This document shows, in pieces, positions 1 through 64,000 of a DNA stretch of 64,000 nucleotides. The notes under the pieces were generated by a model. That model ran no database searches and had not been told where the DNA came from. It saw only the letters and a program-made list of their open reading frames with translations. The stretch spans positions 65,766-129,765 of the forward strand of contig JAJEAH010000028.1 of NCBI GenBank assembly GCA_022824225.1, written 5' to 3'. The stretch is from Chloroflexota bacterium. GTDB taxonomy: Bacteria > Chloroflexota > UBA11872 > VXOZ01. How positions within the stretch are numbered: position 1 is the first letter of the stretch; each line of letters starts with the position of its first letter. A program made the translations under genes and the position numbers.

Positions 1-1968
1 AAGGGCGTGGGTCTGCGGCGTGGTGTGGGTAAACCAAAAGTAGTTGATGGCAATATGTGTGATGCCGTAATCCGCCATGGCAGTCGGGTCGAGCGCGTGG
101 AGAGCGTCAAAATATGTGGGGCCTGGATAGTGAAAGTTAGTAAATGAGAACCGATCGATGTTCTTGTGGGGCGCAAAGCCGCGAAGGAGCAATGGCACTT
201 CGGGAAATCGATTGGTAAGAACACGGGCGTCTGCAGGCAGGGCGCGAAGAAATTCGCGAGCTTCCGCCCCCATAAAGAAAGTGTAGTTGCGCCCGGTAAA
301 CCAGTTCAGGTTATCGCTTTGGCGGTGGAGAGGTGAAACTGTCCAATGGTCTTCGATGCGTTGACCTAAGGTTACGGACTGGACTAAGGCGACATTGCGG
401 GCAGAAACCGACAGCGGCCAGCCAATGGTGAGGGCTGCGCAGGCGGCGAAAAGCGTCCAGCTAAGCCAACGATGGCGTTGTTGCTTTGCCCGGGCGAGGA
501 GAACTATCCCAAGCAGGAGCGATAGCGAAGTAAGGCCGAAGCCTGACCAGCGTGAAAGAGTGGAGGAGTAGTGATAGGTGACGAAGTGTGGCAGGAGCAT
601 CCCAACCGCTCCGATAGCCGCCAGCCACGTCAAGTGGGTTAGGCATCGCACACGAAGGGTCCAGTAAACTGCAACTGGCGCGGCGACGAGGGGAACGCCA
701 AAAGAGGCGAGGTAAAGGACTGCCCAGGGCGGCGAACCGGGAAAGTGCGGAGCGGACGATGCCGATAGGAAGGATAAGGGCGATAGCGAGACTTGAAATG
801 CGTCGCCGAGACCAGTACCTCCCGAGGGCGAATGTAAGAAAACGGCCGAAAGGAATCCGCCCTGGACTACGGCCAATAGGGCAGCCGGTGTTGCCGCAAG
901 CGTGAACAGACCGATATGGACGCCCTTACGTTCGTTGTGGGAGCGCCAGAGTGCGAGTGCTCCCCAGCCCAGCAGTCCGAGAGCGAACAGTGAGACCTCG
1001 ATCAGGGCTACGCTCGCGTAGAGCACGCCAGCTAACACCCAGCGGGACCGATTCCATAGCAATGGGTAAGCGGCGCTTAAAGAACGAGGCAGGTGTGAAG
1101 CCAGAAAGACGACACTCAAGAGAATGCCCCACGCGAGCAAGAAGTGGGGCTGGGCCAAGTTAAGGGGAAAGCCGTCAAATTCGGTAGGTGTACTCCAGGC
1201 GTAGGTGTCTGTGAGTAGGTCTCTTGCCGCGGCGGAACTTGGCGGAAACCACCGGAGGTGCGCGGACTCCAAAAGGTCGGTGGGACCAGGCAGACCTGCA
1301 CCGAAGGAAAAGAAGAGACCGGCGAGCAATCCAAGCCTGACGCTTTGCAGTACCTTGGCGGCTAACATGGCAGCGGCAAGGTAGGCAGTTGTGGCCGCCA
1401 TTGGGGTCAGGATGAAGAAGACGATGGCGCTGTCAAGCTGTGTGAAATGGGCCAACATGGCCGCAAGAAAGGCGCCGCCATAGTGGTACTCGGCAAACAG
1501 GTTTGGGGCGCCCGGCGCCATCACGGGGAAATTGCCGAACCGAATCGTATTGGCGAGCCAAAAGTGAAGGTAATAGTCCCAAACGGGATAGACGGCGTAG
1601 TTTACGACACCGAGAAAGAGCACTACGGCGCCGGCGCAGACGAAGAATCCGGCGTCTACCCACGAGAGCGGCCGCAAGGGCCTGTAGTGGCGCCGGCGGG
1701 CGAAAGCGCTGAGCAAGGCGAGCGCGAGGACGGCAAGCAGTCCCCACACAAATGCGCGCGGCGTGCCCAGGACATACGCCAAGAGATTGGTGACAAGGAG
1801 CGTAGCGGCGAAACCGATTGGGAAGGCGGTGGCGGCCGCGGCGAGGGGTGAGCGGAGGCCGAAGGCGAAATAGACGAGCAGGAATCCGCTCAGGCCGATA
1901 CAGGCAAGCACGGCGAAGACGCGAGCGAGGTTTGGGACGATAGCAGGATCGACGGTGATGCTCAGCAT
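1..1968 (-). CDS. Large polytopic membrane protein, paralog A. N-terminal ~656 codons are in the window and the 3' end runs off the window start. The C-terminal domain is extracytoplasmic and the function is unknown (glycosyltransferase-like membrane fold is possible).
   Basis: ATG at 1968. The N-terminus MLSITVDPAIV... is nucleotide-identical to paralog B (1900-1968 matches 5752-5820). The hand-translated window edge gives ...SAMADYGITHIAINYFWFTHTTPQTHAL, matching paralog B residues. The frame is open to position 1, so it is not in the complete-ORF track. Confidence 0.7.
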   Translation of the reverse strand, partial: MLSITVDPAIVPNLARVFAVLACIGLSGFLLVYFAFGLRSPLAAAATAFPIGFAATLLVTNLLAYVLGTPRAFVWGLLAVLALALLSAFARRRHYRPLRPLSWVDAGFFVCAGAVVLFLGVVNYAVYPVWDYYLHFWLANTIRFGNFPVMAPGAPNLFAEYHYGGAFLAAMLAHFTQLDSAIVFFILTPMAATTAYLAAAMLAAKVLQSVRLGLLAGLFFSFGAGLPGPTDLLESAHLRWFPPSSAAARDLLTDTYAWSTPTEFDGFPLNLAQPHFLLAWGILLSVVFLASHLPRSLSAAYPLLWNRSRWVLAGVLYASVALIEVSLFALGLLGWGALALWRSHNERKGVHIGLFTLAATPAALLAVVQGGFLSAVFLHSPSGGTGLGDAFQVSLSPLSFLSASSAPHFPGSPPWAVLYLASFGVPLVAAPVAVYWTLRVRCLTHLTWLAAIGAVGMLLPHFVTYHYSSTLSRWSGFGLTSLSLLLGIVLLARAKQQRHRWLSWTLFAACAALTIGWPLSVSARNVALVQSVTLGQRIEDHWTVSPLHRQSDNLNWFTGRNYTFFMGAEAREFLRALPADARVLTNRFPEVPLLLRGFAPHKNIDRFSFTNFHYPGPTYFDALHALDPTAMADYGITHIAINYFWFTHTTPQTHAL

Positions 1969-2147
1969 GGAAACGGCACTCCGGCGGCGATGCCCTCATC
2001 TCTTGCCGCGAACAGGAGAGACCGTACACCGAACAGGAAGTATGTGAGGGGCGAGCCGCTCAAAGCCATTGCGCCTAGTGCGGCGCCGGCCCGCGTCAAA
2101 TTGAGCGCCAGTGTCGAGTCAATGGTGATGTTCAAGATCGAGGACAC
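1962..2147 (-). pseudogene. 61-codon remnant resembling the N-terminus of the large membrane-protein paralogs. Likely a decayed third copy.
   Basis: Translation MSSILNITIDSTLALNLTRAGAALGAMALSGSPLTYFLFGVRSLLFAA aligns with MLSITVDPAIVPNLARVFAVLACIGLSGFLLVYFAFGLRSPLAAA of the paralogs. It is too short to be functional. Confidence 0.3.
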
Positions 2148-2610
2148 GGTGAGGCGCTAACTCCCAAATCGACTAGTTTCGAGACTCCTTGCCACGCTAC
2201 TGACGAAATGTGGCAAAGACCTGTCCCTCTGAAGCAGGCATAGTCGCCGCAGGCGTAGGCGAGCCCGACGCGTTGCGTCTCACCGCCCAAGGGGCTCCAC
2301 TTGAGACAGAGACTTGCTTGACGAATGGACATTGTTGGCTAGGCAAGCAACGGCTGGACGTCCGGACAAGAGGACACGCGCAGATGCTGTTGGAATTGCT
2401 GTGAATACTGGTTGCCAAGTTGCTTGCGGTCGCGTCCGCCTCGCACACCGTCTACTGGCCGAATACCCAATCTGCACTGTAGGCCTTGCATCACCGCCTG
2501 TCCTCTATAAGGGGATTCTCTCTCGCCGCACAGTCTTGGGACTAGCCGACCGTGGGGTCGGACCGTCTCAGTGCAAGGCATGTGCTGGAAGTGCGCGCCT
2601 GGGTCAGATG

Positions 2611-5600
2611 CTAGTCCTGGCCGGAGGCTTGGTCAAGCAGGATGAAGCGGGGCGCCGGCAGCACAGTGGGCTCCTGGCCTGGCGCAGAGGTAAGCCAGGC
2701 GACGGGGATGCTCAGCACCCGTGCGCCCGGTTTGAACATCGACACGTAAAGGACATAGGGCTCACCGGGATTGGCTGGCAAGGGCCAGCGGGTGGCGACG
2801 GACGTTGGCTCGCCATAGGCATCAACTGTGGACGCCAAGGTCTCGAGGTCCAAAGTGAAGTGAAAGGTGTCGCCGTGTGTGGGTGGCCTATCCAACATCA
2901 AGCGCCACGTGCCGACGGAGTTCTTTGAATCCCAGTGCCACCAGTGGCCGTAGATGCGGCGTTGCTTTGATAGCTCAAACACGATCTGGTTTTCCAGGGA
3001 GTTTGCGCGCTCGCCATAGAGCTCTAACTTTACGTTGATATTCCTGCCGTCGAATGCGGACAGGATGTGCAGGGCGGGGACACCGGCTTGGACATCACTG
3101 TTGTTAGGTGGCACGCGCTGGGCTCGCACCCAGATTGAGTCAGGGGAAGTTACGGTAATCTCCGCCGCGTTGGTGGCGTCCAGAGGCAGGAGTGAAGCGC
3201 CGGGCGCCAGAATGAATTCTCGCGAACCGCCGGCAGCCGCAATGTTGATGCGGGAGGGTTGGGGCGAAAGCACGGTTAGGAGAACGGAGATGGTACTAGC
3301 TGCGGTTGCGTCGGTGTGCAGACAAGCGAAATCCAGCGTGGTGGGCGTGTTCGCCTGTATGTGCCAGGCGGGAGGAACACCGGCCAGCGATGGGCTGGGG
3401 CAGACGCGTTGGTCGAGCGCGTACAGTCCGACACCGAGCAAGTGCCAAATGCGTTGGGAAGGATGGAGCCCCCAGGCGGAAGGGAAGTCTTGCGGGGTCT
3501 GTTCCCAATTGAGCCAGCGGTCGCCGGGCGGTTCGTCGATAAGGAGGGCAAAGTCGTAGCGGTCGGTGGGTTGGGGCTCCGCAATATCGATGCGGACATT
3601 GATGTGGTTGTGGATGGACCCGGCGCTGGAGATTTCGCGTTCGCGAAGAGAATAGAGGAGCGCCCAGCGGATATCCGCTGGGATTGCCGGAGAGACGTAG
3701 ATAGAGGCCCCCTGCGGCACAAGACCGGGAAGCGAACGCACCAGGTCGCCGGTGGCGGCGGGAGTCTCTGCGTAGAAGGCGGGGAGGACTTCGTAGACAT
3801 GGTGCCAAGCGAAACCCTCGTGGAGTTCTTCATCGGAATAAAGAAGGGAGAAGTAGTGGGGGTCGCGCAGAAGGGCGGAAGTCTGCGGCGTGGTGTGGAC
3901 AAACCAGAAGTGGTTGATGACGATGTGTGTGATGCCATAGTCCGCCATGGCAGACGGGTCGAGCGCGTAGAGGGCATCGAGACAGGTGGGACTTGGCAGG
4001 TGAAAGTAGGTAAATGAGAAAAGGTCCGAGTTCTTGTGGGGAACAAAGCCGCGAGTGAGGAGGGGGACTTCAGGAAACCGATTGGTAAGAATGCGGGCGG
4101 AGGCAGGTAGAGCGCGCAAGAATTCGCGAGCCTCCGCACCCATCTGAAAGGTGTTGGGCCGACCCGTGATCCAGTCGACGTGGTCGCTTTGGCGGTGAAT
4201 TGGCGAAATCGTCCAGTGGTCCTCAGTGCTCTGGCCCAAGACTATCGCTGGCGCGTTGGTAACGTGCTTCACAGAAGTGACTATCGGCCATCCGACTGTC
4301 AATGCAGCGCAAGCCAGGAAGATCGGTAGCGCGAACGCCCGACGGCGCATGTGAACGGAGAGCTTCAAGGCACCGATGCCAAGGATAAGGGAGAATGAAG
4401 TTACCCCAAAACTATGCCACCGGACCATCGTATCGAAATAGTAGATGACGAAGTGGGGGGTTACGAATGCGATAGCACCGATGGCCGCGATCCAGACGAG
4501 AGATCCAGGATCTTTAGATCGAAAGAGCCAGAATAGGAGAATTGGCGCAGCGAGAAGGGGTAGGCCGAAGAGCAACGTGTAGACGGCTAGCCAAGGAGGT
4601 TCAGTTGCGTGATGGAGGTGTGGTGGGCCAAACATATAGGGCAAGGGCACGAAACCGAAAGCGAAGCTCGTGCCTAGGCCTGAACCGCCACCGAGGGTGT
4701 TCCGTAGCGTTGCCGTAACGAAGCCCCCCTGGAATACAGCGAGAATGATCACTGGCGTCAATGCCAGGAAGAAGCATCGGAACCAGGCAGAATCGCGTTG
4801 CCTCGCCGTGTGCCACAGGACGAATGTTCCCCATCCCGCCAGGCCAAGCGCAAAGACTGAGATTTCGATGAGGGCTACACTCGCGTAGAGCGCACCCAGC
4901 AACGGCCAAAGAATTGCTTTGGGCCCCAGCCCAGTCGCCATCAGGCTTCGTGACAACAGAATCACACTTAACAAGATCGCCCATGCAATGAGAAAGTGCG
5001 GCAGGAGCAGATAGAGCGGGAACGCGATGAATGCATTGGGGACGATGCTATTCAGTGAATCCGTGAGCATGGCCTGGGCGGCAGCGGACGAAGGCGGCAA
5101 CCATCTGAGGTAGAGATCTTTCACCGGTTCGATGAGAAAGGGCAAGCCCGCGGTGAACGAGAAGAAGAGTCCTGCCACCAGGCCGAGGCGAATGCTGCCG
5201 AGCACGTGGGCAGCCAGCATCGAGGCGCAGAGATAGGCAGCCATCGCCGCCAGCGGAGCCAGTATGAAAAACACGATTGCGCTGTCGAGCTGGCCAAAGT
5301 GTGAAAGCGCTGCGGCGATGAAGTCAATGCCATAGTGGTATTCGGCGTAGAGGTCCGGCGACCCTGGAGCCATTACGGGAAAGTTCCCAAAGCGGATGGT
5401 ATTCGCGAGCCAAAAGTGAACGTTGTAATCGGAAACCGGGTAGACCGCATTGTTGAACACGCTCAGGACGAAGACAGTGATCGCCGCAACGACAAAAAGA
5501 GAACAGTCAGTCCACGACAGTGGCCCCACGGACCTAAAGGAACCCCGGCGAGCGATTGCGCTGACCAGCGCGAGGGCGAGGACAGTGAGCAGTCCCCAGG

Positions 5601-5820
5601 CAAAGGCGCGGGGCGTGCCCAGGACATACGCCAAGAGATTGGTGACAAGGAGCGTTGCGGCAAAGCCGATGGGGAAAGCGGTGGCGGCCGCGGCGAGGGG
5701 AGAGCGGAGGCCGAAGGCGAAATAGACGAGCAGGAATCCGCTCAGGCCGATACAGGCAAGCACGGCGAAGACGCGAGCGAGGTTTGGGACGATAGCAGGA
5801 TCGACGGTAATGCTCAGCAT
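2611..5820 (-). CDS. Large polytopic membrane protein, paralog B (1069 aa). About 14 predicted TM helices in the N-terminal ~550 aa, then a large non-membrane C-terminal domain.
   Basis: Intact 3210-nt ORF. Hydrophobic helices throughout the N-terminal half. Roughly 80% nucleotide identity to paralog A over the shared portion. Confidence 0.75.
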   Translation of the reverse strand: MLSITVDPAIVPNLARVFAVLACIGLSGFLLVYFAFGLRSPLAAAATAFPIGFAATLLVTNLLAYVLGTPRAFAWGLLTVLALALVSAIARRGSFRSVGPLSWTDCSLFVVAAITVFVLSVFNNAVYPVSDYNVHFWLANTIRFGNFPVMAPGSPDLYAEYHYGIDFIAAALSHFGQLDSAIVFFILAPLAAMAAYLCASMLAAHVLGSIRLGLVAGLFFSFTAGLPFLIEPVKDLYLRWLPPSSAAAQAMLTDSLNSIVPNAFIAFPLYLLLPHFLIAWAILLSVILLSRSLMATGLGPKAILWPLLGALYASVALIEISVFALGLAGWGTFVLWHTARQRDSAWFRCFFLALTPVIILAVFQGGFVTATLRNTLGGGSGLGTSFAFGFVPLPYMFGPPHLHHATEPPWLAVYTLLFGLPLLAAPILLFWLFRSKDPGSLVWIAAIGAIAFVTPHFVIYYFDTMVRWHSFGVTSFSLILGIGALKLSVHMRRRAFALPIFLACAALTVGWPIVTSVKHVTNAPAIVLGQSTEDHWTISPIHRQSDHVDWITGRPNTFQMGAEAREFLRALPASARILTNRFPEVPLLTRGFVPHKNSDLFSFTYFHLPSPTCLDALYALDPSAMADYGITHIVINHFWFVHTTPQTSALLRDPHYFSLLYSDEELHEGFAWHHVYEVLPAFYAETPAATGDLVRSLPGLVPQGASIYVSPAIPADIRWALLYSLREREISSAGSIHNHINVRIDIAEPQPTDRYDFALLIDEPPGDRWLNWEQTPQDFPSAWGLHPSQRIWHLLGVGLYALDQRVCPSPSLAGVPPAWHIQANTPTTLDFACLHTDATAASTISVLLTVLSPQPSRINIAAAGGSREFILAPGASLLPLDATNAAEITVTSPDSIWVRAQRVPPNNSDVQAGVPALHILSAFDGRNINVKLELYGERANSLENQIVFELSKQRRIYGHWWHWDSKNSVGTWRLMLDRPPTHGDTFHFTLDLETLASTVDAYGEPTSVATRWPLPANPGEPYVLYVSMFKPGARVLSIPVAWLTSAPGQEPTVLPAPRFILLDQASGQD

Positions 5821-5891
5821 AGCTGGGAAACGACGCTTCGCACGCTCGCCCCTAGGATTCCTTCAATGGCGATGGGATAAATCATTCGTTG

Positions 5892-6197
5892 TCAACGGTG
5901 ACTGCGCCACGTCGGCGCCTGCCGCGCAAAGTACCGCAAGAACGCGCGGGCCCCCGCGTGGGTGGCGTGCAGGCGAACTACCGGCGTGACCAGGCGTTCG
6001 CGCGATATCGCGTCCGTCTGGGCTGCCAGGCGGGCCGCGTGGCCTTGTCCGGTATGCAGCACGTCACGGAGCGACGCCCGTATGCGCCGCACGATACTGG
6101 TGAGCACGAGTGTCAGCAGCAAGACGAGCACCGTGCCCAGCAGTGCCTCGATGACGAGCACGAGGATGGCGATGTCCCGCCAATGCGCCAGGGTCAT
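5892..6197 (-). CDS. Small membrane protein, DUF948-like
   Basis: 101-aa ORF with a single N-terminal TM helix (HWRDIAILVLVIEALLGTVLVLLLTLVL). It resembles the paralog at 6421-6720, and the arrangement with a YtxH-like gene is typical. Confidence 0.5.
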   Translation of the reverse strand: MTLAHWRDIAILVLVIEALLGTVLVLLLTLVLTSIVRRIRASLRDVLHTGQGHAARLAAQTDAISRERLVTPVVRLHATHAGARAFLRYFARQAPTWRSHR

Positions 6198-6204
6198 GCC
6201 GCCC

Positions 6205-6402
6205 TCACTGCGTAGCTGCCTCGTAGCGAGCCATCAGTTCGTCTTCGGTCTCCTTGGCTGCCTGCGCCGCTTCCTGTTTGGCCATGTCTATCTGGCGGCG
6301 CACGCTTTCCCGGAACGATTCCCCGCTGCTGGGCGCCAGCAAGCCGCCGGCCACCACACCCAGCGAGATTCCCGCAACAAATCCAACCGCGAACCCAAGC
6401 AT
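6205..6402 (-). CDS. YtxH-like small membrane-anchored protein
   Basis: 65-aa ORF: N-terminal TM (GFAVGFVAGISLGVVAGGLLAP) followed by a charged coiled tail. This is the typical partner of DUF948 genes. Confidence 0.5.
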   Translation of the reverse strand: MLGFAVGFVAGISLGVVAGGLLAPSSGESFRESVRRQIDMAKQEAAQAAKETEDELMARYEAATQ

Positions 6403-6420
6403 GTGGGTGAGCTCCTTGTG

Positions 6421-6720
6421 CTAGTTTCTCTTCAAGCGGGCAACGGTGGCTGCCAACGTGCGGGCAAAGCGCAGTGCGCCGGCAGTTCTGCCCGCCGCCC
6501 TGGCGGAGGGCCGGACAAGGGCTTCACTGACGAATTGCGTTGTGCCCTTGACCGTGTTGCTCGTCTCAGTGAGCGATTTGAGGAGCGGCTTGATCTCTTC
6601 CTGGATTGTGCCGGCCAGCCGCACCACCGACAAGACCAGAAAGAGGACAGAAAACGCCATGAGCGCGGAAACGAGCGCAAGCACGATGACCGCTATGTCG
6701 CGAATTTCACCCAGGCTCAC
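6421..6720 (-). CDS. Small membrane protein, DUF948-like
   Basis: 99-aa ORF MSLGEIRDIAVIVLALVSALMAFSVLFLVLSVV... with an N-terminal TM and a helical tail. Paralogous to 5892-6197. Confidence 0.55.
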   Translation of the reverse strand: MSLGEIRDIAVIVLALVSALMAFSVLFLVLSVVRLAGTIQEEIKPLLKSLTETSNTVKGTTQFVSEALVRPSARAAGRTAGALRFARTLAATVARLKRN

Positions 6721-6846
6721 GGCCCCGATCCTTTCTGAGCGGACTCCAATATTGCCGCAACCACGTCATAGTTTAGTATAGGCATAGCCGGGGGGCCGCG
6801 CACGTGACAGAGGCGACGCCAGCAGCTACAGGGCTAACAGTGAAGC

Positions 6847-9303
6847 TCAATTCGCGGGCCGAGGGGACGCCAATGCTTTGCGGCCGCGGCGCAGAAATGG
6901 AATGATGCGCCGGATAGCTAGCACAATTCCCCGGCGGTGCAACCGCCAGCGCAAACGACTCCAGGCCTTGGTCACTGACTTTCTCTGCTGTTTGGTGATG
7001 CCCTCTGCGCTGTAGAGAGACTCTGCATACGTAGCGCAAATCGCCCGCACGTCGGCGTCCGGGAAGCGCTGGCTGGCAGCCGCTCGCATCTCGGTGAGCA
7101 GGCGCGTGGCGTATTCATGGGGAGTGAGGGCGGACGAGGCTGGAATGCCGGCCAATTTGCCAGCCCGCACTAGCTTGCGGTACACGTGCCGCACCATCTG
7201 GTGGGGGTTCATGCGTCGTTCCTGCACGTACCCGTAGCCGAACCAGCCCACCACGATTAAGAGAATGGCTACGAAGAACGGCCTGAGATCGGGCAGTTCC
7301 GGCACGTCGACGCCGAGAATGTTCGTGCCCGGAACGGCGCCGCCGGCCGCGGCCACGATGCCGGTAGCCAAGAGTTCTTCCTCGCCGAGTTCATCGTAGA
7401 ATTCGTCCAGTTCGGGGTTGGGCGAACCGCTGATTTCGCTCGCCAGGATACCGCGGTCGATGGGCGCTTGGTTCGGGCTCGGTTCAAAGGGAATCCAGCC
7501 CAAGCCGGCAAAGTAGACCTCAGGCCACGTGTGCGCCTGCTTCTCGGTCACGACGAACCGTCTTTCAGACACGTCATAGCGGCCAGTGGCAAACCCCACC
7601 GCCAGGCGCGCCGGCACGCCGGCGGTCCGCAGCATCACCACCATCGTGCTGGCGTAGTAGTCGGCGTAGCCGCGTTTCGCCTCGAACAGGAAGTAGTCCA
7701 CCGCGTCCTTATCCTGGGGCGGCGGCGGTATCGCAATGGAATAGGGGATGCGCCGCAGGAAGAGCTCGATTGCCAGAGCCTTCTCATATTGCGAATCTTT
7801 GCCGCGCACTACCGTCTTGGTCAGGTCCACAACGCGCTCCGGCAGCCTGGGCGTTTGCAGATAGCGGCGGATCTCGTCCGGCACGTCCCCCTGGGCATTC
7901 AGCATCTGGTCTTCGGTGGCAGTGGTAACCAGACTCTCCAGTGTATACTCCAGATCGGGCACAGCCACGCGGCGGGCGCGCAAGAGATCATAGTCCTGGA
8001 GCGAGTCTGCCGACGCAACCTGTACCCGATAGGGGATGTTGATGTTCGTTGGGAAGTCCGGGGCAAAGATGATGTCGCTCGGGCTATCCACGATGCGGAA
8101 GGAAAACGTCGCCGGGCGCCGGTAGCTCACCGGCGGCGGTGGTATGGGTTCTTCTTCAGCGCGCCGGTCCAGCAGCGTGCCGCTGGTGTTGTACCACGTA
8201 TACCCGGTATAGGCGTCAAAGGTTGCGCCCCGCCAGTAGCCGTTGAAATTGCTCTCATCCGTGGTGACGTACATACGGTAGGGTTGGCTGAAACGGCGCG
8301 GCCCGCTGAAGAGGCGGTTGTCGGAGCCCAGGATGAGCCCCACGCCGCTTGGATTCTGAATGCCGGAAAAGAGCCGCTTCGTGGTATTGTCCAGCTCGGC
8401 CCACTCGCTGCCGAAAATCGTCCAAAACGTCTCCGAAATCGGATTGCTGCCAACCCGCGGCGCCATCGTTGCCATAAACGTAAGCGCTGTTGTCAAGATG
8501 ACACTCGCAATCAAGACGTCCAGGCCAACTTCCGTGGCGTAGTCCAGCTTGCGCGATTCCCAGCGCTTCTGCAGGTTGTGCAGATTCAACCGCACCATCA
8601 AGAGCAAGGTAGCCGCCAAGAAGAGAATGAACGGCCAGCGGCCCTGTCCGGAATATGCCAGGTTGATCACCATGGCGACGCCGGGAACGAGCGCGGCCAC
8701 GAGAATGTCGTTGTGGCGGAAGAAGCCCCAGGTGGCAATGTAGCCGATGGCCCACCCCACCAGCGCGATCCAGAAGACGAACACGCCGTTGTCTTCCGAA
8801 TACGTGCCGCTGATGCCGGCCCGTGTCCAGTCCACCAGCCGCACGCCGAAGTCGCTGGCGTTGGTGACGAACGTGGCGACCGCATCGATGGGCGGGATGG
8901 GCTGAGATACGCCGCCGCCGCTGAGCAGACCGCCAATGGCCCCGAGAATCCACGTGAGCGTATTTAACACGAGCGCCAGCGCGTCCTGTGCGATGCTGTT
9001 CATGGGGGGCACTGATTCGCTCACCAGCAGGAAGCAGTAGGCAATGCCGACTACGCCGCCGAGCAGCCAGCCCAAGCGCGCGCTGGCGCGCGTGTGGGCG
9101 ACAATGAAGCCGATCACCATGCCCAGAATGGCCGTGGGGAAGATGGCGTCGGTACCGGTTGCCCAGCCTGACTGGTGGATTGCCCAGGAACTCACCAAGG
9201 ACATAGAGGCCAAGAGCAAGAGCGTGAGCCAATGCCTGAGCAAGGTAGACAGCAGGTTTGGCCGTTCTTCTTCAGTCGGGTCTGAGCTAGGATCAATTGC
9301 CAT
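6847..9303 (-). CDS. Transglutaminase-like domain membrane protein (DUF3488 / TGase / DUF4129 architecture). The predicted catalytic triad looks degenerate.
   Basis: N-terminal multi-TM region, then a TGase-core-like segment GYADYYASTMVVMLRTAGVPARLAVGF...QAHTWPEVYFAGLGWIPFEPS. I chose the start at the ATG (9303) that overlaps the DUF58 stop codon, rather than the longer upstream ORF. Confidence 0.75.
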   Translation of the reverse strand: MAIDPSSDPTEEERPNLLSTLLRHWLTLLLLASMSLVSSWAIHQSGWATGTDAIFPTAILGMVIGFIVAHTRASARLGWLLGGVVGIAYCFLLVSESVPPMNSIAQDALALVLNTLTWILGAIGGLLSGGGVSQPIPPIDAVATFVTNASDFGVRLVDWTRAGISGTYSEDNGVFVFWIALVGWAIGYIATWGFFRHNDILVAALVPGVAMVINLAYSGQGRWPFILFLAATLLLMVRLNLHNLQKRWESRKLDYATEVGLDVLIASVILTTALTFMATMAPRVGSNPISETFWTIFGSEWAELDNTTKRLFSGIQNPSGVGLILGSDNRLFSGPRRFSQPYRMYVTTDESNFNGYWRGATFDAYTGYTWYNTSGTLLDRRAEEEPIPPPPVSYRRPATFSFRIVDSPSDIIFAPDFPTNINIPYRVQVASADSLQDYDLLRARRVAVPDLEYTLESLVTTATEDQMLNAQGDVPDEIRRYLQTPRLPERVVDLTKTVVRGKDSQYEKALAIELFLRRIPYSIAIPPPPQDKDAVDYFLFEAKRGYADYYASTMVVMLRTAGVPARLAVGFATGRYDVSERRFVVTEKQAHTWPEVYFAGLGWIPFEPSPNQAPIDRGILASEISGSPNPELDEFYDELGEEELLATGIVAAAGGAVPGTNILGVDVPELPDLRPFFVAILLIVVGWFGYGYVQERRMNPHQMVRHVYRKLVRAGKLAGIPASSALTPHEYATRLLTEMRAAASQRFPDADVRAICATYAESLYSAEGITKQQRKSVTKAWSRLRWRLHRRGIVLAIRRIIPFLRRGRKALASPRPAN

Positions 9304-10618
9304 GATTTTGCTCCGCGCCAACACTATGCACACGGCCGGTTGCGGTGGTTTCCACCGTCTGGGCGCGCCTCCGGGTATCTTCGTCGCCTTTCTCAAGTGC
9401 GATGGTTCGGAATTCCTGGCCCTGCTCGATCTCGATATAGGATATGCCGGCGGAGCCAAGCGCCTGCTGCAATGGCGCGCTATCCTTGGCGCTGGCAAAC
9501 GTCTGCGGCACCATGTGCAACACGGTGGGGCGAATGCCTCGCCGTGAAACGTTGACCAAGACCGGCGCCAGATCCGGGTCGGTGCTGGGCGTAATCACGA
9601 TGAGGCTCATGCTACCCCGAATCTGAGGCGTCACTTCACCCAAGACCTGGCCCAAGTCCTCCGTGCCCTGCGCGCGCACCACCGCCAAAATCTCCATGAT
9701 GCGCCACATGTGCTGGCTGCCCTTGTTCGCGCGCAGAGCGCGCTGCTCGGCGCCGTAGGTAATGAGGCCGATGGACTTCTGCTCCCGGATCAAGCGGTAT
9801 ACCAGCGCGGCGGCCAGCTTCACGCCGTACTCCTCGGTGGATTCGTCGCCCTCGCCGGCTTGCACGGCGCCATCGAGATCCAGGACGATCCACGTGCTGC
9901 CCCCAGGCTCCAGGTCGAATTCCTTGGATTGCAAGCGGCCGCGCCGGGCAGTGGTGGGCCAGTGGATGATGTGCAGCGCGTCGCCCGGGACGAATTCGCG
10001 GACGCTGGCGGCGTCTGTGGTGAGGTGCAAGGCGCGCCGCAGCGAGCGAGATTCGCCGGTCTGCCGGCCGGTTGGCAGCGCCAGGCCCGGCACTTCGGTG
10101 ATAGGCGGATAGACGAGAAACGTGGCTTGGTCCGGCAGCACTTTCGTGGCGCGGAAGATGCCGAATGGATCGCCCGTGTAGACGCGCAAAGGCCCCAACC
10201 GGTAGAGTCCCCGCCGGGTGCACATAGCCCGGGTCTTCCACTCTCGGTGCTCACGGGGTCCCAAGCCGGTGACCATGCCGGCTTCGTAGCCCGGCACGTC
10301 GGAGTGGTCGTTTACTTCCACCCAGAGCACGGGCAGCGCGCCGGCATTGGCAACGCGGAACGTCTCGATGACCTCGTCGCCCAGGGTAGCCCACTTGGAG
10401 AGCAAATGGCGCTCAACGGAGAGGTTGCGGATGTTGCGGGTGGTCCAGAAGTAGCTCAAGCCGATCAGGCCGAGCATGGCGTAGAGGAACGAATAGAGGA
10501 CGTTGATGCCGGAAATGAGGGCAGCCACCAACATACCCGCCGTCAGCACAAAGATGAGCGGTCGCTCTAACTGAACTTGGACCGAACCTTGTTCTGCCTG
10601 ACGAGTAGCGTCTTCCAT
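9293..10618 (-). CDS. DUF58 domain protein (vWA-like; usual partner of MoxR and transglutaminase genes)
   Basis: Two N-terminal TM helices and the diagnostic DUF58 motif REFVPGDALHIIHWPTTARRGRLQSKEF. Its stop overlaps the downstream TGase start, indicating translational coupling. Confidence 0.8.
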   Translation of the reverse strand: MEDATRQAEQGSVQVQLERPLIFVLTAGMLVAALISGINVLYSFLYAMLGLIGLSYFWTTRNIRNLSVERHLLSKWATLGDEVIETFRVANAGALPVLWVEVNDHSDVPGYEAGMVTGLGPREHREWKTRAMCTRRGLYRLGPLRVYTGDPFGIFRATKVLPDQATFLVYPPITEVPGLALPTGRQTGESRSLRRALHLTTDAASVREFVPGDALHIIHWPTTARRGRLQSKEFDLEPGGSTWIVLDLDGAVQAGEGDESTEEYGVKLAAALVYRLIREQKSIGLITYGAEQRALRANKGSQHMWRIMEILAVVRAQGTEDLGQVLGEVTPQIRGSMSLIVITPSTDPDLAPVLVNVSRRGIRPTVLHMVPQTFASAKDSAPLQQALGSAGISYIEIEQGQEFRTIALEKGDEDTRRRAQTVETTATGRVHSVGAEQNHGN

Positions 10619-10901
10619 GCCGTTCCGCCCGCCTGCCTATCGTTGGCCGCCACCGCGCATTATTCTTCACTATAACCCAAACCATTCGCAGTTCGCACCG
10701 CTCGCAGTCACATAGCGCAGTTTGGCCGTCTCCTTCAGACTGCCGGTGAGCGATGTGCGCGGCTGCGCGCTTTGCCCTCGTATAGATTGGGTTGTAAGGC
10801 CTGTCCGTGTGCTACCATTTAACTGAGCGCAAAGCCCTGAGTCCGTGATGCGCACGGCTTTCGGCTTACGGATGCAATTGGTTTAGGAGGAATTCAGAAA
10901 C

Positions 10902-12164
10902 GTGGCCGTTCAAGAGACATTGACCGGACTGGATAGTCTCGCCCAGCAAGACCCGGCAATCTACGAGTGGATAGTCAAAGAGCGTCAACGCCAGGAAGAC
11001 CACCTGGAGCTTATCGCCTCCGAGAACTACACGAGCGCCGCGGTGCGTGAGGCCTGCGGCTCGATCCTAACGAACAAGTATGCGGAAGGCTATCCGGGTC
11101 GGCGCTACTACGGCGGCTGCGAGTTTGTCGATGAGATCGAGCAGTTGGCCATCGATCGCGCCAAGCGGCTTTTCGGCGCCGAGCACGCTAACGTGCAACC
11201 GTACTCCGGCTCCAATCCCAATGCCGCCGTCTACTTGGCCATGCTGGAGCCGGGCGACACGGTTATGGGCATGTCCCTGGCCCAGGGCGGGCACCTCACC
11301 CACGGGCATCCGAAGAATTTCTCCGGTCTCGTCTATAATTTCGTGCCCTATGGCGTGAATCTGGAGACGGAACGCATCGACTACGACGAGGTGGAGCGCA
11401 TTGCGCAGAATTGCCAGCCCCGCCTCATCGTCGGCGGCGCGACGGCGTATTCCCGCACCATCGATTTTGCCCGCCTGCGGCAGATAGCCGATGGTGTCGG
11501 CGCCCTGTTCATGGTGGACATGGCGCACATCGCGGGGCTGGTGGCAACCGGTCACCATCGCAGCCCGGTGCCCCACGCCCACTTCGTGACGTCATCCACC
11601 CACAAAACCCTGCGCGGCCCGCGCGGCGGGCTAATCCTGTGCCGCGAGGAATTCGCCAAGAAAGTGGACAGCGCAATCTTCCCCGGTCTGCAGGGCGGAC
11701 CCTTCATGCACATCATGGCGGGCAAGGCGGTGGCCCTGGCCGAGGCGATGACACCGGAGTTCAAGGCATACGGCGAGGCCGTCGTGGCGAATGCGCAGGT
11801 ATTGGCTACAACCCTCATGGAGAACGGCTTGCGGGTGGTATCCGGCGGCACGGAAAACCACCTGATGGTGGTGGACTTCGGCCAGGACGGGCCGTCCGGC
11901 AAGGTGGTCGAAGCGGCGCTGGCCAAGGCCAATATCACGGTGAACAAGAACACGGTACCGCGCGAAACGCGCTCGGCGTTCGTGTCGAGCGGCGTGCGCA
12001 TCGGGTCCCCCGCCGTCACCACGCGCGGCATGGGCGTGCCGGAAATGGCGCGCATCGGCCGCGGCATTGCCGAGGTTGTGCACAACCGCAGGGACGCGGC
12101 TGCGCTCGCGCGTGTACAGCAAGACGTGCTCGACCTCTGCGGCGCCTTCCCCGCACCGGTATGA
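10902..12164 (+). CDS. glyA: Serine hydroxymethyltransferase
   Basis: Full-length SHMT with hallmarks ([16 protein letters not shown]-lysine region; LIASENYTS). GTG start preceded by a TAGGAGGA ribosome-binding site. Confidence 0.95.
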
Positions 12165-12348
12165 CCGTTCTGAAGTCTGTGTGTAGGCACAGCGAACTCC
12201 CGAAAGAGTGCTCTTTAACGTTCTTTGCGGTTGTAGGTGTTGACGCTGCGCTCTCGTCGGCGTAGGGTGAGAGCAAAGAGCAACTGCGCGTTTCGAGTTC
12301 CGGTGATTGGATCGGCGGGGCCGCGCGCGGGAAGTTTCAAGGGAAACG

Positions 12349-13556
12349 CCATGCAACGTGTACTGAAAACTCTCAGCCTCTTGGCATTTGCTGTCCTCGT
12401 ATTCGCCCCGCTCACGCCGGCACTCGGCGTCCAGGCCGCGAGCAGACTTGCGCGCGGAGCGGTCATTTCCCTTGAGGATACGCCCCACCTCTGGTTTGCC
12501 GACGAAGCGGGAGTCCTGCATTGGGGCGGCGATACCCGCGCGCTTGCCGGCCGCTACATCAATTGGAATTTGTACGCAGTGGTGAGCCTCGCGGAACTCC
12601 AGGCCTTTGAGATTGGCGATCCCTGGCTTACTGCCGGACTCATCAAGGAGGGCGACCCGATCTACCTCGTCAAGTGGGAGACGGACTGGGCCGAGCCAAA
12701 GCTCCTGCACATTCAGTCCTGGAGCGATGCTGAGATCTTTGGCCTGAGCGGCAGCAACTATGGGAATTTCGTTTACGATATCCCAACGTGGGAGGCCGAA
12801 TACGGGCTTGCGGTCAGCGGACTTACGCGCTCGCCATTGGCGCCGGCCACACCGCCTGTTGATTCCACGCCACACTCAGTGCCGGGAACGCCGCTTAGTC
12901 TGGAGGCAGTGCTGCAACGCTTGGCTTCACTGACGACCGACGACGATGATGACGACGACGATGGCGACGCAACCGACACGGCAACCGCCACCGCCACGGC
13001 TACGGCAACCGGGAGCCAGACCGCCACCGCAACCGCGACGGCGACTGACGACGGTACATCTTTGACGGTGACCGCAACGGACGATACGGCGGACTATCAG
13101 AATGTGCTCACGGCTACTGCCACCGACACGGCGACGGCGACCGGCGATCAAACGGCGACAGCCACGGCCACGGCCACTGACGACGGTACATCCGTGACGG
13201 TGACCGAAACGGACGATACACCGCAGCAGCCGCAGCCACGGAATGAGCTCACGCCAACGGCTACCGACACGGCAACGGCCACGGCCACGAACGGACTGAC
13301 GGCGACGGCCACGGCCACGGCGACTGACGACGGCACCTCCGTGACCGTGACTGAAACGGACGACACGCCGGAGAATCTGGTAACGACAACGGCGACCGAT
13401 ACGGCAACCGCTACGGCCACGGGGGATCAAACGGCGACGGCCACGGCCACGGCGACCGACGACGGCACGTCCGTGACGATCACCGCGACCGATCCTACCG
13501 ACGATACCCTAACCGCTACCGACACAGACGTGAGCGGGAGTACCGATAGCGGCTAG
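12349..13556 (+). CDS. Secreted protein with a C-terminal Thr/Ala-rich tandem-repeat region
   Basis: Signal peptide MQRVLKTLSLLAFAVLVFAPLTPALGVQAAS, an ~190-aa globular region, a poly-Asp stretch, then four ~45-aa repeats (TATATATATDDGTSVTVTETDDTP...). Start chosen at the signal-peptide ATG within the longer ORF. Confidence 0.6.
12940..13540 (+). repeat. Coding tandem repeat, about 4 x ~130 nt, encoding (TA)n-DDGTSVTVTETDDTP units
   Basis: Direct nucleotide and amino-acid periodicity is visible in the sequence (gacgacggtacatc...gtgaccg... units recur). Confidence 0.8.
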
Positions 13557-13836
13557 GTAGTGTTGACGTTGCGCCGTCTTTACCGCGCCCGGGAATCCAC
13601 TTTTACGCTGCACAGACTGTCCTGCTGCGAGGGGGAGCGTGTGACCGTTCGCGCGAAGACTGTCTTCGTCACAGGCTTTGCACGTTAGGCCGCTGAGCAA
13701 AGCAACCGTGAATCCCGCACAAACGCTTGAGATTCCGCGAACGCTGTTTGACGCTTGCGCTCGGCATAGCATCAATTCTCAACAAAGCCTAGATGTAGTT
13801 GCATTGAAAAGCTCCTTGCCGTGAAACAATAGCGCC

Positions 13837-15060
13837 GTGCCCGACGTATTGGCTGCGCCTGCCCTGACGCCGCAGGTGTCTTTGCCCGACGACCCGGTCT
13901 TGGGCGATTTCCCCTACCTCTTTGATGGGGAATGGGTCTGGCGCGCGTACTGCGCGTCGTTCGGTGCGCCCGCCGAATGGCCGCACGCCCTCCGGTTTCG
14001 GCAAGTCAGCTACAATCCCGGCCGCAGCGCCGTTGCCACGTACGTGGCTGAGCGGTACTGGGAAGACTTTGCCTCCCAGGAGCAGTTCGCCGTGGAGCTT
14101 GCCCGCGACCGGCCTGCGCGCCTGTTTCGCTATCCCGACGACCGCTCCCTGCCGGGTCTGCGGGAAGTGGCCTCTGCCATACCGGCCTGCAACCTGCTCA
14201 ACCGCTATGTATTCGCGTCGACAGTACAGCGCGTGCGCGTGAGCCTCGTGCGCTACCGTCCCGCCGGCCACGCCGTCTTGCGGCACCGCGTCGGCCGCGT
14301 ACGCTTCTACGTGCGGGCGATGCGGCCCGACCGCGTGCCCCGTTTGCTCAAGGCAGGGGAGACTGCCGGCCGGACGGACTTCGTCATACCGCGGCTGGCG
14401 GGTAGCTGGGCTGAGGGCGGTATCGTCTGGCTCTCCGAAATCCCCGGCAAGAACCTGCGCCGGCTCATCCGCACGGGCCAAGAGCCGGACTTTGCGCCAA
14501 TCTTGGCAAATCTGTCACAGCTTTGGAATGTCCCCATCGCGGTTGACGACCACCGGCCGTTCTATCTGCGTGGCGCCTACCGCCGGGCGCGGCGCGTCTT
14601 TCGTCACGTGCTCCGCGACCATGACGCGCCCCGCCAGGCGCTGCGGCAAGCCAGCAATAAGCTCGAACCGTTTGTCGAGTCGTGGCGGGCCACGTCAATG
14701 GCCCACAACGACTTCTATGACGACCAACTCATTCGCATCCCCGACGGCAGGATTGCCCTGGTAGATTTCGAGGAGACCGGACTGGGAGACCCTCTGCTCG
14801 ACGTAGGAAACTTCCTGGCCCACATGCGCTGGTCGGCGCACTTTGGGGGCGATGTGGAAGCGAAGGCCAGCGGCGACTACTACGGCCGCTTTCGCGACGC
14901 GGCGTTGGCGCGTTTTGGGTGGAGCGAGCGGGAACTCAACCTGCGGGAAGCGGTCTGCATCTTCAGAGTGGGCACCAACCCCATCCGCCATCTTGCGCCG
15001 GACTGGCCGCAACGAATCGAGCAGGCATTCGCGTTGGTGAACGACGTGTTAGACCGGTAG
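13837..15060 (+). CDS. Phosphotransferase-family (APH/choline-kinase-like) protein kinase-fold enzyme
   Basis: C-terminal catalytic-loop and metal-binding motifs HNDFYDDQLI ... IALVDFEETGLGDPLLDVGNFLAHM, typical of the APH fold. The start codon is uncertain (GTG, no clear ribosome-binding site). Confidence 0.5.
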   Translation: MPDVLAAPALTPQVSLPDDPVLGDFPYLFDGEWVWRAYCASFGAPAEWPHALRFRQVSYNPGRSAVATYVAERYWEDFASQEQFAVELARDRPARLFRYPDDRSLPGLREVASAIPACNLLNRYVFASTVQRVRVSLVRYRPAGHAVLRHRVGRVRFYVRAMRPDRVPRLLKAGETAGRTDFVIPRLAGSWAEGGIVWLSEIPGKNLRRLIRTGQEPDFAPILANLSQLWNVPIAVDDHRPFYLRGAYRRARRVFRHVLRDHDAPRQALRQASNKLEPFVESWRATSMAHNDFYDDQLIRIPDGRIALVDFEETGLGDPLLDVGNFLAHMRWSAHFGGDVEAKASGDYYGRFRDAALARFGWSERELNLREAVCIFRVGTNPIRHLAPDWPQRIEQAFALVNDVLDR

Positions 15061-15091
15061 GCGAGCGCACCGGCGCGGGCCCGGCTGACCG

Positions 15092-15889
15092 TCAACCCTC
15101 GCGATGGTCTACGCGAGGTCCGTACGGCAAGTCGCGCAGGTCGTCCACTACCTCGACGATTGCCTTGCTCACCGTTTCGAGAATGCGCTCGCCTTTCCAG
15201 GCTGCGCCGAGTGTGGGGTCGCCGCCCGTGCCGTCTCGCGACATCTTGCTCAGGTGGTCCACGAACTTTACCGGCGAGCCGCCCATGAGGTCCCGGTAGT
15301 GCCACTTGGTGCGAATCCGATAGTCAGCCCGCGCTTTATCGAGCTTGACCCGCGCCGGATCGAGCGCCATATAGATCGAGGTTTCAAACTCGCCGGCGTG
15401 GTCCATGCCGCCGGGATACTCGGATTCACGCCACTGTTTCACCTCGTCCTGCGCCAAGTCCCAGTACGAAACAAGCGCACAGGCGGCGTCCGCGTGCAGT
15501 GTGGCCAGCCGCGCCGACACTTGCAGCAGCGGGTCATTGGAAGCGTGTCCGTTGACGAAGAGGATTACGGGAAAGCCGTGGTGCGCAAAGCTCACGGCAA
15601 CGTCGTAGCAGTAGTCAATGAAGTGCTGCGCTCGCACGGAGATTGTGCCGGGAAAGTCCATGTTGTGCTCGTTGAAGCCGTAGTGAATCGGCGGCGCGCA
15701 GAGGATTCTGTCTGGCGCAGCCTTCGCCGCCCGCTCGCAGACGGCCAATGCCGCCACGTTGTCCGTGTCGATGGGCAGGTGCGGGCCGTGCTGCTCGATG
15801 GCCGCCACCGGCAGCAGGATAGCCTTCATGTTCTGCGCAGCGTGGCGCACTTCAGGCCAGGTCAGCTTGGCGTAGCGCCATTCCGCCAT
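15092..15889 (-). CDS. Creatininase-family amidohydrolase
   Basis: MAEWRYAKLTWPEVRHAAQNMKAILLPVAAIEQHGPHLPIDTDN... matches the creatinine amidohydrolase family N-terminus and metal-ligand pattern. Confidence 0.85.
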   Translation of the reverse strand: MAEWRYAKLTWPEVRHAAQNMKAILLPVAAIEQHGPHLPIDTDNVAALAVCERAAKAAPDRILCAPPIHYGFNEHNMDFPGTISVRAQHFIDYCYDVAVSFAHHGFPVILFVNGHASNDPLLQVSARLATLHADAACALVSYWDLAQDEVKQWRESEYPGGMDHAGEFETSIYMALDPARVKLDKARADYRIRTKWHYRDLMGGSPVKFVDHLSKMSRDGTGGDPTLGAAWKGERILETVSKAIVEVVDDLRDLPYGPRVDHREG

Positions 15890-16034
15890 TGACTTGCCCC
15901 CAATTGCTCCTTGCGACGCTCTGTTCGGTCTCAGTATAGATGAGTTGTGACTGCCCAGCTTGCAGGTAGAAATAGAGAAAGGTACAGTCTAGGTGGGCGT
16001 GTTACACGTTTCACAAAGGTTAAGGAGCACACGA

Positions 16035-17398
16035 TGAAGGAAAAAATTCTGCGGCGGACCTTCCTCGGCGGCGCTGGCGCCACCGCGGCGGGCGCGCTGT
16101 TCGTAGCTTGCGGCCAGGCCGCCCCCATGGAAACGGCTGAGGCGCCGGCAGAGGAAGAAGCGCCGCAAGAAGAGGAAGCACAACCGGCCGCGGCGGAAGC
16201 CGTCGAGCTGGAAGTGTGGACGACCGCGCGCTGGGACCTTTCAACGGGCTTGGGCTTGGAGGTCAAGCAGGAAATCGAGGCCCTGGTAGAGGGCCTCACC
16301 GTCAAGGACCAGATTCCTGAAGGCAACCGCTTCACCATCCTGATCGCGGCGCAAGCGGCCGGCACCTCGCCTGACATCGGCCAGGTGGGCGTGTGGCAGA
16401 ACCAGCAGGTGGCGGCCGGCGGCATCGTCGACAGCCTGGAGCAGTACTACGCCCAATCGCCGGTCATCAATAAGGATGACATCTGGCCGTCGCTGCGCAT
16501 CGACATGGACCACAAGGGCCAGGTGTGGAGCATGCCCTTTGGCCCGGACGTGCGCTTCTTCTACATCCACGACAATCTCTACCTGGACGCGGGCCTCGAT
16601 CCGGAGACCCCGCCGGAAACGTGGACGGACCTGGAGGACGTGATTTCCAAGTCATTCAAGGGCGGCAATACCATCGAGCAGGTGGCCTGGGGCCCGTTGT
16701 GGGCCAACCGCCACGTCTGGATGGTGCCCATGTGGCAGCTTGGCGGCGAGAACATCAATGAAGACCGCACCAAGATCACGCTCAATACCGAGGAAGGCCG
16801 CGAGGGCATGGCGTGGCTGAAGAAGGTGCACGACATGCAGGGCGGCTACGACGCGTTGCAGCAGTTCAAGGGCGACGAGAACGCCCGTGCCCACTTCTAT
16901 GCCAGCCGGTTGGCGAACCTCTATGACACCGGCTCGATCCGGTTTGAGAGCATCGCCCAGGAAGCGCCGGACCTCGAGTATCACTGGGGTCACTGGCCCA
17001 AGCCCGCCGACGGCTTCAACCGCACCTACGGCGGTTGCCACACGTGGGTGATGCCCGTGGGCGCCACGCATAAAGCTGAGGCGTGGACGTTCATGGAGCA
17101 CTTTGGCGTTGATGACGTCAACATCCGCTGGGCCAAGCACTTCGACCGCCTCCCCATTCGCGTGGACACGTCGTACAGTGAGGCGTACCACGGCGGCGAT
17201 CCGTTCGTTATCCACCAAGTTGACGTAATGGAAGGCCGGCGCTTTGTGGTCTCGGCCCCCGGCGCCAACGAGATGCTCGGCATCATGAGCGGCGGCGTGC
17301 CGGATATGCTCACCGGCAAGACCACCATCGAGGAAGGCTTGCGGCTCACCGAGGCGCAGGCGCAGACCGTGCTCGACGAGTGGCTGGCGCGTGAGTAA
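16035..17398 (+). CDS. ABC transporter substrate-binding protein (family 1, carbohydrate/oligosaccharide type), lipoprotein
   Basis: Start at the ATG preceded by AAGGAG. Tat-like/lipoprotein leader MKEKILRRTFLGGAGATAAGALFVACGQ, an Ala/Glu/Pro linker, then a family-1 solute-binding-protein fold. Confidence 0.85.
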
Positions 17399-17595
17399 GG
17401 CAGTACGCTAAGCGGTCTCGCGCAGGCGTTGCGGCGCAGGCGCGTCCGCTCTGACGGTAGCAAGGGAGCATCCAGTACTTCGCCGTGCGGTGGGAGTGCT
17501 GGGTGCTCCGTGATTCTTTTATACGGCATGTGGAAAGAGCCGCTAGCCGGGCGCGATCAAGTCAGCACACACGAGATGTGGTGAGGAGTGAAGCC

Positions 17596-19146
17596 ATGAG
17601 CGCTATGGAATTCGACCGTAACTTGATCCGGCTGCCGCTGGACTACAAGGGCACGCCGGAACTGGCGGAGATCCGCGTGACTGTGCCCAGCATCGTGCCG
17701 CCGGACGTTCAGGGCGGAGAGTTCAAAATCGGCCTGGAGTTGCGCGACCAATGGGGCTTTCACCTGCCTAAGCAGAGCGCCCGCCTGGAACTCTCTATGG
17801 AAGGGGCGACCGGCGAAGTACCCGCAGAAGTGCCCATGCTGCCGGAGTATGACAGCCACTACGCCGTACAAGGCCGCGTCACCGAAAAGGACCGGGTCTT
17901 TCGCGTCCGGGCGCGCGACCGCGAGACCGGCATAGAGGCGCTTAGCAATCCCGCCTGGGCGCCCGGTTTCATGTACCGGGGCGATCACAAGCTCTATTGG
18001 GGCGACCTGCACTGTCACCGCTTGGAAAACCCCAGCCGCAAGCGCACAGATCCGCTCCTGTGGAGCTATGGGCCCGCTACCGTGGATGAGGTCTATCGCT
18101 TCGCCCGCGACGTGGTGAACTTGGACTTCACGGCGCTCACCGACCACGATTACGCCCTGAGCACCGACGAGTGGCGCGAGATGCAAGAGGGCGCGGAGTT
18201 CTATAACCAGCCTGAACGGTTTGTAACACTGCTTGGCTACGAGTGGTCGTGGAATCGCGGGCCGGACGCCGACTGCGGCCACCGCAACGTGATCTTCCGC
18301 CACGGCGACATGCCGCTCATTTCCAGCAATTGGAAGGGGTCCAACACGCCCCAAGACCTCTTCAACATCTTTCGCCGCCTTTCCCGCACGGGTAGGGACA
18401 TTCTCTCGATTCCCCATCACCCGGCGCGCCTGGGGAACCGCATTTGGCACAACTGGGAATCCATGGACCCGGAGTTCGAGCGCCTCATGGAGGTCTATAG
18501 TCACTGGGGCAGCAGCGAGCACGAGGGCGAGCCCTACCCGCTCAAGAGCAGAAACGAGAGCACGCAGTGGGACCACCCCCAAGCGGAGTATCCGCCCTAT
18601 GAGGCCACGGGGCACTTTCTGCAGGACGGGCTGCGCCAGGGCTTTCGCTTTGGGTTCGTGGGCGGCAGCGAAAGCCACGACGGCCGCGCTACGAGCAGCG
18701 TGCAGATTGCCCACCTGCCCATAAAGGTGACAACGTTCAACCACCATGCCGGCATGACGGGTGTGTGGGCCCGCCGCCGCGAGCGCGACACGGTCTTCAG
18801 TTCGCTCTGGCAACGCCGCGCCATCGGCACCACCGGCCAGCGCATCTTGCTCGATTTCGACGTGGACAACCAGCCCATGGGCGAAATTATCAGTGTGCAG
18901 ACGCCGCCCAAGCAGATGCGCGTGCGCGTCCATGGCACGGCGCCGCTTGCAAGAGTGGTGGTGGTCAAGAACAATCAGGACTGGCACGTGGTGGAGACGC
19001 CGGGCTGGGAGTGCGCCTTTACGTTGGATGAGATCGAGATGCCCCAAGACCGCGCCGACTGGTACTACGTGCGTGTAACGCAGGAAGACGGCGAAATGGC
19101 GTGGTCGAGTCCGATCTGGATCGAAGACGCGCGGAGAGTCTTTTAG
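17596..19146 (+). CDS. PHP-like / DUF3604-family putative metal-dependent hydrolase, paralog 1 (intact HxH motif)
   Basis: Motifs YWGDLHCH, TDHDY, GYEWSW, IPHHP, GGSESHDG, AIGTTGQRI. The C-terminal beta-rich domain ends in WSSPIWIE. Start chosen at an internal ATG after GGTGAGGAGTGAAGCC. Confidence 0.65.
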   Translation: MSAMEFDRNLIRLPLDYKGTPELAEIRVTVPSIVPPDVQGGEFKIGLELRDQWGFHLPKQSARLELSMEGATGEVPAEVPMLPEYDSHYAVQGRVTEKDRVFRVRARDRETGIEALSNPAWAPGFMYRGDHKLYWGDLHCHRLENPSRKRTDPLLWSYGPATVDEVYRFARDVVNLDFTALTDHDYALSTDEWREMQEGAEFYNQPERFVTLLGYEWSWNRGPDADCGHRNVIFRHGDMPLISSNWKGSNTPQDLFNIFRRLSRTGRDILSIPHHPARLGNRIWHNWESMDPEFERLMEVYSHWGSSEHEGEPYPLKSRNESTQWDHPQAEYPPYEATGHFLQDGLRQGFRFGFVGGSESHDGRATSSVQIAHLPIKVTTFNHHAGMTGVWARRRERDTVFSSLWQRRAIGTTGQRILLDFDVDNQPMGEIISVQTPPKQMRVRVHGTAPLARVVVVKNNQDWHVVETPGWECAFTLDEIEMPQDRADWYYVRVTQEDGEMAWSSPIWIEDARRVF

Positions 19147-19269
19147 TCCATTGACGCGGCGGAGTGCGCGCGCCCCGCGACTGCCAGCGGCGTGGCAACT
19201 CAATTCGTCACTCCTGTGGCAACCCAGTCGCCATTCCCTTAGCAACTGAGTCCGTCATTCCCGTGAAAA

Positions 19270-19430
19270 CGGGAATCCATCCTCTCCGTGTTTAGCGTGC
19301 CTGTGTGCTCTCTAGCATGGAGACGCAATCCTGCGTAGGGGCGGTTCGCGAACTGCCCCTACGCGGAATTTGCGATGGCAGGCATGGTTGCGCGTGGGAA
19401 CATTGGGGCGCGAACCGCCCCTACAGCGCG
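19270..19430. repeat. REP-like palindromic elements: the hairpin gtcattcccgtgaaaacgggaatc, and a 16-bp inverted repeat gtaggggcggttcgcg...cgcgaaccgcccctac
   Basis: Exact reverse-complement pairs. The same two hairpin families recur at 24775-24845, 26468-26492 and 30640-30690. Confidence 0.75.
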
Positions 19431-19533
19431 CAATGGACAAAAGCGCCCTGCCGCACGCTGTGATACGATACCGCAGGGCATAGTGCCAAATGCCTGGCAG
19501 TTCAAGCGGTGAAACGAAAGGTGGCGGCAAACT

Positions 19534-21348
19534 ATGGCTGCGAGCGCCAACGGACGATTTGAGGTCATTGCTGAGGGGCCGTTGCGGGTCGGGGAGACGG
19601 TGGCGTTGCAACTTCACTACACGCCGCCAAGCGGCGGACTGCACACCGGCGGCAACCTGTGGATCTTCTACGATATTCGTCAATTCGGCGACCGCAGGCA
19701 CGCGTTTGAGGCCTCAGGCGGCATCATCGTCAATGGTCCAGCGGGGACAGTCTGGGAGTCCGAGGCGCTCGTCAACGGCGGCACGGTGCGGACGTTCGAC
19801 GTTCACTCTCCGGCGCCTGAATTCCTCCACGCCGTGCACGTGAAGCTCGCAAAGGGCTCAGTGGCGGAAAACCAGAGTGTCGAGGTGCAATTACGCACTG
19901 TGGCCGAGGGCTTTCTGCTGCCGGTCAACGCCATCGACGCCTTTCGTTTCTGGCTGGTGGAAGACCCGCGGGGCGAACTCACGCTCTACCATCCCGACCG
20001 CGACAAGTACCACTACTTCCTGCCGCGCGAGGCGGAACTTTCAATACTGGAGAGCAACCCGCTCACCATCAGCGCCGCCGAGCCGGCCGCGCTGCAGGTG
20101 ACGACGCCGTCCTATTCATCGGGGCAGGCGCTGACACGGGTGGTCGTCACCGATAGATACGGCAATCCCGTTCGTGATGCGGCAGGGGCGGTCACCCTGC
20201 GTACCGGCAGCGGCGAGACAACTGCTGCGCTCAACTCATTCAGCACGGAAGACACAGTACCGGTGCAGGGCCCTGCCGATCGTGTAACGGCGGCGTATGG
20301 GGACATCGAGGCCGTGAGCAATCCGGTGCGGGTCGATGCGGATACGTCCCCGTATACCCTGTATTGGGGCGACCCCCACGGCATGCTCTTCAACCAGCGC
20401 CCCATTGTCGAGCACTTCGCCTGGGGCAAGGATGTGAACGACCTGGATTTTGCGGGCGGCCAGCTCTTCTCGTATAGCATTTGCATCGAGGAAATTTGGG
20501 ACGAACTGCAGGACGCGTGGCGGCAGTATGACTTGCCGGGCGAGTTCGTCGCGTTGCCGTCGGCGGAGTTCGCCACCGGGCCCGACGGCAGTCACCGTCA
20601 CGGCTTCTTCCCCAAGCCGGAGGGCGAGCCGCCGGTCTTCTGTGAAGACCGTCCCGCCGCCAACGATCCCAAGCTCCACGCGCGGTATCACCCCGACACC
20701 GTCTATTGCAACGACTATCAAGAATTCTACCGGGAGATGAAACGCCGGGGCGCGCTCATTCACGGCCACTTTCATACGCATTTCTACGTGCAGGAACACC
20801 TGGCTGAGATCTATCAGAAGCAGCAAACCGACGGGTTCACTGAGGAAGAGAAGATCAACCAGTTCTTGATGCGGGGCGTGAAGCTCGGCATCGTCAGCGG
20901 CAGCGATACCCACGACAACCGCCCCGCCAATCCCTACAAGGAACCGGGGCCGTCAGGGCCGGCGGGACTGACCGCCGTGTGGGCCGAACGGCTCGACCGG
21001 CCCACGCTCTTCGATGCGCTCTTCAACCGGCGCTGCTACGCCACCACCGGCGTGCGCATCATCGTGGACTTTCGTGTGAACGGCGCGTGGGTGGGATCAA
21101 CGGTGCAGGCCGATAGTTTCGCGTTCACGGCGGACGTGGTCGGCACGGCGGACATCGAGCAAATTGACCTGGTGGTGAACGGCGACACAGCCAGAAGTTA
21201 CACACCTGATCAACAGCACGTGCAATTGGAAGATGAGGTGCCGCTGCGGTTCTCTCCGGTCAGCGCCAATTACTGCTACCTCCGCGTGCGGCAGAGAGAC
21301 GGCAATCGCGCGTGGACGAGTCCAATCTGGCTGGAGCCTATGGCGTAG
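19534..21348 (+). CDS. PHP-like / DUF3604-family protein, paralog 2 (HxH degenerated to H-G-M; longer N-terminal beta domain)
   Basis: Shares YWGDPHGM, HGHFHTHFY, GIVSGSDTHDN, ATTGVRI, WTSPIWLE with paralog 1. About 75% identical to paralog 3. Confidence 0.65.
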   Translation: MAASANGRFEVIAEGPLRVGETVALQLHYTPPSGGLHTGGNLWIFYDIRQFGDRRHAFEASGGIIVNGPAGTVWESEALVNGGTVRTFDVHSPAPEFLHAVHVKLAKGSVAENQSVEVQLRTVAEGFLLPVNAIDAFRFWLVEDPRGELTLYHPDRDKYHYFLPREAELSILESNPLTISAAEPAALQVTTPSYSSGQALTRVVVTDRYGNPVRDAAGAVTLRTGSGETTAALNSFSTEDTVPVQGPADRVTAAYGDIEAVSNPVRVDADTSPYTLYWGDPHGMLFNQRPIVEHFAWGKDVNDLDFAGGQLFSYSICIEEIWDELQDAWRQYDLPGEFVALPSAEFATGPDGSHRHGFFPKPEGEPPVFCEDRPAANDPKLHARYHPDTVYCNDYQEFYREMKRRGALIHGHFHTHFYVQEHLAEIYQKQQTDGFTEEEKINQFLMRGVKLGIVSGSDTHDNRPANPYKEPGPSGPAGLTAVWAERLDRPTLFDALFNRRCYATTGVRIIVDFRVNGAWVGSTVQADSFAFTADVVGTADIEQIDLVVNGDTARSYTPDQQHVQLEDEVPLRFSPVSANYCYLRVRQRDGNRAWTSPIWLEPMA

Positions 21349-21486
21349 TCGAGTCCAATTGAGCTGAGGACACCTGCCGTGTTTTCCCGTGCGCGGACTG
21401 CCAAGAGGCATATTGTGCTCCGAGTCCTAAGTACAGTGGGACTGTATACTGGTCGCGTCTAGCTGTAGAGCCGAGGAGCATTGGCC

Positions 21487-23304
21487 ATGTCCGCGGAAGT
21501 CAATGGGCGTTTCTGGGTCAGTGTAGAAGGCCCGTTGCGCGTTGCTGAAACGGTCACGTTGGAGTTGCACTACATGCCCCCGGCAGGCGGCCTGCAGACG
21601 GGGGGAAATCTCTGGTTCTGCTTCGACATTCGCCAGCTTGACGAGTGGGTGCTCGACTTTGACCGGCCGGACGCCATTGCCGTGCAAGGTCCGGCGGAGA
21701 CGGTCTGGGAAGCCGAGGCGCTCATCGATGGCGGCGTGGTGCGGACGTTCGATATCCATGCGCCCGTGCCGGAATTTCTGCACGTGGTGCACGTGAAGTG
21801 CGTGGCCGGCGCAGTGACGGCGGCGGAGCGAGTTACGGTGCAACTGCGCACGGCTCCCGGCGGCTTCCTGCTTCCCCGCAACGCCATCGATGCTTTCCGT
21901 TTCTGGCTGGTCGAGGACCCGTCTGGCGAGCTTACTTTCTACCACCCGGAACGGGACAAGCACCACTACTTTCTGCCGCGTGACGCGGAACTCTCCTTGC
22001 TGGAGAGCAATCCGCTCGCAATCAAAGAGGCCGAACCGGCGGCGCTGCAGGTAACCTCGCCGTCTCACGCCGCGGGGCACGCGGCCACACGCGTCGTCGT
22101 CACCGATCGGTTTGGCAATCCCGTGCGCGCTGCCCAGGGCGAGGTGACGCTGCGTTCCGGCAATGGCGAGACAACGGTTGCGCTCAGTTCGTTTAGCGCC
22201 GCAGGGACCGTACCCATGCGGGGGCCCGTAGACCGCGTCACGGCGTCGTACCGGGGCGTCGAAGCCGAAAGCAACCCGGTGCGGGTGGATGAAGAATTGC
22301 CTTGCCTGTCGCTCTATTGGGGCGACCTCCACGGCATGCTCTTCAGCCAACGGCCCATCGAGGATCACTTCGCCTGGGGCAAGGACGTGAACGGTCTTGA
22401 CTTTGCCGGCGGCCAGTTGTTTTCCTACAGCATTTCCATTGCGGAAACGTGGGAGAAACTCCAGAACGCGTGGCAGCGCTATGACTTGCCCGGGGAGTTC
22501 ATTGCGCTGCCCTCGGCGGAGTTCGGCACCACCCCCGACGGCAGTCACCGTCATGCGTTCTTTCCGGAGATTGCGGGACAGCCGCCGGTCTTTTGCGAAG
22601 ATCGACCCGCGGCGCACGATCCCAAATTGCAGGCGCGCTTTCATCCCGATACGGTCTTCTGCAAAGACTACCAGGAGTTCTACCGCGAAATGAAGCGCCG
22701 GGGCGCCCTGATGCACGGTCATTTCCATACGCACTTCTACGTCCAAGAACACCTGGCGGAGATCTTTCAGAAGCAGAGAACGGACGGTGAGGTGGAAGAG
22801 GAGAAGATCAACCAGTACCTGATGCAGGGCGCGAGGCTTGGCTTCGTGAGCGGGAGCGACACCCACGACAGCCGTCCTGCCAATCCCTACCGCGAACCGG
22901 GGCCGCTGACCGGTGTGGCGGGACTTACCGGCGTGTGGGCGGAACGGCTGGACAAACCATCCCTCTTCGACGCGCTCTTCAACCGGCGCTGCTACGCGAC
23001 AAGCGGCGTGCGCATGATCGTCGACTTTCGCGTGAACGACGATTGGATGGGTTCCACGGTGCAAGGCGAACGATTCACGTTTACGGCGGACGTGGTCGGC
23101 ACGGCGGAGATCGAGCGCATCGACCTGGTAGTGAACGGCGATACGGCCCGAAGCTATGCGCCCAGGCAACAACACGCGCATGTGGAAGATGAGGTGCCGC
23201 TGCGGTTTTCGCCCAAGAACGTCCACTATTGCTACCTGCGCGTGCGGCAAGTAGACGGCAATCGCGCGTGGACGAGCCCAGTCTGGTTGGAGCCACATTC
23301 ATAG
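21487..23304 (+). CDS. PHP-like / DUF3604-family protein, paralog 3 (recent tandem duplicate of paralog 2)
   Basis: MSAEVNGRFWV... aligns with paralog 2 (MAASANGRFEV...). A GAGGAG ribosome-binding site lies 8 nt upstream of this ATG. Motifs YWGDLHGM, HGHFHTHFY, GFVSGSDTHDS. Confidence 0.65.
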   Translation: MSAEVNGRFWVSVEGPLRVAETVTLELHYMPPAGGLQTGGNLWFCFDIRQLDEWVLDFDRPDAIAVQGPAETVWEAEALIDGGVVRTFDIHAPVPEFLHVVHVKCVAGAVTAAERVTVQLRTAPGGFLLPRNAIDAFRFWLVEDPSGELTFYHPERDKHHYFLPRDAELSLLESNPLAIKEAEPAALQVTSPSHAAGHAATRVVVTDRFGNPVRAAQGEVTLRSGNGETTVALSSFSAAGTVPMRGPVDRVTASYRGVEAESNPVRVDEELPCLSLYWGDLHGMLFSQRPIEDHFAWGKDVNGLDFAGGQLFSYSISIAETWEKLQNAWQRYDLPGEFIALPSAEFGTTPDGSHRHAFFPEIAGQPPVFCEDRPAAHDPKLQARFHPDTVFCKDYQEFYREMKRRGALMHGHFHTHFYVQEHLAEIFQKQRTDGEVEEEKINQYLMQGARLGFVSGSDTHDSRPANPYREPGPLTGVAGLTGVWAERLDKPSLFDALFNRRCYATSGVRMIVDFRVNDDWMGSTVQGERFTFTADVVGTAEIERIDLVVNGDTARSYAPRQQHAHVEDEVPLRFSPKNVHYCYLRVRQVDGNRAWTSPVWLEPHS

Positions 23305-23574
23305 GCACGACGCGATGGGTCCCTTCATGGTTCGGCTAGGGCTTTACTAGGCCCACTCAGCACGAACAAATATGGGCAAGGTCAATACGGGTAAATTTGC
23401 AACAGACTGGGCAAGAACGGAATTCGAAAGGCTGACAACGAACGCGAAGAGCGCTTGGGCAGTATGGGCCGCTCCGTTTGCCCCCGCATCGGAGTACGGG
23501 GCAGGCTCTGAGCTTGCCGAATGGTGAGCTTCCGAAGGCAAGCCTTCATCGAAGTTGTTTTGGCTAGGTAGTCA

Positions 23575-24684
23575 ATGGCTGACTTTGCACGCATAACACA
23601 GTCCATGGCAGAGCAGCGACTGGATGCCCTGGTTACGCTCGGCATGCGGAACTGCGCCTATCTGGCCGGCGCCATCAGCGAGGGGCCGTGGCTCAACGAG
23701 CCGCAGGGGCTCGCGCCCTGGATGACGTGTCTCATTCCGCCGGACCGGTCATTCACGTTTGGCGGCGGGTTACGAGACACGGACATGCCGGCAGACGGGA
23801 TTTCTCCCGATCATACCCGCGCGGCGCGGCTGACGGCGCTGGCAGCGGAGATGCGGCAGCGAGGCGTCGGCAAGGCGCGTGTCGGGGTTGACATGGATTT
23901 TGCCTCGGCGAGCGATCTGCGGAGGCTTGAAGAACTCTTGCCGGATGCTACGTTCGTTTTCGCCGACCTGCTGCTCGCACAAGCACGGGCGTGCAAGACG
24001 CCGCAAGAGCTACAGTGGCTCCGCAAGGCAATAGCCGCCTCCGAGTCTGGGTATCGAGAGATGCTGCGCGAGGTGCGCGTGGGCATTTCCTTTCAAGAGC
24101 TTGTGACCGTATGGGCAAAGGCGGTGCTGGACAACGGGGCCTTGCCCATCAATACTTCACCGGTCTCGTGGATGCTGCCCCACGGCGGCACGAGCCTGCG
24201 CGATCAGCCCGACGCAGTCGTGATTCGCAGTCCCGGCGTTGTGGAAGCGGGGTTGGTGTACCGCGTCGATCTCGCCGCGATCTCCGCCGGTTTCTTTTCC
24301 GATCAGAAGTTTAATTTCTGCGTGGGCGCGCCGCGCAAAGAGAGCTTGGCCGTCTGGCAGGCGCACCGGGAGCGGCAGCTTTTCATGGAAGACTTCGTGC
24401 GTCCGGGCAAGACGAAACGCGAGGTCTTCGAGGCCTGCCAGCGCGAGTTCAAAGACACTGATAAATATGCCTGGTGGATCCACGGCGTGGGCATGGACAA
24501 GCACGAGGAACCGCTGATCGGCAGTCTGCTGCCGTCCGCCGTTGACGTGCGGCCGGAGATCACCTTTGCGGTGAACAACGTGGTCTCGCTAGAGTCCTCG
24601 TGGCTCGAGGAGGACATGTACGTATTGAAGGAGGATGGACTCGAGCGGTTGGGGACAATTCCGCAGGAAGTGGCTATTGTGTGA
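23575..24684 (+). CDS. M24-family metallopeptidase (creatinase / Xaa-Pro peptidase-like; creatinase N-terminal domain plus pita-bread domain)
   Basis: The N-terminal region resembles the creatinase/prolidase N domain. The C-terminal region carries candidate metal ligands (VDLAAIS...SDQ, HGVGMDKHE, LESSWLEE). Confidence 0.7.
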   Translation: MADFARITQSMAEQRLDALVTLGMRNCAYLAGAISEGPWLNEPQGLAPWMTCLIPPDRSFTFGGGLRDTDMPADGISPDHTRAARLTALAAEMRQRGVGKARVGVDMDFASASDLRRLEELLPDATFVFADLLLAQARACKTPQELQWLRKAIAASESGYREMLREVRVGISFQELVTVWAKAVLDNGALPINTSPVSWMLPHGGTSLRDQPDAVVIRSPGVVEAGLVYRVDLAAISAGFFSDQKFNFCVGAPRKESLAVWQAHRERQLFMEDFVRPGKTKREVFEACQREFKDTDKYAWWIHGVGMDKHEEPLIGSLLPSAVDVRPEITFAVNNVVSLESSWLEEDMYVLKEDGLERLGTIPQEVAIV

Positions 24685-24699
24685 GTGTGAAGACTGGAT

Positions 24700-24950
24700 T
24701 CCGGTGCAGGCCGGATTCACCATGCCTCGCTAGACCACATACGAGAGATGAACATGGCGGCTAGCTTCCCAACTGTCACTCCGGCGAAAGCCGGAGTCTA
24801 GGGCGCACGGCGAAGATGGATTCCGGCTTTCGCCGGAATGACAGACTGGCTGCGGTTTATTCTTAGGTCGATCATCATGGTCTTGACGGTCACGCACGAG
24901 AATGTTTGCAGCGGACGCAAGTTGCAAACCTGCGCTACCGGAGCGAAACT
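24700..24950. repeat. Left copy of a ~200-bp repeat flanking the S8-like gene (gtcactccggcgaaagccggagtc ... ttgcaaacctgcgctaccggag)
   Basis: The same two motifs occur in the same order at 26467-26594. The second motif also occurs at 44575-44600. Confidence 0.7.
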
Positions 24951-25071
24951 GCCAAAACCGTCTATTTTTAGAGCAACGGCGCAGACGTTTGGGGGACGAA
25001 TGAGCCCGGAGTGGCGTATACGACTGGTATGACTCGTAGGTCTGGAATCACGTACGGGAAAGGAAAGACCG

Positions 25072-26415
25072 ATGGCAATTACCGAGCAGAAAGAGACCGG
25101 CGTACTGCCGGAGGGCGTGCGGGAGCCGTATGACTGGGCGCTTGATCAGATGCGGGTACGGGAGGCCCATGCCGTTACGCAGGGCAGCCCTGACGTGATT
25201 GTGGCCGTGATCGATCTCGGGTATCGGTTTCACCCCGACCATGAGGGTCACCTGTGGGTAAACCCGCGGCCCACGCGGGGCGACGTGCACGGTTGGGACT
25301 TTGCCGAGGAAGACGCCACGCTCGAGTACGAAGGGTCGCGCGACGATACGGTGTACCATCGCGGGCACCACGCCTTCGTCGTCGGGGAAGTAGCGGCTAC
25401 GGCGCCCAAGTGTCCGATAATGATCCTGCGTGTGGGGTACGAGCCGCACCACCAGAAGAGTTGGCCGCGCGCCGTGCGCTATGCGGTTGACCACGGGGCC
25501 AAGGTGCTCGTGATGCCCCACGGGTACATCACGTTAGACCATACCGATGGCGTGCCCTCATTCTACAAAGGCACCGACTTCAACTATCCCTACGACAATA
25601 TCGGCCTTATCGAGGCGCTGGATTACGCCTATCAATCGGGCTGTTTAGTCATCAAGGGCACGGCGGACAACCGCGGGCGGCGGGTGGCGACCGTGAATGC
25701 CGGTTTGGATAGCGTCTTTGCCGTCGGCTCAACGAACAAACACGGCGTGGCGGCGAACATCGCGGCGTCGGCTGACTATGTGGAGGCGGCTACGCCCGGC
25801 GGGGAACGCAACACGGATGACCCGACCGAATCCATCTGGGGAACCGGCGGCGACCACGACTACATACCTTTCGAGGGCGGTTGCATGGCGTCGGCCTTTG
25901 GCGGCGGCGTGGCGGCACTGGCGTTTTCGCAATATCCGCACCTATCCAATGGCGAAATTCGCCAGATACTGCGCAATACGTCCCAGGGCAGCGGCTGGGA
26001 TCCCCTGCTCGGGCACGGCATCTTCGATGCGTACCGGGCGGTGTCGCTTGCGCCCCAGGAGCTCTCGGCAGGACTGCGCGTCGATAGCACGGCGTCGCAG
26101 GTACGCCGGGAGGACGGAAAACTTGTGGCCGACATCGTTGTAGAAAACACAGGCGTCTTCGATGTATCTCGCATGCTAACGGTTGCGTTCAACGGCGATC
26201 CGAAATCGGCGGCCGACTCAAGCGCTACCCGCGAGCAAGCGAACATTCTCATCCGGCGTCAGATTGGCCACTGCATTGCCTCTGTGCCCGGTTTGGAGCG
26301 GGTGACCGTTTCGCTTGCGCTGGAGGACGAGTCAGAGCCGGATGAGGTCTGGGTGCAGGTCAATGCCCTGGAAGTGGGCAAAGCGGGGGTCTACGACACG
26401 GCGCGGATACGCTAA
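25072..26415 (+). CDS. Subtilase (S8) family homolog without signal peptide; the catalytic Ser position appears occupied by Cys
   Basis: Asp box VAVIDLG, His box HRGHHAFVVGEVAA, and a Ser-box-like GGCMASAFGGGVAALAF that aligns to GTSMAAPHVAGVAAL. No N-terminal signal sequence. Confidence 0.6.
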   Translation: MAITEQKETGVLPEGVREPYDWALDQMRVREAHAVTQGSPDVIVAVIDLGYRFHPDHEGHLWVNPRPTRGDVHGWDFAEEDATLEYEGSRDDTVYHRGHHAFVVGEVAATAPKCPIMILRVGYEPHHQKSWPRAVRYAVDHGAKVLVMPHGYITLDHTDGVPSFYKGTDFNYPYDNIGLIEALDYAYQSGCLVIKGTADNRGRRVATVNAGLDSVFAVGSTNKHGVAANIAASADYVEAATPGGERNTDDPTESIWGTGGDHDYIPFEGGCMASAFGGGVAALAFSQYPHLSNGEIRQILRNTSQGSGWDPLLGHGIFDAYRAVSLAPQELSAGLRVDSTASQVRREDGKLVADIVVENTGVFDVSRMLTVAFNGDPKSAADSSATREQANILIRRQIGHCIASVPGLERVTVSLALEDESEPDEVWVQVNALEVGKAGVYDTARIR

Positions 26416-26464
26416 GTTTGTGAATAGCAAGGCGGTTCAGGGACTCAAAGCTAGTGGGCTCCGG

Positions 26465-26600
26465 TCCGTCACTCCGGCGAAAGCCGGAGTCCAGGGGGTG
26501 TGGGCTGCATGGACTGCTGTCCCGTATCGAGCGCGAGACCGTCTTTGCACAGCCTGATGGCGGCGGGCGCAGGCTGAAAACCTGCGCTACCGGAGTAACA
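26465..26600. repeat. Right copy of the repeat flanking the S8-like gene
   Basis: cgtcactccggcgaaagccggagtcc at 26467-26492; aaacctgcgctaccggag at 26577-26594. Confidence 0.7.
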
Positions 26601-26962
26601 CCGCCAATCCTGGCTATTCCCATGGTATTTGCAGATGCCAGGCAAATCGTTGACAGAGTTGGCAGAGAGTGCGCTAAGTTAGTTTGCATGCGCCCATAGC
26701 ACATGTCATTCCGAACGGAGCGCAGCGGAGTGAGGAATCTAGTGTGCTGGGGCCACAAACTGTGTAAGACACGGCACTAGATTCCGCGAATCCAGTTCGA
26801 CGCTGCGCTCGGAAAGGTATGTACCGTCAAGGCTAGCTGCTAGACTAGAGATCCTGTCAACGGATTGCTCAACATCTACAGTTATGACAGGGAGGATCGG
26901 CATAGCGCCTTCCTGCGTTGTGCTGGCAGAGAACAGGTACTTCAAAGGATGAATGAGGTTCT

Positions 26963-27982
26963 ATGCGCGTTACATCCGTAGACATCGTGCCGTGGAAAGA
27001 TGACGCTACGTTCGTCTATTCGGTGGTATTTGACGAAGGCACCATCGACTGTTTGGCGAATGCGTTTCCCATCGCGCAGCAGTACGAGATTCTGGGCGAC
27101 GTGGCGGTGGTTGCCGGACAACTGGGTGAGAAGCGCCACGTCGAGCGCAGTTCGCTGAACGACTACTTCCACATGGGCCCGGAGCACCTTAAGTTTCTCC
27201 TGTCCCAGGGCTGGAGCGTGAGCAATCACAGCTATTCGCACCCGCCGCTGCGCGACCCCAGTAGTATTGACTACGAACAAGAGATCGTGGAGTCCTACCA
27301 CGTGCTGGAGCGCGCCCTCGGGCAGCCGGTACCGGTCTTCTCCTCGTGGAACAGCTTTGAGGTGTATGACACCGTGCGCGCGTGGGTGGAGCGCACGCCG
27401 GGCTACCTTGCACTCACGCGCGCCTCGAACGACGCCGAACACATTAACGGCCCCGACTTTGATCCCTTCAGCATCTGGCGCAACCGTCTCTGCGAAGACG
27501 ATGAAATCGAGTATCTGCTGCCCTGGCTCTCGCGCCGTGGGTTCGAGCCGGAACGCGTGCAGGGAAAGTGGCTGGTCGACGTCACGCACCTGGTCATGTA
27601 CAAGACGCCGCAGGGGCATAAGTGCATCTCGCCCTATGCGCTGGAGGGACGCTTCGATCAGATGCGCACGCTCTTTGGCGATAGCATGTGGGCAGCAAAC
27701 CCCGATGACGTGGTGCGCTACGCCTACCTGCGCAGGCACTGTACGCCTATTGTCGAGCAGCCTTCGCAAGCGCGGGCGACGATCTCTGTGGAGTTCTCTC
27801 GGTTGCCGCCGCAGACTGCGGAGGGACAGTTGACGTTTGTGCTTGCCTTTGCCGATGACCCCGGTACGGTGGAGGTAAGAGGGCCGGATGGGGCGGTGCA
27901 GACCACGCCCGCCGGCGAACGACGGCTGCGCTTTACGTGCCGGGTGAATCCCGGAGCGGAGCTAGAGGTTACTGCCCGCTAG
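26963..27982 (+). CDS. Polysaccharide deacetylase (NodB-homology / CE4-like) family protein
   Basis: NodB-like motifs (FDEGTIDC...HSYSHPPL). Preferred over the overlapping antisense ORF 26942-27769. Confidence 0.7.
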   Translation: MRVTSVDIVPWKDDATFVYSVVFDEGTIDCLANAFPIAQQYEILGDVAVVAGQLGEKRHVERSSLNDYFHMGPEHLKFLLSQGWSVSNHSYSHPPLRDPSSIDYEQEIVESYHVLERALGQPVPVFSSWNSFEVYDTVRAWVERTPGYLALTRASNDAEHINGPDFDPFSIWRNRLCEDDEIEYLLPWLSRRGFEPERVQGKWLVDVTHLVMYKTPQGHKCISPYALEGRFDQMRTLFGDSMWAANPDDVVRYAYLRRHCTPIVEQPSQARATISVEFSRLPPQTAEGQLTFVLAFADDPGTVEVRGPDGAVQTTPAGERRLRFTCRVNPGAELEVTAR

Positions 27983-28122
27983 CGTTCGGCTCTCGGCTCG
28001 CGGGATTGTGTACCAGGGTCCTCGGTTAGAGGGCAGGCGCGCTAGATGGCCGGCAGCGACGGCTGCCGTGACATCCTGGCTCCTGGCTTCACGTCTTTCA
28101 ATGCCATGGAGGTGGTTGAGCA

Positions 28123-28986
28123 ATGCAAGAAACTCGCCGTGACGGCCTACCTGGAGTGGGGCTCCTGATTCTCTGGATGGTGCTGCTGCTTGTGGATGTT
28201 CTGGGCTTCATCGTTTTGCTTGCGGTGTTGCCTTGGCTGATCTTCTTGCCGATCATCGTATTCGCCGCGCTCATGGTGGGCGTGTTCGGCTTCTTCAAAG
28301 TCGCGCCGAATGAGGGCAAGGTGTTGCAGCTCTTTGGCGCGTATCGCGGCACGGCCCGACAGCCCGGCCTGCGCTACACGAACCCCTTCTACAGCAAAGC
28401 GCGAATCTCGCTGCGCGTGCGCAATTTCGAGACCGGACGGGTCAAGGTCAACGACCGGCAAGGCAATCCGATCGAGATCGCAGCCGTGGTCGTCTGGCAG
28501 ATGGTGGACACGGCGGAGGCCACGTTTCAGGTTGACGACTACGAGAATTACGTGCACGTGCAGAGCGAAGCCGCCGTGCGCAACCTGGCGACCGGCTATG
28601 CCTATGACGCCCATGAGGAGGGTAAGATTAGCCTGACCACCCACACGGCCGAGGTCTCCGACCAGCTCAAGTCCGAGATCCAGGAACGGCTGGCGCAAGC
28701 CGGTGTGGACGTGCGGGAAGCGCGAGTGAGCCATCTGGCGTATGCGCCGGAGATTGCCGCCGTCATGCTGCGCCGGCAGCAGGCCGATGCCGTGATCGCC
28801 GCCCGCCAGAAGATCGTCGAAGGCGCCGTGGGCATGGTGGAAAACGCGCTCGGCTTGCTGTCCGAGCGTGAGGTCATCGAATTCGATCAGGAAAGCCGGG
28901 CGGCACTGGTGAGCAATCTGCTCGTCGTTCTCACCAGCGAGAACGCCATCCAGCCGGTTGTGAATACGACGCCACCCGGTCGATAG
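28123..28986 (+). CDS. SPFH/band-7 domain membrane protein
   Basis: N-terminal TM helices followed by an SPFH-like core (VKVNDRQGNPIEIAAVVVWQMVDTAEATFQVDDYENYV...). Confidence 0.8.
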   Translation: MQETRRDGLPGVGLLILWMVLLLVDVLGFIVLLAVLPWLIFLPIIVFAALMVGVFGFFKVAPNEGKVLQLFGAYRGTARQPGLRYTNPFYSKARISLRVRNFETGRVKVNDRQGNPIEIAAVVVWQMVDTAEATFQVDDYENYVHVQSEAAVRNLATGYAYDAHEEGKISLTTHTAEVSDQLKSEIQERLAQAGVDVREARVSHLAYAPEIAAVMLRRQQADAVIAARQKIVEGAVGMVENALGLLSEREVIEFDQESRAALVSNLLVVLTSENAIQPVVNTTPPGR

Positions 28987-29221
28987 GTGTGCTTCACGCG
29001 ATGGGGAGTCGCGGGTAAGGAGACAGTTTGGGGTTCGCGCACCGTGGGCGTTGCATCCTACCGCGGACTGCTCAATCTCCGCAAGCGCTTCCCTAATCGG
29101 CAGTTCTTCTTAGGGAAGGAAACCTGCGGAAAGCCCTTCTGCCAAAGAGTGCGGTCAGTGAGTGGAGGCAAAGGGATGCAAGGACCGCCCTGCGGAAAGG
29201 GCTCCCGTTGACGCTCCGCTG

Positions 29222-30361
29222 CTACCAGTCCGTTACCGAGCCGTCATCGCGACGCAGGCGGGCGTGTTCCCAATACTGGTATGAGTAGTCCTCTGCTGCA
29301 GCGAAATCGAGCTCAATGCCGATGCCCGGCACGTCGGCCGGGTAGAGATGTCCGGCTTCCACGCGGCACTGGGTGGGAAAGATGTCCGTCATGGCCGGCG
29401 GCACCATGGAGAGTTCCTGAATGCCGAAGTTGGGTATGGACATGTCGAGTTGCACGCTGGCCGCGGTATTGACCGGTCCCAGCGGGTTATGCAGGGCCGA
29501 GTCGATGTAGTGCACCTCGCTCATGGCGGCAATCTTCTTGCCTTCCGTGATCCCGCCCACCAGGCCGAGATCGGCGCGCATGTAGTCGATCCACTCGTTC
29601 TCGATGAGTTCGCGGAACTGCCACTTGGTGATGAGCTGCTCGCCGGTGGCGATGGGAACGCTGGTCTGCCGGCGCAGGTTGCCAAATGACTGCGGATTCT
29701 CTGAACGAATCGGGTCTTCGATGAAGAAGGGGCGCAGGGGCTCTAGCGCTTTGCAGATCTGTATCGCCCACGTGGGACTGAGGCGCGTGTGCACGTCCAG
29801 GGCAATTTCGATTTCGTCACCCACGGTCTCCCGCACCGCGCGAAACACCTCGATCGTCTTGCGCACGGCCCGCGAGGGTTCCAGGATGTCGCCCGGATCG
29901 GTGGGCAGACCAAACCGCACCACCTCAAAGCCTTCGTCCACACGGGCTTGGGCGGCTTGCGCAAACGATTCCGGGCTGCCGGTGCCGCCGCCAAAGTGGG
30001 CGTAGCAGCGCACCTTTTCGCGGGTCTTGCCCCCGAGCAATTGATAGGTAGGGACCCCGAGGGCCTTGCCGAGCAAGTCCCAAAGGGCGATGTCTAGGGC
30101 CGAAATTGCCGCCGTGAGCACCGGTCCCGCCCGCCAGAAGTTGCCCCGAAAGTGGTCCTGCCAGATGTGCTCGATGCGCGCGGGGTCCTGGCCGATGAGC
30201 AGCGGGCGGTAGTGCTCCACGGCCGCTGCAACGGCTTTGTCTTTGCCGGAACAGCCGGATTCGCCAATGCCGTAGAGGCCGTTCTCTTCGGTTACGGACA
30301 CGAAGGTGTAGTTGCGCGTCCCGTTGTTGACCGTGTGGGTTTGGACATCGCTGATCCTCAT
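29222..30361 (-). CDS. Enolase-superfamily dehydratase, D-mannonate/D-galactonate dehydratase (ManD/GalD) family
   Basis: MRISDVQTHTV... N-terminal capping domain, then barrel-domain metal ligands (ALDVHTRL..., FFIEDPI..., IATGEQL). Confidence 0.8.
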   Translation of the reverse strand: MRISDVQTHTVNNGTRNYTFVSVTEENGLYGIGESGCSGKDKAVAAAVEHYRPLLIGQDPARIEHIWQDHFRGNFWRAGPVLTAAISALDIALWDLLGKALGVPTYQLLGGKTREKVRCYAHFGGGTGSPESFAQAAQARVDEGFEVVRFGLPTDPGDILEPSRAVRKTIEVFRAVRETVGDEIEIALDVHTRLSPTWAIQICKALEPLRPFFIEDPIRSENPQSFGNLRRQTSVPIATGEQLITKWQFRELIENEWIDYMRADLGLVGGITEGKKIAAMSEVHYIDSALHNPLGPVNTAASVQLDMSIPNFGIQELSMVPPAMTDIFPTQCRVEAGHLYPADVPGIGIELDFAAAEDYSYQYWEHARLRRDDGSVTDW

Positions 30362-30419
30362 GTCATGCCTCCACGTTCAGCGTGTTTCTGTATGGAGAAA
30401 CTGGCGGTTACGGACACAT

Positions 30420-30700
30420 AGCCTCTCGTGCCATGAGGCGGTGACAAGCCCCGCGCTACGGCAAGCAAGTGGCTGACACGTAAGACAGTAGCACAGGTTT
30501 GGAACCTGTGCCCACCGGACCGCAGGGGACAGCGGAGGCAAGGGCGGTCATGGAGAAAACGTCTTGTGCCCGGAGGCGGGGGACAAGCCCCCGCGCTACG
30601 GCAACCAGAAGGGGTCTTTCCGATGAGTGGTTGCGTATGGCCGGTAGGGGCGCTTCGCGAAGCGCCCCTACTTCGCGAAGCGCCCCTACATCTACAATAG
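30420..30700. repeat. Intergenic repeat cluster: two ~60-nt direct repeats ending gacaagcccc(c)gcgctacggcaa, plus a duplicated perfect palindrome aggggcgcttcgcgaagcgcccct
   Basis: atggagaaac...gacaagccccgcgctacggcaa at about 30395-30460 recurs at about 30540-30600. The palindrome occurs twice at 30640-30690. Confidence 0.75.
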
Positions 30701-31855
30701 CTCTTGCAGCCGCTCCAGGGCTTCCTGCAGCTTCGCGCGGCTGGTGGCGTAGGACATGCGCAGGTAGCCGTCGGCGAGGAACGACGATCCCGGCACGGTG
30801 GCGATGTGGGCCTCCTGCAAGAGGCGATCGGCAACTGCCATGTCCTCTTCATCCCCTTTAACTTGTGGGAAGGCGTAGAACGCGCCGCCTGGCATGGCGC
30901 AGGAATAGCCGGCGTTTCGCAGTCCCTCGACCAGCAGCGAGCGCCGCTCTCTGAACTCCGCCACCATGTCCCGCACGCAGTCCTGTGGGCCGGTCAGCGC
31001 GGCGATGGCGGCCTTCTGTGCGGCGGACGTGGGATTGCTGGTGAGCTGGGTCATCAAGTCGTTGATCGCCTTGATCACGGGTTCCGGCCCGGCCACGTAC
31101 CCCAGCCGCCAGCCGGTCATGGCATAAGTCTTGGACACGGTATTCACGGTGATGACGTGGGCTTTTTCGTCCGCGCCCAATGATGCGGGCGAGAGGTGTG
31201 CGGCGTCACCGTAGATGAAGTGCTCATACGTCTCGTCGGCGATGAGGTAGATGCCCCGGGCCGCGCACTCCCGCGCCAACGTGCGCAATTCCTCCGGGGG
31301 GGCAACTTCTCCCGTGGGATTGCACGGTGAATTGATGAGGATTGCACGGGTGTTGGCGGTAACCCGCTCCAACAAGGGCGCAGCCGTGATAGAAAATGGC
31401 GACGCCAGCGGCACCGTTACCGGCGTGCCCTGCGCCAATTTGATTTGTTCGAGAAATGTGGGCCAGGTCGGGGCGTGAACAATCACTTCGTCGCCCGGGT
31501 TGCAGATGGCAAGGAAGACGTTGCAGACCGCTTGTTTGCCCCCCACGCACGCCACGACTTCAGAGGGACTATAGGAAACGCCGTTCTCCCGGGCGAGCTT
31601 GGCGGCAATCGCCTCCTTGAGCTCGGGGATGCCGCCGGCGGGCGTATATTTGTTGAATCCGTCCTGAATAGCGCCGATGGCTGCTGCTTTGATGTGCTCA
31701 GGGGTATCGAAGTCCGGTTCACCGACGGAGAGATTGATAACGTCGATGCCCGACTGGACCATCGCCTTGGCCTTGGCGTCCATGGCCATGGTGGGGGACG
31801 GGGTCAAGGCCAAGATGCGGTCTGCTACTGCCTGCGCGGTGCCGGGGGGTGCCAC
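30692..31855 (-). CDS. Class I/II pyridoxal-phosphate aminotransferase (aspartate aminotransferase-like)
   Basis: AVADRILALTPSPTMAMDAKAKAMVQSGIDVINLSVGEPDFDTP; SKTYAMTGWRLGY PLP-lysine region. Confidence 0.9.
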   Translation of the reverse strand: MAPPGTAQAVADRILALTPSPTMAMDAKAKAMVQSGIDVINLSVGEPDFDTPEHIKAAAIGAIQDGFNKYTPAGGIPELKEAIAAKLARENGVSYSPSEVVACVGGKQAVCNVFLAICNPGDEVIVHAPTWPTFLEQIKLAQGTPVTVPLASPFSITAAPLLERVTANTRAILINSPCNPTGEVAPPEELRTLARECAARGIYLIADETYEHFIYGDAAHLSPASLGADEKAHVITVNTVSKTYAMTGWRLGYVAGPEPVIKAINDLMTQLTSNPTSAAQKAAIAALTGPQDCVRDMVAEFRERRSLLVEGLRNAGYSCAMPGGAFYAFPQVKGDEEDMAVADRLLQEAHIATVPGSSFLADGYLRMSYATSRAKLQEALERLQELL

Positions 31856-32019
31856 GAGCGGTTTGCCTCCAAATCATCACACGTAATGAGAGCTTCTCCG
31901 GTGATTATATATCCACGCGGGGGCATAGGGAAAAAACACGGTCGAACACGCCGCCCCAGAATGGACGCCAGCCAAGCGATCGCCGTCCCGCAGGGAGCCG
32001 CACGGGGAATGCCGCGCCG

Positions 32020-33084
32020 CTAGCGGGTAAACAGGATGTAGAGCACGTCGCCGTCCTGTACCACGTAGTCTCGCCCTTCCTGGCGCACCAGGCCGCGCTT
32101 GCGAGCGTCACCGTAGCCGTTGCGCGCCACCAGTTGCTCCCAGGAAATCACCTCCGCTCGGGCAAAGCCCCGCGCCATGTCGGTGTGAATTTTTCCGGCG
32201 GCGTCCTGCGCCCGCGTGCCTTGCGGTATCGCCCAGGCGCGCACTTCTTCTTCATTGATGGTAAAGAAGTGGATGAGGCCCAGCAAGGCGTGGGACTCGC
32301 GCACCACCTGCGCCGCGCCGGGTTCCTCGATGCCGATGTCCTCGCGAAAGAGCGCAGCGTCAGCGGGCGGCAGTTCGGCGCACTCCATCTCCAACTGCCC
32401 GCAGAGACCGATGAAAGACGTTAGCGGGTGGGCATAGGCGGACCGCAGCCCGGACGCCAGAGCCGCCGCGCGCGGCAACTGTGCCTCTGAGAGATTGAGC
32501 GCTACCAACGTGGGCTTCAGCGTGAGCAACTGGAACCCGCGGACCGTCTGCTCTTCTTCCCGGCTCAAGTCCAGGGCCCGCACCGGCAGCCCTTGTTCCA
32601 GTCCCTCACGCAGGCGCGACAACAGCCCCTGTTCGTGTTCCAGGTGACGCCGTTCCACGGCGGGAGCGGTGCGCAACTGCGGTCCCAGCCGGGCCAGGCG
32701 GTTCTCGATGACCTGTAGATCGGGAAGCACAAGATCGAGGCGTATGCTCTCGAGTTCTTCTTCCGGGCTTTGGGTTTCATTGAAGGCGCCGAGCACGACG
32801 AGCAGGGCGTCCGCGGTGCGCAACGTGCCCACCCAGGCGGCTTCTTTTTCGCGTCTGCCAAAGCCGGCGCCGGGGAAGTCGAGATACTGGACTTCGGTGG
32901 GGATGCAGCGCTCGGTAGCAAACAGCGTACAGAGCGCCTCCAGACGCGGGTCGCGGAGGCTTACGGTGGCGAGCGTGGGCTCCAAGCCGTGGGACTCCTG
33001 CCGGTGCTCAGCCGCGCCGGCGGCTATGGCGTGGAAGACGGTGGTCTTGCCGGCAAACGGGAGACCGACGATGCCGATCTGCAT
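32020..33084 (-). CDS. ychF: Ribosome-binding ATPase YchF (Obg-family GTPase/ATPase with C-terminal TGS domain)
   Basis: Starts MQIGIVGLPFAGKTTVFHAI (P-loop) preceded by AGGAGCGG. C-terminal TGS-like domain (...GRDYVVQDGDVLYILF). The longer upstream ORF extension was rejected. Confidence 0.9.
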   Translation of the reverse strand: MQIGIVGLPFAGKTTVFHAIAAGAAEHRQESHGLEPTLATVSLRDPRLEALCTLFATERCIPTEVQYLDFPGAGFGRREKEAAWVGTLRTADALLVVLGAFNETQSPEEELESIRLDLVLPDLQVIENRLARLGPQLRTAPAVERRHLEHEQGLLSRLREGLEQGLPVRALDLSREEEQTVRGFQLLTLKPTLVALNLSEAQLPRAAALASGLRSAYAHPLTSFIGLCGQLEMECAELPPADAALFREDIGIEEPGAAQVVRESHALLGLIHFFTINEEEVRAWAIPQGTRAQDAAGKIHTDMARGFARAEVISWEQLVARNGYGDARKRGLVRQEGRDYVVQDGDVLYILFTR

Positions 33085-33484
33085 CGCTGCGCCGCTCCTA
33101 GCTGGTTGGCGGAACACTGACGGGGGCAACGGGGCCCACGCTCCCTCACCATAGCACACGCCATGCGCACAAGAGTTAGAGCGCCGGGAGAAGCGCGGTC
33201 ACTCTCTTACGCGGTCGCGAGGCCTGTTAGCGCACGGCCGCAGCCCGGCGCCTATGGGGCATTGTATGGCGCGTGCAATGAGGTGGCAATTCGATTTGTT
33301 CCTCCGGGCTGCCTGCGCTATCATCTCTGTAACGTTCGGGCAAGTCCGCGGCGCTATCGGCGTCTAGGGCTTGGCAGCCGATGGTTGGTAGCGGCCTGAA
33401 GCCGTCTATTGTAAATGAAAGACTACGAGCGCCCTCGCCGGATTGCGGCAGGCGTGTAAGAGGTACGGGAACGGAGGCGAGAGC

Positions 33485-34246
33485 ATGTTTGGTTGGCGCG
33501 GTCGCATCGGTCTACTCGTGCCGTCGGTGAACACGGTGGTGGAGCCCGAAGGATGTGCGTTACTGCCGGAAGGGTTTTCCGTTTTCGCCACGCGCATGCG
33601 CAATTCCCGCTCGGATGCGGACGACATGGCGCAAATGTGCCAACACGTCGATCGCGGCGTGGATGAACTCCTCAGCGCCCAGGTGGACGTCATCGCCTTT
33701 GCTTGCACGGCGGGCAGTTTCTTTCAGGGAGCAGGGGGTGAAGAGTCACTGCGCGCGCGGCTGCGGGGCGGCAGCCAGGTGCGCACTGTAACCACGGCCG
33801 GCGCCGTGGCCGGCGCTTTGCGCGCGCTGGGCGCGCAGCGTGTTGCCATGGTGACGCCCTACATACCGGAGCTGAATGCGCTGGAGGTCGCGTTTCTCCA
33901 GGACTGGGGATTCGACGTGGTGAGCCAGGCGGGCATGGGCATTCTGACTGCCTTTGACATAGGTGTCGTGCCGTTGGCGGAAACCTACCGCTTTGCGCGC
34001 GACCACGTTGCCGCAACCTTGGCCCAGTCACCGGACGTGGATGCGCTTTTCATCAGTTGCACGAACCTGCGCACGCTGGACGTCATCCAGGCGCTGGAAG
34101 AAGACCTCGGCATCCCGGTTGTGACCAGCAATCAAGCCACGTACTGGCAAAGCCTGCGCACGCTGGGGCATTCTGCCCCCATTCCCGGCTACGGGCGGTT
34201 GTTCGAACTGTCTCCTGTCGCGGCGCCGCTGCCTGTGACGGTCTAG
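33485..34246 (+). CDS. Asp/Glu/hydantoin racemase-superfamily enzyme (hydantoin racemase / maleate isomerase / arylmalonate decarboxylase-like), with two conserved Cys
   Basis: MFGWRGRIGLLVPSVNTVVEPE...IAFACTAGSF...LFISCTNLRT. GGAGG ribosome-binding site before this ATG. Confidence 0.7.
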   Translation: MFGWRGRIGLLVPSVNTVVEPEGCALLPEGFSVFATRMRNSRSDADDMAQMCQHVDRGVDELLSAQVDVIAFACTAGSFFQGAGGEESLRARLRGGSQVRTVTTAGAVAGALRALGAQRVAMVTPYIPELNALEVAFLQDWGFDVVSQAGMGILTAFDIGVVPLAETYRFARDHVAATLAQSPDVDALFISCTNLRTLDVIQALEEDLGIPVVTSNQATYWQSLRTLGHSAPIPGYGRLFELSPVAAPLPVTV

Positions 34247-34249
34247 GCA

Positions 34250-36343
34250 GTGCCCGTGGATTCAGCGCTGCGCGTCGGTGTGGACATAGGGGGCACCTTC
34301 ACCGACCTTGTCTTCATGGATGCCCAGGGCCTGCGCGCGTGGACCAAGGTCTCTTCCACCACTGACGACTTTGCCCAAGGCATCGTGCAGGGCTTTGATG
34401 CCCTCGTCCGCGATACGGGGGCCGCCCATGGGGATATTCGCGAGGTCATTCACGCCACGACCATCGCGACGAACGCCATTTTGGAAGCAAAGGGCGCGCC
34501 CACGGGTCTGATTACGTCCGTGGGCTTCCGCGACGTGTTGGAAATCCGCCGCCTGCGCATGCCGCGCCTCTACGACCTGCATTGGGAACCCCCGCCGCCG
34601 CTGGTGCCGCGAGCGCTGCGGCGCGAGGTGGACGAGCGCATCGACACCCACGGTGAGGTGGTGCGGGAGTTGGATGAAGCGAGTGTGCACGCGGCCCTCG
34701 ACCACCTGCTGAACGCGGGCGTGCGCTCCATCGCCGTGTGCCTCATCAACGCGTACCGCAATGCGGAACACGAAGAGCGGATCGGCGCGCTGCTGCAGGC
34801 CGCGGCCCCGGACGTGTTCGTCTCACTCTCTTCTCGCGTCTTACCCGAAATTCGCGAGTACGAGCGCACGAGCACCACCGTCATCAACGCCTACATCGCT
34901 CCCGTCATGCGCTCGTACCTCCAACGGCTGGACGACGCGTTTGCGGAACGGCAGGTCGGCGCGCCGGTGTACATGATGCAGTCCGGCGGCGGCATGATGG
35001 GGGCTGCCAAGGCGGCGGAACAACCCATCCACGTCATCGAGTCCGGCCCCGCGGCCGGTGTAATGGGCGCACTTTCATTGGCCAACGCTATGGAGGCGGC
35101 CAACGCAATCACGCTGGACATGGGCGGCACCACGGCCAAAGCCTCGGTGATCGAAGACGGCCGCATCACGCGCACGAATGACTACGAGGTAGGCGGCGGC
35201 ATCAGCCTGAGCGCGCGTTTGCAGCGCGGCGCGGGCTATGCGCTGCGGGTGCCCGCCATCGACATAGCTGAGGTCGGCGCCGGCGGTGGCAGCGTCGCGT
35301 GGATCGATCCCGCTGGTGGGCTGCGTGTCGGACCCCATAGCGCCGGCGCCGAACCCGGCCCGGTGTGCTACGCCCAGGGCGGGTCAGAGCCGACGCTCAC
35401 GGACGCCAACGTGGCACTGGGCTACCTGAACCCGACGCACTTCTTGGGCGGTGAATTACCCATAGACGCTGCCCGCGCCCGCGCCACCTTGGAAGAGAAA
35501 CTGGCCGCGCCTCTTGGCCTCAGTGTCGAAGAGGCCGCCCTCGGCATCCATCGCATCGCGGTCTCGCACATGAGCCGCGCCGTGCGGGCGGTCACGGTGG
35601 AACGCGGGCGTTCGCCGGCGGACTTCGTGCTGTTTGCGTTTGGCGGCAGCGGCCCGCTCCATGCCGCCGAAATGGCGCGAGAGCTTGGCGTCCGGCAAGT
35701 CGTCGTGCCGCCGTTTCCGGGTTTGTTTAGCTCCCTCGGTCTCTTGTGTGTCGATGTCTCCCAACACGCCGTGCAGACCGTGCTCCTGCCGCTGGACACA
35801 GTGAGCGAAGAGGAAGTCAACCGGCAGTATGGTGAACTAGAATCTCGCTTGGCGGGCGAGCTTGGCGTTGACGGTGACGTGCGGCAACAGGGAGAGTGGC
35901 AGCGGTTTGCGGACTTGCGCTATGCTGGACAGTCCTTCGAGCTTACGATTCCCTTGCGAGAGTTACGGCCTGAGCAGATGCGCGAGGCCTTCGAGCGCGA
36001 GCACGAACGCACGTATGGGCATAAGGCCCCCGATGATCCCGTGGAGCTTGTGAACCTCCGGGTCGAGGTGACGCTGCCGCGTGAAGGAGCGCACCGTTGG
36101 GGAGGCGCGGCTGCACGGAAGAGCGCGCCGCAAGGTCCGCGAGAACGCCTGGCGTACTTTGGCGCGGCAAGCGGCGAGCGGGCAGCGCCGTTACTGACAC
36201 GGGATGAGCTAGGCACAGCCGCGCGACCCGGCCCGTTAGTCATTGAGGAGTACGACACGACCATCCTGGTACCCCCTGGGTGCAGCGCAAAACGCGATGC
36301 CTGGGATAACGTGGTGATCGATGTGGGGGAGGAACCCGCATGA
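34250..36343 (+). CDS. hyuA: Hydantoinase A / 5-oxoprolinase-like ATP-dependent hydrolase, subunit A
   Basis: N-terminal VGVDIGGTFTDLVF; full-length HyuA-family architecture. Confidence 0.85.
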   Translation: MPVDSALRVGVDIGGTFTDLVFMDAQGLRAWTKVSSTTDDFAQGIVQGFDALVRDTGAAHGDIREVIHATTIATNAILEAKGAPTGLITSVGFRDVLEIRRLRMPRLYDLHWEPPPPLVPRALRREVDERIDTHGEVVRELDEASVHAALDHLLNAGVRSIAVCLINAYRNAEHEERIGALLQAAAPDVFVSLSSRVLPEIREYERTSTTVINAYIAPVMRSYLQRLDDAFAERQVGAPVYMMQSGGGMMGAAKAAEQPIHVIESGPAAGVMGALSLANAMEAANAITLDMGGTTAKASVIEDGRITRTNDYEVGGGISLSARLQRGAGYALRVPAIDIAEVGAGGGSVAWIDPAGGLRVGPHSAGAEPGPVCYAQGGSEPTLTDANVALGYLNPTHFLGGELPIDAARARATLEEKLAAPLGLSVEEAALGIHRIAVSHMSRAVRAVTVERGRSPADFVLFAFGGSGPLHAAEMARELGVRQVVVPPFPGLFSSLGLLCVDVSQHAVQTVLLPLDTVSEEEVNRQYGELESRLAGELGVDGDVRQQGEWQRFADLRYAGQSFELTIPLRELRPEQMREAFEREHERTYGHKAPDDPVELVNLRVEVTLPREGAHRWGGAAARKSAPQGPRERLAYFGAASGERAAPLLTRDELGTAARPGPLVIEEYDTTILVPPGCSAKRDAWDNVVIDVGEEPA

Positions 36344-38061
36344 GCCGAGAGTTCGATCCGGTTGAAACGGAAATCCTCAAGAACGCGCTGGAATCGCTGG
36401 TGGATGAGATGGCGATGACGGTGCTGCGCACGGCGTATTCGAACAATCTCAAGAACAGCATGGACTTTTCCACCGCGCTCTGCCAACCCAGCGGCGAACT
36501 CATTGCCCAAGGACTCACGCTGCCGCTGCATCTCGGTTCGGTGCCCCACGCCATGGAGAGCATCTTCGCGACGTTTGGCGGCGACGTGCAGCCCGGCGAC
36601 GTCTACATGCTCAACGATCCCTACGCGGGCGGCACGCACCTGCCCGACATCTACATCTTCAAGCCTGTGTTTCTCGACGGCATCTTAGCTTGCTACTTGG
36701 TTTCTATTGCCCACCACGCCGACGTGGGCGGCATGGTGGCGGGCGGCAACGGCTGCGACGCTACCGAGATCTTCCAGGAAGGGATCCGCATCCCGCCGCT
36801 CAAGCTCTATGCCGCCGGTGAACCGAACGAGGCCGTTTTTGAGCTGATGCGGGCAAACGTGCGCGTGCCGCGGCTGGTGTTAGGCGATCTTCGCGCCCAA
36901 CTTTCGGCCTGTCACGTGGGCGAACGGCGTGTGAAGACGCTCTTTGCGCGCTACGGCCACGACGAATTACAGGCGCGATTCTCCGCACTGCTCGGCTACA
37001 CGGAACGGCTGGCGCGGCAGGCCATCGCCGACTTGCCCGATGGCGAATACGCCTTTACCGACTATCTGGACGATGACGGGTTCGATCCGGGACCGATTCC
37101 CATCGCGGTGACCGTGCGCGTGCATGGCGACGACATGACGGTGGACTTCACCGGCACGGCGCCGCAGGTGCGCGGCGGCATCAATTCGCCCATTCCCTTT
37201 ACGCGCTCGGCGGTCTACGCCTGTGTGCGCAGCTTGATGGGAGAGGAGATTCCGAATAACGAGGGCTATTTTCGACCCATCGAGGTGATTGCGCCCGAAA
37301 GTTCCGTCATAAATCCCAGTATGCCCGCGCCGGTGGCGGCCCGCGGCCTTACGGGCTACCGCACCGCCAATGCCGTCATGGGCGCCCTGGCTAAGCTGGC
37401 CCCCGAACGCATTCCGGCTTGCGAGGTTGGCGGCGACACCGGCGTCAGTATCGGCGGCTACGACGACGACGGCAATCCCTTTGTCTACCTCGAATTCCTC
37501 TTTGGCTCATGGGGAGGCAAGCCCTGGAGCGACGGGACGGATGCCATGGCGAGCATCGTGGTGAATTTCTCGAACAACCCGGTGGAAGTGGTGGAAGCCG
37601 AGTTGCCTTTGCGCATCGAACGCTACGGCTACGTGCCGGATACGGAAGGCGCCGGCACGTATCGCGGCGGCTTGGCGCTGGCGCGGGACTATCGGCTGCT
37701 GGAGCGGCGCGCGACGCTGCAACTCCGTTCGGATCGACATAAAACCGAGGCATACGGCCTGGCCGGCGGCAGGCCCGGCGCGCCCTCGCAGAACATCCTG
37801 AACCCGGACACCGAGGGCCGCGTGCTCACCAGCAAGGCGACGAAAACGATCTATCGGGACGATCTCTTTCGTCACGTGGTCTCGGGCGCCGGCGGGTGGG
37901 GCGATCCGCTGGCGCGAGACCCGGAGTTGGTCCTAGATGACGTGCGGAACGAAAAAGTGTCACGCGAACGCGCCCGGAACGTCTACGGCGTGGTGGTTAC
38001 GGATGCCGGTGAGCTCGACCGGGAGGCGACGGCACGCTGCCGTCAACCGGAAAGTCGCTGA
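36340..38061 (+). CDS. hyuB: Hydantoinase B / 5-oxoprolinase-like, subunit B
   Basis: MSREFDPVETEILKNALESLVDEMAMTVLRTAYSNNLKNSMDFSTAL. ATGA start/stop overlap with hyuA. Confidence 0.85.
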   Translation: MSREFDPVETEILKNALESLVDEMAMTVLRTAYSNNLKNSMDFSTALCQPSGELIAQGLTLPLHLGSVPHAMESIFATFGGDVQPGDVYMLNDPYAGGTHLPDIYIFKPVFLDGILACYLVSIAHHADVGGMVAGGNGCDATEIFQEGIRIPPLKLYAAGEPNEAVFELMRANVRVPRLVLGDLRAQLSACHVGERRVKTLFARYGHDELQARFSALLGYTERLARQAIADLPDGEYAFTDYLDDDGFDPGPIPIAVTVRVHGDDMTVDFTGTAPQVRGGINSPIPFTRSAVYACVRSLMGEEIPNNEGYFRPIEVIAPESSVINPSMPAPVAARGLTGYRTANAVMGALAKLAPERIPACEVGGDTGVSIGGYDDDGNPFVYLEFLFGSWGGKPWSDGTDAMASIVVNFSNNPVEVVEAELPLRIERYGYVPDTEGAGTYRGGLALARDYRLLERRATLQLRSDRHKTEAYGLAGGRPGAPSQNILNPDTEGRVLTSKATKTIYRDDLFRHVVSGAGGWGDPLARDPELVLDDVRNEKVSRERARNVYGVVVTDAGELDREATARCRQPESR

Positions 38062-38094
38062 GGTGCTGCGCCATAGAGGCCCAGTTCTCTGATT

Positions 38095-38200
38095 TCCCAA
38101 CACTTGTGCCTGCCCAACACTTGCGTCCACCCTACTTCTCTAACCACCCTACATTTGTGCCCGCCCTACACTCGTGACCACCCTACACTATGTACCCGCC
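38095..38200. repeat. Degenerate 17-bp tandem repeat, about 6 copies (ccctacacttgtgccc-like), in a convergent intergenic region
   Basis: The units begin at 38095, 38112, 38129, 38146, 38163 and 38180. Confidence 0.7.
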
Positions 38201-38222
38201 CTACAAGAAGGGTGTTGACGAG

Positions 38223-38265
38223 CGTATCCGTTCGTCCTGAGCCTGTCGAAGGACGAACGGATACG
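38223..38265. repeat. Perfect 15-bp-stem hairpin (cgtatccgttcgtcc / ggacgaacggatacg). Belongs to the ttcgacaggctcag repeat family also seen at 55650 and 44400.
   Basis: Exact inverted repeat. The loop region gagcctgtcgaa is shared with the 55643-55776 tandem unit (reverse complement). Confidence 0.7.
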
Positions 38266-38395
38266 CGCGCTTGACACCCACATAGAGCCTGCTTACAGTC
38301 GTTGTTCCCCACGACCAACGTTCGTCCCCGTATCAAGCACGGGGCAGGCTCCTAGCCTGTCAAAGGATAAACGGATACGTTCGCTAGACACCTTC

Positions 38396-39712
38396 CTAGA
38401 CTTCTGCAGTCGTGAGCGCTGGCAGACGGTCCGCGTTTGCAATCACCTTGCGAAACGCCGCGCCGACCTGCTCTACCCACGCAGGATTGGGGTCAAAGGG
38501 AGTCGTAATCCAAAACGCCGTGTCGTGAATACGTTCGCTGGCGGGCAGATGCCCCCGTTGCCGGCGCAGGCGCGAGTCCGGCGGGAGGTCCTTCCAGGGC
38601 CCGCCCACGTTGTCGAAGCCGTAGTCGGTGAACAGAGGCTCCAGGTGCATCACGCCGTAGCCGTAGGGCGTAATTTCACTCGTCATCTTGACCCCTTCCG
38701 CCACCAGTGCCCGCAGGATGCTGTTGATGGGCGCGCCAATCGTCTTCTCGTCCAGGGTCCCGGCGTAGTGCACCAGCCCGCCGCGCTCGGCCTGGGGATA
38801 CGGCTTCTGGGGATGCACGCCGGGAATGTCGCTCAGCAGGGAGTCGAGCCGGTCGAACCATGCGCGCCGTTTCCCGTTCATCTCCGGCAGCCGCCGGAAC
38901 TGCGCGCGCACCATGCCGATGGCAAGCGGATTGGCGCGGTACTTGACCCCCAGCCCCATGTTGCGCAGGTCGGCAAATTCGTCTGTTGACCAGAGCTTGC
39001 CGCAACGTCCGTACTGCCCCAGCGCCAGCATGCGGTCGTAGAGCGAGTCGTCGTCGGTCACGGCCACACCGGCCTCGATGCCGGTCATGGCCTTGCCTTT
39101 TTGCAGGCTGAAGCAGCCGATGTCGCCAAACGAGCCGACCGGCTTGCCGCGCCACGTCGCACCGTGAGCGTGTGAGGCGTCTTCTATGAGGACGATTCCC
39201 GTTTCGTCCGCGATGTCACGAAATGCGTCCATGTCCGCCGGATTGCCGTAGACGTGGGTGACGACGACGGCGCAGGTGCGGTCGGTGATCTTGCGCCGCA
39301 CGTCATCGGGATCGGCGCAGAAGGTCTCCGGGTCGGCGTCACAGAACACCGGCGTGGCGCCGCAGTGCAGGATGGGACTGATGGTCGCGTGCCACGTGAC
39401 CGAAGGCACGATTACTTCCTTGCCCGCGTGGGCGCCGGCCGCAAAGATGGCCGAGTGCAGCGTGGCGGTGCCGTTGCACATCACCAGGGCGTGTTTCGCG
39501 CCAATGAACTCGCGCCATTCTTTCTCGAACAGGTCAAGCTCGGCGTAGGCATCGCCGAAGTTGTCCATCACGCGCAGCACGTACTCCTTTTCCAAATCGG
39601 TCACGCGCTCCCAACGGTCGTCAATGGGCGCGGTCACCGCTTGCGGACCGCCTTCGATGGCGAGGGCGTCGTTGCCGGTGACTGGGGAAACTGGGCTTAG
39701 CGTCTTTGCCAT
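38396..39712 (-). CDS. DegT/DnrJ/EryC1/StrS-family PLP-dependent aminotransferase (sugar/aminocyclitol type)
   Basis: ALAIEGGPQAV...FSLQKGKAMTG (PLP lysine). Start set at MAKT after GTGAGGA. Confidence 0.8.
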   Translation of the reverse strand: MAKTLSPVSPVTGNDALAIEGGPQAVTAPIDDRWERVTDLEKEYVLRVMDNFGDAYAELDLFEKEWREFIGAKHALVMCNGTATLHSAIFAAGAHAGKEVIVPSVTWHATISPILHCGATPVFCDADPETFCADPDDVRRKITDRTCAVVVTHVYGNPADMDAFRDIADETGIVLIEDASHAHGATWRGKPVGSFGDIGCFSLQKGKAMTGIEAGVAVTDDDSLYDRMLALGQYGRCGKLWSTDEFADLRNMGLGVKYRANPLAIGMVRAQFRRLPEMNGKRRAWFDRLDSLLSDIPGVHPQKPYPQAERGGLVHYAGTLDEKTIGAPINSILRALVAEGVKMTSEITPYGYGVMHLEPLFTDYGFDNVGGPWKDLPPDSRLRRQRGHLPASERIHDTAFWITTPFDPNPAWVEQVGAAFRKVIANADRLPALTTAEV

Positions 39713-40105
39713 GGCATCCTCACTTCGCGACTGATTCATTCACGAACTCTACCCAAGCCTCTACTCAAGCAAAGTGCTTGACTATCACCATTATGCACGC
39801 CAATTTGCGGTAGTCAAGGAACAAGACCGGCTACGTGCGGCATTTCGCCTCAAAGAGTGGGGTTCGCGGGCGAGATTGCCGGCGGCGCAGAAATCTGCAA
39901 GCGCGGCACGGGAGTCTGTGGCCCGGCGCCGAAATCTTCGGCGCGGCGCCAGAATCTTCGGCGGGTTGAGCACTGGTGACAGGTCAGGGACTCAAAGCGG
40001 CGCCGCTTGCCGAAGGGGAGCTGTGGAGCGCGAGAGGGGCGCAGGTATACTCCTGTGCCCCTCTTGGCGAAGCGTGTGTTGCGCCGGTGCCATTGACAGG
40101 GAGGG

Positions 40106-41260
40106 CTAGGAAGCGGTTCGTCGCTGGCTCCACTGCCAGAGCATGAGGGCGCCAAAGCCCATAAGTGCCAGCGGCCAGGTGAAGTCCGACATGAATGAGG
40201 GTGTGATCGTATCGAATATGATGAGGCCGCCAAGGGCAACCATGGCCCCGCCGGTCCATGCGCGCCAGCGCGGACGCGGGACGAAACGGTTGCGCTGCAC
40301 CAGCAGCGCGAGGCCGATGCCCACCATGAAGAGGGCAACAACTGCCTCTTCCGGCAACCAGAAGAGGTTGAGGCTATCCGCCAGGGTGAGCAAGCTCAGC
40401 AGAATGAGGCCGCCGCCCAGCCACGTCCGCCACGCCTTGCGCGGCTCATCGCCGGTCCGATAGAAGAGCAGCAGAGCGCCCATCACCAGGAGTACGAAGG
40501 CCTCGGGAGAGAACCAAAGCCAGTCGACGTTGTCCGCCAAGACCGCGAGGCCCACGGCAATCAGTCCTACACCGAGAAACAACAGCCACCGGGGACTGGC
40601 ATTGGACTTGGCTTTGGGCGCAACGGTCTCCTGCTCTTGTTCATCCGCCAGGTCTTCATCGCTAATGCCCAGGATTTCATTCTCCAGGGCCTGCTCTTGC
40701 GCGCGCTTCGCGGCGGCGGGGTCAGTAGGCTGGGGTTCACGGTTGAAGGACTCGCGAACACGGCCGCCGATTCGTTCCACCACCGGATCAACACGATCGG
40801 CCACGTTCCGCAAGGTCTGGTCGGCCGCCGAGGACATCCGGCCGCTCTCCGGCATGACCAGCCAGAAAACCGGGTAGGCGATAAGCGTCAGCCCGCCGCT
40901 GATGAAGGTGGCAACCACCCATAGCACGCGCATGAGGGTGACGTCCATGCCAACGTATTCCGCCAGGCCGCCGCACACGCCGGCCAGCATGCGTTCGGCG
41001 CGGCTGCGGACGAGGCGGCTGCCGGCGGCATAGTCTGCCGCTTGGGACCGCTCCGGGCCTTCCGGCATGACAATCCACAACACAATGTAGGCAAAGAGCG
41101 CCATGCCGCCGGAGAAGAAGAGGGCGAGCACCCACAGCAGGCGAACAATCGTGGGGTCCCATTCGACGTATTCGGCTAGCCCGGCGCAGACCCCGGCGCA
41201 GGTGCGATCAGTACGGCTTCGCAGCAGACGCCGCACGGTTGGTTCAACGCTCTCTGCCAT
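40106..41260 (-). CDS. PspC-domain membrane protein with two tandem PspC domains and a C-terminal multi-TM region
   Basis: Two copies of the pattern R..RS..DR.LAGVCGGLAEY...D.T.vR.LWV...F.SGG..L.AY...W..MPE. Confidence 0.8.
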   Translation of the reverse strand: MAESVEPTVRRLLRSRTDRTCAGVCAGLAEYVEWDPTIVRLLWVLALFFSGGMALFAYIVLWIVMPEGPERSQAADYAAGSRLVRSRAERMLAGVCGGLAEYVGMDVTLMRVLWVVATFISGGLTLIAYPVFWLVMPESGRMSSAADQTLRNVADRVDPVVERIGGRVRESFNREPQPTDPAAAKRAQEQALENEILGISDEDLADEQEQETVAPKAKSNASPRWLLFLGVGLIAVGLAVLADNVDWLWFSPEAFVLLVMGALLLFYRTGDEPRKAWRTWLGGGLILLSLLTLADSLNLFWLPEEAVVALFMVGIGLALLVQRNRFVPRPRWRAWTGGAMVALGGLIIFDTITPSFMSDFTWPLALMGFGALMLWQWSQRRTAS

Positions 41261-41533
41261 CGCTCACTCCTCCTCGTGGCGGACAAGTGTAAACATGCTC
41301 TTTAGAATTATAGAACTTGAATTCGGATTTCGTCAAGTATTCTTAACCAGAAAATTGCAGAATACGGCCATTTTGCAGCGTTAGCGCATAGTGAGAGAGC
41401 TATGTGCGGAGCGAGGACCGTCCCAGGAAGCGGCGGACGAAGGCCTGGAAACGCGACTTCAGCCCGGTGGCGGGGATTCAGGAACGCCATCTGACGCGCT
41501 CAACCGGACGTTCACCCGCGCGCCGGCGCTTGT

Positions 41534-42463
41534 CTAGCCGCCGGCGGCGTCGTTTGCCGCGTCATTGCTCGTCTCGCCGAACAAGAGGCGCGCCTCCGCG
41601 AGAATCACCCGTACAGATTCAAGTTGCCGCTGAGGCAACGGCGTGAGGGGATGGCGAGGTTCGCCGCCGTGGAAACCGCAAAGGGCCATGGCCGCCTTCA
41701 AACCGGCGATTCCAAAACGAGTGGTAACGGCGGCGTTGGGCGCCATCAGCCGGTATTGAAGCGCCTGCGCTTCGGCCAGCGTGCCTTGTTGGTAGAGATT
41801 GAAGAGACTGACGCACGCTCTGGGCGCGACGTTGGCCAGCGCGGCGACACCCCCCGCGGCCCCCACGCAGAGCGACGTAAAGAGGAAGCTGGCCGAACCC
41901 GCCAGCACGGCGAAATCCTGCTGCCGCGTCTGCCGGATGATGTCCGTAATCTGCACGATGTTGCCGGAGCTGTCCTTCATGCCAATGACGCGGGGGTGTT
42001 CGGCCAGCGGCACGGCGACGTCGGGTCCGACGTTTACCCCGGTGTACGCCGGCATATTGTAGATGAGGATGGGCAACGCGGCCTGATCGGCAAGGACGGT
42101 AAAGAACTCCCGGTGGACGGCCGGCGTGAGCGCCGACTTGTAGTAGGCGGGCGGCAGGACCAGCGCGGCCTGGGCGCCGCACCCGGCGGCTTGTTCGATG
42201 AAGGCCAGCGCCTGCCTCGTCGACTCATACGCAACCCCCGCAATGATCTCCGCTCCCGCGGGCGCGTTCGCCGCGACTGTCTCCACTACTTGCAGTTTTT
42301 CCGTTTCGGTAAGGGTGGGCAGTTCACCGTTGGAACCAAGCGCAACAAAGCCGGTCAGCCCCGCGGGGGCGAGCTTGCGCACGTTTGCTGCCAGCAGGTC
42401 GAGCGCGAGTTCTTGGTTGACAAAGGGCGTTGCCAGCGGGGGATAGACGCCGGTCAGTTGCAT
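41534..42463 (-). CDS. Dihydrodipicolinate synthase / N-acetylneuraminate lyase (DHDPS/NAL) family class I aldolase
   Basis: MQLTGVYPPLATPF... typical DHDPS-family N-terminus. GAGGAGAA ribosome-binding site before this ATG. Confidence 0.85.
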   Translation of the reverse strand: MQLTGVYPPLATPFVNQELALDLLAANVRKLAPAGLTGFVALGSNGELPTLTETEKLQVVETVAANAPAGAEIIAGVAYESTRQALAFIEQAAGCGAQAALVLPPAYYKSALTPAVHREFFTVLADQAALPILIYNMPAYTGVNVGPDVAVPLAEHPRVIGMKDSSGNIVQITDIIRQTRQQDFAVLAGSASFLFTSLCVGAAGGVAALANVAPRACVSLFNLYQQGTLAEAQALQYRLMAPNAAVTTRFGIAGLKAAMALCGFHGGEPRHPLTPLPQRQLESVRVILAEARLLFGETSNDAANDAAGG

Positions 42464-42730
42464 GAGCGTTCTCCTCGGAACTAGGGCATTCACCGGCTAG
42501 TATAAGTCGCTCCGCGCCGCGCGACAATGCCTAAGCAAGTTTGGCTTGGGTGGTAATTGCGGTCTTCAAGAGGCTGACGCGACGCGCATCCGGCGGTCGG
42601 CTCGGCAGGGCTCGGCAGTTTTCTCAATTAGCTTTTCCGGCGTACAATGGGCAGGTAGGCGGGCCCCGCCGGCAGCGCGGGGTGACCGCAACAGACAATT
42701 GCAGACTGATGGAAATGGGAGTGGGACGCC

Positions 42731-43768
42731 GTGACAGTGAGAATAGGGTTCATTGGGGCCGGCGGACGCACCGTACGCGAGATGCGGGACCTTGTCCATA
42801 TTCCGGCAGCGGAGATTGTAGCGCTCTGCGACATTGATGAACCACGGTGCGCGGCGGCAGTGGAGTCGGTGAATGGCGCTCTGCCGGAGAGGGCGAGTCC
42901 AATCCAACCGGGGCTCTTTTCCAATCACCGGGCGATGCTCGACGCGGTGGAATTGGACGCGGTCTACATTTCGCTGCCTCCGGTCGCGCACGGACAGATT
43001 GATCACGACGTGATCGCTGCCGGCATAGCGGTATTGATCGAGAAACCCCTCGCCATCGAACTTTCCGTGGCCAAGGAGATAGCGGCCCACATTGCGGAAA
43101 CTGGCGTGGTGCATGCCGTCGGCTACCAGCGGCGGTATTCCCCTTCCGTGGGGCAAACTCGCAAGTTGCTGGCAGGTAAGACGATTGGGATGGTGATGGC
43201 CGTACGCTGGGGCCCCCTGCCGCCCCTGCCGCGCTGGATCGTGCAGGAGCAGTCCGGCGGCATGCTCATCGACCAGCACACCCACGGCGTGGACTTGATG
43301 CGGTACTTCGTGGGTGAACCGGACACCATATACGCCGCCGCCGATACGGTCTTGCTTACTGACGTGCCGGGTCTGGACATATTTGACGTGAATGCCGCCA
43401 CGGTACGCTTCAAGAACCGCGCGGTGGGATTGATTGGCAACTCGCCCGCGGCCCACGCCGCCATACCGCCCAATGTTACGCACGCTCTCCACATTCTCGC
43501 CAAGGACCTCACCGTGATGGCAGGCTTCGACAGCACAACCTACTGGCGTCCCGGCCAGCCGCCGGAAACGATCACCTCCGACCAAGATTCAAACTTCCTG
43601 CTCAATCAAACATTCGTCAACGCGGTCGCTAACAACACTCAGGACGGCATCCTGTCGTCGTATGCTGATGCGCTGCGGTCGTTTGCGTTCACCTATGCCG
43701 CACAGAAGTCGGCGGAACTGCGGCGCGAGGTGCGTCTCACCGATAATCTTGAGGTGGCGCCCTTGTGA
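42731..43768 (+). CDS. Gfo/Idh/MocA-family NAD(P)-dependent oxidoreductase, paralog 1
   Basis: IGFIGAGGRTVREM Rossmann N-terminus with EKP motif. GTG start. Confidence 0.8.
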   Translation: MTVRIGFIGAGGRTVREMRDLVHIPAAEIVALCDIDEPRCAAAVESVNGALPERASPIQPGLFSNHRAMLDAVELDAVYISLPPVAHGQIDHDVIAAGIAVLIEKPLAIELSVAKEIAAHIAETGVVHAVGYQRRYSPSVGQTRKLLAGKTIGMVMAVRWGPLPPLPRWIVQEQSGGMLIDQHTHGVDLMRYFVGEPDTIYAAADTVLLTDVPGLDIFDVNAATVRFKNRAVGLIGNSPAAHAAIPPNVTHALHILAKDLTVMAGFDSTTYWRPGQPPETITSDQDSNFLLNQTFVNAVANNTQDGILSSYADALRSFAFTYAAQKSAELRREVRLTDNLEVAPL

Positions 43769-43789
43769 GAATCAGTACGCGGGCGGGCT

Positions 43790-44900
43790 GAAACGGCGCT
43801 CAGTAGCCGGGAGTTTGCGGAGGGGAGTCCGGAAGTGGCGCAGTGCGATTTCGGAGCCCCGCCAATTTCACAAGGTACGCCTGGGACAACTTGGGAGTGT
43901 CGTGACTCTACGTAGCGTTCGGACGTCACCCAAATGCTGTCGAGTTCGTGTAGCGCGGGGGCTTGTGCCTAATGCTGTCGCACTAAGTTTTTGCCTTGGT
44001 TTGCCATGGTAGTCTCTGTTGCTAAGGCGATTGAAACTCAGTTTCGCTGTCGTAGGGGCACGACAATTCGTGCCCACAACGACAGCTTGACAACCCAAGT
44101 GGCGACTGTCTATCGCTCGCTCTCGACTTCAATGCGACACCATTTGCGGCTTTTCCCCCGCCGGAGTTGTAGCAGTAAAGTAGCGCGGGGGCTTGTCCCC
44201 CGCCGAGGTTGATGAGGTGGAGTGCCGCGGGGGCTTGTCCTCAGTGCATTCGCATCAAAGTAGTTGGCTTCAGTCTTGTCCGATCGTGCTGAGCACTTCG
44301 GCCCTTCCACAAGCTCAGCGCAGGCAGGCTCAGCACAGGCTCTGTCGATGCGCAAACGGTGCGAAGCAGGCACAGAACCGACGATATCTTGCCTGAGCCG
44401 TTCACCCTTCGACTTGGCTCAGGGCGAACGGCTCAGGCGCAAGCTTCAATGCGACTCCATTGGGGTTTTCCCCCGCCAGAGCACGCGGAACTGCGACCAC
44501 GTGAGCATGACGCGGCGGGGCGTAGACCTTTCCACTGCTAGAAACGGGTGCACAAAGGGTTGACCGCATAGAAGACGCAGGTTGCAAACCTGCGCTACCC
44601 GACAGAGGATCTCCGCTGCCGGCCACATGACCTGCGTCGCCGGCTGCAATGCCTGCGTTACTGTCCCACTCCCAGCGTTTCCGGCTACATATCTTGCGCT
44701 ACCGGCTGTGTACGGTGATGTGAGCGCCCTGTCCCTTGCCAAAGTGGCGAAAGCAACAACATTGGGTAGTAGTCAACCCCGCCTAACCCATCTCCAAGAG
44801 GGGAACCTTGCGTAACCATGTCCAGTGGGGCTATTCTTACTCCATCTCCTAGGGAGGGAAGGTCGGGGAGAGGTTTCTGCTTCTCCGGCTCTAACGGACT
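43790..44900. repeat. 1.2-kb non-coding repeat-rich spacer between the tandem Gfo/Idh/MocA paralogs: three copies of tagcgcgggggcttgtc, two copies of a 38-nt element cttcaatgcgac.ccatt.g.ggttttcccccgcc.gag, and ttgcaaacctgcgctacc
   Basis: The motifs are located at about 43955, 44185, 44225 (the 18-mer); 44128 and 44445 (the 38-mer); and 44580. There is no ORF with recognisable homology. Confidence 0.6.
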
Positions 44901-44948
44901 AGAGATACGACACGACAGCGTGGCACGTTACGAAGGGAGCAAGACACC

Positions 44949-45986
44949 GTGGCAGTGAGAATTGGCATTATCGGGGTTGGCGGACGGTCCGTGCGCGAGA
45001 TGCGGGACCTCGTCAGAATTCCGGAAGCGAAAATCGTAGGGCTCTGCGACATCGACGAGCCGCGTTGCGCGGCAGCGGTCGAGACAATCAACGGCTCCTT
45101 GCCGGAGGGCGCCGGTCCCATACAGCCGGGGCTCTTTTCCAATCACCAGGCGATGCTCGACGCGGCGGAACTGGACGCGGTGTACATCTCGCTGCCCACG
45201 TTTGCCCACGGCCAGATCGACCACGACGTGATCGCGGCCGGCAAGGCGGTCTTGATCGAAAAGCCCATTGCTCTCGAGCTTTCCGTAGCTAAGGAGATTG
45301 CGGCCCACATTGAAGAAAAAGGGATTGTGAATTCGGTCGGCTACCAGATGCGGTACGCGCCATCCGTGGGGCAGACGCGCGAGTTGCTGGACGGCGTGAC
45401 CATCGGCATGGTGATCGCCGTGCGTTGGGGCGGGCTGCCAGGCACGCCGTGGTGGCGGGTGCAGGAGCAGTCCGGCGGGATGCTCATCGAGCAGCATACG
45501 CACGGCATCGACCTGGTGCGGTACTTCGTGGGTGAGCCGGATACGATCTACGCCGCCGGTGACACCGTGTTGCTCAACGACGAACCGAATCTGACAATCT
45601 TCGATGTCAATGCGGCGACGGTGCGCTTCAAGAACCGCGCCGTGGGCATGATTGGCAACTCGCCGGCGGCCCATGCCGGCATTCCGCCAAACGTCACCAA
45701 TGTCCTGCACATTCTCGCCAAAGACCTCACCGTGACCGCGGGCTTCGATAGCACAACGGTCTGGCGCCCCGGCCAGGAAACGGAGACCATTACATCCGAT
45801 CAAGATTCGAACCTCCTGCTGAACCAGGCATTTGTAAACGCGGTCGCCAACAACACGCAGGACGGCATCCTGTCGCCGTATTCCGACTCGCTGCGGTCGT
45901 TTGCCTTCACGTATGCCGCGCAGAAGTCGGCGGAGCTGCGGCGCGAGGTGCAGCTCACTGACGACTTGGAAGTGGTGCCCCAATGA
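44949..45986 (+). CDS. Gfo/Idh/MocA-family oxidoreductase, paralog 2 (about 85% aa identity to paralog 1)
   Basis: Colinear with 42731-43768 along its whole length. Confidence 0.8.
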   Translation: MAVRIGIIGVGGRSVREMRDLVRIPEAKIVGLCDIDEPRCAAAVETINGSLPEGAGPIQPGLFSNHQAMLDAAELDAVYISLPTFAHGQIDHDVIAAGKAVLIEKPIALELSVAKEIAAHIEEKGIVNSVGYQMRYAPSVGQTRELLDGVTIGMVIAVRWGGLPGTPWWRVQEQSGGMLIEQHTHGIDLVRYFVGEPDTIYAAGDTVLLNDEPNLTIFDVNAATVRFKNRAVGMIGNSPAAHAGIPPNVTNVLHILAKDLTVTAGFDSTTVWRPGQETETITSDQDSNLLLNQAFVNAVANNTQDGILSPYSDSLRSFAFTYAAQKSAELRREVQLTDDLEVVPQ

Positions 45987-46768
45987 AGATAGGCACACGC
46001 ACGGGATCGATTGGCGCGGAGGGCGAGAACGCCCTGCCGGTGGCGGCAGAACTGGGCTTTGCGGGTGTGGAATTCTCTATCAGCGCCCGGGACCCGGCGG
46101 GGAACATCCTCGCCGAACAGGCCGGTTGGGATACGCTCAAACGGCAAGCGGCGGAGACCGGTGTGACGGTTTGTTCGTTGTGCGTCGGCAATCTGGGCGT
46201 GATGCTGACGGGCGACGGCGCTGCCCGGCGGCAGGGCATCGAAGTGGCGACCAATGCCATCGCCGCCGCAGCCTTCCTAGACGCGCGGGTGATCCTTTGC
46301 GCCATGGACGCTCCGGCGGACCAACCCTACGACGAGTCATTCGATCGCTGGGTGGATGGTTTCGGCGAGATCATGCCGGCTGCGGAACAGGCGGGCGTCG
46401 TGATGGCTCCGGAGAGCGTGGGGCGCACGCATCCGCAGTCGGCGGAGCGCTTCCAACGCTTGGTTGCGGCCGTTGATTCCCCGCAGATTGGCGTCTATTT
46501 CGACGTGGGCAACGCGCACACCCAGGGATTCGATCCCGCCGCCGACCTCCGGGACTTGGGAGACCTTGTCAGCCAAATCCATACCAAAGAACCGGACCAG
46601 ATTCCGCTTATGGGCACCGGTCCGCTAGACTGGGACGCCATCTTTGCGGCAATCGAGGCCATCGGCTACGACGGCTGGCTGGTGCTGGAGACCTCAATCG
46701 GCGACGACGCCCACGCTTCCGCAGTGTACAACCGGGAGTTTCTGGAGAAGCGGCTGGGCATAGTGTAA
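45983..46768 (+). CDS. Sugar phosphate isomerase/epimerase (xylose-isomerase-like TIM barrel)
   Basis: Conserved metal-ligand pattern (VYFDVGNAH..., LVLETS). Its ATGA start overlaps the stop of the preceding oxidoreductase. Confidence 0.8.
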   Translation: MKIGTRTGSIGAEGENALPVAAELGFAGVEFSISARDPAGNILAEQAGWDTLKRQAAETGVTVCSLCVGNLGVMLTGDGAARRQGIEVATNAIAAAAFLDARVILCAMDAPADQPYDESFDRWVDGFGEIMPAAEQAGVVMAPESVGRTHPQSAERFQRLVAAVDSPQIGVYFDVGNAHTQGFDPAADLRDLGDLVSQIHTKEPDQIPLMGTGPLDWDAIFAAIEAIGYDGWLVLETSIGDDAHASAVYNREFLEKRLGIV

Positions 46769-46796
46769 CGGCCACGCAAGGGGGCGCTCTCTGTCG

Positions 46797-46872
46797 CTCC
46801 CTCTTCTAGGCCGTTCGTGCTGAGTGGGCTTCGCGAAGCCCTTGTCGAAGTACAACGGCCTAGAAGAGGGAG
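46797..46872. terminator. Compound hairpin: 19-bp perfect inverted repeat enclosing the palindrome gggcttcgcgaagccc. Candidate bidirectional terminator between convergent genes.
   Basis: ctccctcttctaggccgtt ... aacggcctagaagagggag are exact reverse complements. Confidence 0.45.
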
Positions 46873-47011
46873 CCACTGTGTCTCCAAGCCATGCCCTTCG
46901 ACAAGCGCAGAGGCTGCCCCGTACCCCGGATGCGGGGGAGAACGGAAAGGCTTCAAGGGCGCGCGAATGCCGCTGCTAGAGAGACTGCCGCTGCTAGGGA
47001 GAAAGTCGCGG

Positions 47012-47641
47012 CTAGGGAGACTGTCGCTGCTCGTCCGGCTTGAAGATATCGGCAAGCACCGGGCTGGGGCCCCACTCTGTTGCCAGGCATTCCATGTGAA
47101 TCACGTCCCAGTATTTGCCGCCCATGAATTGGCTCTCGCGGCGTCGGCCAAACTCCTTGAAGCCCGCTTTTGTGTATGCGCCGATACCGGCAAGGTTGTA
47201 CGCAAATACGTGCAACATGACGTTGTGCAGTCCCAGCGCCGTGAAGGCATAGCCGAGCATCAGTCGCGTCGCTTCCGTGCCGTAGCCTTGGCCGCGCGCG
47301 TTGGGCTCGCCGATCGTGATGCCGAATTCGGCGGTGCGGTTGCGAAAGTCGATCTCGCTGAGGCCAGTATTGCCGATGGGGCGTGCGCTTGACAACTCGT
47401 AAAGTGTAAACGCCACCTCGGTCGCGCCGCGCGTGATAGCGCCCTCGTACCACTTTTCTTCCTGTTCCAGTGTTATCGGCATAGCCATCCCGCCCAACGT
47501 GCGCAGTGTATTGAAGTCGTTGTACCAGCGCGTGTAAAGCGGGACTAAGTCTTTGCGCAGCGGGCCGAGCGCGGTCTTCTCGCCGACAATATTATAGAGC
47601 GGCGTCTCTCTTCGTAACTCTCTTTGGGGGTTTGTCTGCAT
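47012..47641 (-). CDS. GNAT-family N-acetyltransferase (RimJ/RimL-like)
   Basis: Acetyl-CoA-binding motif region (RGQGYGTEATRLMLGYAF). Start set at MQTNPQ by homology to the neighbouring paralog. The long upstream ORF extension was rejected. Confidence 0.7.
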   Translation of the reverse strand: MQTNPQRELRRETPLYNIVGEKTALGPLRKDLVPLYTRWYNDFNTLRTLGGMAMPITLEQEEKWYEGAITRGATEVAFTLYELSSARPIGNTGLSEIDFRNRTAEFGITIGEPNARGQGYGTEATRLMLGYAFTALGLHNVMLHVFAYNLAGIGAYTKAGFKEFGRRRESQFMGGKYWDVIHMECLATEWGPSPVLADIFKPDEQRQSP

Positions 47642-47849
47642 CGTTTGATCTACCTGAGTACCCTTGAATTCCTTTTCGTCTGTGCGCCGGGACATCCCGG
47701 TGGCCGCATTCGGTCTCACTGGTACCGATTGCGCTCTGCCTGTCACGGGTTTGCCGCGCAGGCGCGAAATATCCGCGTCTGCGGGCGTGCTGAGTTGCGC
47801 GCTGTGCCTTCCCCGGTTTGGCTTGCGACAAGGCCTAGTCGAGCGCTGG

Positions 47850-48485
47850 CTATTCCTCGCGGGGCAGTCGCGGCTCGTCCGGCTTGAAGGCCCGCGCCAG
47901 GGCGGGGCCGGAGTCCCTTTCCGTGGACAGGCACTCCATGAAGATTGTGTCCCAGAGCTTGCCGCCCATGAGAACGCACTGGCGGCGGCGGCCAATTTCC
48001 CGAAAGCCGGATTCTGTGTAGACGCGGATCCCGGCAAGGTTGAACTCGAAAACTCTCAGCATCACGTTGTGCAAGCCTAGTCCGCAAAACGCATAGTCGA
48101 GGGTGAGTTGGGTGGATTCGGTGCCATAGCCCTTGCCGCGGGCGTCCGGCTCGCCTATGACCAGAGCGAATTCAGTCGTGCGGTTGCGATAGTCGATGTC
48201 GAGGAGCCCGACATTGCCGATAGGACGGGAGTTCTTCCGTTCATAGACGGTAAAAGAGGCCTGGGTCTCACTCATGGCCACCAAGCGTTCATGCTGCCGC
48301 TCATCCTGCTCCAAAGTCAGCGGCAATGGGATCGCATCCAACGTACGCAGCGTATGGAGGTTGTTGTACCAGCGCGTGTACGTGGGGACCAAATCCTTGC
48401 GCAGCGGTCCAAGCGCGACGCCCTCGCCTACGATGTTGAGGTAGGGCGCAGCGCGCGGGGGGTGCGCTTGCGGGTTCGAACTCAA
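47850..48485 (-). CDS. GNAT-family N-acetyltransferase, paralog
   Basis: About 65% identical to 47012-47641 (RGKGYGTESTQLTLDYAF). Confidence 0.7.
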   Translation of the reverse strand: MSSNPQAHPPRAAPYLNIVGEGVALGPLRKDLVPTYTRWYNNLHTLRTLDAIPLPLTLEQDERQHERLVAMSETQASFTVYERKNSRPIGNVGLLDIDYRNRTTEFALVIGEPDARGKGYGTESTQLTLDYAFCGLGLHNVMLRVFEFNLAGIRVYTESGFREIGRRRQCVLMGGKLWDTIFMECLSTERDSGPALARAFKPDEPRLPREE

Positions 48486-48843
48486 TTGACTCCAACCTGC
48501 CGGTTAACTCGGAAGCGGTGTGCTGGGCCGGTCTGTCCCGCCTCGCTGCGGCGTGATTCTTGACCAAGTCGCACTGGACTCATCGGCTTGAGGAGATTCG
48601 TACGCGTCCGGTCGATGGCACCTGCCGCGTGCCCCGCGCCCCCTGGTCTGTTGCCAATCTTACCGGCTGGGTCACAATGGCAAGGACTGACTAGGGGGAC
48701 GGCGGGTACGTGCTAGAATAGCATACGTGCGTCTGCCTGAGCGTGACTGACCGCTGGAATTGTTCTCTAATTCCCCGCCAATCCCGTGTGCGCTCCGGCT
48801 GCGGGTAACCTACGGGCACTCACAGCCCGCCGCATGAGGCGCT

Positions 48844-49905
48844 ATGGTCACGGGCTGGCGCGCTCCCAACGGATTGCAGCTACGCGAGAGTTCGCAAGCA
48901 ACAGTGTCTGCTATCGCCGTACAGAATCTTGCCAAGTATTATGAGGTCCACCAGAAAGAACCGGGACTGGTGGGGTCGCTCAAGTCGTTTGTGCTGCGCA
49001 AGACCTATGACGTGAAGGCGGTGGACGACATCTCGTTCACCATCGAGAGCGGCGAGTTGGTCGGCTTTCTCGGTCCCAACGGCGCGGGCAAGACCACTAC
49101 CCTCAAGGTGTTGGCCGGCTTGCTCTACCCGACCGGAGGCGAGGTCTCCGTGTTGGGCCACACGCCGTGGGAACGCCAGGCGACGTTTCAACGGCAATTT
49201 GCGCTGGTCATGGGGCAGAAGAACCAGCTCTGGTGGGACTTGCCGCCCATGGAAACGTTCATCCTGAACAGAGAGATCTACGAAGTGCCGGAAGCGCAGT
49301 TCCAGGAAACGCTAGACGAGTTGGTGCAGATCCTTGAATTGGAGAAGGTCGTCAACGTACAGGCGCGCAAGCTCTCCCTGGGGGAGCGCATGAAGTGCGA
49401 GTTGCTGGCCGCGCTGCTGCACCGGCCGCAGGTGCTCTTTCTGGATGAACCCACTATCGGCCTTGACGTGGTGATGCAGCAGAATATCCGCAACTTCGTG
49501 CGCGAGTACAACGCCCGCTACGGCGCTACCGTCATTCTCACGAGCCACTACATGCGCGACGTGGAAGCGCTCTGCGACCGGGTGCTCATCATCGACCACG
49601 GCCATCTTGTCTTCGACGGCGAACTGGAGACAGTCGTTCGCCGCTATGCTGACTATAAGTTCCTCACCGTAACATTCGCCACCCCGGTGGCGGAAGCTGA
49701 GTTGGCGGAGTTCGGCGCGGTGACTGCCTACCGCCCTCGCACCACCACCCTGCGCATCGCCCGCGACGCCGTGCCGCAGGTCTCTGCCCGACTGCTGCAG
49801 GACTACCCCGTGTTGGACCTTAACATCGTCGAACCCGAGGTTGACGAGGTGGTGCGTCAGTTCTTCTCCGGCGAACGGCCCGCGTATGCAGAAACTGTTT
49901 CGTAA
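48844..49905 (+). CDS. ABC transporter ATP-binding protein (ABC-2 / COG4586-like)
   Basis: Walker A GPNGAGKTT, signature LSLGERMKC, Walker B LFLDEPT. The start may be downstream, at a GTG near 48904. Confidence 0.85.
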   Translation: MVTGWRAPNGLQLRESSQATVSAIAVQNLAKYYEVHQKEPGLVGSLKSFVLRKTYDVKAVDDISFTIESGELVGFLGPNGAGKTTTLKVLAGLLYPTGGEVSVLGHTPWERQATFQRQFALVMGQKNQLWWDLPPMETFILNREIYEVPEAQFQETLDELVQILELEKVVNVQARKLSLGERMKCELLAALLHRPQVLFLDEPTIGLDVVMQQNIRNFVREYNARYGATVILTSHYMRDVEALCDRVLIIDHGHLVFDGELETVVRRYADYKFLTVTFATPVAEAELAEFGAVTAYRPRTTTLRIARDAVPQVSARLLQDYPVLDLNIVEPEVDEVVRQFFSGERPAYAETVS

Positions 49906-50698
49906 ATTACGCGCGGCCTTTCTCTTTTCATGGCAAGATGCCCTCACGTATCGCGCCGAGGGCTTTGTGTGGTTCATCAACGACGCCGTTATACCGCTCG
50001 TGATGATTGCGCTCTGGCTGGCGGCGTACCGCACCGTTGATCGGGTTGGAGCGTACGCGGTCGAGGACATGGTGCACTACTACGTCATGTTCTTGGCCCT
50101 GAGCACGATTCTGACGCCCTATCCGGAGGGGTACTCGAGCTACCTCATTCGCAATGGCACGATCTCTCTGCACCTTGTGCGGCCGTTCCCGTTCCAACTG
50201 TGGTTGCTCGCAGGTGAAATCGCTGGAAGAGGCGTCCGGCTCTTCTTTCTCATCCCGCTCATTCTATTGATTGTCCTTATTCTTGGGCCGGGCCTGCTGG
50301 AGGCTTTCGCGCTTACGTGGGAGACTGCGCCCATCCTGCTGGCGAGCATGGTACTTTCCTTTTTGCTAAGCTACTGCCTCAAGCTGTCCATCGGCCTGCT
50401 GGCGTTCTGGATAGGTCGCATTGATGGAATTGCCCAAGTGTTTATTATTGTCAAGATTTTTCTGGCCGGGAACATCATGCCTTTGGACTTGATGCCGCCG
50501 GCAGTGGAGCGACTGACGTTTTTTCTGCCGTTTCGCTACCTCTACTTCTTCCCGGTGCAGTTGCTCCAGGGCCGGCTCGACTTTCTGTCTGCGCTGGGCG
50601 GGCTCGCTATACAGGGCATGTGGTTGGTACTGGCGTACCTGCTGATGCAATGGGTGTTTGCCGCTGGGGTGCGCCGCTACGGCGCGTATGGAGGCTGA
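49886..50698 (+). CDS. ABC-2 family transporter permease (COG4587-like), copy A1
   Basis: Six TM helices; ends ...WVFAAGVRRYGAYGG. Overlaps the ATPase gene by about 20 nt. Confidence 0.75.
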   Translation: MQKLFRKLRAAFLFSWQDALTYRAEGFVWFINDAVIPLVMIALWLAAYRTVDRVGAYAVEDMVHYYVMFLALSTILTPYPEGYSSYLIRNGTISLHLVRPFPFQLWLLAGEIAGRGVRLFFLIPLILLIVLILGPGLLEAFALTWETAPILLASMVLSFLLSYCLKLSIGLLAFWIGRIDGIAQVFIIVKIFLAGNIMPLDLMPPAVERLTFFLPFRYLYFFPVQLLQGRLDFLSALGGLAIQGMWLVLAYLLMQWVFAAGVRRYGAYGG

Positions 50699-50701
50699 AT
50701 A

Positions 50702-51490
50702 ATGCAACGGTACGTGCGGCTCTACCTCGCCTTTGCAAAGAATTCCATCCTGGACTCGCTGGAATATCGGCTGAGTTTTACGGTTTGGAGCATTGCGACG
50801 GTCCTCCTCGCTGTGGTCTACGTGCTTTCGCTCCAATTCATCTTTGCCCACGTACAGACGATCGCCGGCTGGCGTATGGAGCAGATGCTGGTGCTGGCGG
50901 CCACCGTGATGATCGTAGATGGCATTGTGGAGTCGATCTTTGGCGAAAATATGAACGCGCTCTCCGGGCTCATTAATCGTGGGGAGCTTGATTTTGTGTT
51001 GAGCAAGCCGGTAAGTTCACGCTTCTACGTCTCAACGCGGCGGTTTGATTGGGACCCGTTAGTACAGGTGGGTACTGGATGCGCCGTACTGTGGTACGCG
51101 ATCGGGATGCTCGCGCAGCCGATTGCATGGCACGGCGCGCTGCTCTACGTGGGGCTGATACTGTGCGCGAGCTTGATGGCCTATTCCCTCTGGTTCATGG
51201 TCGTGTCGGTCACGTTCTGGGCCGGTAGGCTCAATAACGTGGCGAATCTCTACTACAACTTCATTGAGATCGCCCGCGTACCTACCGATGTCTTTCGCGG
51301 CTCGCTCCGCATCGGCCTGACGTTTGTGCTGCCGGTCGCTTTCATCGCCATGGTTCCCAGCCAAGCTCTCCTGGGCCTCCTCAGCCCCACCTTCACCCTC
51401 ACCGCCTTCGCCATGACCGCCGCCCTCCTCATCATTTCCCATCTCTTCTGGCGCCTGGCGTTGACGAAATACTCCAGCGCGAGTAGTTAG
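50702..51490 (+). CDS. ABC-2 family transporter permease (COG3694-like), copy B1
   Basis: MQRYVRLYLAFAKNSILDSLEYRLSF...; ends WRLALTKYSSASS. Confidence 0.75.
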   Translation: MQRYVRLYLAFAKNSILDSLEYRLSFTVWSIATVLLAVVYVLSLQFIFAHVQTIAGWRMEQMLVLAATVMIVDGIVESIFGENMNALSGLINRGELDFVLSKPVSSRFYVSTRRFDWDPLVQVGTGCAVLWYAIGMLAQPIAWHGALLYVGLILCASLMAYSLWFMVVSVTFWAGRLNNVANLYYNFIEIARVPTDVFRGSLRIGLTFVLPVAFIAMVPSQALLGLLSPTFTLTAFAMTAALLIISHLFWRLALTKYSSASS

Positions 51491-51501
51491 GCTGATTTGG
51501 C

Positions 51502-52314
51502 ATGCAAAAGCTGTATCCAAAAATACGCGCGGTGTTCCTCGCATTCTGGCAAGAGGCTTTGATGTATCGCGCGGAGAGTCTGGTCTGGTTCATCGGCGGG
51601 ACGATACTTCCGCTCGTGATGATTGCGCTCTGGCTGGCAGCCTACCGCACCGTAGACCGTATTGGCGATTACACCGTGCAGGACATGGTGAACTATTACG
51701 TCATGTTCCTGGTGTTGAACACTCTATTGACGCCGCATCTTGAATGGGCCATGGGCGACTCAATCCGCAGCGGGGCTTTCTCCATCCACCTAATACGACC
51801 GCTTCCCTATCATCTGTGGCAGCTTGCGGCGGAAATCGCGTATAAAGGCGTGCGGATTGTCTTCTTGGTGCCGATGTTGCTGCTCTTCCTGCTACTGTTT
51901 GGGCTGGAGATGCTCGGCGGCTTGGCGCTGAGATGGGAGATTGCGCCCATTCTGCTGGCCAGCATGGTCTTGTCGTTCTTGCTGAACTACTGCCTCAAGC
52001 TGTGCTTGGGTCTCTTGGCGTTCTGGGTGGGCCAGACAGCGGGCATTATCGAATCATACGCGGTAGTTACCATGTTCCTGGCCGGGAGCATCATTCCCTT
52101 GGACCTGATGCCGGCGGCAGTGGAGCGCGTGACGCACTTCCTACCATTTCGCTACCTGTACTTCTTTCAGGTGCAGTTGCTCCAGGGCAGGCTTGACCTC
52201 CTGTCTGCACTCAGTGGGCTCGCCATACAGGCGTGTTGGCTGCTGGTGTGCTACCTGTTCGTGCAGTGGGTGTTTGCCGCCGGGGTGCGCCGCTACGGCG
52301 CATATGGAGGGTAG
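51502..52314 (+). CDS. ABC-2 family transporter permease, copy A2 (about 70% identical to A1)
   Basis: MQKLYPKIRAVFLAFWQEALMYRAES...; same C-terminal motif as A1. Confidence 0.75.
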   Translation: MQKLYPKIRAVFLAFWQEALMYRAESLVWFIGGTILPLVMIALWLAAYRTVDRIGDYTVQDMVNYYVMFLVLNTLLTPHLEWAMGDSIRSGAFSIHLIRPLPYHLWQLAAEIAYKGVRIVFLVPMLLLFLLLFGLEMLGGLALRWEIAPILLASMVLSFLLNYCLKLCLGLLAFWVGQTAGIIESYAVVTMFLAGSIIPLDLMPAAVERVTHFLPFRYLYFFQVQLLQGRLDLLSALSGLAIQACWLLVCYLFVQWVFAAGVRRYGAYGG

Positions 52315-52317
52315 CCT

Positions 52318-53106
52318 ATGCAACGCTACGCGCGGCTCTACCTGGCCTTTGCCAAGAACTCTTTCCTCAATGCGCTGGAATACCGGCTAAGTTTCACGGT
52401 GTGGAGCATCGCGACCATCTGCTATACCGCGGTCTACGTGGCCTCGATCCAGATCATCTTCAACCACGTGCAGACGATTGGCGGCTGGCGGGTGGAGCAG
52501 ATGCTGGTGCTGGCAGCCACGGTGATGATTGTGGACGGCCTGGTGGAGACGGTCTTTGGGGAGAACATGAACGCGCTATCGGGACTCATCAACCGCGGCG
52601 AACTGGACTTCGTACTAACCAAGCCGGTGAGTGCGCGCTTCTACGTGTCCACCCGCCGTTTCGATTGGGACCCGTTGGTGCAGGTCGTAATCGGCTGCGG
52701 CGTGCTGTGGTACGCGCTGGGCCAGTCCGCCGAGCCGGTCACCTGGCACGGCGCGCTGCTCTACACCGCTCTGGTGCTGTGCGCCTGCCTGATGGCCTAC
52801 TCGCTCTGGTTCGCGGTGGTAGCGGCGACGTTCTTTGCCGGGCGGCTGAACAATGTCGGCTACCTCTACTACAATTTCATCGAGGTCGCCCGTGTGCCTA
52901 CCAGCGTGTTTCGCGGCGGCGTGCGCCTGGGGCTTACCTTCGTAATCCCGGTGGCCTTCATCGCCACGGTTCCCAGCCAAGCCCTATTGGGCCTGCTTTC
53001 CCCGGCTTTTGCCGCCGCCGCCTTCGCCATGACGGCGGGACTGCTCATCCTCTCGCACATATTTTGGAGACTGGCGTTGACGAAGTACTCCAGCGCGAGT
53101 AGCTAG
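52318..53106 (+). CDS. ABC-2 family transporter permease, copy B2 (about 80% identical to B1)
   Basis: MQRYARLYLAFAKNSFLNALEYRLSF...; same C-terminal motif as B1. Confidence 0.75.
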   Translation: MQRYARLYLAFAKNSFLNALEYRLSFTVWSIATICYTAVYVASIQIIFNHVQTIGGWRVEQMLVLAATVMIVDGLVETVFGENMNALSGLINRGELDFVLTKPVSARFYVSTRRFDWDPLVQVVIGCGVLWYALGQSAEPVTWHGALLYTALVLCACLMAYSLWFAVVAATFFAGRLNNVGYLYYNFIEVARVPTSVFRGGVRLGLTFVIPVAFIATVPSQALLGLLSPAFAAAAFAMTAGLLILSHIFWRLALTKYSSASS

Positions 53107-53149
53107 AGCATAGCCTTAGTTGGGAAAGAAATGTGGTAAACGCATCTGT

Positions 53150-53190
53150 TGACTTGAAGGTTCAGCGTTTGTGATATTTGGAGTGTGGCA
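53150..53190 (+). promoter_or_regulatory. Candidate sigma-70-like promoter (TTGACT, ~17 nt spacer, TGtGATATT) upstream of the low-GC gene pair
   Basis: Sequence ttgacttgaaggttcagcgtttgtgatattt lies in an AT-richer stretch directly upstream of the ORF at 53252. Confidence 0.3.
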
Positions 53191-53251
53191 GAAGGTTTTA
53201 ATACACAGGACAATGCTGAATGCGAACTGGGCTGCAGGAATCGAGACGTGC

Positions 53252-53896
53252 ATGAGCAAGCTGAACAGGAACTTCCTAAGAATTGCCGGCGTGGCCTTGG
53301 CGGCATTGTGCGTGGCTTTGCTTGCGGCGAACGCAGTTGCCCCCGAAAAGGCTACACCAATTGAGGTACTAGGGATTGCCCAAGCTCTTGTCACGATTGT
53401 TGCTATCGTCGCCGGTGGGTCATTTGCGGCCTATAAGTGGCAGGTCTTCCGAGAATCCGAGCCACACTTGACGATCACGCACGAGGTTTCATTCCGGCGA
53501 ATCGGTGAAAGCTATGTGCACATCGCTGTTACCGCAGTACTAGGGAATAACTCCAGGGTCCAAATAGAGCTCCGCGATGGATTCTTCGTTTTGCAGCAGG
53601 TGTCCCCAACATCAAAGGAAGATGTCGAGTCCCTCTATGCTGGTGTATTTCTGCAAAGGGATTACGACGACATCCAATGGCCAATTTTACATAACATACG
53701 GCGCGAATGGCACGAGAGTGAATTGATAGTGGAGCCCGGTGAAGTACATCCAGAGACGATCGAGTTCATAGTCTCAGAAGAGGTTGAATCAGTGATCATA
53801 TATACATACTTCTATAATTCAAGACACTCGCAAGGCGATCGGGCTGCCGAGGGGTGGGGCGCCACAACAGTACTTGATACAATTGAAGGGAATTGA
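53252..53896 (+). CDS. Hypothetical membrane-anchored protein in a low-GC islet
   Basis: Start at the MSKLNRNFLRIAGVALAALCVALLA signal-anchor, a second TM, then an ~170-aa soluble domain. Local GC is about 50%, against about 65% background. Confidence 0.45.
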   Translation: MSKLNRNFLRIAGVALAALCVALLAANAVAPEKATPIEVLGIAQALVTIVAIVAGGSFAAYKWQVFRESEPHLTITHEVSFRRIGESYVHIAVTAVLGNNSRVQIELRDGFFVLQQVSPTSKEDVESLYAGVFLQRDYDDIQWPILHNIRREWHESELIVEPGEVHPETIEFIVSEEVESVIIYTYFYNSRHSQGDRAAEGWGATTVLDTIEGN

Positions 53897-53921
53897 AGAG
53901 GAACTGCACAAGGAGCGCACA

Positions 53922-54089
53922 ATGGAAGGCAAACGTGAAAACAAAGCGAGAGTGGTGATAAAGAAGGGTAAAGGGCCCAAGCAGATACCTTCTGGATATA
54001 AGCCTCCGCCAAAGCCTCCGGGCGGCACTTCTCCCTCTAGTCCAAAGCCTAACTCCTCAAGAACAAGCAAACCCTCTCAATCTAGCTAG
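53922..54089 (+). CDS. Small Lys/Pro-rich hypothetical protein (about 55 aa)
   Basis: AAGGAG ribosome-binding site 7 nt upstream of the ATG. MEGKRENKARVVIKKGKGPKQIPSGYKPPPKPPGGTSPSSPKPNSS... The composition is low-complexity, so it could be non-coding. Confidence 0.3.
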   Translation: MEGKRENKARVVIKKGKGPKQIPSGYKPPPKPPGGTSPSSPKPNSSRTSKPSQSS

Positions 54090-54181
54090 CTGTAGACTCT
54101 GCGATGCAGCTCAAGACCCCATTGGGTGCGTACAACACTCACCCTCAAATCATTCGTGAGGAAGCAGAGCAAGCCAATCGG

Positions 54182-55570
54182 CTAGTCTAATTCTCCATTG
54201 AGTTCTGCCAGAAGCTTTAGGCTGACGGCAACAGTTTTGGTCTCGCTATTCGGGGCGATGGTGGCGGGCAGGCGGTAGACGGCGTGGGCGCGGTGGACTT
54301 CGTAGCCGCCGGCGGGGTAGGCGGCGTTGGTGGGAATGTAGCCCAGGCAGCCGTTGGTGTAGCCGAGGAAGATGGTGTGGGGGATTGGGGAGCGGGCTTT
54401 CACGGCGAGGCCGATTTCAACGAAAGCCTCGCCGGCAACGCCCACCAGCGCCACGTCGCCGATGCGCAGGGCTTGTACGGCGCACGCCACTTTGCCGTCC
54501 ACGAGCGGCGGCTCCAGGTAGGGAAACGTCTGGTGCGAGTGTCCCGCATCCGGGATGGGCGGCTGCTCTGTCCAGAGGTCGAGCCGGAGCGTCTCGGCCG
54601 CGGCGGCGAGCATTGGTCTTTGGCGCCTTGGCGCTGCAGTGGCTGACAAGTCGAGCAATCTCTCAGACAGGGGGGTGGCGTCGAGCGACTCGGACACGGA
54701 GGGAGCTTTGCTATCTGCGGCCCGGCTCGCCTGTTGCTTCCCTTTGCGGACCGCTTCCTGCGCACGCTGGGCCAGTTGGCCGAGGGCGTCGTGCACGCGG
54801 AGGGCCTCGGCGCCGAGCAGATTGCCTGTCAGCCCCAGCCGCGCTTCCATGTCCATGTCGGGGCCGACGGGCACGAGGTTGCCGGCCGCGCCTTGGGCGA
54901 AGAGTACCGGCGCTCCGATCTGCGGCTCAACGTGCTCACGCAGCGCGTAGACGAAGTCCGCTGAAAACGCGTGGCTGGGCGGCCGCAGCGCCACGGGATG
55001 GCACGCATAGGCGGTGACCATCGCCACCGGCGTGCCGTCAAGGCCGTCAATTCGCACCACGTGCAGGTCGGAGTCTACCGTGCCTGCCGGGGATTCCGGC
55101 GTCACGGCGTCGCCGTAGCCGTTGCGGTGGCGGCGATTGATGCTCGCCCGCACAGACCCCTTGCCGGAGCTGGCGCGGCACGGCGTGAGGTCTGCCGCCG
55201 CTTGTGCGACTGACTCGACGATGCCGTCAAGCACTGACTCGACCGCGCGCCGCAGCGAGGCCGGAGTCTCCTGGTTGAAGGTCGTGAGCGGACCCGAGTG
55301 GGCATGGGAAGTGTTGAGCAGCATGTGGCCGGGCGGGATGCCGGTGCGCTCTTCGATGCGTCGCTGTATGTACCGCACCTGCCGGTGGGGCAACGCGCAG
55401 AGGTCGCACGTGATCAGGACAACCGTCGTGCCGCCGTCTGCAAGCACCAGCGACGTGGCGTAGATGTCGTCACGCACGGCATCCGCGCCGCGTTCGCGGC
55501 CGCCGTAGCCGATGAGCGGCGTGCCGAGGGGCGGCGTTAGGGTGGTGCGGCCTACACCGGCGTAGAGCAT
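54182..55570 (-). CDS. Neutral/alkaline ceramidase-like hydrolase family protein
   Basis: The N-terminal region MLYAGVGRTTLTPPLGTPLIGYGGRERGADAVRDDIYATSLVL...NTSHAHSGP resembles the neutral-ceramidase N-terminal domain. Confidence 0.6.
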   Translation of the reverse strand: MLYAGVGRTTLTPPLGTPLIGYGGRERGADAVRDDIYATSLVLADGGTTVVLITCDLCALPHRQVRYIQRRIEERTGIPPGHMLLNTSHAHSGPLTTFNQETPASLRRAVESVLDGIVESVAQAAADLTPCRASSGKGSVRASINRRHRNGYGDAVTPESPAGTVDSDLHVVRIDGLDGTPVAMVTAYACHPVALRPPSHAFSADFVYALREHVEPQIGAPVLFAQGAAGNLVPVGPDMDMEARLGLTGNLLGAEALRVHDALGQLAQRAQEAVRKGKQQASRAADSKAPSVSESLDATPLSERLLDLSATAAPRRQRPMLAAAAETLRLDLWTEQPPIPDAGHSHQTFPYLEPPLVDGKVACAVQALRIGDVALVGVAGEAFVEIGLAVKARSPIPHTIFLGYTNGCLGYIPTNAAYPAGGYEVHRAHAVYRLPATIAPNSETKTVAVSLKLLAELNGELD

Positions 55571-55642
55571 GGTCTTGTGCTTTTCTGTTGGCTGATTTCC
55601 AGCGGGGCTTTGGCTGGGTTTGGTGGTGTCAAAGCGGTAGTG

Positions 55643-55776
55643 GTAGCGCTTCGACAGGCTCAGCGCGAACGGACTGATTTGGTGCGCTTCGACAGGCTCA
55701 GCGCGAACGGATTGGTTTGGTGTGCTTCGACAGGCTCAGCGCGAATGGGTTGATTTGGTGCGCTTCGACGAGCGCA
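55643..55776. repeat. Tandem direct repeat, 3.5 copies of a 38-39-bp unit (tgcgcttcgacaggctcagcgcgaacggattgatttgg)
   Basis: Directly visible: the units start at 55643, 55682 and 55720, with a partial fourth copy. Confidence 0.85.
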
Positions 55777-55974
55777 GTTCCGGTCCGCCGTAGGGCGCAC
55801 ACTCCTGGTTGTCGAACTGCTTTGTTTTGACGAGTTTCTTGCAATACGCGATTTCCCGCCATAACTGGGTAGAGCGCACTTTCGCGCACATCCCGAGTGA
55901 ACCTACGCTACCGTCATCTCTATGCATCGCCTCAAAATGGTTGAGCCACTGGGGCAGACTCACAGGATTGCTGA

Positions 55975-57237
55975 CTAACTCGCCGTTGCCGCAAGCGCAT
56001 CCTGGTTGGCATGGATCTTCGCCACGGCGTCCACGATGTCCTGCATGTCAGCTTGGGCGCCCAGCAACATGGGCTGGTTGAAGCGCAGGGCTTCCTGACC
56101 GCAGAGGCGTTCCACGTTCGGTAGATGCAGGTTGGCGTAATCCATGCGTTTCATCGCGGGGTGGTCGCAGGCGTCGGGACAGTGGTCCCGCAGGCGCGTG
56201 CTCGCCTCTTGGAAGAGCGGCAGTTTGTAAATGGGATCGCCATAGCCCAAAGCGCACGGAATGCCCTCGGCCCGCAGAGCTTTGGCAAAGGCTTCGCGCG
56301 AAACGGGCGCGCCGGTGCTGAATTCCTCGCTGATATAGCGCACGCCGAGACCGTGCAGTCCGTGACCGGTGACGAACGGGTCTTCCCGCGTGGGCGCGAT
56401 ACCGGGAATCTCCGCCAGGGCGTCGCGCAGGAAGGCGGCGTTCGCCTGGCGGCGGGCCTGCAGGGACGGAAAGCGTTTGAGTTGCGAGAGGATCAGCGCG
56501 GCCGTCATCCCCGTCAGCCGGTAGTTCCAGCCCAGCACCTCGTAATTGATGTGCATCAACATAAATGCCTTCTCGGCGATCTCCGGGTCGTTGGTGACGA
56601 CCGCGCCGCCCTCGCCGCCCGGCAGGTTCTTGCTGGCCTGGAAGGAGTACTCGCCAACGTCGCCAATGGTGCCGACCCGCTGCCCGTTCCACGTGCCGCC
56701 GATGCCTTGGGCGGCATCCTCGACGACGCGGAGTCCGTGCCGCGCTGCCAGCGCGTTGATGGCGGCCATGTCGCAGGGCAGGCCGGAGACGTGAACGGGC
56801 AAGAGCGCGCGGGTGCGCTCGGTGATGAGCGACTCCATGGAGGCGGGATCCACGTTTTCCGTTTCCGGGATGATGTCGGCGAACACCGGTACGCCGCCCA
56901 CCTGCAATACCGCCGTGGCCGTGGCCACATACGTATACGCGGGCACGATGACCTCGTCGCCGGGGCGCACGCCCGCGGCCTTGAGCGCAACCTCGATGCC
57001 CGCGGTGCCGCTGGCCAGGGCGATTACGTGAGCCGCGCCGGTGAATTCCCGCAGCGCTTCTTCCAAAGCCACCACCCGGTCAGTGCGCCAGCGGTTCCAC
57101 TTGCCGCTGCGCAGCACGTCGGCCACGGCGGCTATGTCTTCCTCGGTGGCGACCGGCCACGCGGGCCACGGTTGCGCCTGTATATCTCGCACCGGCGTGC
57201 CGCCGGCAACCGCGAGTTGGGCCACGGACACGGACAT
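55975..57237 (-). CDS. DegT/DnrJ/EryC1/StrS-family aminotransferase, second copy
   Basis: LAVAGGTPVR...YSFQASKNL (PLP lysine)... Confidence 0.8.
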   Translation of the reverse strand: MSVSVAQLAVAGGTPVRDIQAQPWPAWPVATEEDIAAVADVLRSGKWNRWRTDRVVALEEALREFTGAAHVIALASGTAGIEVALKAAGVRPGDEVIVPAYTYVATATAVLQVGGVPVFADIIPETENVDPASMESLITERTRALLPVHVSGLPCDMAAINALAARHGLRVVEDAAQGIGGTWNGQRVGTIGDVGEYSFQASKNLPGGEGGAVVTNDPEIAEKAFMLMHINYEVLGWNYRLTGMTAALILSQLKRFPSLQARRQANAAFLRDALAEIPGIAPTREDPFVTGHGLHGLGVRYISEEFSTGAPVSREAFAKALRAEGIPCALGYGDPIYKLPLFQEASTRLRDHCPDACDHPAMKRMDYANLHLPNVERLCGQEALRFNQPMLLGAQADMQDIVDAVAKIHANQDALAATAS

Positions 57238-57449
57238 GAGGCATTGCCTTTCTATGGCGGAGGGGCACGGCGCGCCGTGCCCCTCCGGACTTACTGAGGC
57301 TGAGAATCAGTAGCCGGTCGCCAAGACCGCCGCGCTGCATACGCGCAGGCCCGGCGCCGTCACTACGATTTTGTGCTGTGGGCCGCACCAAAGCAACAGG
57401 CCCACGCAAGTCGTACTGTTGACCTAAGCTATAGGCCTTTTCTCAAGGC

Positions 57450-58862
57450 CTAGTCGGGAATCTCTGCCTGAATCTGCTGGCGCAGTGCCCCCATAGTCTC
57501 GACAACGTCGCCTTGTCCTCGGTAGAGGGCGTCCAAGGCGGGCGTAATGATCTGGTCGAAGATTGGATTGCGCCAGTTGGGCAGCACCCGCAAGCCGTCG
57601 TACCGGCTCGCGTTTGCCAGCGAGTGGGCGTAGGCGTCCACGCGGATCTTTTCGGCAACGTCGCCGCCGTAGAGTTCGCGGGCCCAGGCCTCAAAGTGAT
57701 CGAGACGCGCCGGGGCGTTGCCGCGGCCAATCGCCCAATTGGGATGGTTGGCATGCCACTTGATCAGCTCCCAGCCTTCATCCTGCACCTGGCTCGCGCC
57801 TATCAGGCCGTTGGAGTCGAGGGCCTGCGCCGAGCCGGTGTGCATGAAGGTAGGCAGCGGCGCGTACGCAAACGGCTTGCCTTCCTGTACGCCCTGGGCG
57901 ATGGCAAACGTGCCGCCGCCGGAGGTCTGCAAGAACGCGAGCTTGCCGTTGAGGAAGTTGTTGCGGGTGTTGCCCGTGCCGAATGTGTCGTTGAGCTCGC
58001 CCGGCAAGGGCATGACCCGGTGCTTCGAGGACAGTTCGGTCAGATAGCGAATCGCGTCCACCATTTCCGGGGAATCGCAGACGACGGTCTTGAAGTCTTC
58101 CGCCACCCAGCGGGCGCCCCAGAACGGCCCCCAATTCGCGGCAATCACGCCGCGGCCGATGTTCCCGATGCCGAACGTTACCGGATTCTCGCCTTCGCGC
58201 TGGGTCGTTTTGACCAAGGCTTCCAAGAACGTCTCGGCGTTCCAACTCGGGTCGCCCCACTCCACCGGCGGATCGGAGACGCCGGCGTTTGCCAGGATCT
58301 CCTTGTTGTACGGCATCACCGGCCAGTTGCCGCCCGACTGATTCGGCAGGCCGAGGATGTTCTCCTCATACATGACCCCGTCGCGGAAGAGCTGCTCCGG
58401 ATAGATGCTGAGATCGAAGTTGTCGCGACGAACCAGCGGTCCCACGTCGATCGTGTGGCCCTGGGTGAAGACTTCGGTCTGCGAAAGCCAGAGCACGTCC
58501 GGCGGTTCGCCGGCGGCAACCAGCGTGTTGAACTTGTTGTAGTACGCGCCCTCGTTGGTAATGGTCTCGAGGTCGATGTTGGGATAGTCGTTCTCGAACG
58601 GCTCCTCGATGAGGGTATCGTAGATTTCCGCGTGGCGGGCGTTGAGGGCTACGTAGTGCTTGACCGTGACGCGTTCCGCGGGCGCAGGCGCTTCCTCAGC
58701 CTGTGCGGGAGCTTCTTCCGCGGCGGGTTGTTCCGGTTGGTCGGCCGGCGCGGTGGCCACGGTCCCACAGGCGGCCAACAGACTGGCGGCGCCGAGGGCG
58801 CCAAACCCCATGAGCATATTGCGGCGCGTGAGCGCATCGAGTGCTGAATTGCGTTTCGTCAT
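57450..58862 (-). CDS. ABC transporter substrate-binding protein (family 1), lipoprotein
   Basis: Start MTKRNSALDALTRRNMLMGFGALGAASLLAACG after GGGAGGA, then an Ala/Glu/Pro linker and a solute-binding-protein fold. Confidence 0.85.
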   Translation of the reverse strand: MTKRNSALDALTRRNMLMGFGALGAASLLAACGTVATAPADQPEQPAAEEAPAQAEEAPAPAERVTVKHYVALNARHAEIYDTLIEEPFENDYPNIDLETITNEGAYYNKFNTLVAAGEPPDVLWLSQTEVFTQGHTIDVGPLVRRDNFDLSIYPEQLFRDGVMYEENILGLPNQSGGNWPVMPYNKEILANAGVSDPPVEWGDPSWNAETFLEALVKTTQREGENPVTFGIGNIGRGVIAANWGPFWGARWVAEDFKTVVCDSPEMVDAIRYLTELSSKHRVMPLPGELNDTFGTGNTRNNFLNGKLAFLQTSGGGTFAIAQGVQEGKPFAYAPLPTFMHTGSAQALDSNGLIGASQVQDEGWELIKWHANHPNWAIGRGNAPARLDHFEAWARELYGGDVAEKIRVDAYAHSLANASRYDGLRVLPNWRNPIFDQIITPALDALYRGQGDVVETMGALRQQIQAEIPD

Positions 58863-59094
58863 GATGGGTATCCTCCCGTAGTTGGAAATCAGACAACGCT
58901 TTACCTGCACTCCCTTGGGGCCGGTTTTCAAACCTCCTTTCCAACGCTTGCAGGACGTTGCACACGGGAACAGGGCTGCGTGTGCGGCCCTGTCCCCGCT
59001 GGCCTGTCTGCGGAAAAGTGACGGATTCTCAGTTGCTGTCTGGATTTAGACCCGTCGATCCGAAAGAGGAATCGGATGCGGGCGGGTAGAAATC

Positions 59095-60504
59095 CTATTC
59101 CAACTCAGGCATCTCGCCTTCGATCTGTACCTTGAGCTGTTCTAGGGTTTCCTTGACTTCACCCTCGCCGTTGTAGAGCTTGGTCATGGCGGGGCCGACC
59201 ATGTCGTTCCAGATAGGCGTGCGCCAGTTTGGCAGCGAGAACACGGGGTCGATGGTGACCGCGTGGCCGAGGGACTCGCGATAGACCTCGACTCGCGCTT
59301 CCTCGGCGAAACCGCCGTATACGGCCTCACCCCAGGCGTCGAAGTGGTCCTGGCGCGAGGGCGCGTTGCCGCGCGTGATCGCCCAGTTCGGCGTATCGGC
59401 CTGCCACTTGATGAACTCCCAGCCCTCGTCGGGGTGTTCGGCGCCGGTAATGATGCCGTTGGGGTCAACGGCCTGACCCGAGCCGACGATGCCGAACTTT
59501 GGAATGGGCGCGAAGCCATAGGGCTTGCCGTCTTTCACCGCCTCGGCGACGGCAAAGGTCTGGCCGCCGGAGGTGCGGAAGAACGCCAGCTTGCCGTCGA
59601 AGAACAGGTCGCGGGCGTTGCCGGTGCCGAATACCTCATTCAACTGCCCCGGCTTGTCCATGACCCGATAGCGCGCCACGAGGTCCGTAATGTACTGGAT
59701 GCCCGCGATCATTTCCTCGCTGTCGCAGGTGACCGAGCGCAAGTCTTCGCTCACCCAGCTACCGGCCCACATGGGACCCCAATAGACCATCACGCCCGCG
59801 CCAATGCCATTGATGCCGAAGCGGGTGGGGTTGTCACCTTCCCACACGGCCAGTTTCTGCAGGGCCTCGAGCCAGGTCTCGGCGTTCCAACTGTCGTCGG
59901 TCCAGGTCAGCGGCGGATCGCTGATGCCCTCATTGGCCAGGATTTCCTTGTTGTAGGGCATCACCGGCCATGAACCGCCCGACTGGTTGGGCAGGCCGAG
60001 CACGTCGCCTTCCCACATGGCGAGGGTCTTCATGGCGCCCGCCGGGAAGACACTGATGTCGTAGTTGTCCCGCTTCACGTACTCCGTCACGGTGGTGAAC
60101 ACGCCGCGCAGGTATGCCTCAGGATAGGAAAACCATGAGGTATCCGGCGGCTCACCAGCGGCGACGAGGGCGTGGAGCTTATCGTAGAACGGCCCCTCGC
60201 GAAGCACCGTCTCTACCTGGATTCCGGGATTGGCGGCCTGGAACTCATCCACGACCATGGTGGGATAGAGCTCTTGCTGACGGTCGTTGAGCGCCGTGTA
60301 GTACTGGATGGTGACCGGCTCCATCTCCTGGGGCGCTTCGGTTTCGGCAGGGGCTTCTTCTTCAGCGGCCTGTTCCGAATCCATGGCGGGCGCGGTGGCC
60401 ACCGTGCCGCACGCGGCGAGTCCCAGCGCGCCTGCCGTGATGACGGAAGACTGCAACAGTTCCCGACGGGTAAGTCCGCTGAATCGCTTCCTCAAATCGT
60501 CCAT
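59095..60504 (-). CDS. ABC transporter substrate-binding protein (family 1), paralog of 57450-58862
   Basis: MDDLRKRFSGLTRRELLQSSVITAGALGLAACG...; about 55% identical to its neighbour. Confidence 0.85.
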   Translation of the reverse strand: MDDLRKRFSGLTRRELLQSSVITAGALGLAACGTVATAPAMDSEQAAEEEAPAETEAPQEMEPVTIQYYTALNDRQQELYPTMVVDEFQAANPGIQVETVLREGPFYDKLHALVAAGEPPDTSWFSYPEAYLRGVFTTVTEYVKRDNYDISVFPAGAMKTLAMWEGDVLGLPNQSGGSWPVMPYNKEILANEGISDPPLTWTDDSWNAETWLEALQKLAVWEGDNPTRFGINGIGAGVMVYWGPMWAGSWVSEDLRSVTCDSEEMIAGIQYITDLVARYRVMDKPGQLNEVFGTGNARDLFFDGKLAFFRTSGGQTFAVAEAVKDGKPYGFAPIPKFGIVGSGQAVDPNGIITGAEHPDEGWEFIKWQADTPNWAITRGNAPSRQDHFDAWGEAVYGGFAEEARVEVYRESLGHAVTIDPVFSLPNWRTPIWNDMVGPAMTKLYNGEGEVKETLEQLKVQIEGEMPELE

Positions 60505-60595
60505 AGAAGACCTCCAAGTCTTGTCGTGTGCACTGAGCAGACGTAGAATTCACCGGCGGTTGCCCAGCCATCGGTTTACCGGTGCGTCTAGGGTA

Positions 60596-61894
60596 TCAAT
60601 CGGTTAGGAAAAGTTCAACCACCGGCGTATGTACATCCGGTCTCTGAATCGGCAATTCCAGCGTGAGCAGGTCTGTTCCGCCGCTTGGATAGCGGTGGTG
60701 CTGCGTAAAGTCGAAGGTCTTGACTTCAGAGCCGTCATGCAAGAGTTGGGCATAACGCACGCGCTGGCGCAGTCCCGGCAAGTGCAGGTACTTGAGCGGC
60801 CAGGCAAAGACGTGCAGGTACAGCCGGTTGGTCTCAGGGTTGAAGGTGTAGCGGCAGTCGGTTGGCGGGACGAACGGCGCCTGGGTGCAACCGTAGATCG
60901 CGCGTGCGTGTGACCGCATCCATCCGCCAATCTCCGCCAACGTCGCTTGCGCACGGGGGTCGAACTCGCCGCGTCCGGTTGGCCCCACGTTCATGAGCAT
61001 GTTGCCGCCCTTGGAGACGCAGTCGATGAGCATCTCCACGAGCAGTTGCGGCGACTTCCAGTCCAGGTTGTCGCGGTGGTAGCCCCAGGAGCCGTTTAGG
61101 GTCTGGCAGGCTTCCCAATTCACGGGCTTGCCGTCCACGTGCAGCCAGCTTGGCGGGATGAACTGTTCGGGTGTGTGGAAGTCCTGCTCGATTTCGCTGC
61201 GGTTGTTGATGATGATGTCCGGGTTGATCTCGCGCACCATCTGGATGAGCTTCTCGCTTTGCCAGTCGTCTTTGCCCTTGCCTTTGCTCCAGCCCCAGTC
61301 GCGGTCGGAATACGAGAAGTCGAGCCAGAGCAGGTCGATGGGGCCGAACATGGTGAGGGTTTCCCGCACCTGGCCGTGGAGGTACGCCGCGTACTTGCGC
61401 ACGTCGCGGTCTTTCGCGGCCTCCCGGAACGCGAGGTCGTTCGCCTGGGGATGCACGCCGTCCACGGGAAACTCGGGGTGATGCCAGTCGATAAGCGAGT
61501 AGTAGAAGCCGACCTTGAGTCCCTCGGCGCGGAAGGCTTCGACAAAGGGCTTCAGTAGGTCGCGCTTGGCAGGGGTGTTCGTCGCTTTGTAGTCGGTGAG
61601 TTGGCTGTCCCACATGCAGAAGCCGTCGTGGTGCTTGCTGGTGAGCACCACGTAGCGCATGCCGGCCTCCCGTGCCGTGCGCGCCCACGCCGCCGGATCG
61701 TAAAGGTCGGGATCGAAGTGGTCGAAGTAGGGCTGATAGTCGGCGTCGCTAATCTCTTCGTACTTCTTCACCCATTCGTGACGTGCGGCCATGGCGTAGA
61801 TGCCCCAATGGATGAAGAGGCCGAAACGATCATGTGTCCACCAGGCCGTGTTGCCCGGCGTGGATGCCGGTTGGGGAATCGCGGAATTGCTCAT
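60596..61894 (-). CDS. Alpha-L-fucosidase (glycoside hydrolase family 29)
   Basis: HDRFGLFIHWGIYAMAA...YVVLTSKHHDGFCMWDS... GH29 catalytic-domain motifs. Confidence 0.9.
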   Translation of the reverse strand: MSNSAIPQPASTPGNTAWWTHDRFGLFIHWGIYAMAARHEWVKKYEEISDADYQPYFDHFDPDLYDPAAWARTAREAGMRYVVLTSKHHDGFCMWDSQLTDYKATNTPAKRDLLKPFVEAFRAEGLKVGFYYSLIDWHHPEFPVDGVHPQANDLAFREAAKDRDVRKYAAYLHGQVRETLTMFGPIDLLWLDFSYSDRDWGWSKGKGKDDWQSEKLIQMVREINPDIIINNRSEIEQDFHTPEQFIPPSWLHVDGKPVNWEACQTLNGSWGYHRDNLDWKSPQLLVEMLIDCVSKGGNMLMNVGPTGRGEFDPRAQATLAEIGGWMRSHARAIYGCTQAPFVPPTDCRYTFNPETNRLYLHVFAWPLKYLHLPGLRQRVRYAQLLHDGSEVKTFDFTQHHRYPSGGTDLLTLELPIQRPDVHTPVVELFLTD

Positions 61895-62155
61895 CCGTAC
61901 GTCTCCTTAGATACTGCGGGACTCCCTTGCGACAAGCCTATCACAGGTCTGGTGAAGCGCTATGGCGTGTATAGGCCGGGAATATGGAATCCTTGGAGCG
62001 TTCGCGTTACGATAGAGTCTAGCGGGCGCGGAGAGATGCGGCGCATATCTCCGCGCGTTGGGCGAAGCAGCAATGCGAGTCGCTCTTCGTATTGAGACAG
62101 AGTCAGCGAAATGTCACACGGAAGTGTCACAAGAAGGCAAGGAGTTGTAGATCCA

Positions 62156-62826
62156 TGCAACGAAGACTTGTATGTTCATTATTACTTAGTGGCGCCTCTG
62201 TAGCCGCGTTAGCGGCTTGTGGCGGCGGCTCATCGCTGATTGAGACTGATGCGAAGGAGCCGTCGACTACGCAAGAAGAGGCCAAGGCGGAGCCAACTGC
62301 AGCTCCCGCAGAAGCCCAGCCGACTGCCGAGTCCGCAAAGCAGGCAGAGGTTCTGCCGACGGCGGCGCCTGAGCTTGACTTGCCTAATCTTGGCAAAGCG
62401 CCTGAGATTACGCTCACCGGTTGGTTCAATTCAGAGCCAATCACCATGGCGAGCCTTGAGGGCAAAGCCGCGGCGATGATCGTCTTCTGGACGTACACCT
62501 GACCTGTTTGCCGTAGCGAAATCCCCAGTTTGGTGGATCTCTTCAATACCTACCACGACGACAGCTTCAAGCTGATCAGTGTGCACTTCCCCCATGCCGG
62601 TTCTTCCAGAGACATTAGCGGAATTCAAGCACGGGCTGATGAGCTTGGCGTCACCTATCCGGTGGTAGTAGACAACGATTTGGTGCTTTGGAATGCCTAT
62701 GGCACACGTACGTGGCCGGCCTTCTATGGCATCGATCGGCAGGGCAATATTCGTTTTGCAAAGTTTGGCGGCGGCAGTTTCGAGACCGTGATAGACGCTG
62801 TCAAGAAGCTCAAGGAATTCGGATAG
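62156..62826 (+). CDS. TlpA/ResA-like thioredoxin-fold thiol:disulfide oxidoreductase lipoprotein. Probable selenoprotein, with the in-frame TGA at 62500-62502 read as Sec (U-P-V-C motif).
   Basis: Lipoprotein leader MQRRLVCSLLLSGASVAALAACGG after AAGGAG. The ORF 62092-62502 ends ...AAMIVFWTYT-TGA, and the same frame continues PVCRSEIPSLVDLFNTYHDDSFKLISVHFP... to 62826. The context FWTYT-U-PVCR aligns to the FWASWCGPCR thioredoxin motif. A conserved hairpin lies 17 nt downstream of the TGA. Confidence 0.6.
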
Positions 62827-63016
62827 GTTTCACGGGCGCACAGTCCGCACTGGTCCGTTTCTAAGAGTACAGCAAAGACAGTTCGTGGCGTGCGGCAGCG
62901 GCTACGAACTGTCTTGTTGTCTAAGGTTGGGTGCCGCCGCCCATGTTGCAGCTCTTGTTCTCGCCCAGAGGTACTTGCGGAGTGGACAAGATTCGGGGGT
63001 CGCCTGCCGCTCGCGA

Positions 63017-63067
63017 CCACAAAACAAACAGTCCGTTTGCTGTGCAACGCTGCACTGCAAACGGACT
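63017..63067 (-). terminator. Rho-independent terminator: 11-bp stem agtccgtttgc/gcaaacggact followed by a U-tract on the - strand
   Basis: Perfect inverted repeat at 63030-63040 and 63057-63067. On the minus strand it is followed by GUUUGUUUUGUGG. It sits between the two convergent selenoprotein genes. Confidence 0.6.
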
Positions 63068-63101
63068 CTTAACCTACTGAAACTGTGCTTGAAACCAGGC
63101 T

Positions 63102-63764
63102 CTAGCCTGCCGCCTTGAGCTTCTCGATCGCTTCGATGATCGGGTCGAGGCCGGGGCCGACCTGCTTGAACCGGATGTTACCCTGAGTGTCGATGCCGTA
63201 GACAACCGGCCAGGCATTGTTGCCATAGGCGTTCCAAGCCGAGTGATCGTTGTCGATGGCAATCGGAAAGGCAGCGTTGAGATTCGAGGCCTGCTCGGCG
63301 ATGACGCTCACGTCCTTGGATGCGCCCAAGGCCGGAAAGTGAATAGTAATCAGCTTGAAGCTGTCATCCACGTATGTATTCTGGATATCCACCCAACTGG
63401 GGATTTCGCCGCGGCACACCGGTCAGGTGTAGGTCCAGAAAGCGATGAGGGCCGAGGCCTTGCCCTCCAAGCTCGCCAGCGTGATGGGTTCGGAGTTGAG
63501 CCACTCCGTGAGCGTGATCTCCGGCGCCTTGCCAAGATTGGGCATGTCGAGTGCCGGCGCTGCCGTTGGTTCAGCTTCAGCCTTGGCTTCGGGCTCAGCC
63601 GTCGGTTGCGCCTCAGCCGGCGCGGCCGTGGGCTCCGCCTGGGCTTCTTCCTGCGCGGCCGCCGGCTCTTCCGTTTCCATCAGCGTCGAGCCGCCGCCGC
63701 ACGCTGCCAGCGCGGCCATAGAGGCGCCGCCCAACAGCATCGTGCAAACACTTCGTCGTCGCAT
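63102..63764 (-). CDS. TlpA/ResA-like thioredoxin-fold lipoprotein, paralog. Probable selenoprotein, with the in-frame TGA at 63423-63425 read as Sec.
   Basis: Start MRRRSVCTMLLGGASMAALAACGG after GGAGGAGGG. ...ALIAFWTYT-TGA-PVCRGEIPSWVDIQNTYVDDSFKLITIHFP... The TGA is at the homologous codon, with the same flanking residues and the same downstream stem-loop as the + strand copy. Confidence 0.6.
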
Positions 63765-64000
63765 CGTGCCCTCCTCCATATCTGTAGTCACGCACTTTCC
63801 CAGCTACTTCGAACGCGCAAACGATCCGCGTCTGCTGCGCCTTGCCCACCACGTTGGCCCGTAGCCACGTTCAGCCGAACTACGGCGGCATGATCCTCAC
63901 CAGCCAGTCTAGGACGCCATTGTCATGAAACTGTGAAGGCAGATTTTCTTGCGCCTCCGTTGTTCCCTCTACTCGAATGCCATGATTTCCAACGAGAAGA

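What the first reader, a model, noticed from the sequence alone, without database searches (positions are those of the whole stretch)
24700..26600. Leaderless S8 subtilase homolog with Cys at the catalytic Ser position, bracketed by ~200-bp direct repeats
The protein 25072-26415 has the subtilase Asp box (VAVIDLG) and His box (HRGHHAF). Its Ser box reads GGCMASAFGGGVAALAF, which aligns to GTSMAAPHVAGVAAL with Ser replaced by Cys. It has no signal peptide.

The gene is flanked on both sides by the same pair of motifs in the same order (gtcactccggcgaaagccggagtc ... aaacctgcgctaccggag, at 24775-24943 and 26467-26594). That could mark a cassette-like insertion or a REP-mediated rearrangement.

Natural Cys-for-Ser subtilases are uncommon and would have altered chemistry (thiol protease or non-catalytic).
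Basis: partly seen in the sequence, partly recalled or inferred. Interest (0 to 1): 0.55.

Follow-up and report, generated by a model that had tools for sequence, protein, structure and literature searches.

The report
Natural cysteine version of subtilisin
This gene encodes a subtilisin-type enzyme whose catalytic serine is naturally a cysteine; it belongs to a widespread family, apparently undescribed, that carries the same three changes chemists used to turn subtilisin into a peptide ligase, while the repeats beside the gene are ordinary intergenic hairpin elements.

Summary
ORF 25072-26415 (+) is a 447-aa Peptidase_S8 homolog with no signal peptide or propeptide.

Profile-profile alignment to subtilisin BPN' gives D48=D32, H99=H64, N200=N155 and C271=S221. 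Ser274 is only the non-catalytic S224. The Cys is not a one-off. All 120 retrieved homologs (47-86% identity, about 10 phyla) have an invariant GGCM with D, H and N conserved.

The family also has Gly/Ala at BPN' Pro225 and a 9-residue gap exactly opposite the Ca-loop 75-83. These are the three changes that define engineered subtiligase/peptiligase. The substrate cleft is remodelled: PHG replaces S125-L126-G127, there is a 20-aa insertion, and Arg replaces E156.

Across phyla the gene sits in a conserved cluster: AraC, DegT aminotransferase, GFO/IDH/MocA oxidoreductase, CE4 deacetylase, URO-D-like, DUF3604. I read it as an active thiol acyl-enzyme hydrolase or transferase acting in a small-molecule (amino-sugar/amide) pathway, not a general protease.

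The flanking motifs are real, but they are dispersed REP-like hairpins:
- They occur at other intergenic sites in relatives.
- The 24-mer occurs in at least 120 unrelated metagenome contigs.
- Gene order M24-S8C-CE4 is constant whatever hairpins are present.

So the cassette idea is not supported. I found no curated model or paper for natural Cys-subtilases.

The parts
25072..26415 (+). S8C gene: 447-aa cytoplasmic subtilase-fold protein with a Cys nucleophile (stop codon included)
25120..26046 (+). Catalytic subtilase domain (residues 17-325 = BPN' 1-275)
   Evidence: hhalign prob 100, E 2.7e-70.
25213..25215 (+). Asp48 codon (GAT) = BPN' Asp32
   Evidence: Invariant in 115/115 aligned family members.
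25366..25368 (+). His99 codon (CAC) = BPN' His64 (general base). It is followed by a 9-residue deletion equivalent to BPN' 75-83, after residue 109.
   Evidence: H in 114/115.
25516..25596 (+). Remodelled substrate-binding segment: P149-H150-G151 in place of S125-L126-G127, plus about 20 inserted residues (154-175) with invariant G167 and D169
   Evidence: hhalign. Invariant columns.
25669..25674 (+). Asn200 (= oxyanion-hole Asn155) and Arg201 (= Glu156 of the S1 pocket)
   Evidence: N invariant, R in 119/121.
25882..25884 (+). Cys271 codon (TGC) = BPN' Ser221, the nucleophile position
   Evidence: C in 121/121.
25894..25896 (+). Ala275 codon = BPN' Pro225 (Gly in 100, Ala in 9, Ser in 5 of 115 family members)
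26074..26412 (+). C-terminal beta-sandwich (Ig-like) domain, residues 335-447, with invariant Q397 and H400
24773..24844 (.). Upstream hairpin pair: motif 1 (+, 24775-24798) and its inverted copy (24819-24842), forming one long stem
   Evidence: (I2). Folds at -56.7 kcal/mol, z -8.7.
24903..24966 (+). Upstream motif-2 block (hairpin GCAAGTTGCAAACCTGCG followed by CTACCGGAG)
   Evidence: (D1).
26461..26496 (+). Downstream motif-1 hairpin (CTCCGGC-GAAA-GCCGGAG)
   Evidence: Orthologous copy at the same site in L001, L006, L009, L010, L011, L014, L015, L017.
26555..26618 (+). Downstream motif-2 block (hairpin GCGCAGG-CTGAAAA-CCTGCGC followed by TACCGGAG)
23575..24684 (+). Upstream neighbour: M24/creatinase-like hydrolase. 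It is paired with S8C in both Chloroflexota paralogous loci.
26963..27982 (+). Downstream neighbour: CE4 (Polysacc_deac_1) deacetylase-like protein, the most frequent immediate neighbour of S8C across phyla
17485..23304 (+). Three tandem DUF3604 (CehA/McbA-type metallohydrolase) genes upstream, preceded by a solute-binding protein gene (15947-17398)

Best explanation
The ORF encodes a cytoplasmic enzyme with the subtilisin (S8) fold that uses Cys271 instead of Ser as the nucleophile. The rest of the charge-relay and oxyanion machinery is intact: Asp48, His99, Asn200.

It belongs to a conserved family of about 450 aa found in many bacterial phyla and some archaea. In this family the Ser-to-Cys change comes with a small residue (Gly/Ala) at the Pro225 position, loss of the 75-83 calcium loop, loss of the propeptide, a rebuilt S1-S4 cleft and an added Ig-like C-terminal domain.

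Inferred mechanism: the thiolate attacks an acyl (amide, ester or thioester) substrate and forms a thioester acyl-enzyme. Water or an amine then resolves that intermediate.

The gene is embedded across phyla in a cluster with AraC, a DegT aminotransferase, a GFO/IDH/MocA oxidoreductase, a CE4 deacetylase, URO-D-like and DUF3604/M24 hydrolases, often next to ABC-transporter binding proteins. So the substrate is most likely a small imported N-acylated or peptide-bearing (amino-sugar-like) metabolite rather than bulk protein.

The motifs that bracket the gene are copies of dispersed REP/MITE-like intergenic hairpins. They have nothing specific to do with the gene.

Shown: homology, residue equivalences, family-wide invariance, synteny, dispersal of the repeats. 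Inferred: catalytic competence, acyl-enzyme chemistry, substrate class.
For: Fold and residue equivalences:
- Pfam S8 match.
- hhalign to BPN' gives D48=D32, H99=H64, N200=N155, C271=S221, A275=P225 and a 9-residue gap opposite residues 75-83. BPN' numbering verified.

Family-wide conservation:
- D, N and GGCM are invariant, and H99 is present in 119/121 homologs at 47-86% identity.
- Position 225 is G/A/S in 114/115.

Literature: S221C gives a thioester intermediate that favours aminolysis, and a small residue at 225 (Gly/Ala) makes room for the larger sulfur. Peptiligase combines these with deletion of the Ca loop (PMC7921005).

Localisation: 108/115 members lack any hydrophobic N-terminus.

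Conserved neighbourhood in 25 sequence groups from at least 8 phyla:
- CE4 in 11 groups at a median distance of 250 nt; GFO in 13; DegT in 9; URO-D-like in 9 at a median of 174 nt; AraC in 7.
- Confirmed with independent gene calls. These include overlapping stop/start with CE4 (L207) and with URO-D (L210).

Repeats.
Against: - No biochemical data exist.
- I could not inspect model coordinates, so triad geometry is inferred from alignment only.
- Simple Ser-to-Cys swaps in hydrolases usually cripple amide hydrolysis (PMC7921005; PMC6642262 abstract). So amidase activity cannot be assumed.
- The pathway of the conserved cluster is unknown. All NCBIfam hits of the neighbours are far below their cut-offs.
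- Seven of 115 members do have a signal-peptide-like N-terminus, so the family is not uniformly cytoplasmic.
- My own ORF caller mis-called some GC-rich loci (e.g. CE4 in L013 and L085), so the neighbourhood counts are approximate, probably underestimates.
Confidence: 0.7

Rival explanations
1. Natural 'subtiligase'. The enzyme's physiological reaction is acyl transfer to an amine (transpeptidation, amide-bond formation or N-acyl transfer) rather than hydrolysis. It would exploit the thioester intermediate in the same way as engineered S221C/P225A subtilisins.
For: The family carries all three hallmark changes of peptiligase: Cys221, Gly/Ala225 and the 75-83 deletion. Peptiligase, omniligase and Ca-independent subtilisins are among the best Foldseek PDB matches. 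The literature shows that these changes raise the synthesis/hydrolysis ratio (PMC7921005). A DegT aminotransferase in the cluster would generate a free amine that could act as acyl acceptor.
Against: There is no ATP-dependent activating enzyme or obvious ester/thioester donor in the conserved cluster. AraC regulators, ABC binding proteins and many hydrolases (CE4, DUF3604, M24, amidohydrolases) point to catabolism. Wider Cys-type relatives keep Pro225 and the Ca loop, so Cys alone does not imply ligase chemistry.
Confidence: 0.2
2. Ordinary intracellular endopeptidase for protein turnover. This would be a thiol-dependent counterpart of the Bacillus intracellular subtilisins (ISPs), and the gene neighbourhood would be incidental.
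For: Subtilase fold with an intact D/H/N set and no signal peptide. A lanthipeptide protease deposited under the molecule name 'intracellular serine protease' (4zoq) and an intracellular S8 protease (7xr8) are strong structural matches.
Against: The peptide-binding strands are altered: PHG replaces S125-L126-G127, the 100-104 strand is two residues shorter, there is a 20-aa insertion with invariant G167/D169, and R201 replaces E156. The conserved cross-phylum co-location with sugar/amine-modifying enzymes, sometimes with overlapping reading frames, is not expected for a housekeeping protease. S221C subtilisin is a very poor amidase.
Confidence: 0.15
3. Catalytically dead pseudo-protease that acts as a binding or regulatory subunit, like C. 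difficile CspA/CspC.
Against: Pseudoenzymes lose constraint on catalytic residues. Here D48, N200 and C271 are invariant, H99 is nearly so, and a compensating small residue sits at 225, across sequences down to 47% identity. Cys-type S8 proteins form one clade of 15 among 112 representatives in a rough NJ tree (13 Cys, 1 Ser, 1 Gly), which implies long-term selection for Cys.
Confidence: 0.07
4. The gene is a mobile cassette delivered or rearranged through the flanking direct repeats.
For: The same two motifs occur in the same order on both sides of the gene, and in this 64-kb window near-exact copies of motif 1 occur only here. The upstream composite copy is absent from the closest relative examined in detail, L001.
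Against: - The gene sits between M24 and CE4 in all 14 close relatives fetched, with different hairpin content. Under the motif 1 (<=4 mismatches) and motif 2 (<=3 mismatches) scans, L013 has neither motif near the gene and L016 has only motif 2. L013 instead carries another stem variant of the hairpin.
- The downstream element is orthologous across relatives.
- The motifs occur at many unrelated intergenic sites.
- The motif-1 24-mer occurs in at least 120 metagenome contigs (GC 37-72%), none of which has the gene or motif 2.
- S8C-CE4/GFO adjacency predates these repeats, since it is found in other phyla.
- Caveat: relatives were found through the protein itself, so empty sites could not have been sampled.
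Confidence: 0.05

Closest known systems
Subtilisin/thermitase-type S8 serine peptidases (Pfam PF00082; MEROPS S8, clan SB)
   Different: The nucleophile is Cys, not Ser. There is no propeptide and no signal peptide. The Ca-site-A loop 75-83 is absent and Pro225 is replaced by Gly/Ala. The S125-G127 strand and S1 pocket are rebuilt, and there is an extra C-terminal Ig-like domain.
Engineered thiol-subtilisin / subtiligase (S221C, P225A) / peptiligase and omniligase (the same on a Ca-loop-deleted scaffold)
   Same: Exactly the same three positions are changed in the same direction: Cys at 221, a small residue at 225, and a 9-residue deletion at 75-83. These engineered proteins rank among the best Foldseek hits.
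   Different: This is a natural protein only about 21-23% identical to them in the Foldseek alignments. It has a different substrate cleft and an added domain. Ligase activity is untested, and the genomic context suggests catabolism.
Intracellular subtilisin proteases and related cytoplasmic S8 enzymes (e.g. PDB 7xr8; 4zoq LicP, whose PDB molecule name is 'intracellular serine protease')
   Same: Subtilase fold without a secretion signal; strong structural similarity.
   Different: Those enzymes use Ser. S8C uses Cys and lies in a conserved metabolic gene cluster.
S8 pseudoproteases (C. difficile CspA/CspC)
   Same: S8 fold lacking the catalytic Ser (PMC7200643).
   Different: Csp pseudoproteases have degenerate triads. 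In S8C every other catalytic residue and the replacing Cys are invariant.
REP / MITE-like intergenic palindromic repeats
   Same: The flanking motifs are short GC-rich hairpins, multi-copy, intergenic, in both orientations, with variable stems and local tandem amplification.
   Different: The motif-1 hairpin is identical in contigs of very different GC content and habitat. That is broader than classical species-specific REPs. No associated transposase was identified here, and no Rfam family matches.

Membership tests
Peptidase S8 (Pfam PF00082) as a homologous superfamily | Significant match to the family profile over the whole catalytic domain | tested here: met
   57 bits against a cut-off of 21.8; residues 41-316 cover profile positions 3-288 of 288. 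hhalign prob 100.
Peptidase S8 as a homologous superfamily | Subtilisin alpha/beta fold | tested here: met
S8 serine peptidase (MEROPS sense) | Catalytic triad Asp-His-Ser in that order, with Ser as nucleophile | tested here: not met
   Asp48 and His99 are present, but the nucleophile position is Cys271 in the query and in all 120 homologs.
S8 serine peptidase (MEROPS sense) | Oxyanion-hole Asn (BPN' N155) | tested here: met
   N200 is invariant.
S8 serine peptidase (MEROPS sense) | Peptide-bond hydrolysis | not testable with these tools
   Needs enzyme assays.
Subtiligase/peptiligase-like thiol-subtilisins (works-like comparison) | Cys at position 221 | tested here: met
Subtiligase/peptiligase-like thiol-subtilisins | Small residue (Ala/Gly) at position 225 | tested here: met
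   A275 in the query; G 100, A 9, S 5, E 1 of 115 in the family. The requirement is described in PMC7921005.
Subtiligase/peptiligase-like thiol-subtilisins | Deletion of the Ca-binding loop 75-83 (peptiligase scaffold) | tested here: met
   9-residue gap opposite L75-G83 in hhalign. Ca-independent and peptiligase PDB chains are 266 residues long where the BPN' query spans 275.
Subtiligase/peptiligase-like thiol-subtilisins | Aminolysis preferred over hydrolysis (ligase activity) | not testable with these tools
   Needs synthesis/hydrolysis assays.
REP/MITE-like dispersed repeats (flanking motifs) | Palindromic, stable hairpin | tested here: met
   Motif-1 pair -56.7 kcal/mol, z -8.7. Single motif-1 and motif-2 hairpins z about -2.6.
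REP/MITE-like dispersed repeats | Many copies at unrelated intergenic sites | tested here: met
   Multiple sites in 21-kb loci of relatives. Further copies in the window at 19254, 30488, 44575. At least 120 metagenome contigs.
REP/MITE-like dispersed repeats | Cognate transposase (RAYT/IS200-type) or target-site duplications | not tested
   Not searched. A Y1_Tnp gene was seen in L208 only, in passing.
Mobile gene cassette bounded by direct repeats | Presence/absence polymorphism of the gene between the repeats, or the unit found at other loci | tested here: inconclusive
   The gene was present and syntenic in all 14 close relatives fetched. But relatives were found via the gene itself, so empty sites could not be sampled.
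Mobile gene cassette bounded by direct repeats | Repeats specific to the cassette | tested here: not met
   Both motifs occur elsewhere without the gene.
Anti-phage defence proteases | Match to a PADLOC model | tested here: not met
   0 families.

The most novel reading that the evidence does not exclude
S8C proteins are nature's own subtiligases. They would be a clade of subtilisin-fold enzymes that switched from Ser to Cys once, anciently, and, in this subfamily, independently arrived at the P225G/A and 75-83 deletion solutions that protein engineers found. They would use the thioester intermediate for physiological acyl transfer (amide-bond formation or exchange) on amino-sugar or peptide metabolites. 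That would make clan SB a mixed Ser/Cys clan and provide natural, propeptide-free, calcium-independent ligase scaffolds.
Probability: 0.2. Interest if true: 0.85.

Novelty: new variant of a known kind. Interest (0 to 1): 0.7.

Why it matters
[quoted passage not shown] As far as I could find, Cys at this position is known only from chemical or genetic engineering.

A conserved natural family with Cys221, found in many phyla, would show three things. Evolution has explored the same route. The route needs the same second-site fixes that engineers found (a small residue at 225, loss of the Ca loop). And the enzymes are used inside cells in a still-unknown metabolic cluster.

It offers ready-made, propeptide-independent scaffolds for peptide-ligase engineering. 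It gives a test case for Ser/Cys nucleophile interchange in clan SB. It also corrects the automatic annotation 'S8 family serine peptidase' that these proteins now carry.

Tried and rejected
- Cassette or rearrangement via the flanking repeats: rejected.
- Catalytic Ser elsewhere (S274): rejected by the profile alignments and by its poor conservation.
- Which residue is the general base: the phmmer alignment to thermitase put the HGTH motif near D91-Y95 at low posterior probability. hhalign and hmmalign both put His64 at H99, with G70 = invariant G105. I adopted H99.
- Second 447-aa ORF at 38396-39739 (-) as a paralog: no. It is a DegT aminotransferase.
- Defence-system membership: no PADLOC match.
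- Known RNA family for the hairpins: no Rfam match in the window at gathering thresholds.
- Specific curated family for the protein: none in NCBIfam. The best hit is mycosin at 97.5 bits against a cut-off of 279.
- Literature on natural Cys-subtilases: four searches found nothing relevant. The library holds open-access papers only, so this is absence of evidence.
- AFDB fold search: the library was not available.
- Naming the pathway of the conserved cluster: NCBIfam hits of the neighbours are all far below cut-off (DegT near ArnB/LegC/WecE; GFO near inositol or UDP-GlcNAc dehydrogenases; URO-D-like near MtaA/CmuA; DAO near N-methyl-amino-acid oxidases; DUF3604 near CehA/McbA). No known pathway could be assigned.
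- One accidental empty script, and one residue-numbering error caused by hmmalign --trim, corrected.
Full report

The ORF is at 25072-26415 on the + strand and encodes 447 aa. 25072 is the first possible start after the upstream stop, and it is preceded by a GGAAAGGAAAG Shine-Dalgarno-like run. The protein matches Pfam Peptidase_S8 over the whole profile: 57 bits against a cut-off of 21.8, profile positions 3-288 of 288.

phmmer against PDB sequences aligns GGCMAS with thermitase GTSMAT. I then built a family alignment (A1, 115 sequences) and compared it by hhalign with a MAFFT alignment of 31 canonical Ser-type S8 domains headed by subtilisin BPN' (prob 100, E 2.7e-70). The equivalences are:

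| Query residue | BPN' residue |
|---|---|
| D48 | D32 |
| H99 | H64 |
| N200 | N155 |
| C271 | S221 |
| M272 | M222 |
| S274 | S224 |
| A275 | P225 |

So the Cys sits exactly at the nucleophile position. The Ser in MASAF is the non-catalytic Ser224, and it is not conserved.

The alignment to mature BPN' begins at residue 17, and the first 16 residues are polar. There is therefore no signal peptide and no I9-type propeptide.

But only about 29 nt (97%) and about 64 nt (77%) are shared, and the spacers differ. '~200-bp direct repeat' is too generous.

**2. The Cys is a family character, not an accident.**

A search of 5.8 billion proteins returned 216 hits, of which the best 120 were listed. 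Those 120 are about 430-490 aa long and 47-86% identical to the query. In a MAFFT alignment, every one of the 121 sequences has G-G-C-M at the nucleophile. D48 and N200 are conserved, and H99 is present in 119/121.

A scan of one genome per GTDB species found 335 loci encoding a relative. About 50 of the 80 loci kept belong to this family. They come from Chloroflexota, Armatimonadota, Verrucomicrobiota, Kiritimatiellia, Lentisphaerota, Planctomycetota, Gemmatimonadota, Spirochaetota, Clostridia, Paceibacterota and a Bathyarchaeota MAG. The closest relatives (85-89% aa) are Chloroflexota MAGs, so the window is from an uncultured Chloroflexota bacterium.

An exhaustive phmmer run against 1.84 billion cluster representatives shows a compact family: 30 representatives at E<=1e-30. 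It is followed by more distant proteins that are also Cys-type (GGC). Some of these are 1,200-aa multidomain proteins, and some have Glu for Asp32. Only after them does the mass of GTS-type subtilases begin.

In a rough NJ tree of 112 representatives, all 13 Cys-type sequences fall in one clade of 15, which also holds one Ser-type and one Gly-type member. Cys therefore appears to be an old, selected state.

**3. The same solution as protein engineers.**

The hhalign alignment shows two further differences from canonical subtilisins. Both are family-wide:
- BPN' Pro225 is replaced by a small residue: Ala in the query; Gly 100, Ala 9, Ser 5 of 115 in the family.
- There is a 9-residue gap exactly opposite BPN' L75-G83, the loop of calcium site A.

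According to Toplak et al. (PMC7921005, read):
- S221C (thiol-subtilisin) gives a thioester acyl-enzyme that is cleaved by amines more readily than by water, but it has low activity.
- P225A (subtiligase) restores activity by relieving crowding around the bulkier sulfur.
- Peptiligase combines these two mutations with a calcium-independent scaffold in which the Ca-binding loop is deleted.

The natural family therefore carries all three changes. Consistent with this, peptiligase, omniligase and 'calcium-independent subtilisin by design' structures are among the best Foldseek PDB matches. The more distant Cys-type clades keep Pro225 and the loop, so these two changes are specific to this subfamily.

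**4. What else is different.**

In the cleft (with conservation):
- The S125-L126-G127 strand is P149-H150-G151, all nearly invariant.
- About 20 residues are inserted after it, with invariant G167 and D169.
- The 100-104 strand is two residues shorter.
- Glu156 is Arg201, inside a conserved D-N-R-G-R-R motif.
- The 160-163 loop is missing.

From this I infer that the enzyme does not bind an extended polypeptide in the canonical way, and that it may recognise an anionic group. I could not inspect coordinates, so this remains inference.

**5. Genomic context.**

In the window the + strand reads:
- solute-binding protein (15947-17398)
- three DUF3604/CehA-McbA-type metallohydrolases (17485-23304)
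- M24/creatinase-like hydrolase (23575-24684)
- S8C (25072-26415)
- CE4 deacetylase-like protein (26963-27982)

Across 53 family loci, collapsed to 25 groups at 75% identity, the recurrent neighbours within 6 kb are:

| Neighbour | Groups (of 25) | Median distance |
|---|---|---|
| CE4 | 11 | 250 nt |
| GFO/IDH/MocA oxidoreductase | 13 | 2,700 nt |
| DegT aminotransferase | 9 | about 3,200 nt |
| URO-D/MtaA-like protein | 9 | 174 nt |
| AraC regulator | 7 | about 2,500 nt |
| DUF3604 | 6 | about 2,700 nt |

Independent gene calls with precomputed Pfam hits confirm the pattern:
- Armatimonadota: GFO>CE4>S8C.
- Kiritimatiellia: AraC, DegT, GFO, S8C, CE4, URO-D.
- L207: GFO>S8C>CE4 with overlapping stop/start.
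- L208: AraC>GFO>DUF3604>DAO>DegT>S8C>M14-like>MR_MLE-like>SBP_5.
- L210: GFO>URO-D>S8C>URO-D.
- A 60%-identical Chloroflexota ortholog sits with PhyH, DAO, DUF3604, DegT, CN_hydrolase, GFO and an ABC transporter.

The same Chloroflexota genomes hold a second paralog (about 57% identity), again next to an M24 gene and a binding-protein gene.

NCBIfam places the neighbours near NDP-sugar aminotransferases, inositol/UDP-GlcNAc dehydrogenases, MtaA/CmuA methyltransferases and N-methyl-amino-acid oxidases. All these hits are far below the curated cut-offs, so the pathway is not a known one. The picture is a regulated, mostly cytoplasmic set of amide/ester hydrolases and amino-sugar-type redox and transaminase enzymes. 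S8C is most likely one step in processing a small N-acylated or peptide-bearing metabolite.

Of 115 aligned members, 108 have no hydrophobic N-terminus and 7 have a signal-like one.

**6. The repeats.**

Motif 1 is a 7-bp GC stem with a GAAA loop, inside the conserved frame GTCAYTCC...GGARTCCAG. Upstream of the gene, a + copy and an inverted copy form a -56.7 kcal/mol hairpin. Motif 2 is a second hairpin followed by CTACCGGAG.

- In close relatives, the downstream composite element is present at the same place. It is aligned for L001, L006 and L009. The motif scan places both motifs at that site also in L010, L011, L014, L015 and L017. So it is ancestral there.
- In L006, motif 2 is tandemly triplicated.
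- The upstream spacer varies. L001 has only the inverted motif-1 copy.
- L013 has neither motif under the scan and carries another stem variant (CCCGCG) in the S8C-CE4 spacer. L016 has motif 2 but no motif 1 under the scan.
- Both motifs also occur at many other positions in the 21-kb loci of relatives.
- In this window, a motif-1-like copy is at 19254 and motif-2-like copies are at 30488 (-) and 44575.
Their GC content ranges from 37 to 72%. None encodes S8C or carries motif 2.
- Even the Kiritimatiellia S8C-CE4 spacer holds two hairpins of this frame.

The repeats are therefore generic intergenic hairpin elements that turn over in spacers. They do not delimit a cassette. One caveat: all relatives were found through the protein, so empty sites could not have been sampled.

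**7. Known or new?**

NCBI names these proteins 'S8 family serine peptidase'. There is no specific NCBIfam model and no PADLOC model. Four full-text searches found no description of natural Cys-nucleophile subtilases. The library holds open-access papers only, so I cannot exclude a report elsewhere. From my own knowledge, MEROPS clan SB is listed as purely serine-type.

I therefore rate this as a new variant of a known kind: the subtilase fold with a natural, conserved Cys nucleophile and subtiligase-like second-site changes.

**8. Verdict.**

- The catalytic-Cys interpretation is supported and considerably strengthened.
- The cassette interpretation is not supported.
- Best explanation (0.7): an active thiol acyl-enzyme hydrolase or transferase of a conserved small-molecule pathway.
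- The most novel surviving reading (0.2) is a natural subtiligase-type transacylase.
- Interest 0.7. It would surprise protease specialists and is directly testable, but function and chemistry remain inferred.

Noticed in passing
window 24773-24844, 26461-26496, 19254-19277, 26705-26745; L036 11444-11470 and 11522-11549; L013 11377-11450; metagenome loci L087-L206: A hairpin with the conserved frame (C)GTCAYTCC-[variable GC stem-loop]-GGARTCCAG occurs in intergenic DNA of very different organisms. The exact 24-mer GTCACTCCGGCGAAAGCCGGAGTC is in at least 120 metagenome contigs with GC 37-72%. The consensus extends only to CGTCAC...GTCCAG. There is no Rfam family. This cross-phylum identity is broader than expected for species-specific REPs, and I have no explanation for it.
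   Followed up: partly
proteins P0136, P0137, P0138, P0140, P0141, P0147, P0154, P0161, P0164, P0186; loci L055, L057: There are further, more distant Cys-type (GGC) S8 clades. Some are large multidomain proteins (about 600-1,480 aa) that keep Pro225 and the Ca loop. One group has Glu in place of Asp32 (AVIE[SEP]G). The pair P0132 (SGQC) and P0135 (SGQS) shows Cys and Ser in otherwise similar motifs.
   Followed up: partly
window 17485-19146, 19534-21348, 21481-23304 (+), after the solute-binding protein gene at 15947-17398: Three tandem paralogous DUF3604 (CehA/McbA-type metallohydrolase) genes lie directly upstream of M24-S8C-CE4. DUF3604 genes also recur near S8C in other phyla. The open-access library holds essentially no functional literature on DUF3604 (one incidental mention).
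   Followed up: partly
L021-L026 (the same Chloroflexota genomes as L006, L012, L014, L015, L018): These genomes carry a second S8C paralog (about 57% identity to the query) in a different locus. It is again flanked by an M24/creatinase-like gene and an SBP_bac_1 gene, which suggests an S8C-M24 functional pair that duplicated together.
   Followed up: partly
L006 11504, 11550, 11596: The motif-2 hairpin block is tandemly triplicated with a 46-nt period in one relative, at the orthologous downstream site.
   Followed up: no
L208 5373-7029: In one homologous cluster the DegT gene just upstream of S8C is split by an IS200-type Y1_Tnp transposase gene. A second Y1_Tnp gene lies at the end of the locus.
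   Followed up: no
window 30576-30599 (+) and 44180-44203 (-); 44575-44598 (+) and 30488-30511 (-): Other 'GC hairpin + GCTAC' elements are repeated in the window. GCGGGGGACAAGCCCCCGCGCTAC occurs twice in opposite orientation. There are near-copies of motif 2 about 4 kb and 18 kb downstream of the gene. A family of REP-like hairpins appears to share the CTAC tail.
   Followed up: no
window 21427-23298 (-) vs 21481-23304 (+); also 17557-19245 (-) vs 17485-19146 (+): Very long antisense ORFs (623 and 562 aa) fully overlap the DUF3604 genes. This is probably the usual high-GC artefact. It also misled my simple ORF caller in several GC-rich loci.
   Followed up: no
window 29222-30361 (-), 34250-38061 (+), 38396-39739 (-): Further catabolic-looking genes lie nearby: an MR_MLE enolase-superfamily enzyme, a hydantoinase A/B (oxoprolinase-type) pair, and a DegT aminotransferase 12 kb downstream of S8C. 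The L001 relative also has creatininase and Asp/Glu racemase genes.
   Followed up: no

What the first reader, a model, noticed from the sequence alone, without database searches (positions are those of the whole stretch)
53107..54180. Low-GC islet (about 50% against about 65% background) with a candidate promoter and two hypothetical genes directly downstream of the ABC-2 operon
Composition drops abruptly after 53106. Features in the islet:
- A sigma-70-like TTGACT/TGtGATATT promoter candidate.
- A 214-aa membrane-anchored protein with no recognisable family.
- A strongly ribosome-binding-site-preceded 55-codon Lys/Pro-rich ORF.

The local GC anomaly suggests horizontally acquired DNA. Positioned behind an exporter-like ABC system, these could be a substrate or accessory pair, for example a surface or secreted factor with a partner.
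Basis: seen in the sequence. Interest (0 to 1): 0.55.

Follow-up and report, generated by a model that had tools for sequence, protein, structure and literature searches.

The report
Mobile membrane-protein plus micro-peptide gene pair
The low-GC patch is a real, previously undescribed two-gene cassette (a small membrane protein plus a 55-residue lysine/proline-rich peptide) that is exchanged between Chloroflexota genomes, often sits beside restriction-modification genes, and has no functional link to the neighbouring ABC transporter.

Summary
Bases 53107-54180 are 50.1% GC against 61.9% for the window, the lowest stretch in all 64 kb, and the drop is in synonymous codon positions.

Both ORFs are real genes under purifying selection.
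- Gene A (53252-53896) encodes an N-in two-helix membrane hairpin followed by an acidic cytoplasmic Ig-like beta-sandwich.
- Gene B (53922-54089) encodes a basic, disordered peptide with a conserved linear motif (..KGxGP[KR]xxPPK..KPPG..).

A and B are an obligate pair. In 77 of 83 loci from different Chloroflexota/Dehalococcoidia species the motif lies just downstream of A and nowhere else. Neither matches Pfam, NCBIfam, PADLOC or PHROGs.

The ABC-2 operon is upstream only in the window's own clade (8 of 83 loci). Elsewhere the pair sits directly behind type IIG, type I or Hma restriction-modification genes (19 loci; 34 have a defence gene within 8 kb). At fixed chromosomal sites the cassette is swapped for very divergent alleles (A 45-66% identical, flanks 85-94%).

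Best reading: an exchangeable defence-island or toxin-antitoxin-like module in which the peptide controls a membrane effector. The function is inferred, not shown. The exporter-substrate idea is not supported.

The parts
53107..53251 (.). Spacer between the last ABC-2 permease gene and gene A (145 nt, 46% GC); upstream edge of the islet
   Evidence: GC falls from 0.62-0.65 to about 0.50 here
53149..53178 (+). Sigma-70-like promoter candidate, TTGACT-18 nt-GATATT with TG extension
   Evidence: a consensus match only, 3 found against 1.0 +/- 1.2 expected.: -35 not conserved in relatives; extended -10 TGTGATA conserved in 3 of 4.
53252..53896 (+). Gene A: 214-aa membrane protein, an undescribed family
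   Evidence: 292 homologues, 50-91% identity, full length; 1603 clusters at E<=1e-3; no named family; dN/dS 0.16-0.34.
53267..53338 (+). A residues 6-29: transmembrane helix 1, poorly conserved
   Evidence: helix 6-29; hydropathy; N-terminus K+R 2.4 against D+E 0.4; mean conservation 0.37
53357..53458 (+). A residues 36-69: transmembrane helix 2 and juxtamembrane helix, strongly conserved (QAxVTxxAIVAGGxFAxYKxQVFR)
   Evidence: (conservation 0.66-0.79, against 0.37 for helix 1)
53468..53878 (+). A residues 73-209: acidic cytoplasmic Ig-like/ApaG-like beta-sandwich (net charge -15 over residues 70-214)
53910..53915 (+). Shine-Dalgarno AAGGAG, 6 nt before the ATG of gene B
   Evidence: Invariant in 4 relatives. 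An SD-like sequence precedes B in 67 of 77 loci; A-to-B gap median 25 nt.
53922..54089 (+). Gene B: 55-aa basic (net +11, pI 10.9) Lys/Pro/Ser-rich peptide with no hydrophobic segment
   Evidence: conserved in L001/L002/L063; dN/dS 0.2-0.3; B-family profile hit E 1e-9
53952..54023 (+). B residues 11-34: conserved linear motif VVIKKGKGPKQIPSGYKPPPKPPG (family consensus VVIKGTGPRVAPPKPxxSGKPPG)
   Evidence: 116 motif copies in 77 of 83 loci, all just downstream of A on the same strand, none elsewhere in 1.39 Mb over six frames
54090..54181 (.). Spacer between the convergent genes B and the ceramidase-like gene (54182-55570, minus strand); downstream edge of the islet
   Evidence: No terminator-like site on the + strand.

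Best explanation
The islet is one copy of an exchangeable two-gene cassette.

Gene A makes a small inner-membrane protein. It has an N-in two-helix hairpin whose second helix is strongly conserved, followed directly by an acidic cytoplasmic Ig-like beta-sandwich.

Gene B lies 25 nt downstream behind a strong ribosome-binding site. It makes a basic, disordered Lys/Pro-rich peptide with a fixed 22-residue linear motif.

Shown:
- A and B are an obligate pair.
- The pair occurs in many unrelated genomic contexts in Chloroflexota/Dehalococcoidia.
- It has foreign codon usage.
- It is replaced by divergent alleles at fixed chromosomal sites.
- It is often located directly behind, or inside, restriction-modification-type defence operons.

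Inferred: the peptide docks through its motif on the acidic sandwich of A. In doing so it controls self-association of the conserved membrane helix, which would perturb the membrane. That would make the pair a toxin-antitoxin-like or abortive-infection-like module that works on its own in this window.

It is not a substrate or accessory of the upstream ABC-2 exporter.
For: Pairing:
- An iterated B-motif profile finds 116 copies in 77 of 83 loci. All lie on the A strand just downstream of A, with zero off-target hits in 1.39 Mb over six frames.
- The other 6 loci have degenerate look-alikes.
- The A-to-B gap is a median 25 nt, with an SD-like sequence in 67 of 77.
- Distant A relatives carry a Lys/Pro-rich tail fused to A (P0258, P0290) or an overlapping 52-aa Lys/Pro ORF (L084).

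Complementary charge: the A soluble domain has median net -13 (window -15); B is +11.

Membrane part: helix 2 conservation is 0.66 against 0.37 for helix 1, with invariant G55, A59 and F66.

Mobility:
- GC3 of A is lower than its flanks in 75 of 83 loci, median difference 0.19, p 1e-13.
- In 58 syntenic locus pairs the flanks are 85% identical and A is 66%. The extreme is 94% against 45%.
- dS of A between L001 and L002 is 1.16, against 0.46 for the adjacent permease.
- Some genomes have two copies, and some loci have tandem cassettes.

Defence context:
- 34 of 83 loci have a defence-type gene within 8 kb.
- In 19 loci a large methyltransferase/RM-type gene of five unrelated families lies immediately upstream on the same strand: type IIG, Eco57I-like, MTase+Mrr, a type I M-S fusion, and HmaC.
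- In L077 and L079 the pair sits between HmaC and HmaB.

Both genes are under purifying selection.
Against: - No experiment or named family supports any function. PADLOC, Pfam, NCBIfam and PHROGs give nothing.
- The sandwich fold is generic.
- In this window and its clade no defence gene lies within 8 kb.
- No background rate for defence-gene proximity in these genomes was computed, so the enrichment is judged by eye.
- A fused Lys/Pro tail in some relatives is unusual for a classical antitoxin.
- Arrays of up to seven B genes fit a precursor or decoy role as well as a regulator role.
- Binding of B to A was not modelled.
- Low GC3 could reflect selection for low expression rather than transfer.
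Confidence: 0.45

Rival explanations
1. Accessory of methyltransferase-type defence systems. A-B does not act alone but serves restriction-modification, type IIG or Hma enzymes as a membrane-tethered sensor, regulator or back-up. The copy in this window would be a stray or orphan.
For: In 19 of 83 loci an RM-type gene lies directly upstream on the same strand. These genes belong to five unrelated families, all containing or accompanying an N6-adenine methyltransferase. In L077 and L079 the pair is embedded between HmaC and HmaB.
Against: 49 of 83 loci, including the window and its whole clade, have no such neighbour within 8 kb, yet keep both genes intact under purifying selection. The upstream partners are too heterogeneous for a specific protein-protein partnership.
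Confidence: 0.15
2. A lineage-specific, non-conflict membrane function. A would be a cytoplasmic-face scaffold that, through the polycationic peptide, tethers nucleic acid, ribosomes or acidic lipids. The low GC3 would reflect expression level or local mutation bias.
For: Both genes are under purifying selection. The sandwich resembles adaptor domains such as ApaG, PDIP38 and arrestin-N. B is polycationic like nucleic-acid binders. In the window's clade the neighbours are ordinary metabolic and transport genes.
Against: The distribution is patchy (156 hits among GTDB species representatives), with multiple copies per genome. Allelic replacement occurs at fixed sites. The recurrent RM and toxin-antitoxin neighbourhood is typical of accessory conflict genes, not housekeeping ones.
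Confidence: 0.2
3. Peptide toxin or precursor plus immunity protein. B would be a proline-rich antimicrobial-like or modified peptide, sometimes in multi-gene arrays. A would be its immunity or processing partner. In this window the ABC-2 system could export it.
For: Tandem arrays of 2-7 B genes resemble precursor-peptide arrays. The composition (18% Pro, 22% Lys+Arg) resembles eukaryotic proline-rich antimicrobial peptides (own knowledge). An ABC-2 exporter lies directly upstream in the window.
Against: An ABC-2 operon is upstream in only 8 of 83 loci, all in one clade. B has no leader, signal, cysteines or hydrophobic stretch. No modification enzyme or exporter recurs next to the pair. The conserved part of B is the central motif, not an N-terminal leader. 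The sandwich of A is predicted to be cytoplasmic.
Confidence: 0.07
4. Chance ORFs in AT-rich junk DNA.
For: None beyond the composition anomaly itself.
Against: A has 292 or more full-length homologues and 1603 clusters. The model is confident. The B motif is conserved in one frame across 77 loci. dN/dS is well below 1 for both genes.
Confidence: 0.01

Closest known systems
S-2TM-beta effectors (CBASS Cap15, Panoptes OptE)
   Same: The layout and size are the same: a two-pass membrane hairpin fused directly to a beta-rich cytoplasmic domain of about 140 residues starting near residue 73. In those proteins a small ligand bound to the beta domain decides whether the protein oligomerises and breaks the membrane. 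In OptE the ligand holds it off (PMC12657218).
   Different: There is no sequence match: Pfam and PADLOC give no hit even at E up to 1. The beta domain of A matches Ig-like/ApaG sandwiches rather than Cap15 in two PDB fold searches. No nucleotide cyclase is adjacent. The constant partner is a peptide, not a nucleotide synthase.
SLATT-domain two-helix membrane effectors
   Same: A conserved two-helix membrane module in conflict-system neighbourhoods. There is a weak NCBIfam SLATT_1 hit to residues 5-66 (E 0.016), and a distant relative gives a weak DUF4231 hit (E 0.23).
   Different: Both hits are far below the curated cut-offs (15 bits against 41). SLATT proteins lack the C-terminal beta-sandwich.
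Type II toxin-antitoxin / abortive-infection two-gene modules
   Same: Two small, tightly spaced, same-strand genes. The cassette is mobile, patchy and sometimes multi-copy. It is found among PIN, DUF433-DUF5615 and RM genes. One product is disordered and probably labile.
   Different: Neither protein matches any known toxin or antitoxin family. B has no DNA-binding fold. In some relatives the B-like tail is fused to A. No toxicity has been shown.
Inward-rectifier K+ channels (KirBac)
   Same: The gross architecture is shared: two membrane helices plus a cytoplasmic Ig-like domain. Foldseek lists KirBac3.1 (7adi_A) and the related bacterial K+ channel entry 2x6c (E about 2e-3). Kir channels are blocked by polycations through acidic residues (own knowledge).
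   Different: The match is weak (TM-score about 0.29). The loop between the helices of A is only about 11 residues, with no pore helix or selectivity filter.
ApaG / DUF525 beta-sandwich
   Different: Sequence identity is only 7-13%. ApaG is soluble with no membrane hairpin and no peptide partner, and its own function is poorly defined.

Membership tests
S-2TM-beta (Cap15/OptE) | N-terminal two-pass transmembrane element fused directly to a beta-rich soluble domain | tested here: met
   Model: helices 6-29 and 36-69, strands 73-209; hydropathy
S-2TM-beta (Cap15/OptE) | Sequence or fold homology of the soluble domain to the Cap15 nucleotide-binding beta-barrel | tested here: not met
S-2TM-beta (Cap15/OptE) | Operon partner is a nucleotide second-messenger synthase (CD-NTase/SMODS/mCpol) | tested here: not met
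   The window flanks are ABC-2 permeases and a ceramidase-like gene. Across 83 loci the only constant neighbour is the peptide gene B.
SLATT domain | Match to a SLATT profile above the curated cut-off | tested here: not met
   NF033634 SLATT_1: E 0.016, 15.2 bits against a cut-off of 41. No Pfam SLATT hit.
Type II toxin-antitoxin module | Two adjacent co-oriented small genes inherited as a unit | tested here: met
   A-B adjacency in 77-83 of 83 loci, gap median 25 nt
Type II toxin-antitoxin module | Toxin or antitoxin belongs to a recognised family | tested here: not met
   No Pfam, NCBIfam or PADLOC family for either protein
Type II toxin-antitoxin module | One product is toxic and is neutralised by direct binding of the other | not testable with these tools
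   This needs expression and binding assays or multimer modelling. Only charge complementarity was shown.
Defence-island resident / anti-phage system | Recurrent proximity to known defence genes in unrelated contexts | tested here: inconclusive
   34 of 83 loci have one within 8 kb. In 19 an RM-type gene of 5 families is directly upstream. The pair is embedded in Hma in 2 loci. No genome-wide background was computed, and the window itself has none.
Defence-island resident / anti-phage system | Protection against phage | not testable with these tools
   Requires experiment
ABC-2 exporter substrate/accessory | Conserved co-occurrence with the ABC-2 operon | tested here: not met
   ABC-2 permeases are upstream in 8 of 83 loci, all from the window's clade
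ABC-2 exporter substrate/accessory | Export signal, or an extracytoplasmic location of the products | tested here: not met
   B has no hydrophobic segment. The charge distribution of A predicts an N-in/C-in topology. This rests on the positive-inside rule, not on a dedicated predictor.
Horizontally acquired genomic islet | Composition or codon usage deviating from the host | tested here: met
   GC z = -4.4. GC3 is 0.54 and 0.46 against 0.72-0.84. The same holds in 75 of 83 loci.
Horizontally acquired genomic islet | Incongruent divergence relative to the flanks | tested here: met
   A is less conserved than its flanks in 50 of 58 syntenic pairs. The window against L065: A 51-54%, flanks 88%. 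dS excess.
Horizontally acquired genomic islet | Mobility hallmarks at the borders (integrase, tRNA, flanking direct repeats) | tested here: not met
   No tRNA in 40-64 kb. Only short chance-level repeats. No relatives on IMG/VR viral contigs.
Kir-type channel | Pore helix and selectivity filter between the two membrane helices | tested here: not met
   The loop is about 11 residues (APEKATPIEVL) with no filter motif

The most novel reading that the evidence does not exclude
A-B is a new class of peptide-gated membrane effector. Oligomers of A would form a pore through the conserved second helix, with an acidic cytoplasmic vestibule made of Ig-like domains. The polycationic peptide B would plug or hold this apart through its fixed motif. 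B is disordered and carries two conserved APP/PPG-type polyproline motifs, which are hard to translate without EF-P (own knowledge). Its level would therefore fall quickly when a phage shuts down or overloads host translation, opening the pore. That would be a translation-capacity sensor built from a micro-protein, riding behind restriction-modification genes as a second line of defence.
Probability: 0.15. Interest if true: 0.85.

Novelty: new variant of a known kind. Interest (0 to 1): 0.62.

Why it matters
- Neither protein is in Pfam, NCBIfam, PADLOC or PHROGs. Yet the A family has about 1600 clusters at 50% identity in public metagenomes.
- The partner is a micro-protein of 40-70 residues that gene callers frequently miss. 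Only 57 B-like proteins are on record against hundreds of A proteins.
- The pair offers a clean, testable case of a short linear motif in a bacterial micro-protein that is genetically locked to a membrane partner.
- It lies in the variable, defence-rich part of genomes of uncultured Dehalococcoidia, a group whose phage-defence repertoire is almost unexplored.
- If it is a defence or toxin-antitoxin-like module, it adds a peptide-controlled relative to the nucleotide-controlled two-helix effectors (Cap15, OptE).
- For annotation, it shows that the ABC-2 adjacency is incidental and should not be used to infer a transport substrate.

Tried and rejected
- Family scans of A and B against Pfam, PADLOC, PHROGs and NCBIfam gave only noise: DUF7521, DUF7269 and SLATT_1, all far below cut-off.
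- A PDB sequence-profile search found one chance hit to a 7.5-kDa complex I subunit helix.
- An IMG/VR scan for A relatives found none, so a phage-borne origin is not supported.
- Rfam and tRNA scans of the islet and its surroundings found nothing. No meaningful flanking repeats or terminator were found.
- A B-profile search for fusions of the motif to larger proteins returned only stand-alone peptides of 41-97 aa.
- The YejK-type nucleoid-protein sensor systems (PANGU, bioRxiv 10.64898/2026.04.06.716658) were considered as an analogue for B. They were set aside because those sensors are large folded proteins unrelated to B.
- Literature searches for the pair in Dehalococcoidia/Chloroflexota defence contexts found nothing relevant.
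- The first crude regular expression for the B motif was too loose. It was replaced by an iterated profile.
- A-B complex modelling was not possible with the single-chain tool and its input restrictions.
Full report
**1. The observation**

Bases 53107-54180 have a GC content of 0.501. The window as a whole is 0.619 (sliding windows of the same length: sd 0.027, z = -4.4). This is the lowest stretch in all 64 kb; the next-lowest non-overlapping stretch is 0.553 (profiles). The background is about 59% upstream and 64.5% downstream, rather than 65% on both sides.

The anomaly lies in synonymous positions. GC3 is 0.54 in the 214-codon gene and 0.46 in the 55-codon gene, against 0.72-0.84 in the neighbouring genes. 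GC1 and GC2 are ordinary.

The promoter-like site TTGACT-18 nt-GATATT (with TG) exists at 53149-53178. Such matches are not rarer than chance here: 3 found against 1.0 +/- 1.2 expected. Only the extended -10 is conserved in relatives.

The two ORFs are 53252-53896 (gene A) and 53922-54089 (gene B). B is preceded by AAGGAG at 53910-53915.

**2. Both ORFs are real genes**

- A has 292 homologues with E <= 0.01 in the 5.8-billion-protein collection. Most are full length, about 215 aa and 50-91% identical, and all are unnamed.
- A profile search over 1.84 billion cluster representatives finds 1603 clusters at E <= 1e-3 and 938 at E <= 1e-10.
- B is conserved in the closest relatives with an invariant ribosome-binding site and start codon.
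- dN/dS is 0.16-0.34 for A and 0.2-0.3 for B.
- Neither protein matches Pfam, PADLOC, PHROGs or NCBIfam above noise.

**3. Anatomy of A**

The AlphaFold model (52-sequence alignment, mean pLDDT 85) shows two helices (residues 6-29 and 36-69) and then a seven- to eight-stranded beta-sandwich (residues 73-209).

The N-terminus is positively charged and the short inter-helix loop is net negative. By the positive-inside rule both termini, and hence the sandwich, face the cytoplasm (this is an inference from the rule, not from a dedicated predictor).

Helix 1 is poorly conserved (0.37). Helix 2 and the juxtamembrane stretch are as conserved as the folded domain (0.66-0.79), with invariant G55, A59 and F66 in an AIVAGGxFA context. 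This argues that helix 2 does more than anchor the protein.

The soluble domain is strongly acidic: net -15 in the window, median -13 in the family.

**4. Anatomy of B**

B is 55 residues long, with net charge +11 and pI 10.9. It has 11 Pro, 10 Lys and 10 Ser, and no hydrophobic segment.

I started from 13 clear examples and iterated a profile over every stop-to-stop segment in six frames of 83 loci (1.39 Mb). The result:
- 116 motif copies in 77 loci.
- Every copy lies on the A strand just downstream of A. None lies anywhere else, including the other 63 kb of the window.
- The six remaining loci have degenerate look-alikes in the same place.

The consensus is MPxKD...RVVIKGTGPRVAPPKPxxSGKPPGGKLPKKK. 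The positions G, P, [RK], PPK and KPPG are nearly invariant, and their spacing is fixed.

The A-to-B gap is a median 25 nt, and 67 of 77 B genes have an SD-like sequence. Most loci have one motif copy, 19 have two, five have three, one has five and one has seven.

A database search with the B profile returns only stand-alone peptides of 41-97 aa. None is named and none is fused to another domain.

In a distant branch of the A family the arrangement varies. A Lys/Pro-rich tail is fused to the C-terminus of A (P0258, P0290), or it is encoded as an overlapping 52-codon ORF (L084). Other members have acidic or Thr-rich tails.

A and B therefore form one functional unit.

**5. Distribution and context**

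In one genome per GTDB species, 156 stretches encode a relative of A. The best 80 are all Chloroflexota, mostly Dehalococcoidia, metagenome-assembled genomes. Several genomes have two copies, and L010 and L016 have tandem cassettes.

No relative was found on IMG/VR viral contigs.

I clustered the flanking ORFs. The ABC ATPase plus ABC-2 permease arrangement upstream, with the ceramidase-like gene downstream, is confined to the window's own clade: the window, L001-L004, L063, L065 and L073.

Elsewhere the contexts differ widely, but one theme recurs:
- A roughly 1050-aa type IIG restriction-methyltransferase (PADLOC E 1e-63; Pfam N6_Mtase and Eco57I) lies within 8 kb in 21 loci. It is almost always upstream and on the same strand.
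- Other loci have an Eco57I-like methyltransferase, a methyltransferase-Mrr fusion, a type I M-S fusion, HmaC/HmaB, a Mokosh-like helicase or an AbiJ-like gene.

In total, 34 of 83 loci have such a gene within the fetched 8 kb. In 19 loci a large RM-type gene of five unrelated families lies immediately upstream with no ORF between. In L077 and L079 the pair sits between HmaC (E 5e-223) and HmaB (E 3.5e-284). Hma is a candidate defence system defined in PMC8565338. PIN, DUF433-DUF5615 and PaREP1 genes are also common neighbours.

I did not compute a genome-wide background rate, so the enrichment is suggestive rather than proven. The window itself has no defence gene nearby.

**6. Turnover**

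- GC3 of A is lower than that of flanking genes in 75 of 83 loci (median difference 0.19; Wilcoxon p 1e-13).
- In 58 pairs of loci that share at least four flanking gene clusters, the flanks are a median 85% identical and A is 66%. A is the less conserved in 50 pairs. The extreme is L068 against L081: flanks 94%, A 45%.
- Within the window's clade the permeases are 81-95% identical to those of L065, while A is about 51-54% identical.
- Between L001 and L002 the synonymous divergence of A (1.16) is 2.5 times that of the adjacent permease (0.46).

So the site has been occupied since the clade's ancestor, but its content has been exchanged for divergent alleles. That explains why the codon usage has not been ameliorated.

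No integrase, tRNA or flanking repeats mark the borders. Homologous recombination through the conserved flanks is therefore the likely route (inference).

**7. Mechanism**

Shown: an obligate pair made of a membrane protein with an acidic cytoplasmic sandwich and a basic motif-bearing micro-protein. The pair is exchangeable, patchy and often follows RM-type genes.

Inferred: B binds the sandwich through its linear motif. This rests on charge complementarity, the fixed motif and the natural fusions. Binding would govern self-association of the conserved helix 2, and so membrane integrity.

The closest working analogy is the S-2TM-beta effectors Cap15 and OptE. They have the same layout, with the beta domain starting near residue 73. 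A small ligand decides whether they oligomerise and disrupt the membrane, and in OptE the ligand keeps the effector off (PMC12657218).

Membership in that family fails on three counts. There is no sequence match, the fold matches are sandwiches rather than Cap15, and no nucleotide synthase is adjacent.

SLATT similarity is below any threshold. A weak Foldseek match to KirBac reflects the shared 'two helices plus cytoplasmic Ig domain' architecture only, because A has no pore loop.

I put about 0.9 on 'mobile obligate two-gene cassette unrelated to the ABC transporter'. I put about 0.45 on the full statement, including a toxin-antitoxin-like or abortive-infection-like membrane-effector function.

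**8. Rivals**

- Dedicated accessory of methyltransferase-type defence systems (0.15). This is weakened by the 49 loci without such neighbours.
- Non-conflict scaffold function (0.2). This is weakened by patchiness, multi-copy occurrence, allele replacement and context.
- Peptide toxin or precursor with an immunity protein, possibly exported by the ABC-2 system (0.07). The B-gene arrays favour it. The missing leader or exporter, the cytoplasmic topology and the clade-limited ABC-2 linkage count against it.
- Chance ORFs (refuted).

**9. Verdict**

The genes are real, the composition is foreign and A is membrane-anchored. The pair is not an exporter substrate or accessory, and it is not a recent unique insertion.

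The pair is an undescribed family. I class it as a new variant of a known kind: a defence-island or toxin-antitoxin-like two-gene cassette with a membrane effector. There is a modest chance (about 0.15) that it represents a new peptide-gated effector principle. Interest 0.62.

Noticed in passing
window 55641-55769: A 38-nt tandem repeat, 3.4 copies, 91% matches (TGGTGCGCTTCGACAGGCTCAGCGCGAACGGATTGATT). It lies in the gap between the ceramidase-like gene and the DegT-like aminotransferase gene. No Rfam match.
   Followed up: no
window 49841-53106: The ABC-2 permease pair is tandemly duplicated: 49841-50698/50702-51490 and 51502-52314/52318-53106, at 67% and 80% amino-acid identity. L001 and L002 have a single pair; L065 and L073 also have two.
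   Followed up: partly
L059 8602-9970; L030 8566-9725: Arrays of seven (L059, about 200-nt period, behind a type I M-S fusion methyltransferase) and five (L030) tandem B-type micro-protein genes follow a single A gene.
   Followed up: partly
L077 and L079, about 4440-12460: The A-B cassette is inserted between HmaC and HmaB of an Hma candidate defence system, on the same strand. A HEC-09 gene lies further downstream.
   Followed up: partly
L010 7863-10105; L016 8016-10090: Two A-B cassettes lie in tandem in one locus. In L016 an AbiJ-like gene lies between the type IIG gene and the first A.
   Followed up: no
proteins P0009, P0013, P0018, P0028 (249 aa): These A homologues carry a 35-residue C-terminal extension that does not resemble B (…GGCSGSQ…RDKGNRPQAEAG). 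It may be read-through into the A-B spacer or a frame-shifted B.
   Followed up: no
window 54182-55570 (minus strand): The ceramidase-like gene next to the islet is only 67-73% identical between clade members, while genes further out are 84-93% identical. Elevated divergence may therefore extend beyond the cassette.
   Followed up: no

What the first reader, a model, noticed from the sequence alone, without database searches (positions are those of the whole stretch)
62156..63791. Two convergent paralogous TlpA/ResA-like thioredoxin-fold lipoproteins with an in-frame TGA at the first active-site Cys: probable selenoproteins with a U-x-x-C motif and a conserved downstream stem-loop
In both genes the ORF calling stops at the same place, ...(A/A)FWTYT-TGA, and reading through gives P-V-C-R-(S/G)-E-I-P-S-(L/W)-V-D.... 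The context FWTYT-U-PVCR aligns residue-for-residue with the canonical thioredoxin/TlpA motif FWA(S/T)WCGPCR, so the TGA sits exactly where the nucleophilic Cys should be. A real nonsense mutation would not be expected at the homologous codon in both diverged paralogs (about 60% aa identity), with the frame staying open for ~105 further codons of conserved thioredoxin-fold sequence.

About 17 nt downstream of each TGA, the nucleotide stretch cgaaatccccagtt(t)gggtggat is conserved between the copies although the flanking codons differ. It folds into a 7-bp stem with a bulged U and a G/U-containing apical loop, the general form of a bacterial SECIS element.

Both proteins carry lipoprotein signal peptides (LAAC lipobox) and Ala/Glu/Pro-rich linkers, so they would be extracytoplasmic Sec-containing oxidoreductases. 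A strong shared terminator hairpin lies between the convergent genes.
Basis: partly seen in the sequence, partly recalled or inferred. Interest (0 to 1): 0.85.

Follow-up and report, generated by a model that had tools for sequence, protein, structure and literature searches.

The report
Two surface selenoprotein disulfide reductases
Two neighbouring genes in a Chloroflexota genome almost certainly encode lipid-anchored thioredoxin-like enzymes that use selenocysteine (read from an in-frame TGA) in place of the active-site cysteine; gene callers split them into fragments, but this kind of selenoprotein is already known.

Summary
Gene A (62155-62826, +) and gene B (63764-63102, -) are 62% identical paralogs. 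Each has one in-frame TGA in FWTYT-TGA-PVCR, at the first Cys of the CxxC motif of a thioredoxin-fold domain closest to M. tuberculosis DipZ.

The selenocysteine reading is strongly supported:
- The TGA is kept in all 27 copies from 14 Chloroflexota species, with dN/dS 0.11-0.23 downstream.
- More distant homologs carry Cys at that column.
- A hairpin starting 18 nt after the TGA fits the bacterial SECIS geometry. Its synonymous sites are frozen and its closing pair switches A-U/G-C at least three times without ever breaking.
- Five relatives at about 40% identity have TGA at the same codon and a stronger 8-bp hairpin at the same place, with three covarying pairs.
- A bona fide selB lies about 8 kb away, in conserved synteny.
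- TGA is an ordinary stop elsewhere in the window.

A CcdA electron-transfer membrane protein is encoded directly upstream of gene B. The likely function is an extracytoplasmic Sec/Cys reductase fed by CcdA.

Corrections: there are two intergenic hairpins, not one shared hairpin, and gene A starts at 62155. selA, selD and tRNA-Sec were not found in the DNA I could reach.

UxxC thioredoxin-fold selenoproteins are well known, so this is a new member of a known kind.

The parts
62155..62826 (+). Gene A: 223-aa lipoprotein-type thioredoxin-fold selenoprotein (Sec116-P-V-Cys119), read through the TGA at 62500
   Evidence: Translation. The Pfam AhpC-TSA/Redoxin match spans the TGA. The AF2 model has pLDDT about 90 for residues 71-223. 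Foldseek top hit is DipZ 5CYY at rmsd 1.7 A.
62155..62220 (+). Gene A signal peptide with lipobox L-A-A-C (Cys22), followed by an Ala/Glu/Pro-rich linker to about residue 70
   Evidence: Read directly from the translation. Residues 1-70 are low-confidence or disordered in AF2. No signal-peptide predictor was available.
62500..62502 (+). In-frame TGA of gene A (predicted Sec116)
   Evidence: Conserved in all orthologs. It aligns with Cys in homologs.
62518..62541 (+). Predicted SECIS hairpin of gene A: GA.AUCCCCA-GUU-UGG(U)GGAU.UC. The core stem is 62521-62538, and 25 nt separate the UGA from the apical loop.
   Evidence: Fold -6.3 kcal/mol. RNAalifold predicts the same helix. Closing pair is AU in 19 copies and GC in 8, never broken. 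Synonymous sites are frozen.
62875..62915 (+). Inverted repeat (15-nt arms, 93% complementary) about 50 nt after gene A's stop; likely terminator of gene A
   Evidence: The consensus terminator scan did not flag it because the T-tract is weak.
63027..63070 (-). Inverted repeat (20-nt arms, 90% complementary) about 30 nt after gene B's stop, followed on the minus strand by GTTTGTTTTG; likely terminator of gene B
   Evidence: sequence.
63102..63764 (-). Gene B: 220-aa paralog (Sec114-P-V-Cys117), read through the TGA at 63425-63423
   Evidence: Translation. 62% identical to A. Pfam match.
63423..63425 (-). In-frame TGA of gene B (predicted Sec114)
63384..63407 (-). Predicted SECIS hairpin of gene B: AUCCCC-AGUUG-GG(U)GGAU
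   Evidence: Fold -5.8 kcal/mol. Same alignment columns as in gene A.
63699..63764 (-). Gene B signal peptide with lipobox L-A-A-C (Cys22); GGAGGAGGG Shine-Dalgarno sequence just upstream
   Evidence: Read.
63969..64000 (-). 3' end of ccdA (DsbD_TM family, 250 aa), which continues beyond the window. It is on the same strand as gene B and about 205 nt upstream of it.
   Evidence: The contig continuation in L001/L002 shows PF02683. Both canonical Cys motifs are present. ccdA is adjacent to this gene in all 13 related species.

Best explanation
Genes A and B are genuine selenoprotein genes.

Decoding. During translation, a small mRNA hairpin that starts 18 nt after each UGA (a bacterial SECIS element) recruits SelB carrying Sec-tRNA(Sec). 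The UGA is then read as selenocysteine and a full-length protein of about 220 aa is made. The conserved UGA, the hairpin and the presence of selB are shown. Actual selenium insertion is inferred.

Products. Each protein has a lipoprotein signal peptide, a flexible Ala/Glu/Pro-rich tether, and a thioredoxin-fold redoxin domain of the DipZ/TlpA/ResA type. The active site is Sec-Pro-Val-Cys, at the N-terminus of helix alpha-1.

Function (inferred). The proteins sit on the outer face of the membrane. Electrons would pass from cytoplasmic thioredoxin through the membrane protein CcdA, encoded directly upstream of gene B, to the Sec/Cys selenenylsulfide. The reduced enzyme would then reduce disulfides or oxidised residues in extracytoplasmic client proteins. 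The Sec would act as the attacking nucleophile and Cys as the resolving residue. The clients are unknown.

Origin. The pair arose by duplication of a single ccdA-linked gene within one Chloroflexota lineage. It belongs to a wider, mostly unannotated set of Sec-containing relatives with the motif WT(Y/F)(G/T)-U-x-x-C...IPS.
For: 1. The TGA sits at the first CxxC position.
- The domain match spans it.
- Cys homologs read FWTY(T/S)C(I/V)N(C/W) at that column.
- The Mtb DipZ structure aligns FWAYSCINC there.

2. Conservation.
- All 27 copies in 14 species keep the TGA, and so do contigs L061 and L062.
- Downstream of the TGA, dN/dS is 0.11 (A) and 0.23 (B) at dS of about 0.65.
- Codon +2, which gene callers use as a GTG start for the downstream fragment, is GTG in only 13 of 27 copies. 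The downstream part therefore has no conserved independent start.

3. SECIS element.
- Of 85 conserved degenerate codons, only 7 never change codon, and 6 of those lie at -1 to +11 from the TGA.
- The closing pair is A-U in 19 copies and G-C in 8, with no broken or intermediate state. The switch occurred at least 3 times on a tree built without the hairpin.
- RNAalifold finds the same helix unprompted.
- The geometry fits the published bSECIS model quoted in PMC13188914: loop of 3-9 nt with G[G|U], stem of 4-16 bp, and 16-37 nt from UGA to loop. Here the loop is GUU or AGUUG and the spacing is 25 nt.
- Five of five checked relatives at about 40-43% identity (L141-L145) have TGA at the same codon. 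They also have a perfect 8-bp hairpin in the same position, with a GGU or GUU loop and -10.6 to -17.9 kcal/mol (folds of a 35-nt stretch around the hairpin). Three of its 8 pairs covary and 100% of cells are paired.

4. Machinery.
- selB scores as the TIGR00475 equivalog at 375 bits against a cutoff of 242. It lies about 8 kb away and is syntenic in 12 of the 13 related species.

5. No genome-wide recoding.
- TGA terminates 8 of 28 window genes.

6. Fold.
- The AF2 model places the Sec between strand 106-112 and helix 118-133.
- Foldseek top hits are DipZ (rmsd 1.7 A), then YkuV, ResA and the pneumococcal surface lipoprotein thioredoxin Etrx2.

7. CcdA link.
- ccdA is adjacent in all 13 related species and has both catalytic Cys motifs.
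- P0158 is a natural fusion of a CcdA membrane domain with two tandem redoxin domains of this family, joined by a Pro/Thr/Ala linker.
- P0010 is a similar fusion with a single redoxin domain.
Against: - No tRNA-Sec, selA or selD was found in the window, in the 26 kb of contig beyond it, or in the loci of related genomes. The rest of the genome could not be searched.
- The hairpin taken alone is weak in the window copies (-6.3 and -5.8 kcal/mol). It is not more stable than shuffled sequence (z -1.2 and -0.4), and it falls short of the -7.5 kcal/mol criterion of the bSECIS model.
- Within the close clade only one pair covaries. The rest of the stem is invariant, and an invariant pair says nothing for or against pairing.
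- Rfam holds no matching family.
- The lipoprotein location and the CcdA electron route rest on sequence motifs and gene neighbourhood only.
- No client protein is identified.
- There is no experimental evidence for selenium insertion.
Confidence: 0.85

Rival explanations
1. The proteins are selenoproteins, but they act as extracytoplasmic thiol/selenol peroxidases (peroxiredoxin-like) that destroy peroxides, not as disulfide reductases for protein clients. CcdA would only recycle them.
For: - The best Pfam match is AhpC/TSA, PF00578.
- A Thr lies 3 residues before the Sec (T-Y-T-U). This recalls the TxxU/TxxC motif of peroxiredoxins listed in PMC13188914.
- In one relative (L142) the gene sits next to an AhpD-like CxxU selenoprotein gene, which is a peroxide-defence context.
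- Sec resists over-oxidation (general knowledge).
Against: - No Pro lies 7 residues before the Sec, so the PxxxTxxC motif is not present.
- The vicinal U-x-x-C motif and the closest structures are reductases: DipZ, YkuV, ResA, Etrx2.
- Many Cys homologs have CxxC or CxxW in the DipZ-like arrangement.
Confidence: 0.1
2. The UGA is read through, or suppressed, by an ordinary tRNA (Trp or Cys near-cognate), or it mostly terminates translation. In that case the hairpin is a read-through or pausing signal and not a SelB-binding SECIS.
For: - Selenium incorporation is not shown.
- The hairpin is weak.
- selA, selD and selC were not seen.
Against: - A dedicated selB is present and syntenic.
- The UGA sits exactly at the redox-active Cys position, which is where Sec/Cys pairs define selenoproteins.
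- The hairpin position, its G(U/G)U loop and its spacing match the bSECIS model.
- The same design recurs in relatives at about 40% identity.
Confidence: 0.04
3. The genes are pseudogenes, the TGA is an assembly error, or the protein is naturally made as two separate polypeptides.
For: - Public gene calls list four fragments, either unnamed or called 'hypothetical protein'.
- One ortholog (L014 copy A) carries a second TGA at a Trp codon.
Against: - The same TGA is present in 27 copies from 14 species, assembled independently by different projects.
- Selection downstream is strongly purifying.
- The downstream part has no conserved start codon.
- Neither half alone forms a thioredoxin fold.
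Confidence: 0.01

Closest known systems
Sec-containing thioredoxin-fold 'Prx-like / Trx-like thiol:disulfide oxidoreductase' families with a UxxC motif. These were described from bacterial genomes and marine metagenomes (Zhang and Gladyshev: PMC1088965, PMC1794560, PMC2398784; review PMC13188914).
   Same: - Thioredoxin fold and a PF00578/PF08534 match.
- Sec replaces the first Cys of CxxC.
- A bSECIS hairpin lies just downstream of the UGA.
- Cys homologs greatly outnumber Sec forms.
- A relative (L142) sits next to an AhpD-like CxxU selenoprotein gene. [quoted passage not shown]
   Different: - I could not show that A and B fall in any one of the published subfamilies.
- The GOS 'Prx-like 1' sequences I read have a WUPxC context, and a 'Prx-like 3' read is only 27% identical to A.
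- The DipZ-like redoxin domain, the lipoprotein tether, the ccdA linkage and the convergent duplicated pair are not features I found mentioned in those papers.
C-terminal redoxin domain of Mycobacterium tuberculosis DipZ (PDB 2HYX, 5CYY)
   Same: - It is the closest solved structure by sequence (E 1e-26) and by fold (rmsd 1.7 A over 151 columns, 34% identity).
- The active-site context is the same: FW(A/T)Y(S/T)-C/U-x-x-C.
- It is functionally coupled to a CcdA-type membrane domain.
   Different: - DipZ is one polypeptide: a CcdA membrane domain, the redoxin domain and a PF17991 C-terminal domain.
- A and B are separate lipoproteins, lack PF17991, and have Sec instead of Cys.
ResA/TlpA/StoA and the pneumococcal Etrx1/Etrx2 with CcdA systems (extracytoplasmic membrane-anchored thioredoxins)
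   Same: - Membrane-tethered thioredoxin-fold reductases with a CxxC motif, supplied by CcdA.
- As I recall from the literature, Etrx1 and Etrx2 are a pair of paralogous lipoproteins working with CcdA proteins. I did not check this here.
- These structures are Foldseek hits.
   Different: - NCBIfam scores are far below the ResA and TlpA cutoffs (51 against 170, and 24 against 230).
- These systems use Cys, not Sec.
- No cytochrome c maturation, Sco or Msr genes were seen next to A and B.
NCBIfam NF041054, the 'ResA-like WAxxUGC motif-containing' selenoprotein family
   Same: It is a ResA-like thioredoxin-fold selenoprotein, and it gives a weak hit to both A and B.
   Different: - Scores are 26 and 40 bits against a cutoff of 300.
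- The motif there is U-G-C, not U-P-V-C.
- A and B are therefore not members.

Membership tests
Bacterial selenoprotein (SelB/SECIS-dependent UGA decoding) | In-frame UGA at a position occupied by a redox-active Cys in homologs | tested here: met
   FWTYT-U-PVC aligns with FWTY(T/S)-C-(I/V)N(C/W) in 73 metagenome and about 40 genome homologs, and with DipZ.
Bacterial selenoprotein (SelB/SECIS-dependent UGA decoding) | UGA and the downstream frame conserved among orthologs under purifying selection | tested here: met
   27 of 27 copies in 14 species keep the TGA. Downstream dN/dS is 0.11 and 0.23.
Bacterial selenoprotein (SelB/SECIS-dependent UGA decoding) | [quoted passage not shown] | tested here: met
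   The loop is GUU (A) or AGUUG (B). The stem is 6-7 bp plus 2 outer pairs. Spacing is 25 nt. RNAalifold predicts the same helix, the closing pair covaries, and synonymous sites are frozen. Relatives have an 8-bp version with 3 covarying pairs.
Bacterial selenoprotein (SelB/SECIS-dependent UGA decoding) | bSECIS free energy of -7.5 kcal/mol or lower | tested here: inconclusive
   The hairpin alone gives -6.3 (A) and -5.8 (B) in the window, and -8.1 in orthologs with the G-C closing pair. Relatives L141-L145 give -10.6 to -17.9 kcal/mol for a 35-nt stretch around the hairpin.
Bacterial selenoprotein (SelB/SECIS-dependent UGA decoding) | selB present in the same genome | tested here: met
   TIGR00475 equivalog at 375 bits against a cutoff of 242, on the same contig about 8 kb away. 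Syntenic in 12 of the 13 related species.
Bacterial selenoprotein (SelB/SECIS-dependent UGA decoding) | selA, selD and tRNA-Sec present in the same genome | not testable with these tools
   None was found in the window, in 26 kb beyond it, or in the 20-kb loci of relatives.
Bacterial selenoprotein (SelB/SECIS-dependent UGA decoding) | Selenium demonstrably incorporated at the UGA | not testable with these tools
   This needs 75Se labelling or mass spectrometry.
TlpA-like/redoxin extracytoplasmic thiol-disulfide oxidoreductases (ResA, TlpA, DipZ redoxin domain) | Thioredoxin fold with the CxxC-type motif at the N-terminus of helix alpha-1 | tested here: met
   Pfam AhpC-TSA and Redoxin score above their cutoffs. 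In the AF2 model the Sec lies between strand 106-112 and helix 118-133. Foldseek top hits are DipZ, YkuV and ResA.
TlpA-like/redoxin extracytoplasmic thiol-disulfide oxidoreductases (ResA, TlpA, DipZ redoxin domain) | Export and membrane anchoring on the outer face | tested here: inconclusive
   The N-terminus has a basic start, a hydrophobic stretch and an L-A-A-C lipobox, read by eye. The tether is disordered. No signal-peptide predictor was available, and lgt/lsp were not checked.
TlpA-like/redoxin extracytoplasmic thiol-disulfide oxidoreductases (ResA, TlpA, DipZ redoxin domain) | Genetic or physical coupling to a CcdA/DsbD electron transporter | tested here: met
   ccdA lies directly upstream of B on the same strand and is conserved in 13 related species. 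Natural CcdA-redoxin fusions exist (P0158, P0010).
ResA (NF002854) / TlpA (NF047696) orthologs | Score above the NCBIfam curated cutoff | tested here: not met
   ResA: 50.6 and 43.9 bits against 170. TlpA: 23.8 and 24.8 bits against 230.
DipZ (M. tuberculosis type) | Single polypeptide with a CcdA membrane domain, a redoxin domain and a PF17991 C-terminal domain | tested here: not met
   A and B end right after the redoxin domain and have no PF17991. CcdA is a separate gene.
NF041054 WAxxUGC_long selenoproteins | Score above cutoff, and a U-G-C motif | tested here: not met
   26.4 and 40.1 bits against 300. The motif here is U-P-V-C.
Peroxiredoxin (catalytic PxxxTxxC/U) | Pro at -7 and Thr at -3 relative to the peroxidatic residue | tested here: not met
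   Thr at -3 is present, but position -7 is Ile, not Pro. The conserved Arg was not examined.

The most novel reading that the evidence does not exclude
The Chloroflexota clade uses an unusually small and weak SECIS. It is a 6-7-bp bulged hairpin that fails the standard -7.5 kcal/mol threshold, and it is a degenerate derivative of the 8-bp hairpin in its relatives. That would imply a lineage-specific SelB-SECIS recognition mode. The clade would also have a duplicated, lipid-anchored pair of selenoproteins wired to CcdA, which would be a surface-exposed selenium-based redox system not described for this phylum in the papers I read.
Probability: 0.15. Interest if true: 0.45.

Novelty: new member of a known kind. 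Interest (0 to 1): 0.3.

Why it matters
In practice, these genes are mis-called. Public collections list each as two short fragments, either unnamed or 'hypothetical protein'. The same holds for a wider set of relatives that I found only because their C-terminal fragments all begin 'MIPS...'. Recognising them adds selenoproteins to the known repertoire of a Chloroflexota lineage and supplies a clean SECIS alignment for a DipZ-like redoxin family.

Biologically, the ccdA linkage gives a testable model for an extracytoplasmic selenol-based reductase. It does not change what is known about selenocysteine decoding, and thioredoxin-fold UxxC selenoproteins have been catalogued since 2005.

Tried and rejected
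- Rfam at gathering thresholds on the window and on three loci found no SECIS or tRNA-Sec family. The only hit was a TPP riboswitch outside the window.
- ARAGORN found no tRNA-Sec in the window, L001, L002, L059 or L003-L015.
- I walked 10 kb beyond selB, using the exact SelB protein P0018. No selA or selD was there: the genes are CinA, a transporter, pterin dehydratase, a solute-binding protein, NYN, a sulfatase and an M20 peptidase.
- Pfam on ten large ORFs of window 1-25 kb, plus precomputed Pfam hits for 26-64 kb, show no selenium genes.
- Single-sequence folding of 46-61 nt after the UGA gave z-scores near 0. Thermodynamic stability alone does not support the hairpin; the support comes from comparative data.
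- The first word-indexed protein search with the full-length protein returned only Cys homologs and none of the fragments. The Sec relatives appeared only in the exhaustive HMMER search with the C-terminal piece.
- A crude scan of the window for other TGA-interrupted frames gave 122 candidates. None apart from A and B had a redox motif around the TGA, and I did not pursue them.
- I searched the GOS supplementary sequences for the exact motifs WTYGU, WTFGU and UINC and found none. Membership in a specific published subfamily therefore remains open.
- The palindrome upstream of gene A is not conserved in relatives, so I dropped it as a candidate regulatory element.
- The consensus terminator scan did not flag the two intergenic hairpins. 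Calling them terminators rests on their position and stem strength only.
Full report
**1. What is in the sequence**

Gene A runs from ATG 62155 to TAG 62826 on the + strand. Gene B runs from ATG 63764 to TAG 63102 on the - strand. Each is interrupted once by TGA: A at 62500-62502 and B at 63425-63423.

Read through, they give proteins of 223 and 220 aa that are 62% identical over their full length. Both read ...FWTYT-TGA-PVCR(S/G)EIPS(L/W)VD..., and the frame continues for 107 and 106 codons.

With Cys placed at the TGA, Pfam AhpC-TSA and Redoxin match residues 81-201 above their gathering scores, straight across the TGA.

Both N-termini have a basic start, a hydrophobic stretch and the sequence L-A-A-C followed by GGGS, which is a lipobox pattern. 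About 50 residues rich in Ala, Glu and Pro follow.

There are two separate strong inverted repeats, 62875-62915 just after A and 63027-63070 just after B.

**2. Where it comes from and what surrounds it**

The same DNA is on an ENA metagenome scaffold that extends beyond the window end. The window stops inside the last codons of a ccdA gene (DsbD_TM family). This gene lies on the same strand as B, about 205 nt upstream, and has both catalytic Cys motifs.

Further along the scaffold lie prs, ddl, a Mur ligase, a hypothetical gene, a methyltransferase, and then a complete selB. The selB scores as the TIGR00475 equivalog at 375 bits against a cutoff of 242 and is about 8 kb from gene B.

A scan of one genome per species found 13 further Chloroflexota MAG species with 80-91% identical orthologs. 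The order fucosidase - A - B - ccdA - prs ... selB is kept in 12 of them. One, L015, has a single copy directly downstream of ccdA. That suggests the convergent pair arose by duplication of a single ccdA-linked gene.

**3. Is the TGA translated?**

- All 27 copies in the 14 species carry TGA at the same codon. Two metagenome contigs do as well.
- Downstream of the TGA, dN/dS between orthologs is 0.11 (A) and 0.23 (B), at dS of about 0.65. That frame is therefore under protein-level selection.
- The start codon that gene callers use for the downstream fragment (GTG at codon +2) is present in only 13 of 27 copies. There is no conserved independent start.
- TGA ends 8 of 28 ordinary genes in the window, so the genome does not reassign TGA globally.
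- More distant homologs have Cys at this column, with CxxC or CxxW motifs. This covers 73 metagenome sequences, about 40 genome sequences, and the solved DipZ structure.

Pseudogene, sequencing error and split-protein readings are excluded.

**4. The RNA element**

A hairpin starts 18 nt after the UGA. Its sequence is G-A-(A)-[A/G]UCCCC(A)-GUU-(U)GG-U-GGA[U/C]-(C/A)-U-C. On its own it is weak: -6.3 and -5.8 kcal/mol in the window copies, and no better than shuffled sequence. The comparative evidence is much stronger.

- Across the 27 copies, 85 degenerate codons are conserved at the amino-acid level. Only 7 of them never change codon, and 6 of those 7 lie between -1 and +11 of the TGA. They include Pro+8, Ser+9 and Val+11 inside the stem, while four-fold sites elsewhere vary freely.
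- The closing pair is A-U in 19 copies and G-C in 8, and is never broken. The A-to-G change is non-synonymous (Ile to Val) and always comes with the synonymous GAT-to-GAC change.
- On a tree built with the hairpin masked, this switch happened at least three times, in both paralog lineages.
- RNAalifold predicts the same helix without being told.
- The geometry fits the published bacterial SECIS model (PMC13188914): a 3- or 5-nt loop beginning G-U or A-G-U, 6-7 bp plus two outer pairs, and 25 nt from UGA to loop. The free-energy criterion is the one exception; it is met only in the G-C variants (-8.1 kcal/mol).

**5. A wider Sec family**

An exhaustive HMMER search with the C-terminal piece returned several cluster representatives of about 105 aa that all begin 'MIP(S/W)...'. 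I fetched the DNA for five of them. All five have an in-frame TGA at the homologous codon, reading (F/M)WT(Y/F)G-U-INC..VIP(S/W).

All five also have a perfect 8-bp hairpin starting 18 nt after the UGA. Its sequence is AUCCCCUC-GGU/GUU-GAGGGGAU, at -10.6 to -17.9 kcal/mol for a 35-nt stretch around the hairpin. Three of the 8 pairs show compensatory changes, and 100% of cells are paired, against 45-63% when the partner is slid by 1-3 columns.

These proteins are about 43% identical to A. At least two of them (L141, L142) also have lipoprotein-like N-termini. The window's hairpin is therefore a weaker, bulged derivative of a clearly selected element.

Two other genomes (L029, L036) hold cytoplasmic-looking, full-length DipZ-C-like proteins with U-I-N-C. 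Sec has evidently replaced Cys more than once in this superfamily.

**6. What the proteins are**

AlphaFold2, run with a shallow alignment, gives a confident thioredoxin-fold domain for residues 71-223 (pLDDT about 90) and a disordered N-terminal 70 residues. The Sec lies between a beta-strand (106-112) and the long helix (118-133), which is the canonical CxxC position.

The best structural and sequence match is the redoxin domain of M. tuberculosis DipZ: rmsd 1.7 A, 34% identity, sequence E-value 1e-26. YkuV, NHLRC2/SOQ1 Trx-like domains, ResA and the pneumococcal surface lipoprotein thioredoxin Etrx2 follow.

NCBIfam scores are far below the ResA, TlpA and StoA cutoffs, and far below the cutoff of the one ResA-like selenoprotein model (NF041054). 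A and B are members of the TlpA-like/redoxin superfamily but not of those named families.

**7. How it most likely works**

Shown:
- the conserved UGA at the nucleophilic Cys position;
- the selected hairpin with SECIS geometry;
- selB in the same genome;
- the thioredoxin fold;
- the ccdA adjacency;
- natural fusions of a CcdA membrane domain to one (P0010) or two (P0158) redoxin domains of this family.

Inferred:
- SelB with Sec-tRNA(Sec) binds the hairpin and inserts Sec.
- The proteins are exported and lipid-anchored.
- CcdA passes electrons from cytoplasmic thioredoxin to the Sec-Cys selenenylsulfide.
- The reduced selenolate attacks disulfides or oxidised residues in extracytoplasmic clients, and Cys119 or Cys117 resolves the intermediate.

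The clients are unknown, because no cytochrome c maturation, Sco or Msr genes are adjacent. A peroxidase-type role is a minority alternative. In its favour are the PF00578 best hit, a Thr at -3, and an AhpD-like CxxU selenoprotein gene next to a relative in L142. Against it, the Pro of the PxxxTxxC motif is missing.

**8. What is not shown**

- selA, selD and tRNA-Sec were not found in the roughly 90 kb of this genome that I could read, nor in the 20-kb loci of relatives. selB has no known role other than Sec insertion, so I treat its presence as strong evidence but not complete evidence.
- Selenium incorporation, export, lipidation and the CcdA relay are untested.

**9. Comparison with what is known, and novelty**

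Thioredoxin-fold UxxC selenoproteins have been catalogued from genomes and marine metagenomes since 2005-2008 and are listed in a 2026 review. [quoted passage not shown] I could not place A and B in a specific published subfamily. Exact motifs are absent from the part of the GOS supplement that is held, and a 'Prx-like 3' example is only 27% identical.

In public collections the four fragments are unnamed or 'hypothetical protein'. The finding is therefore real and currently unannotated, but it is a new member of a known kind.

Interest is modest. The attractive points are the clean demonstration of SECIS selection inside a coding region, including an amino-acid change that tracks an RNA pair, and the ccdA-linked duplicated surface selenoprotein pair.

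Noticed in passing
L014:10049-10051 (ortholog of gene A in MAG OZ253463.1): This one ortholog has a second in-frame TGA, replacing the conserved Trp 26 codons upstream of the Sec codon (TGG to TGA). It may be a recent pseudogenisation of copy A in that species, or an assembly error.
   Followed up: partly
L015:8951-10453: One related species has only a single Sec-containing redoxin gene. It lies directly downstream of ccdA on the same strand, and the fucosidase gene follows. This looks like the pre-duplication arrangement. By sequence the single copy resembles paralog A, but it sits in the position of B.
   Followed up: partly
P0158 (623 aa, from the representative library): This is a natural fusion protein. 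A CcdA/DsbD membrane domain is followed by two tandem redoxin domains of this family (FWTFGCYNC), joined by a Pro/Thr/Ala-rich linker. It is the same parts list as ccdA plus genes A and B, in one chain.
   Followed up: partly
L142:794-1339 (NCBI GCA_041578315.1, contig JBFGHJ010000673.1): Immediately upstream of a Sec-containing relative of A and B lies an AhpD/CMD-like ORF. It is also split by an in-frame TGA, in a C-H-Y-U (CxxU) motif, so this is probably a second selenoprotein gene in the same operon.
   Followed up: partly
L029:9941-10948 and L036:9923-10921: An Actinomycetota MAG and an unidentified bacterium encode full-length DipZ-C-like proteins (redoxin domain plus PF17991-like C-terminal domain, no signal peptide) with TGA in FWTY(S/T)-U-INC. 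This looks like an independent Cys-to-Sec replacement in the same superfamily.
   Followed up: partly
window, 28 genes checked: TAG is the stop codon of 18 of 28 genes, TGA of 8 and TAA of 2. A TAG majority is unusual for a bacterial genome with 62% G+C. Both selenoprotein genes also end in TAG.
   Followed up: no
window:62026-62056: A near-perfect 31-bp palindrome (GCGCGGAGAGATGCG G CGCATATCTCCGCGC) lies in the divergent intergenic region between the fucosidase gene and gene A. It is not conserved in the 13 related species.
   Followed up: yes
L059:13001-13116: A TPP riboswitch (RF00059, 63 bits) lies upstream of a cytosine/purine-type transporter gene, about 1.1 kb beyond the selB-cinA pair and outside the window.
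   Followed up: no
window about 44000 (junction): In the ENA assembly of the same sample the window is covered by two scaffolds: scaffold_129 ends near window 44-48 kb and scaffold_1566 starts near 44 kb. The window comes from a longer (152 kb) assembly that joins them.
   Followed up: no
L063-L140 (metagenome homologs): Many Cys-containing homologs of this redoxin family have C-x-x-W instead of C-x-x-C (for example FWTYTCINWLRTLPY). These are single-Cys active sites in proteins that are otherwise DipZ-like.
   Followed up: no
window:17485-19146 and 19534-21348: Two adjacent paralogous DUF3604 genes on the same strand.
   Followed up: no
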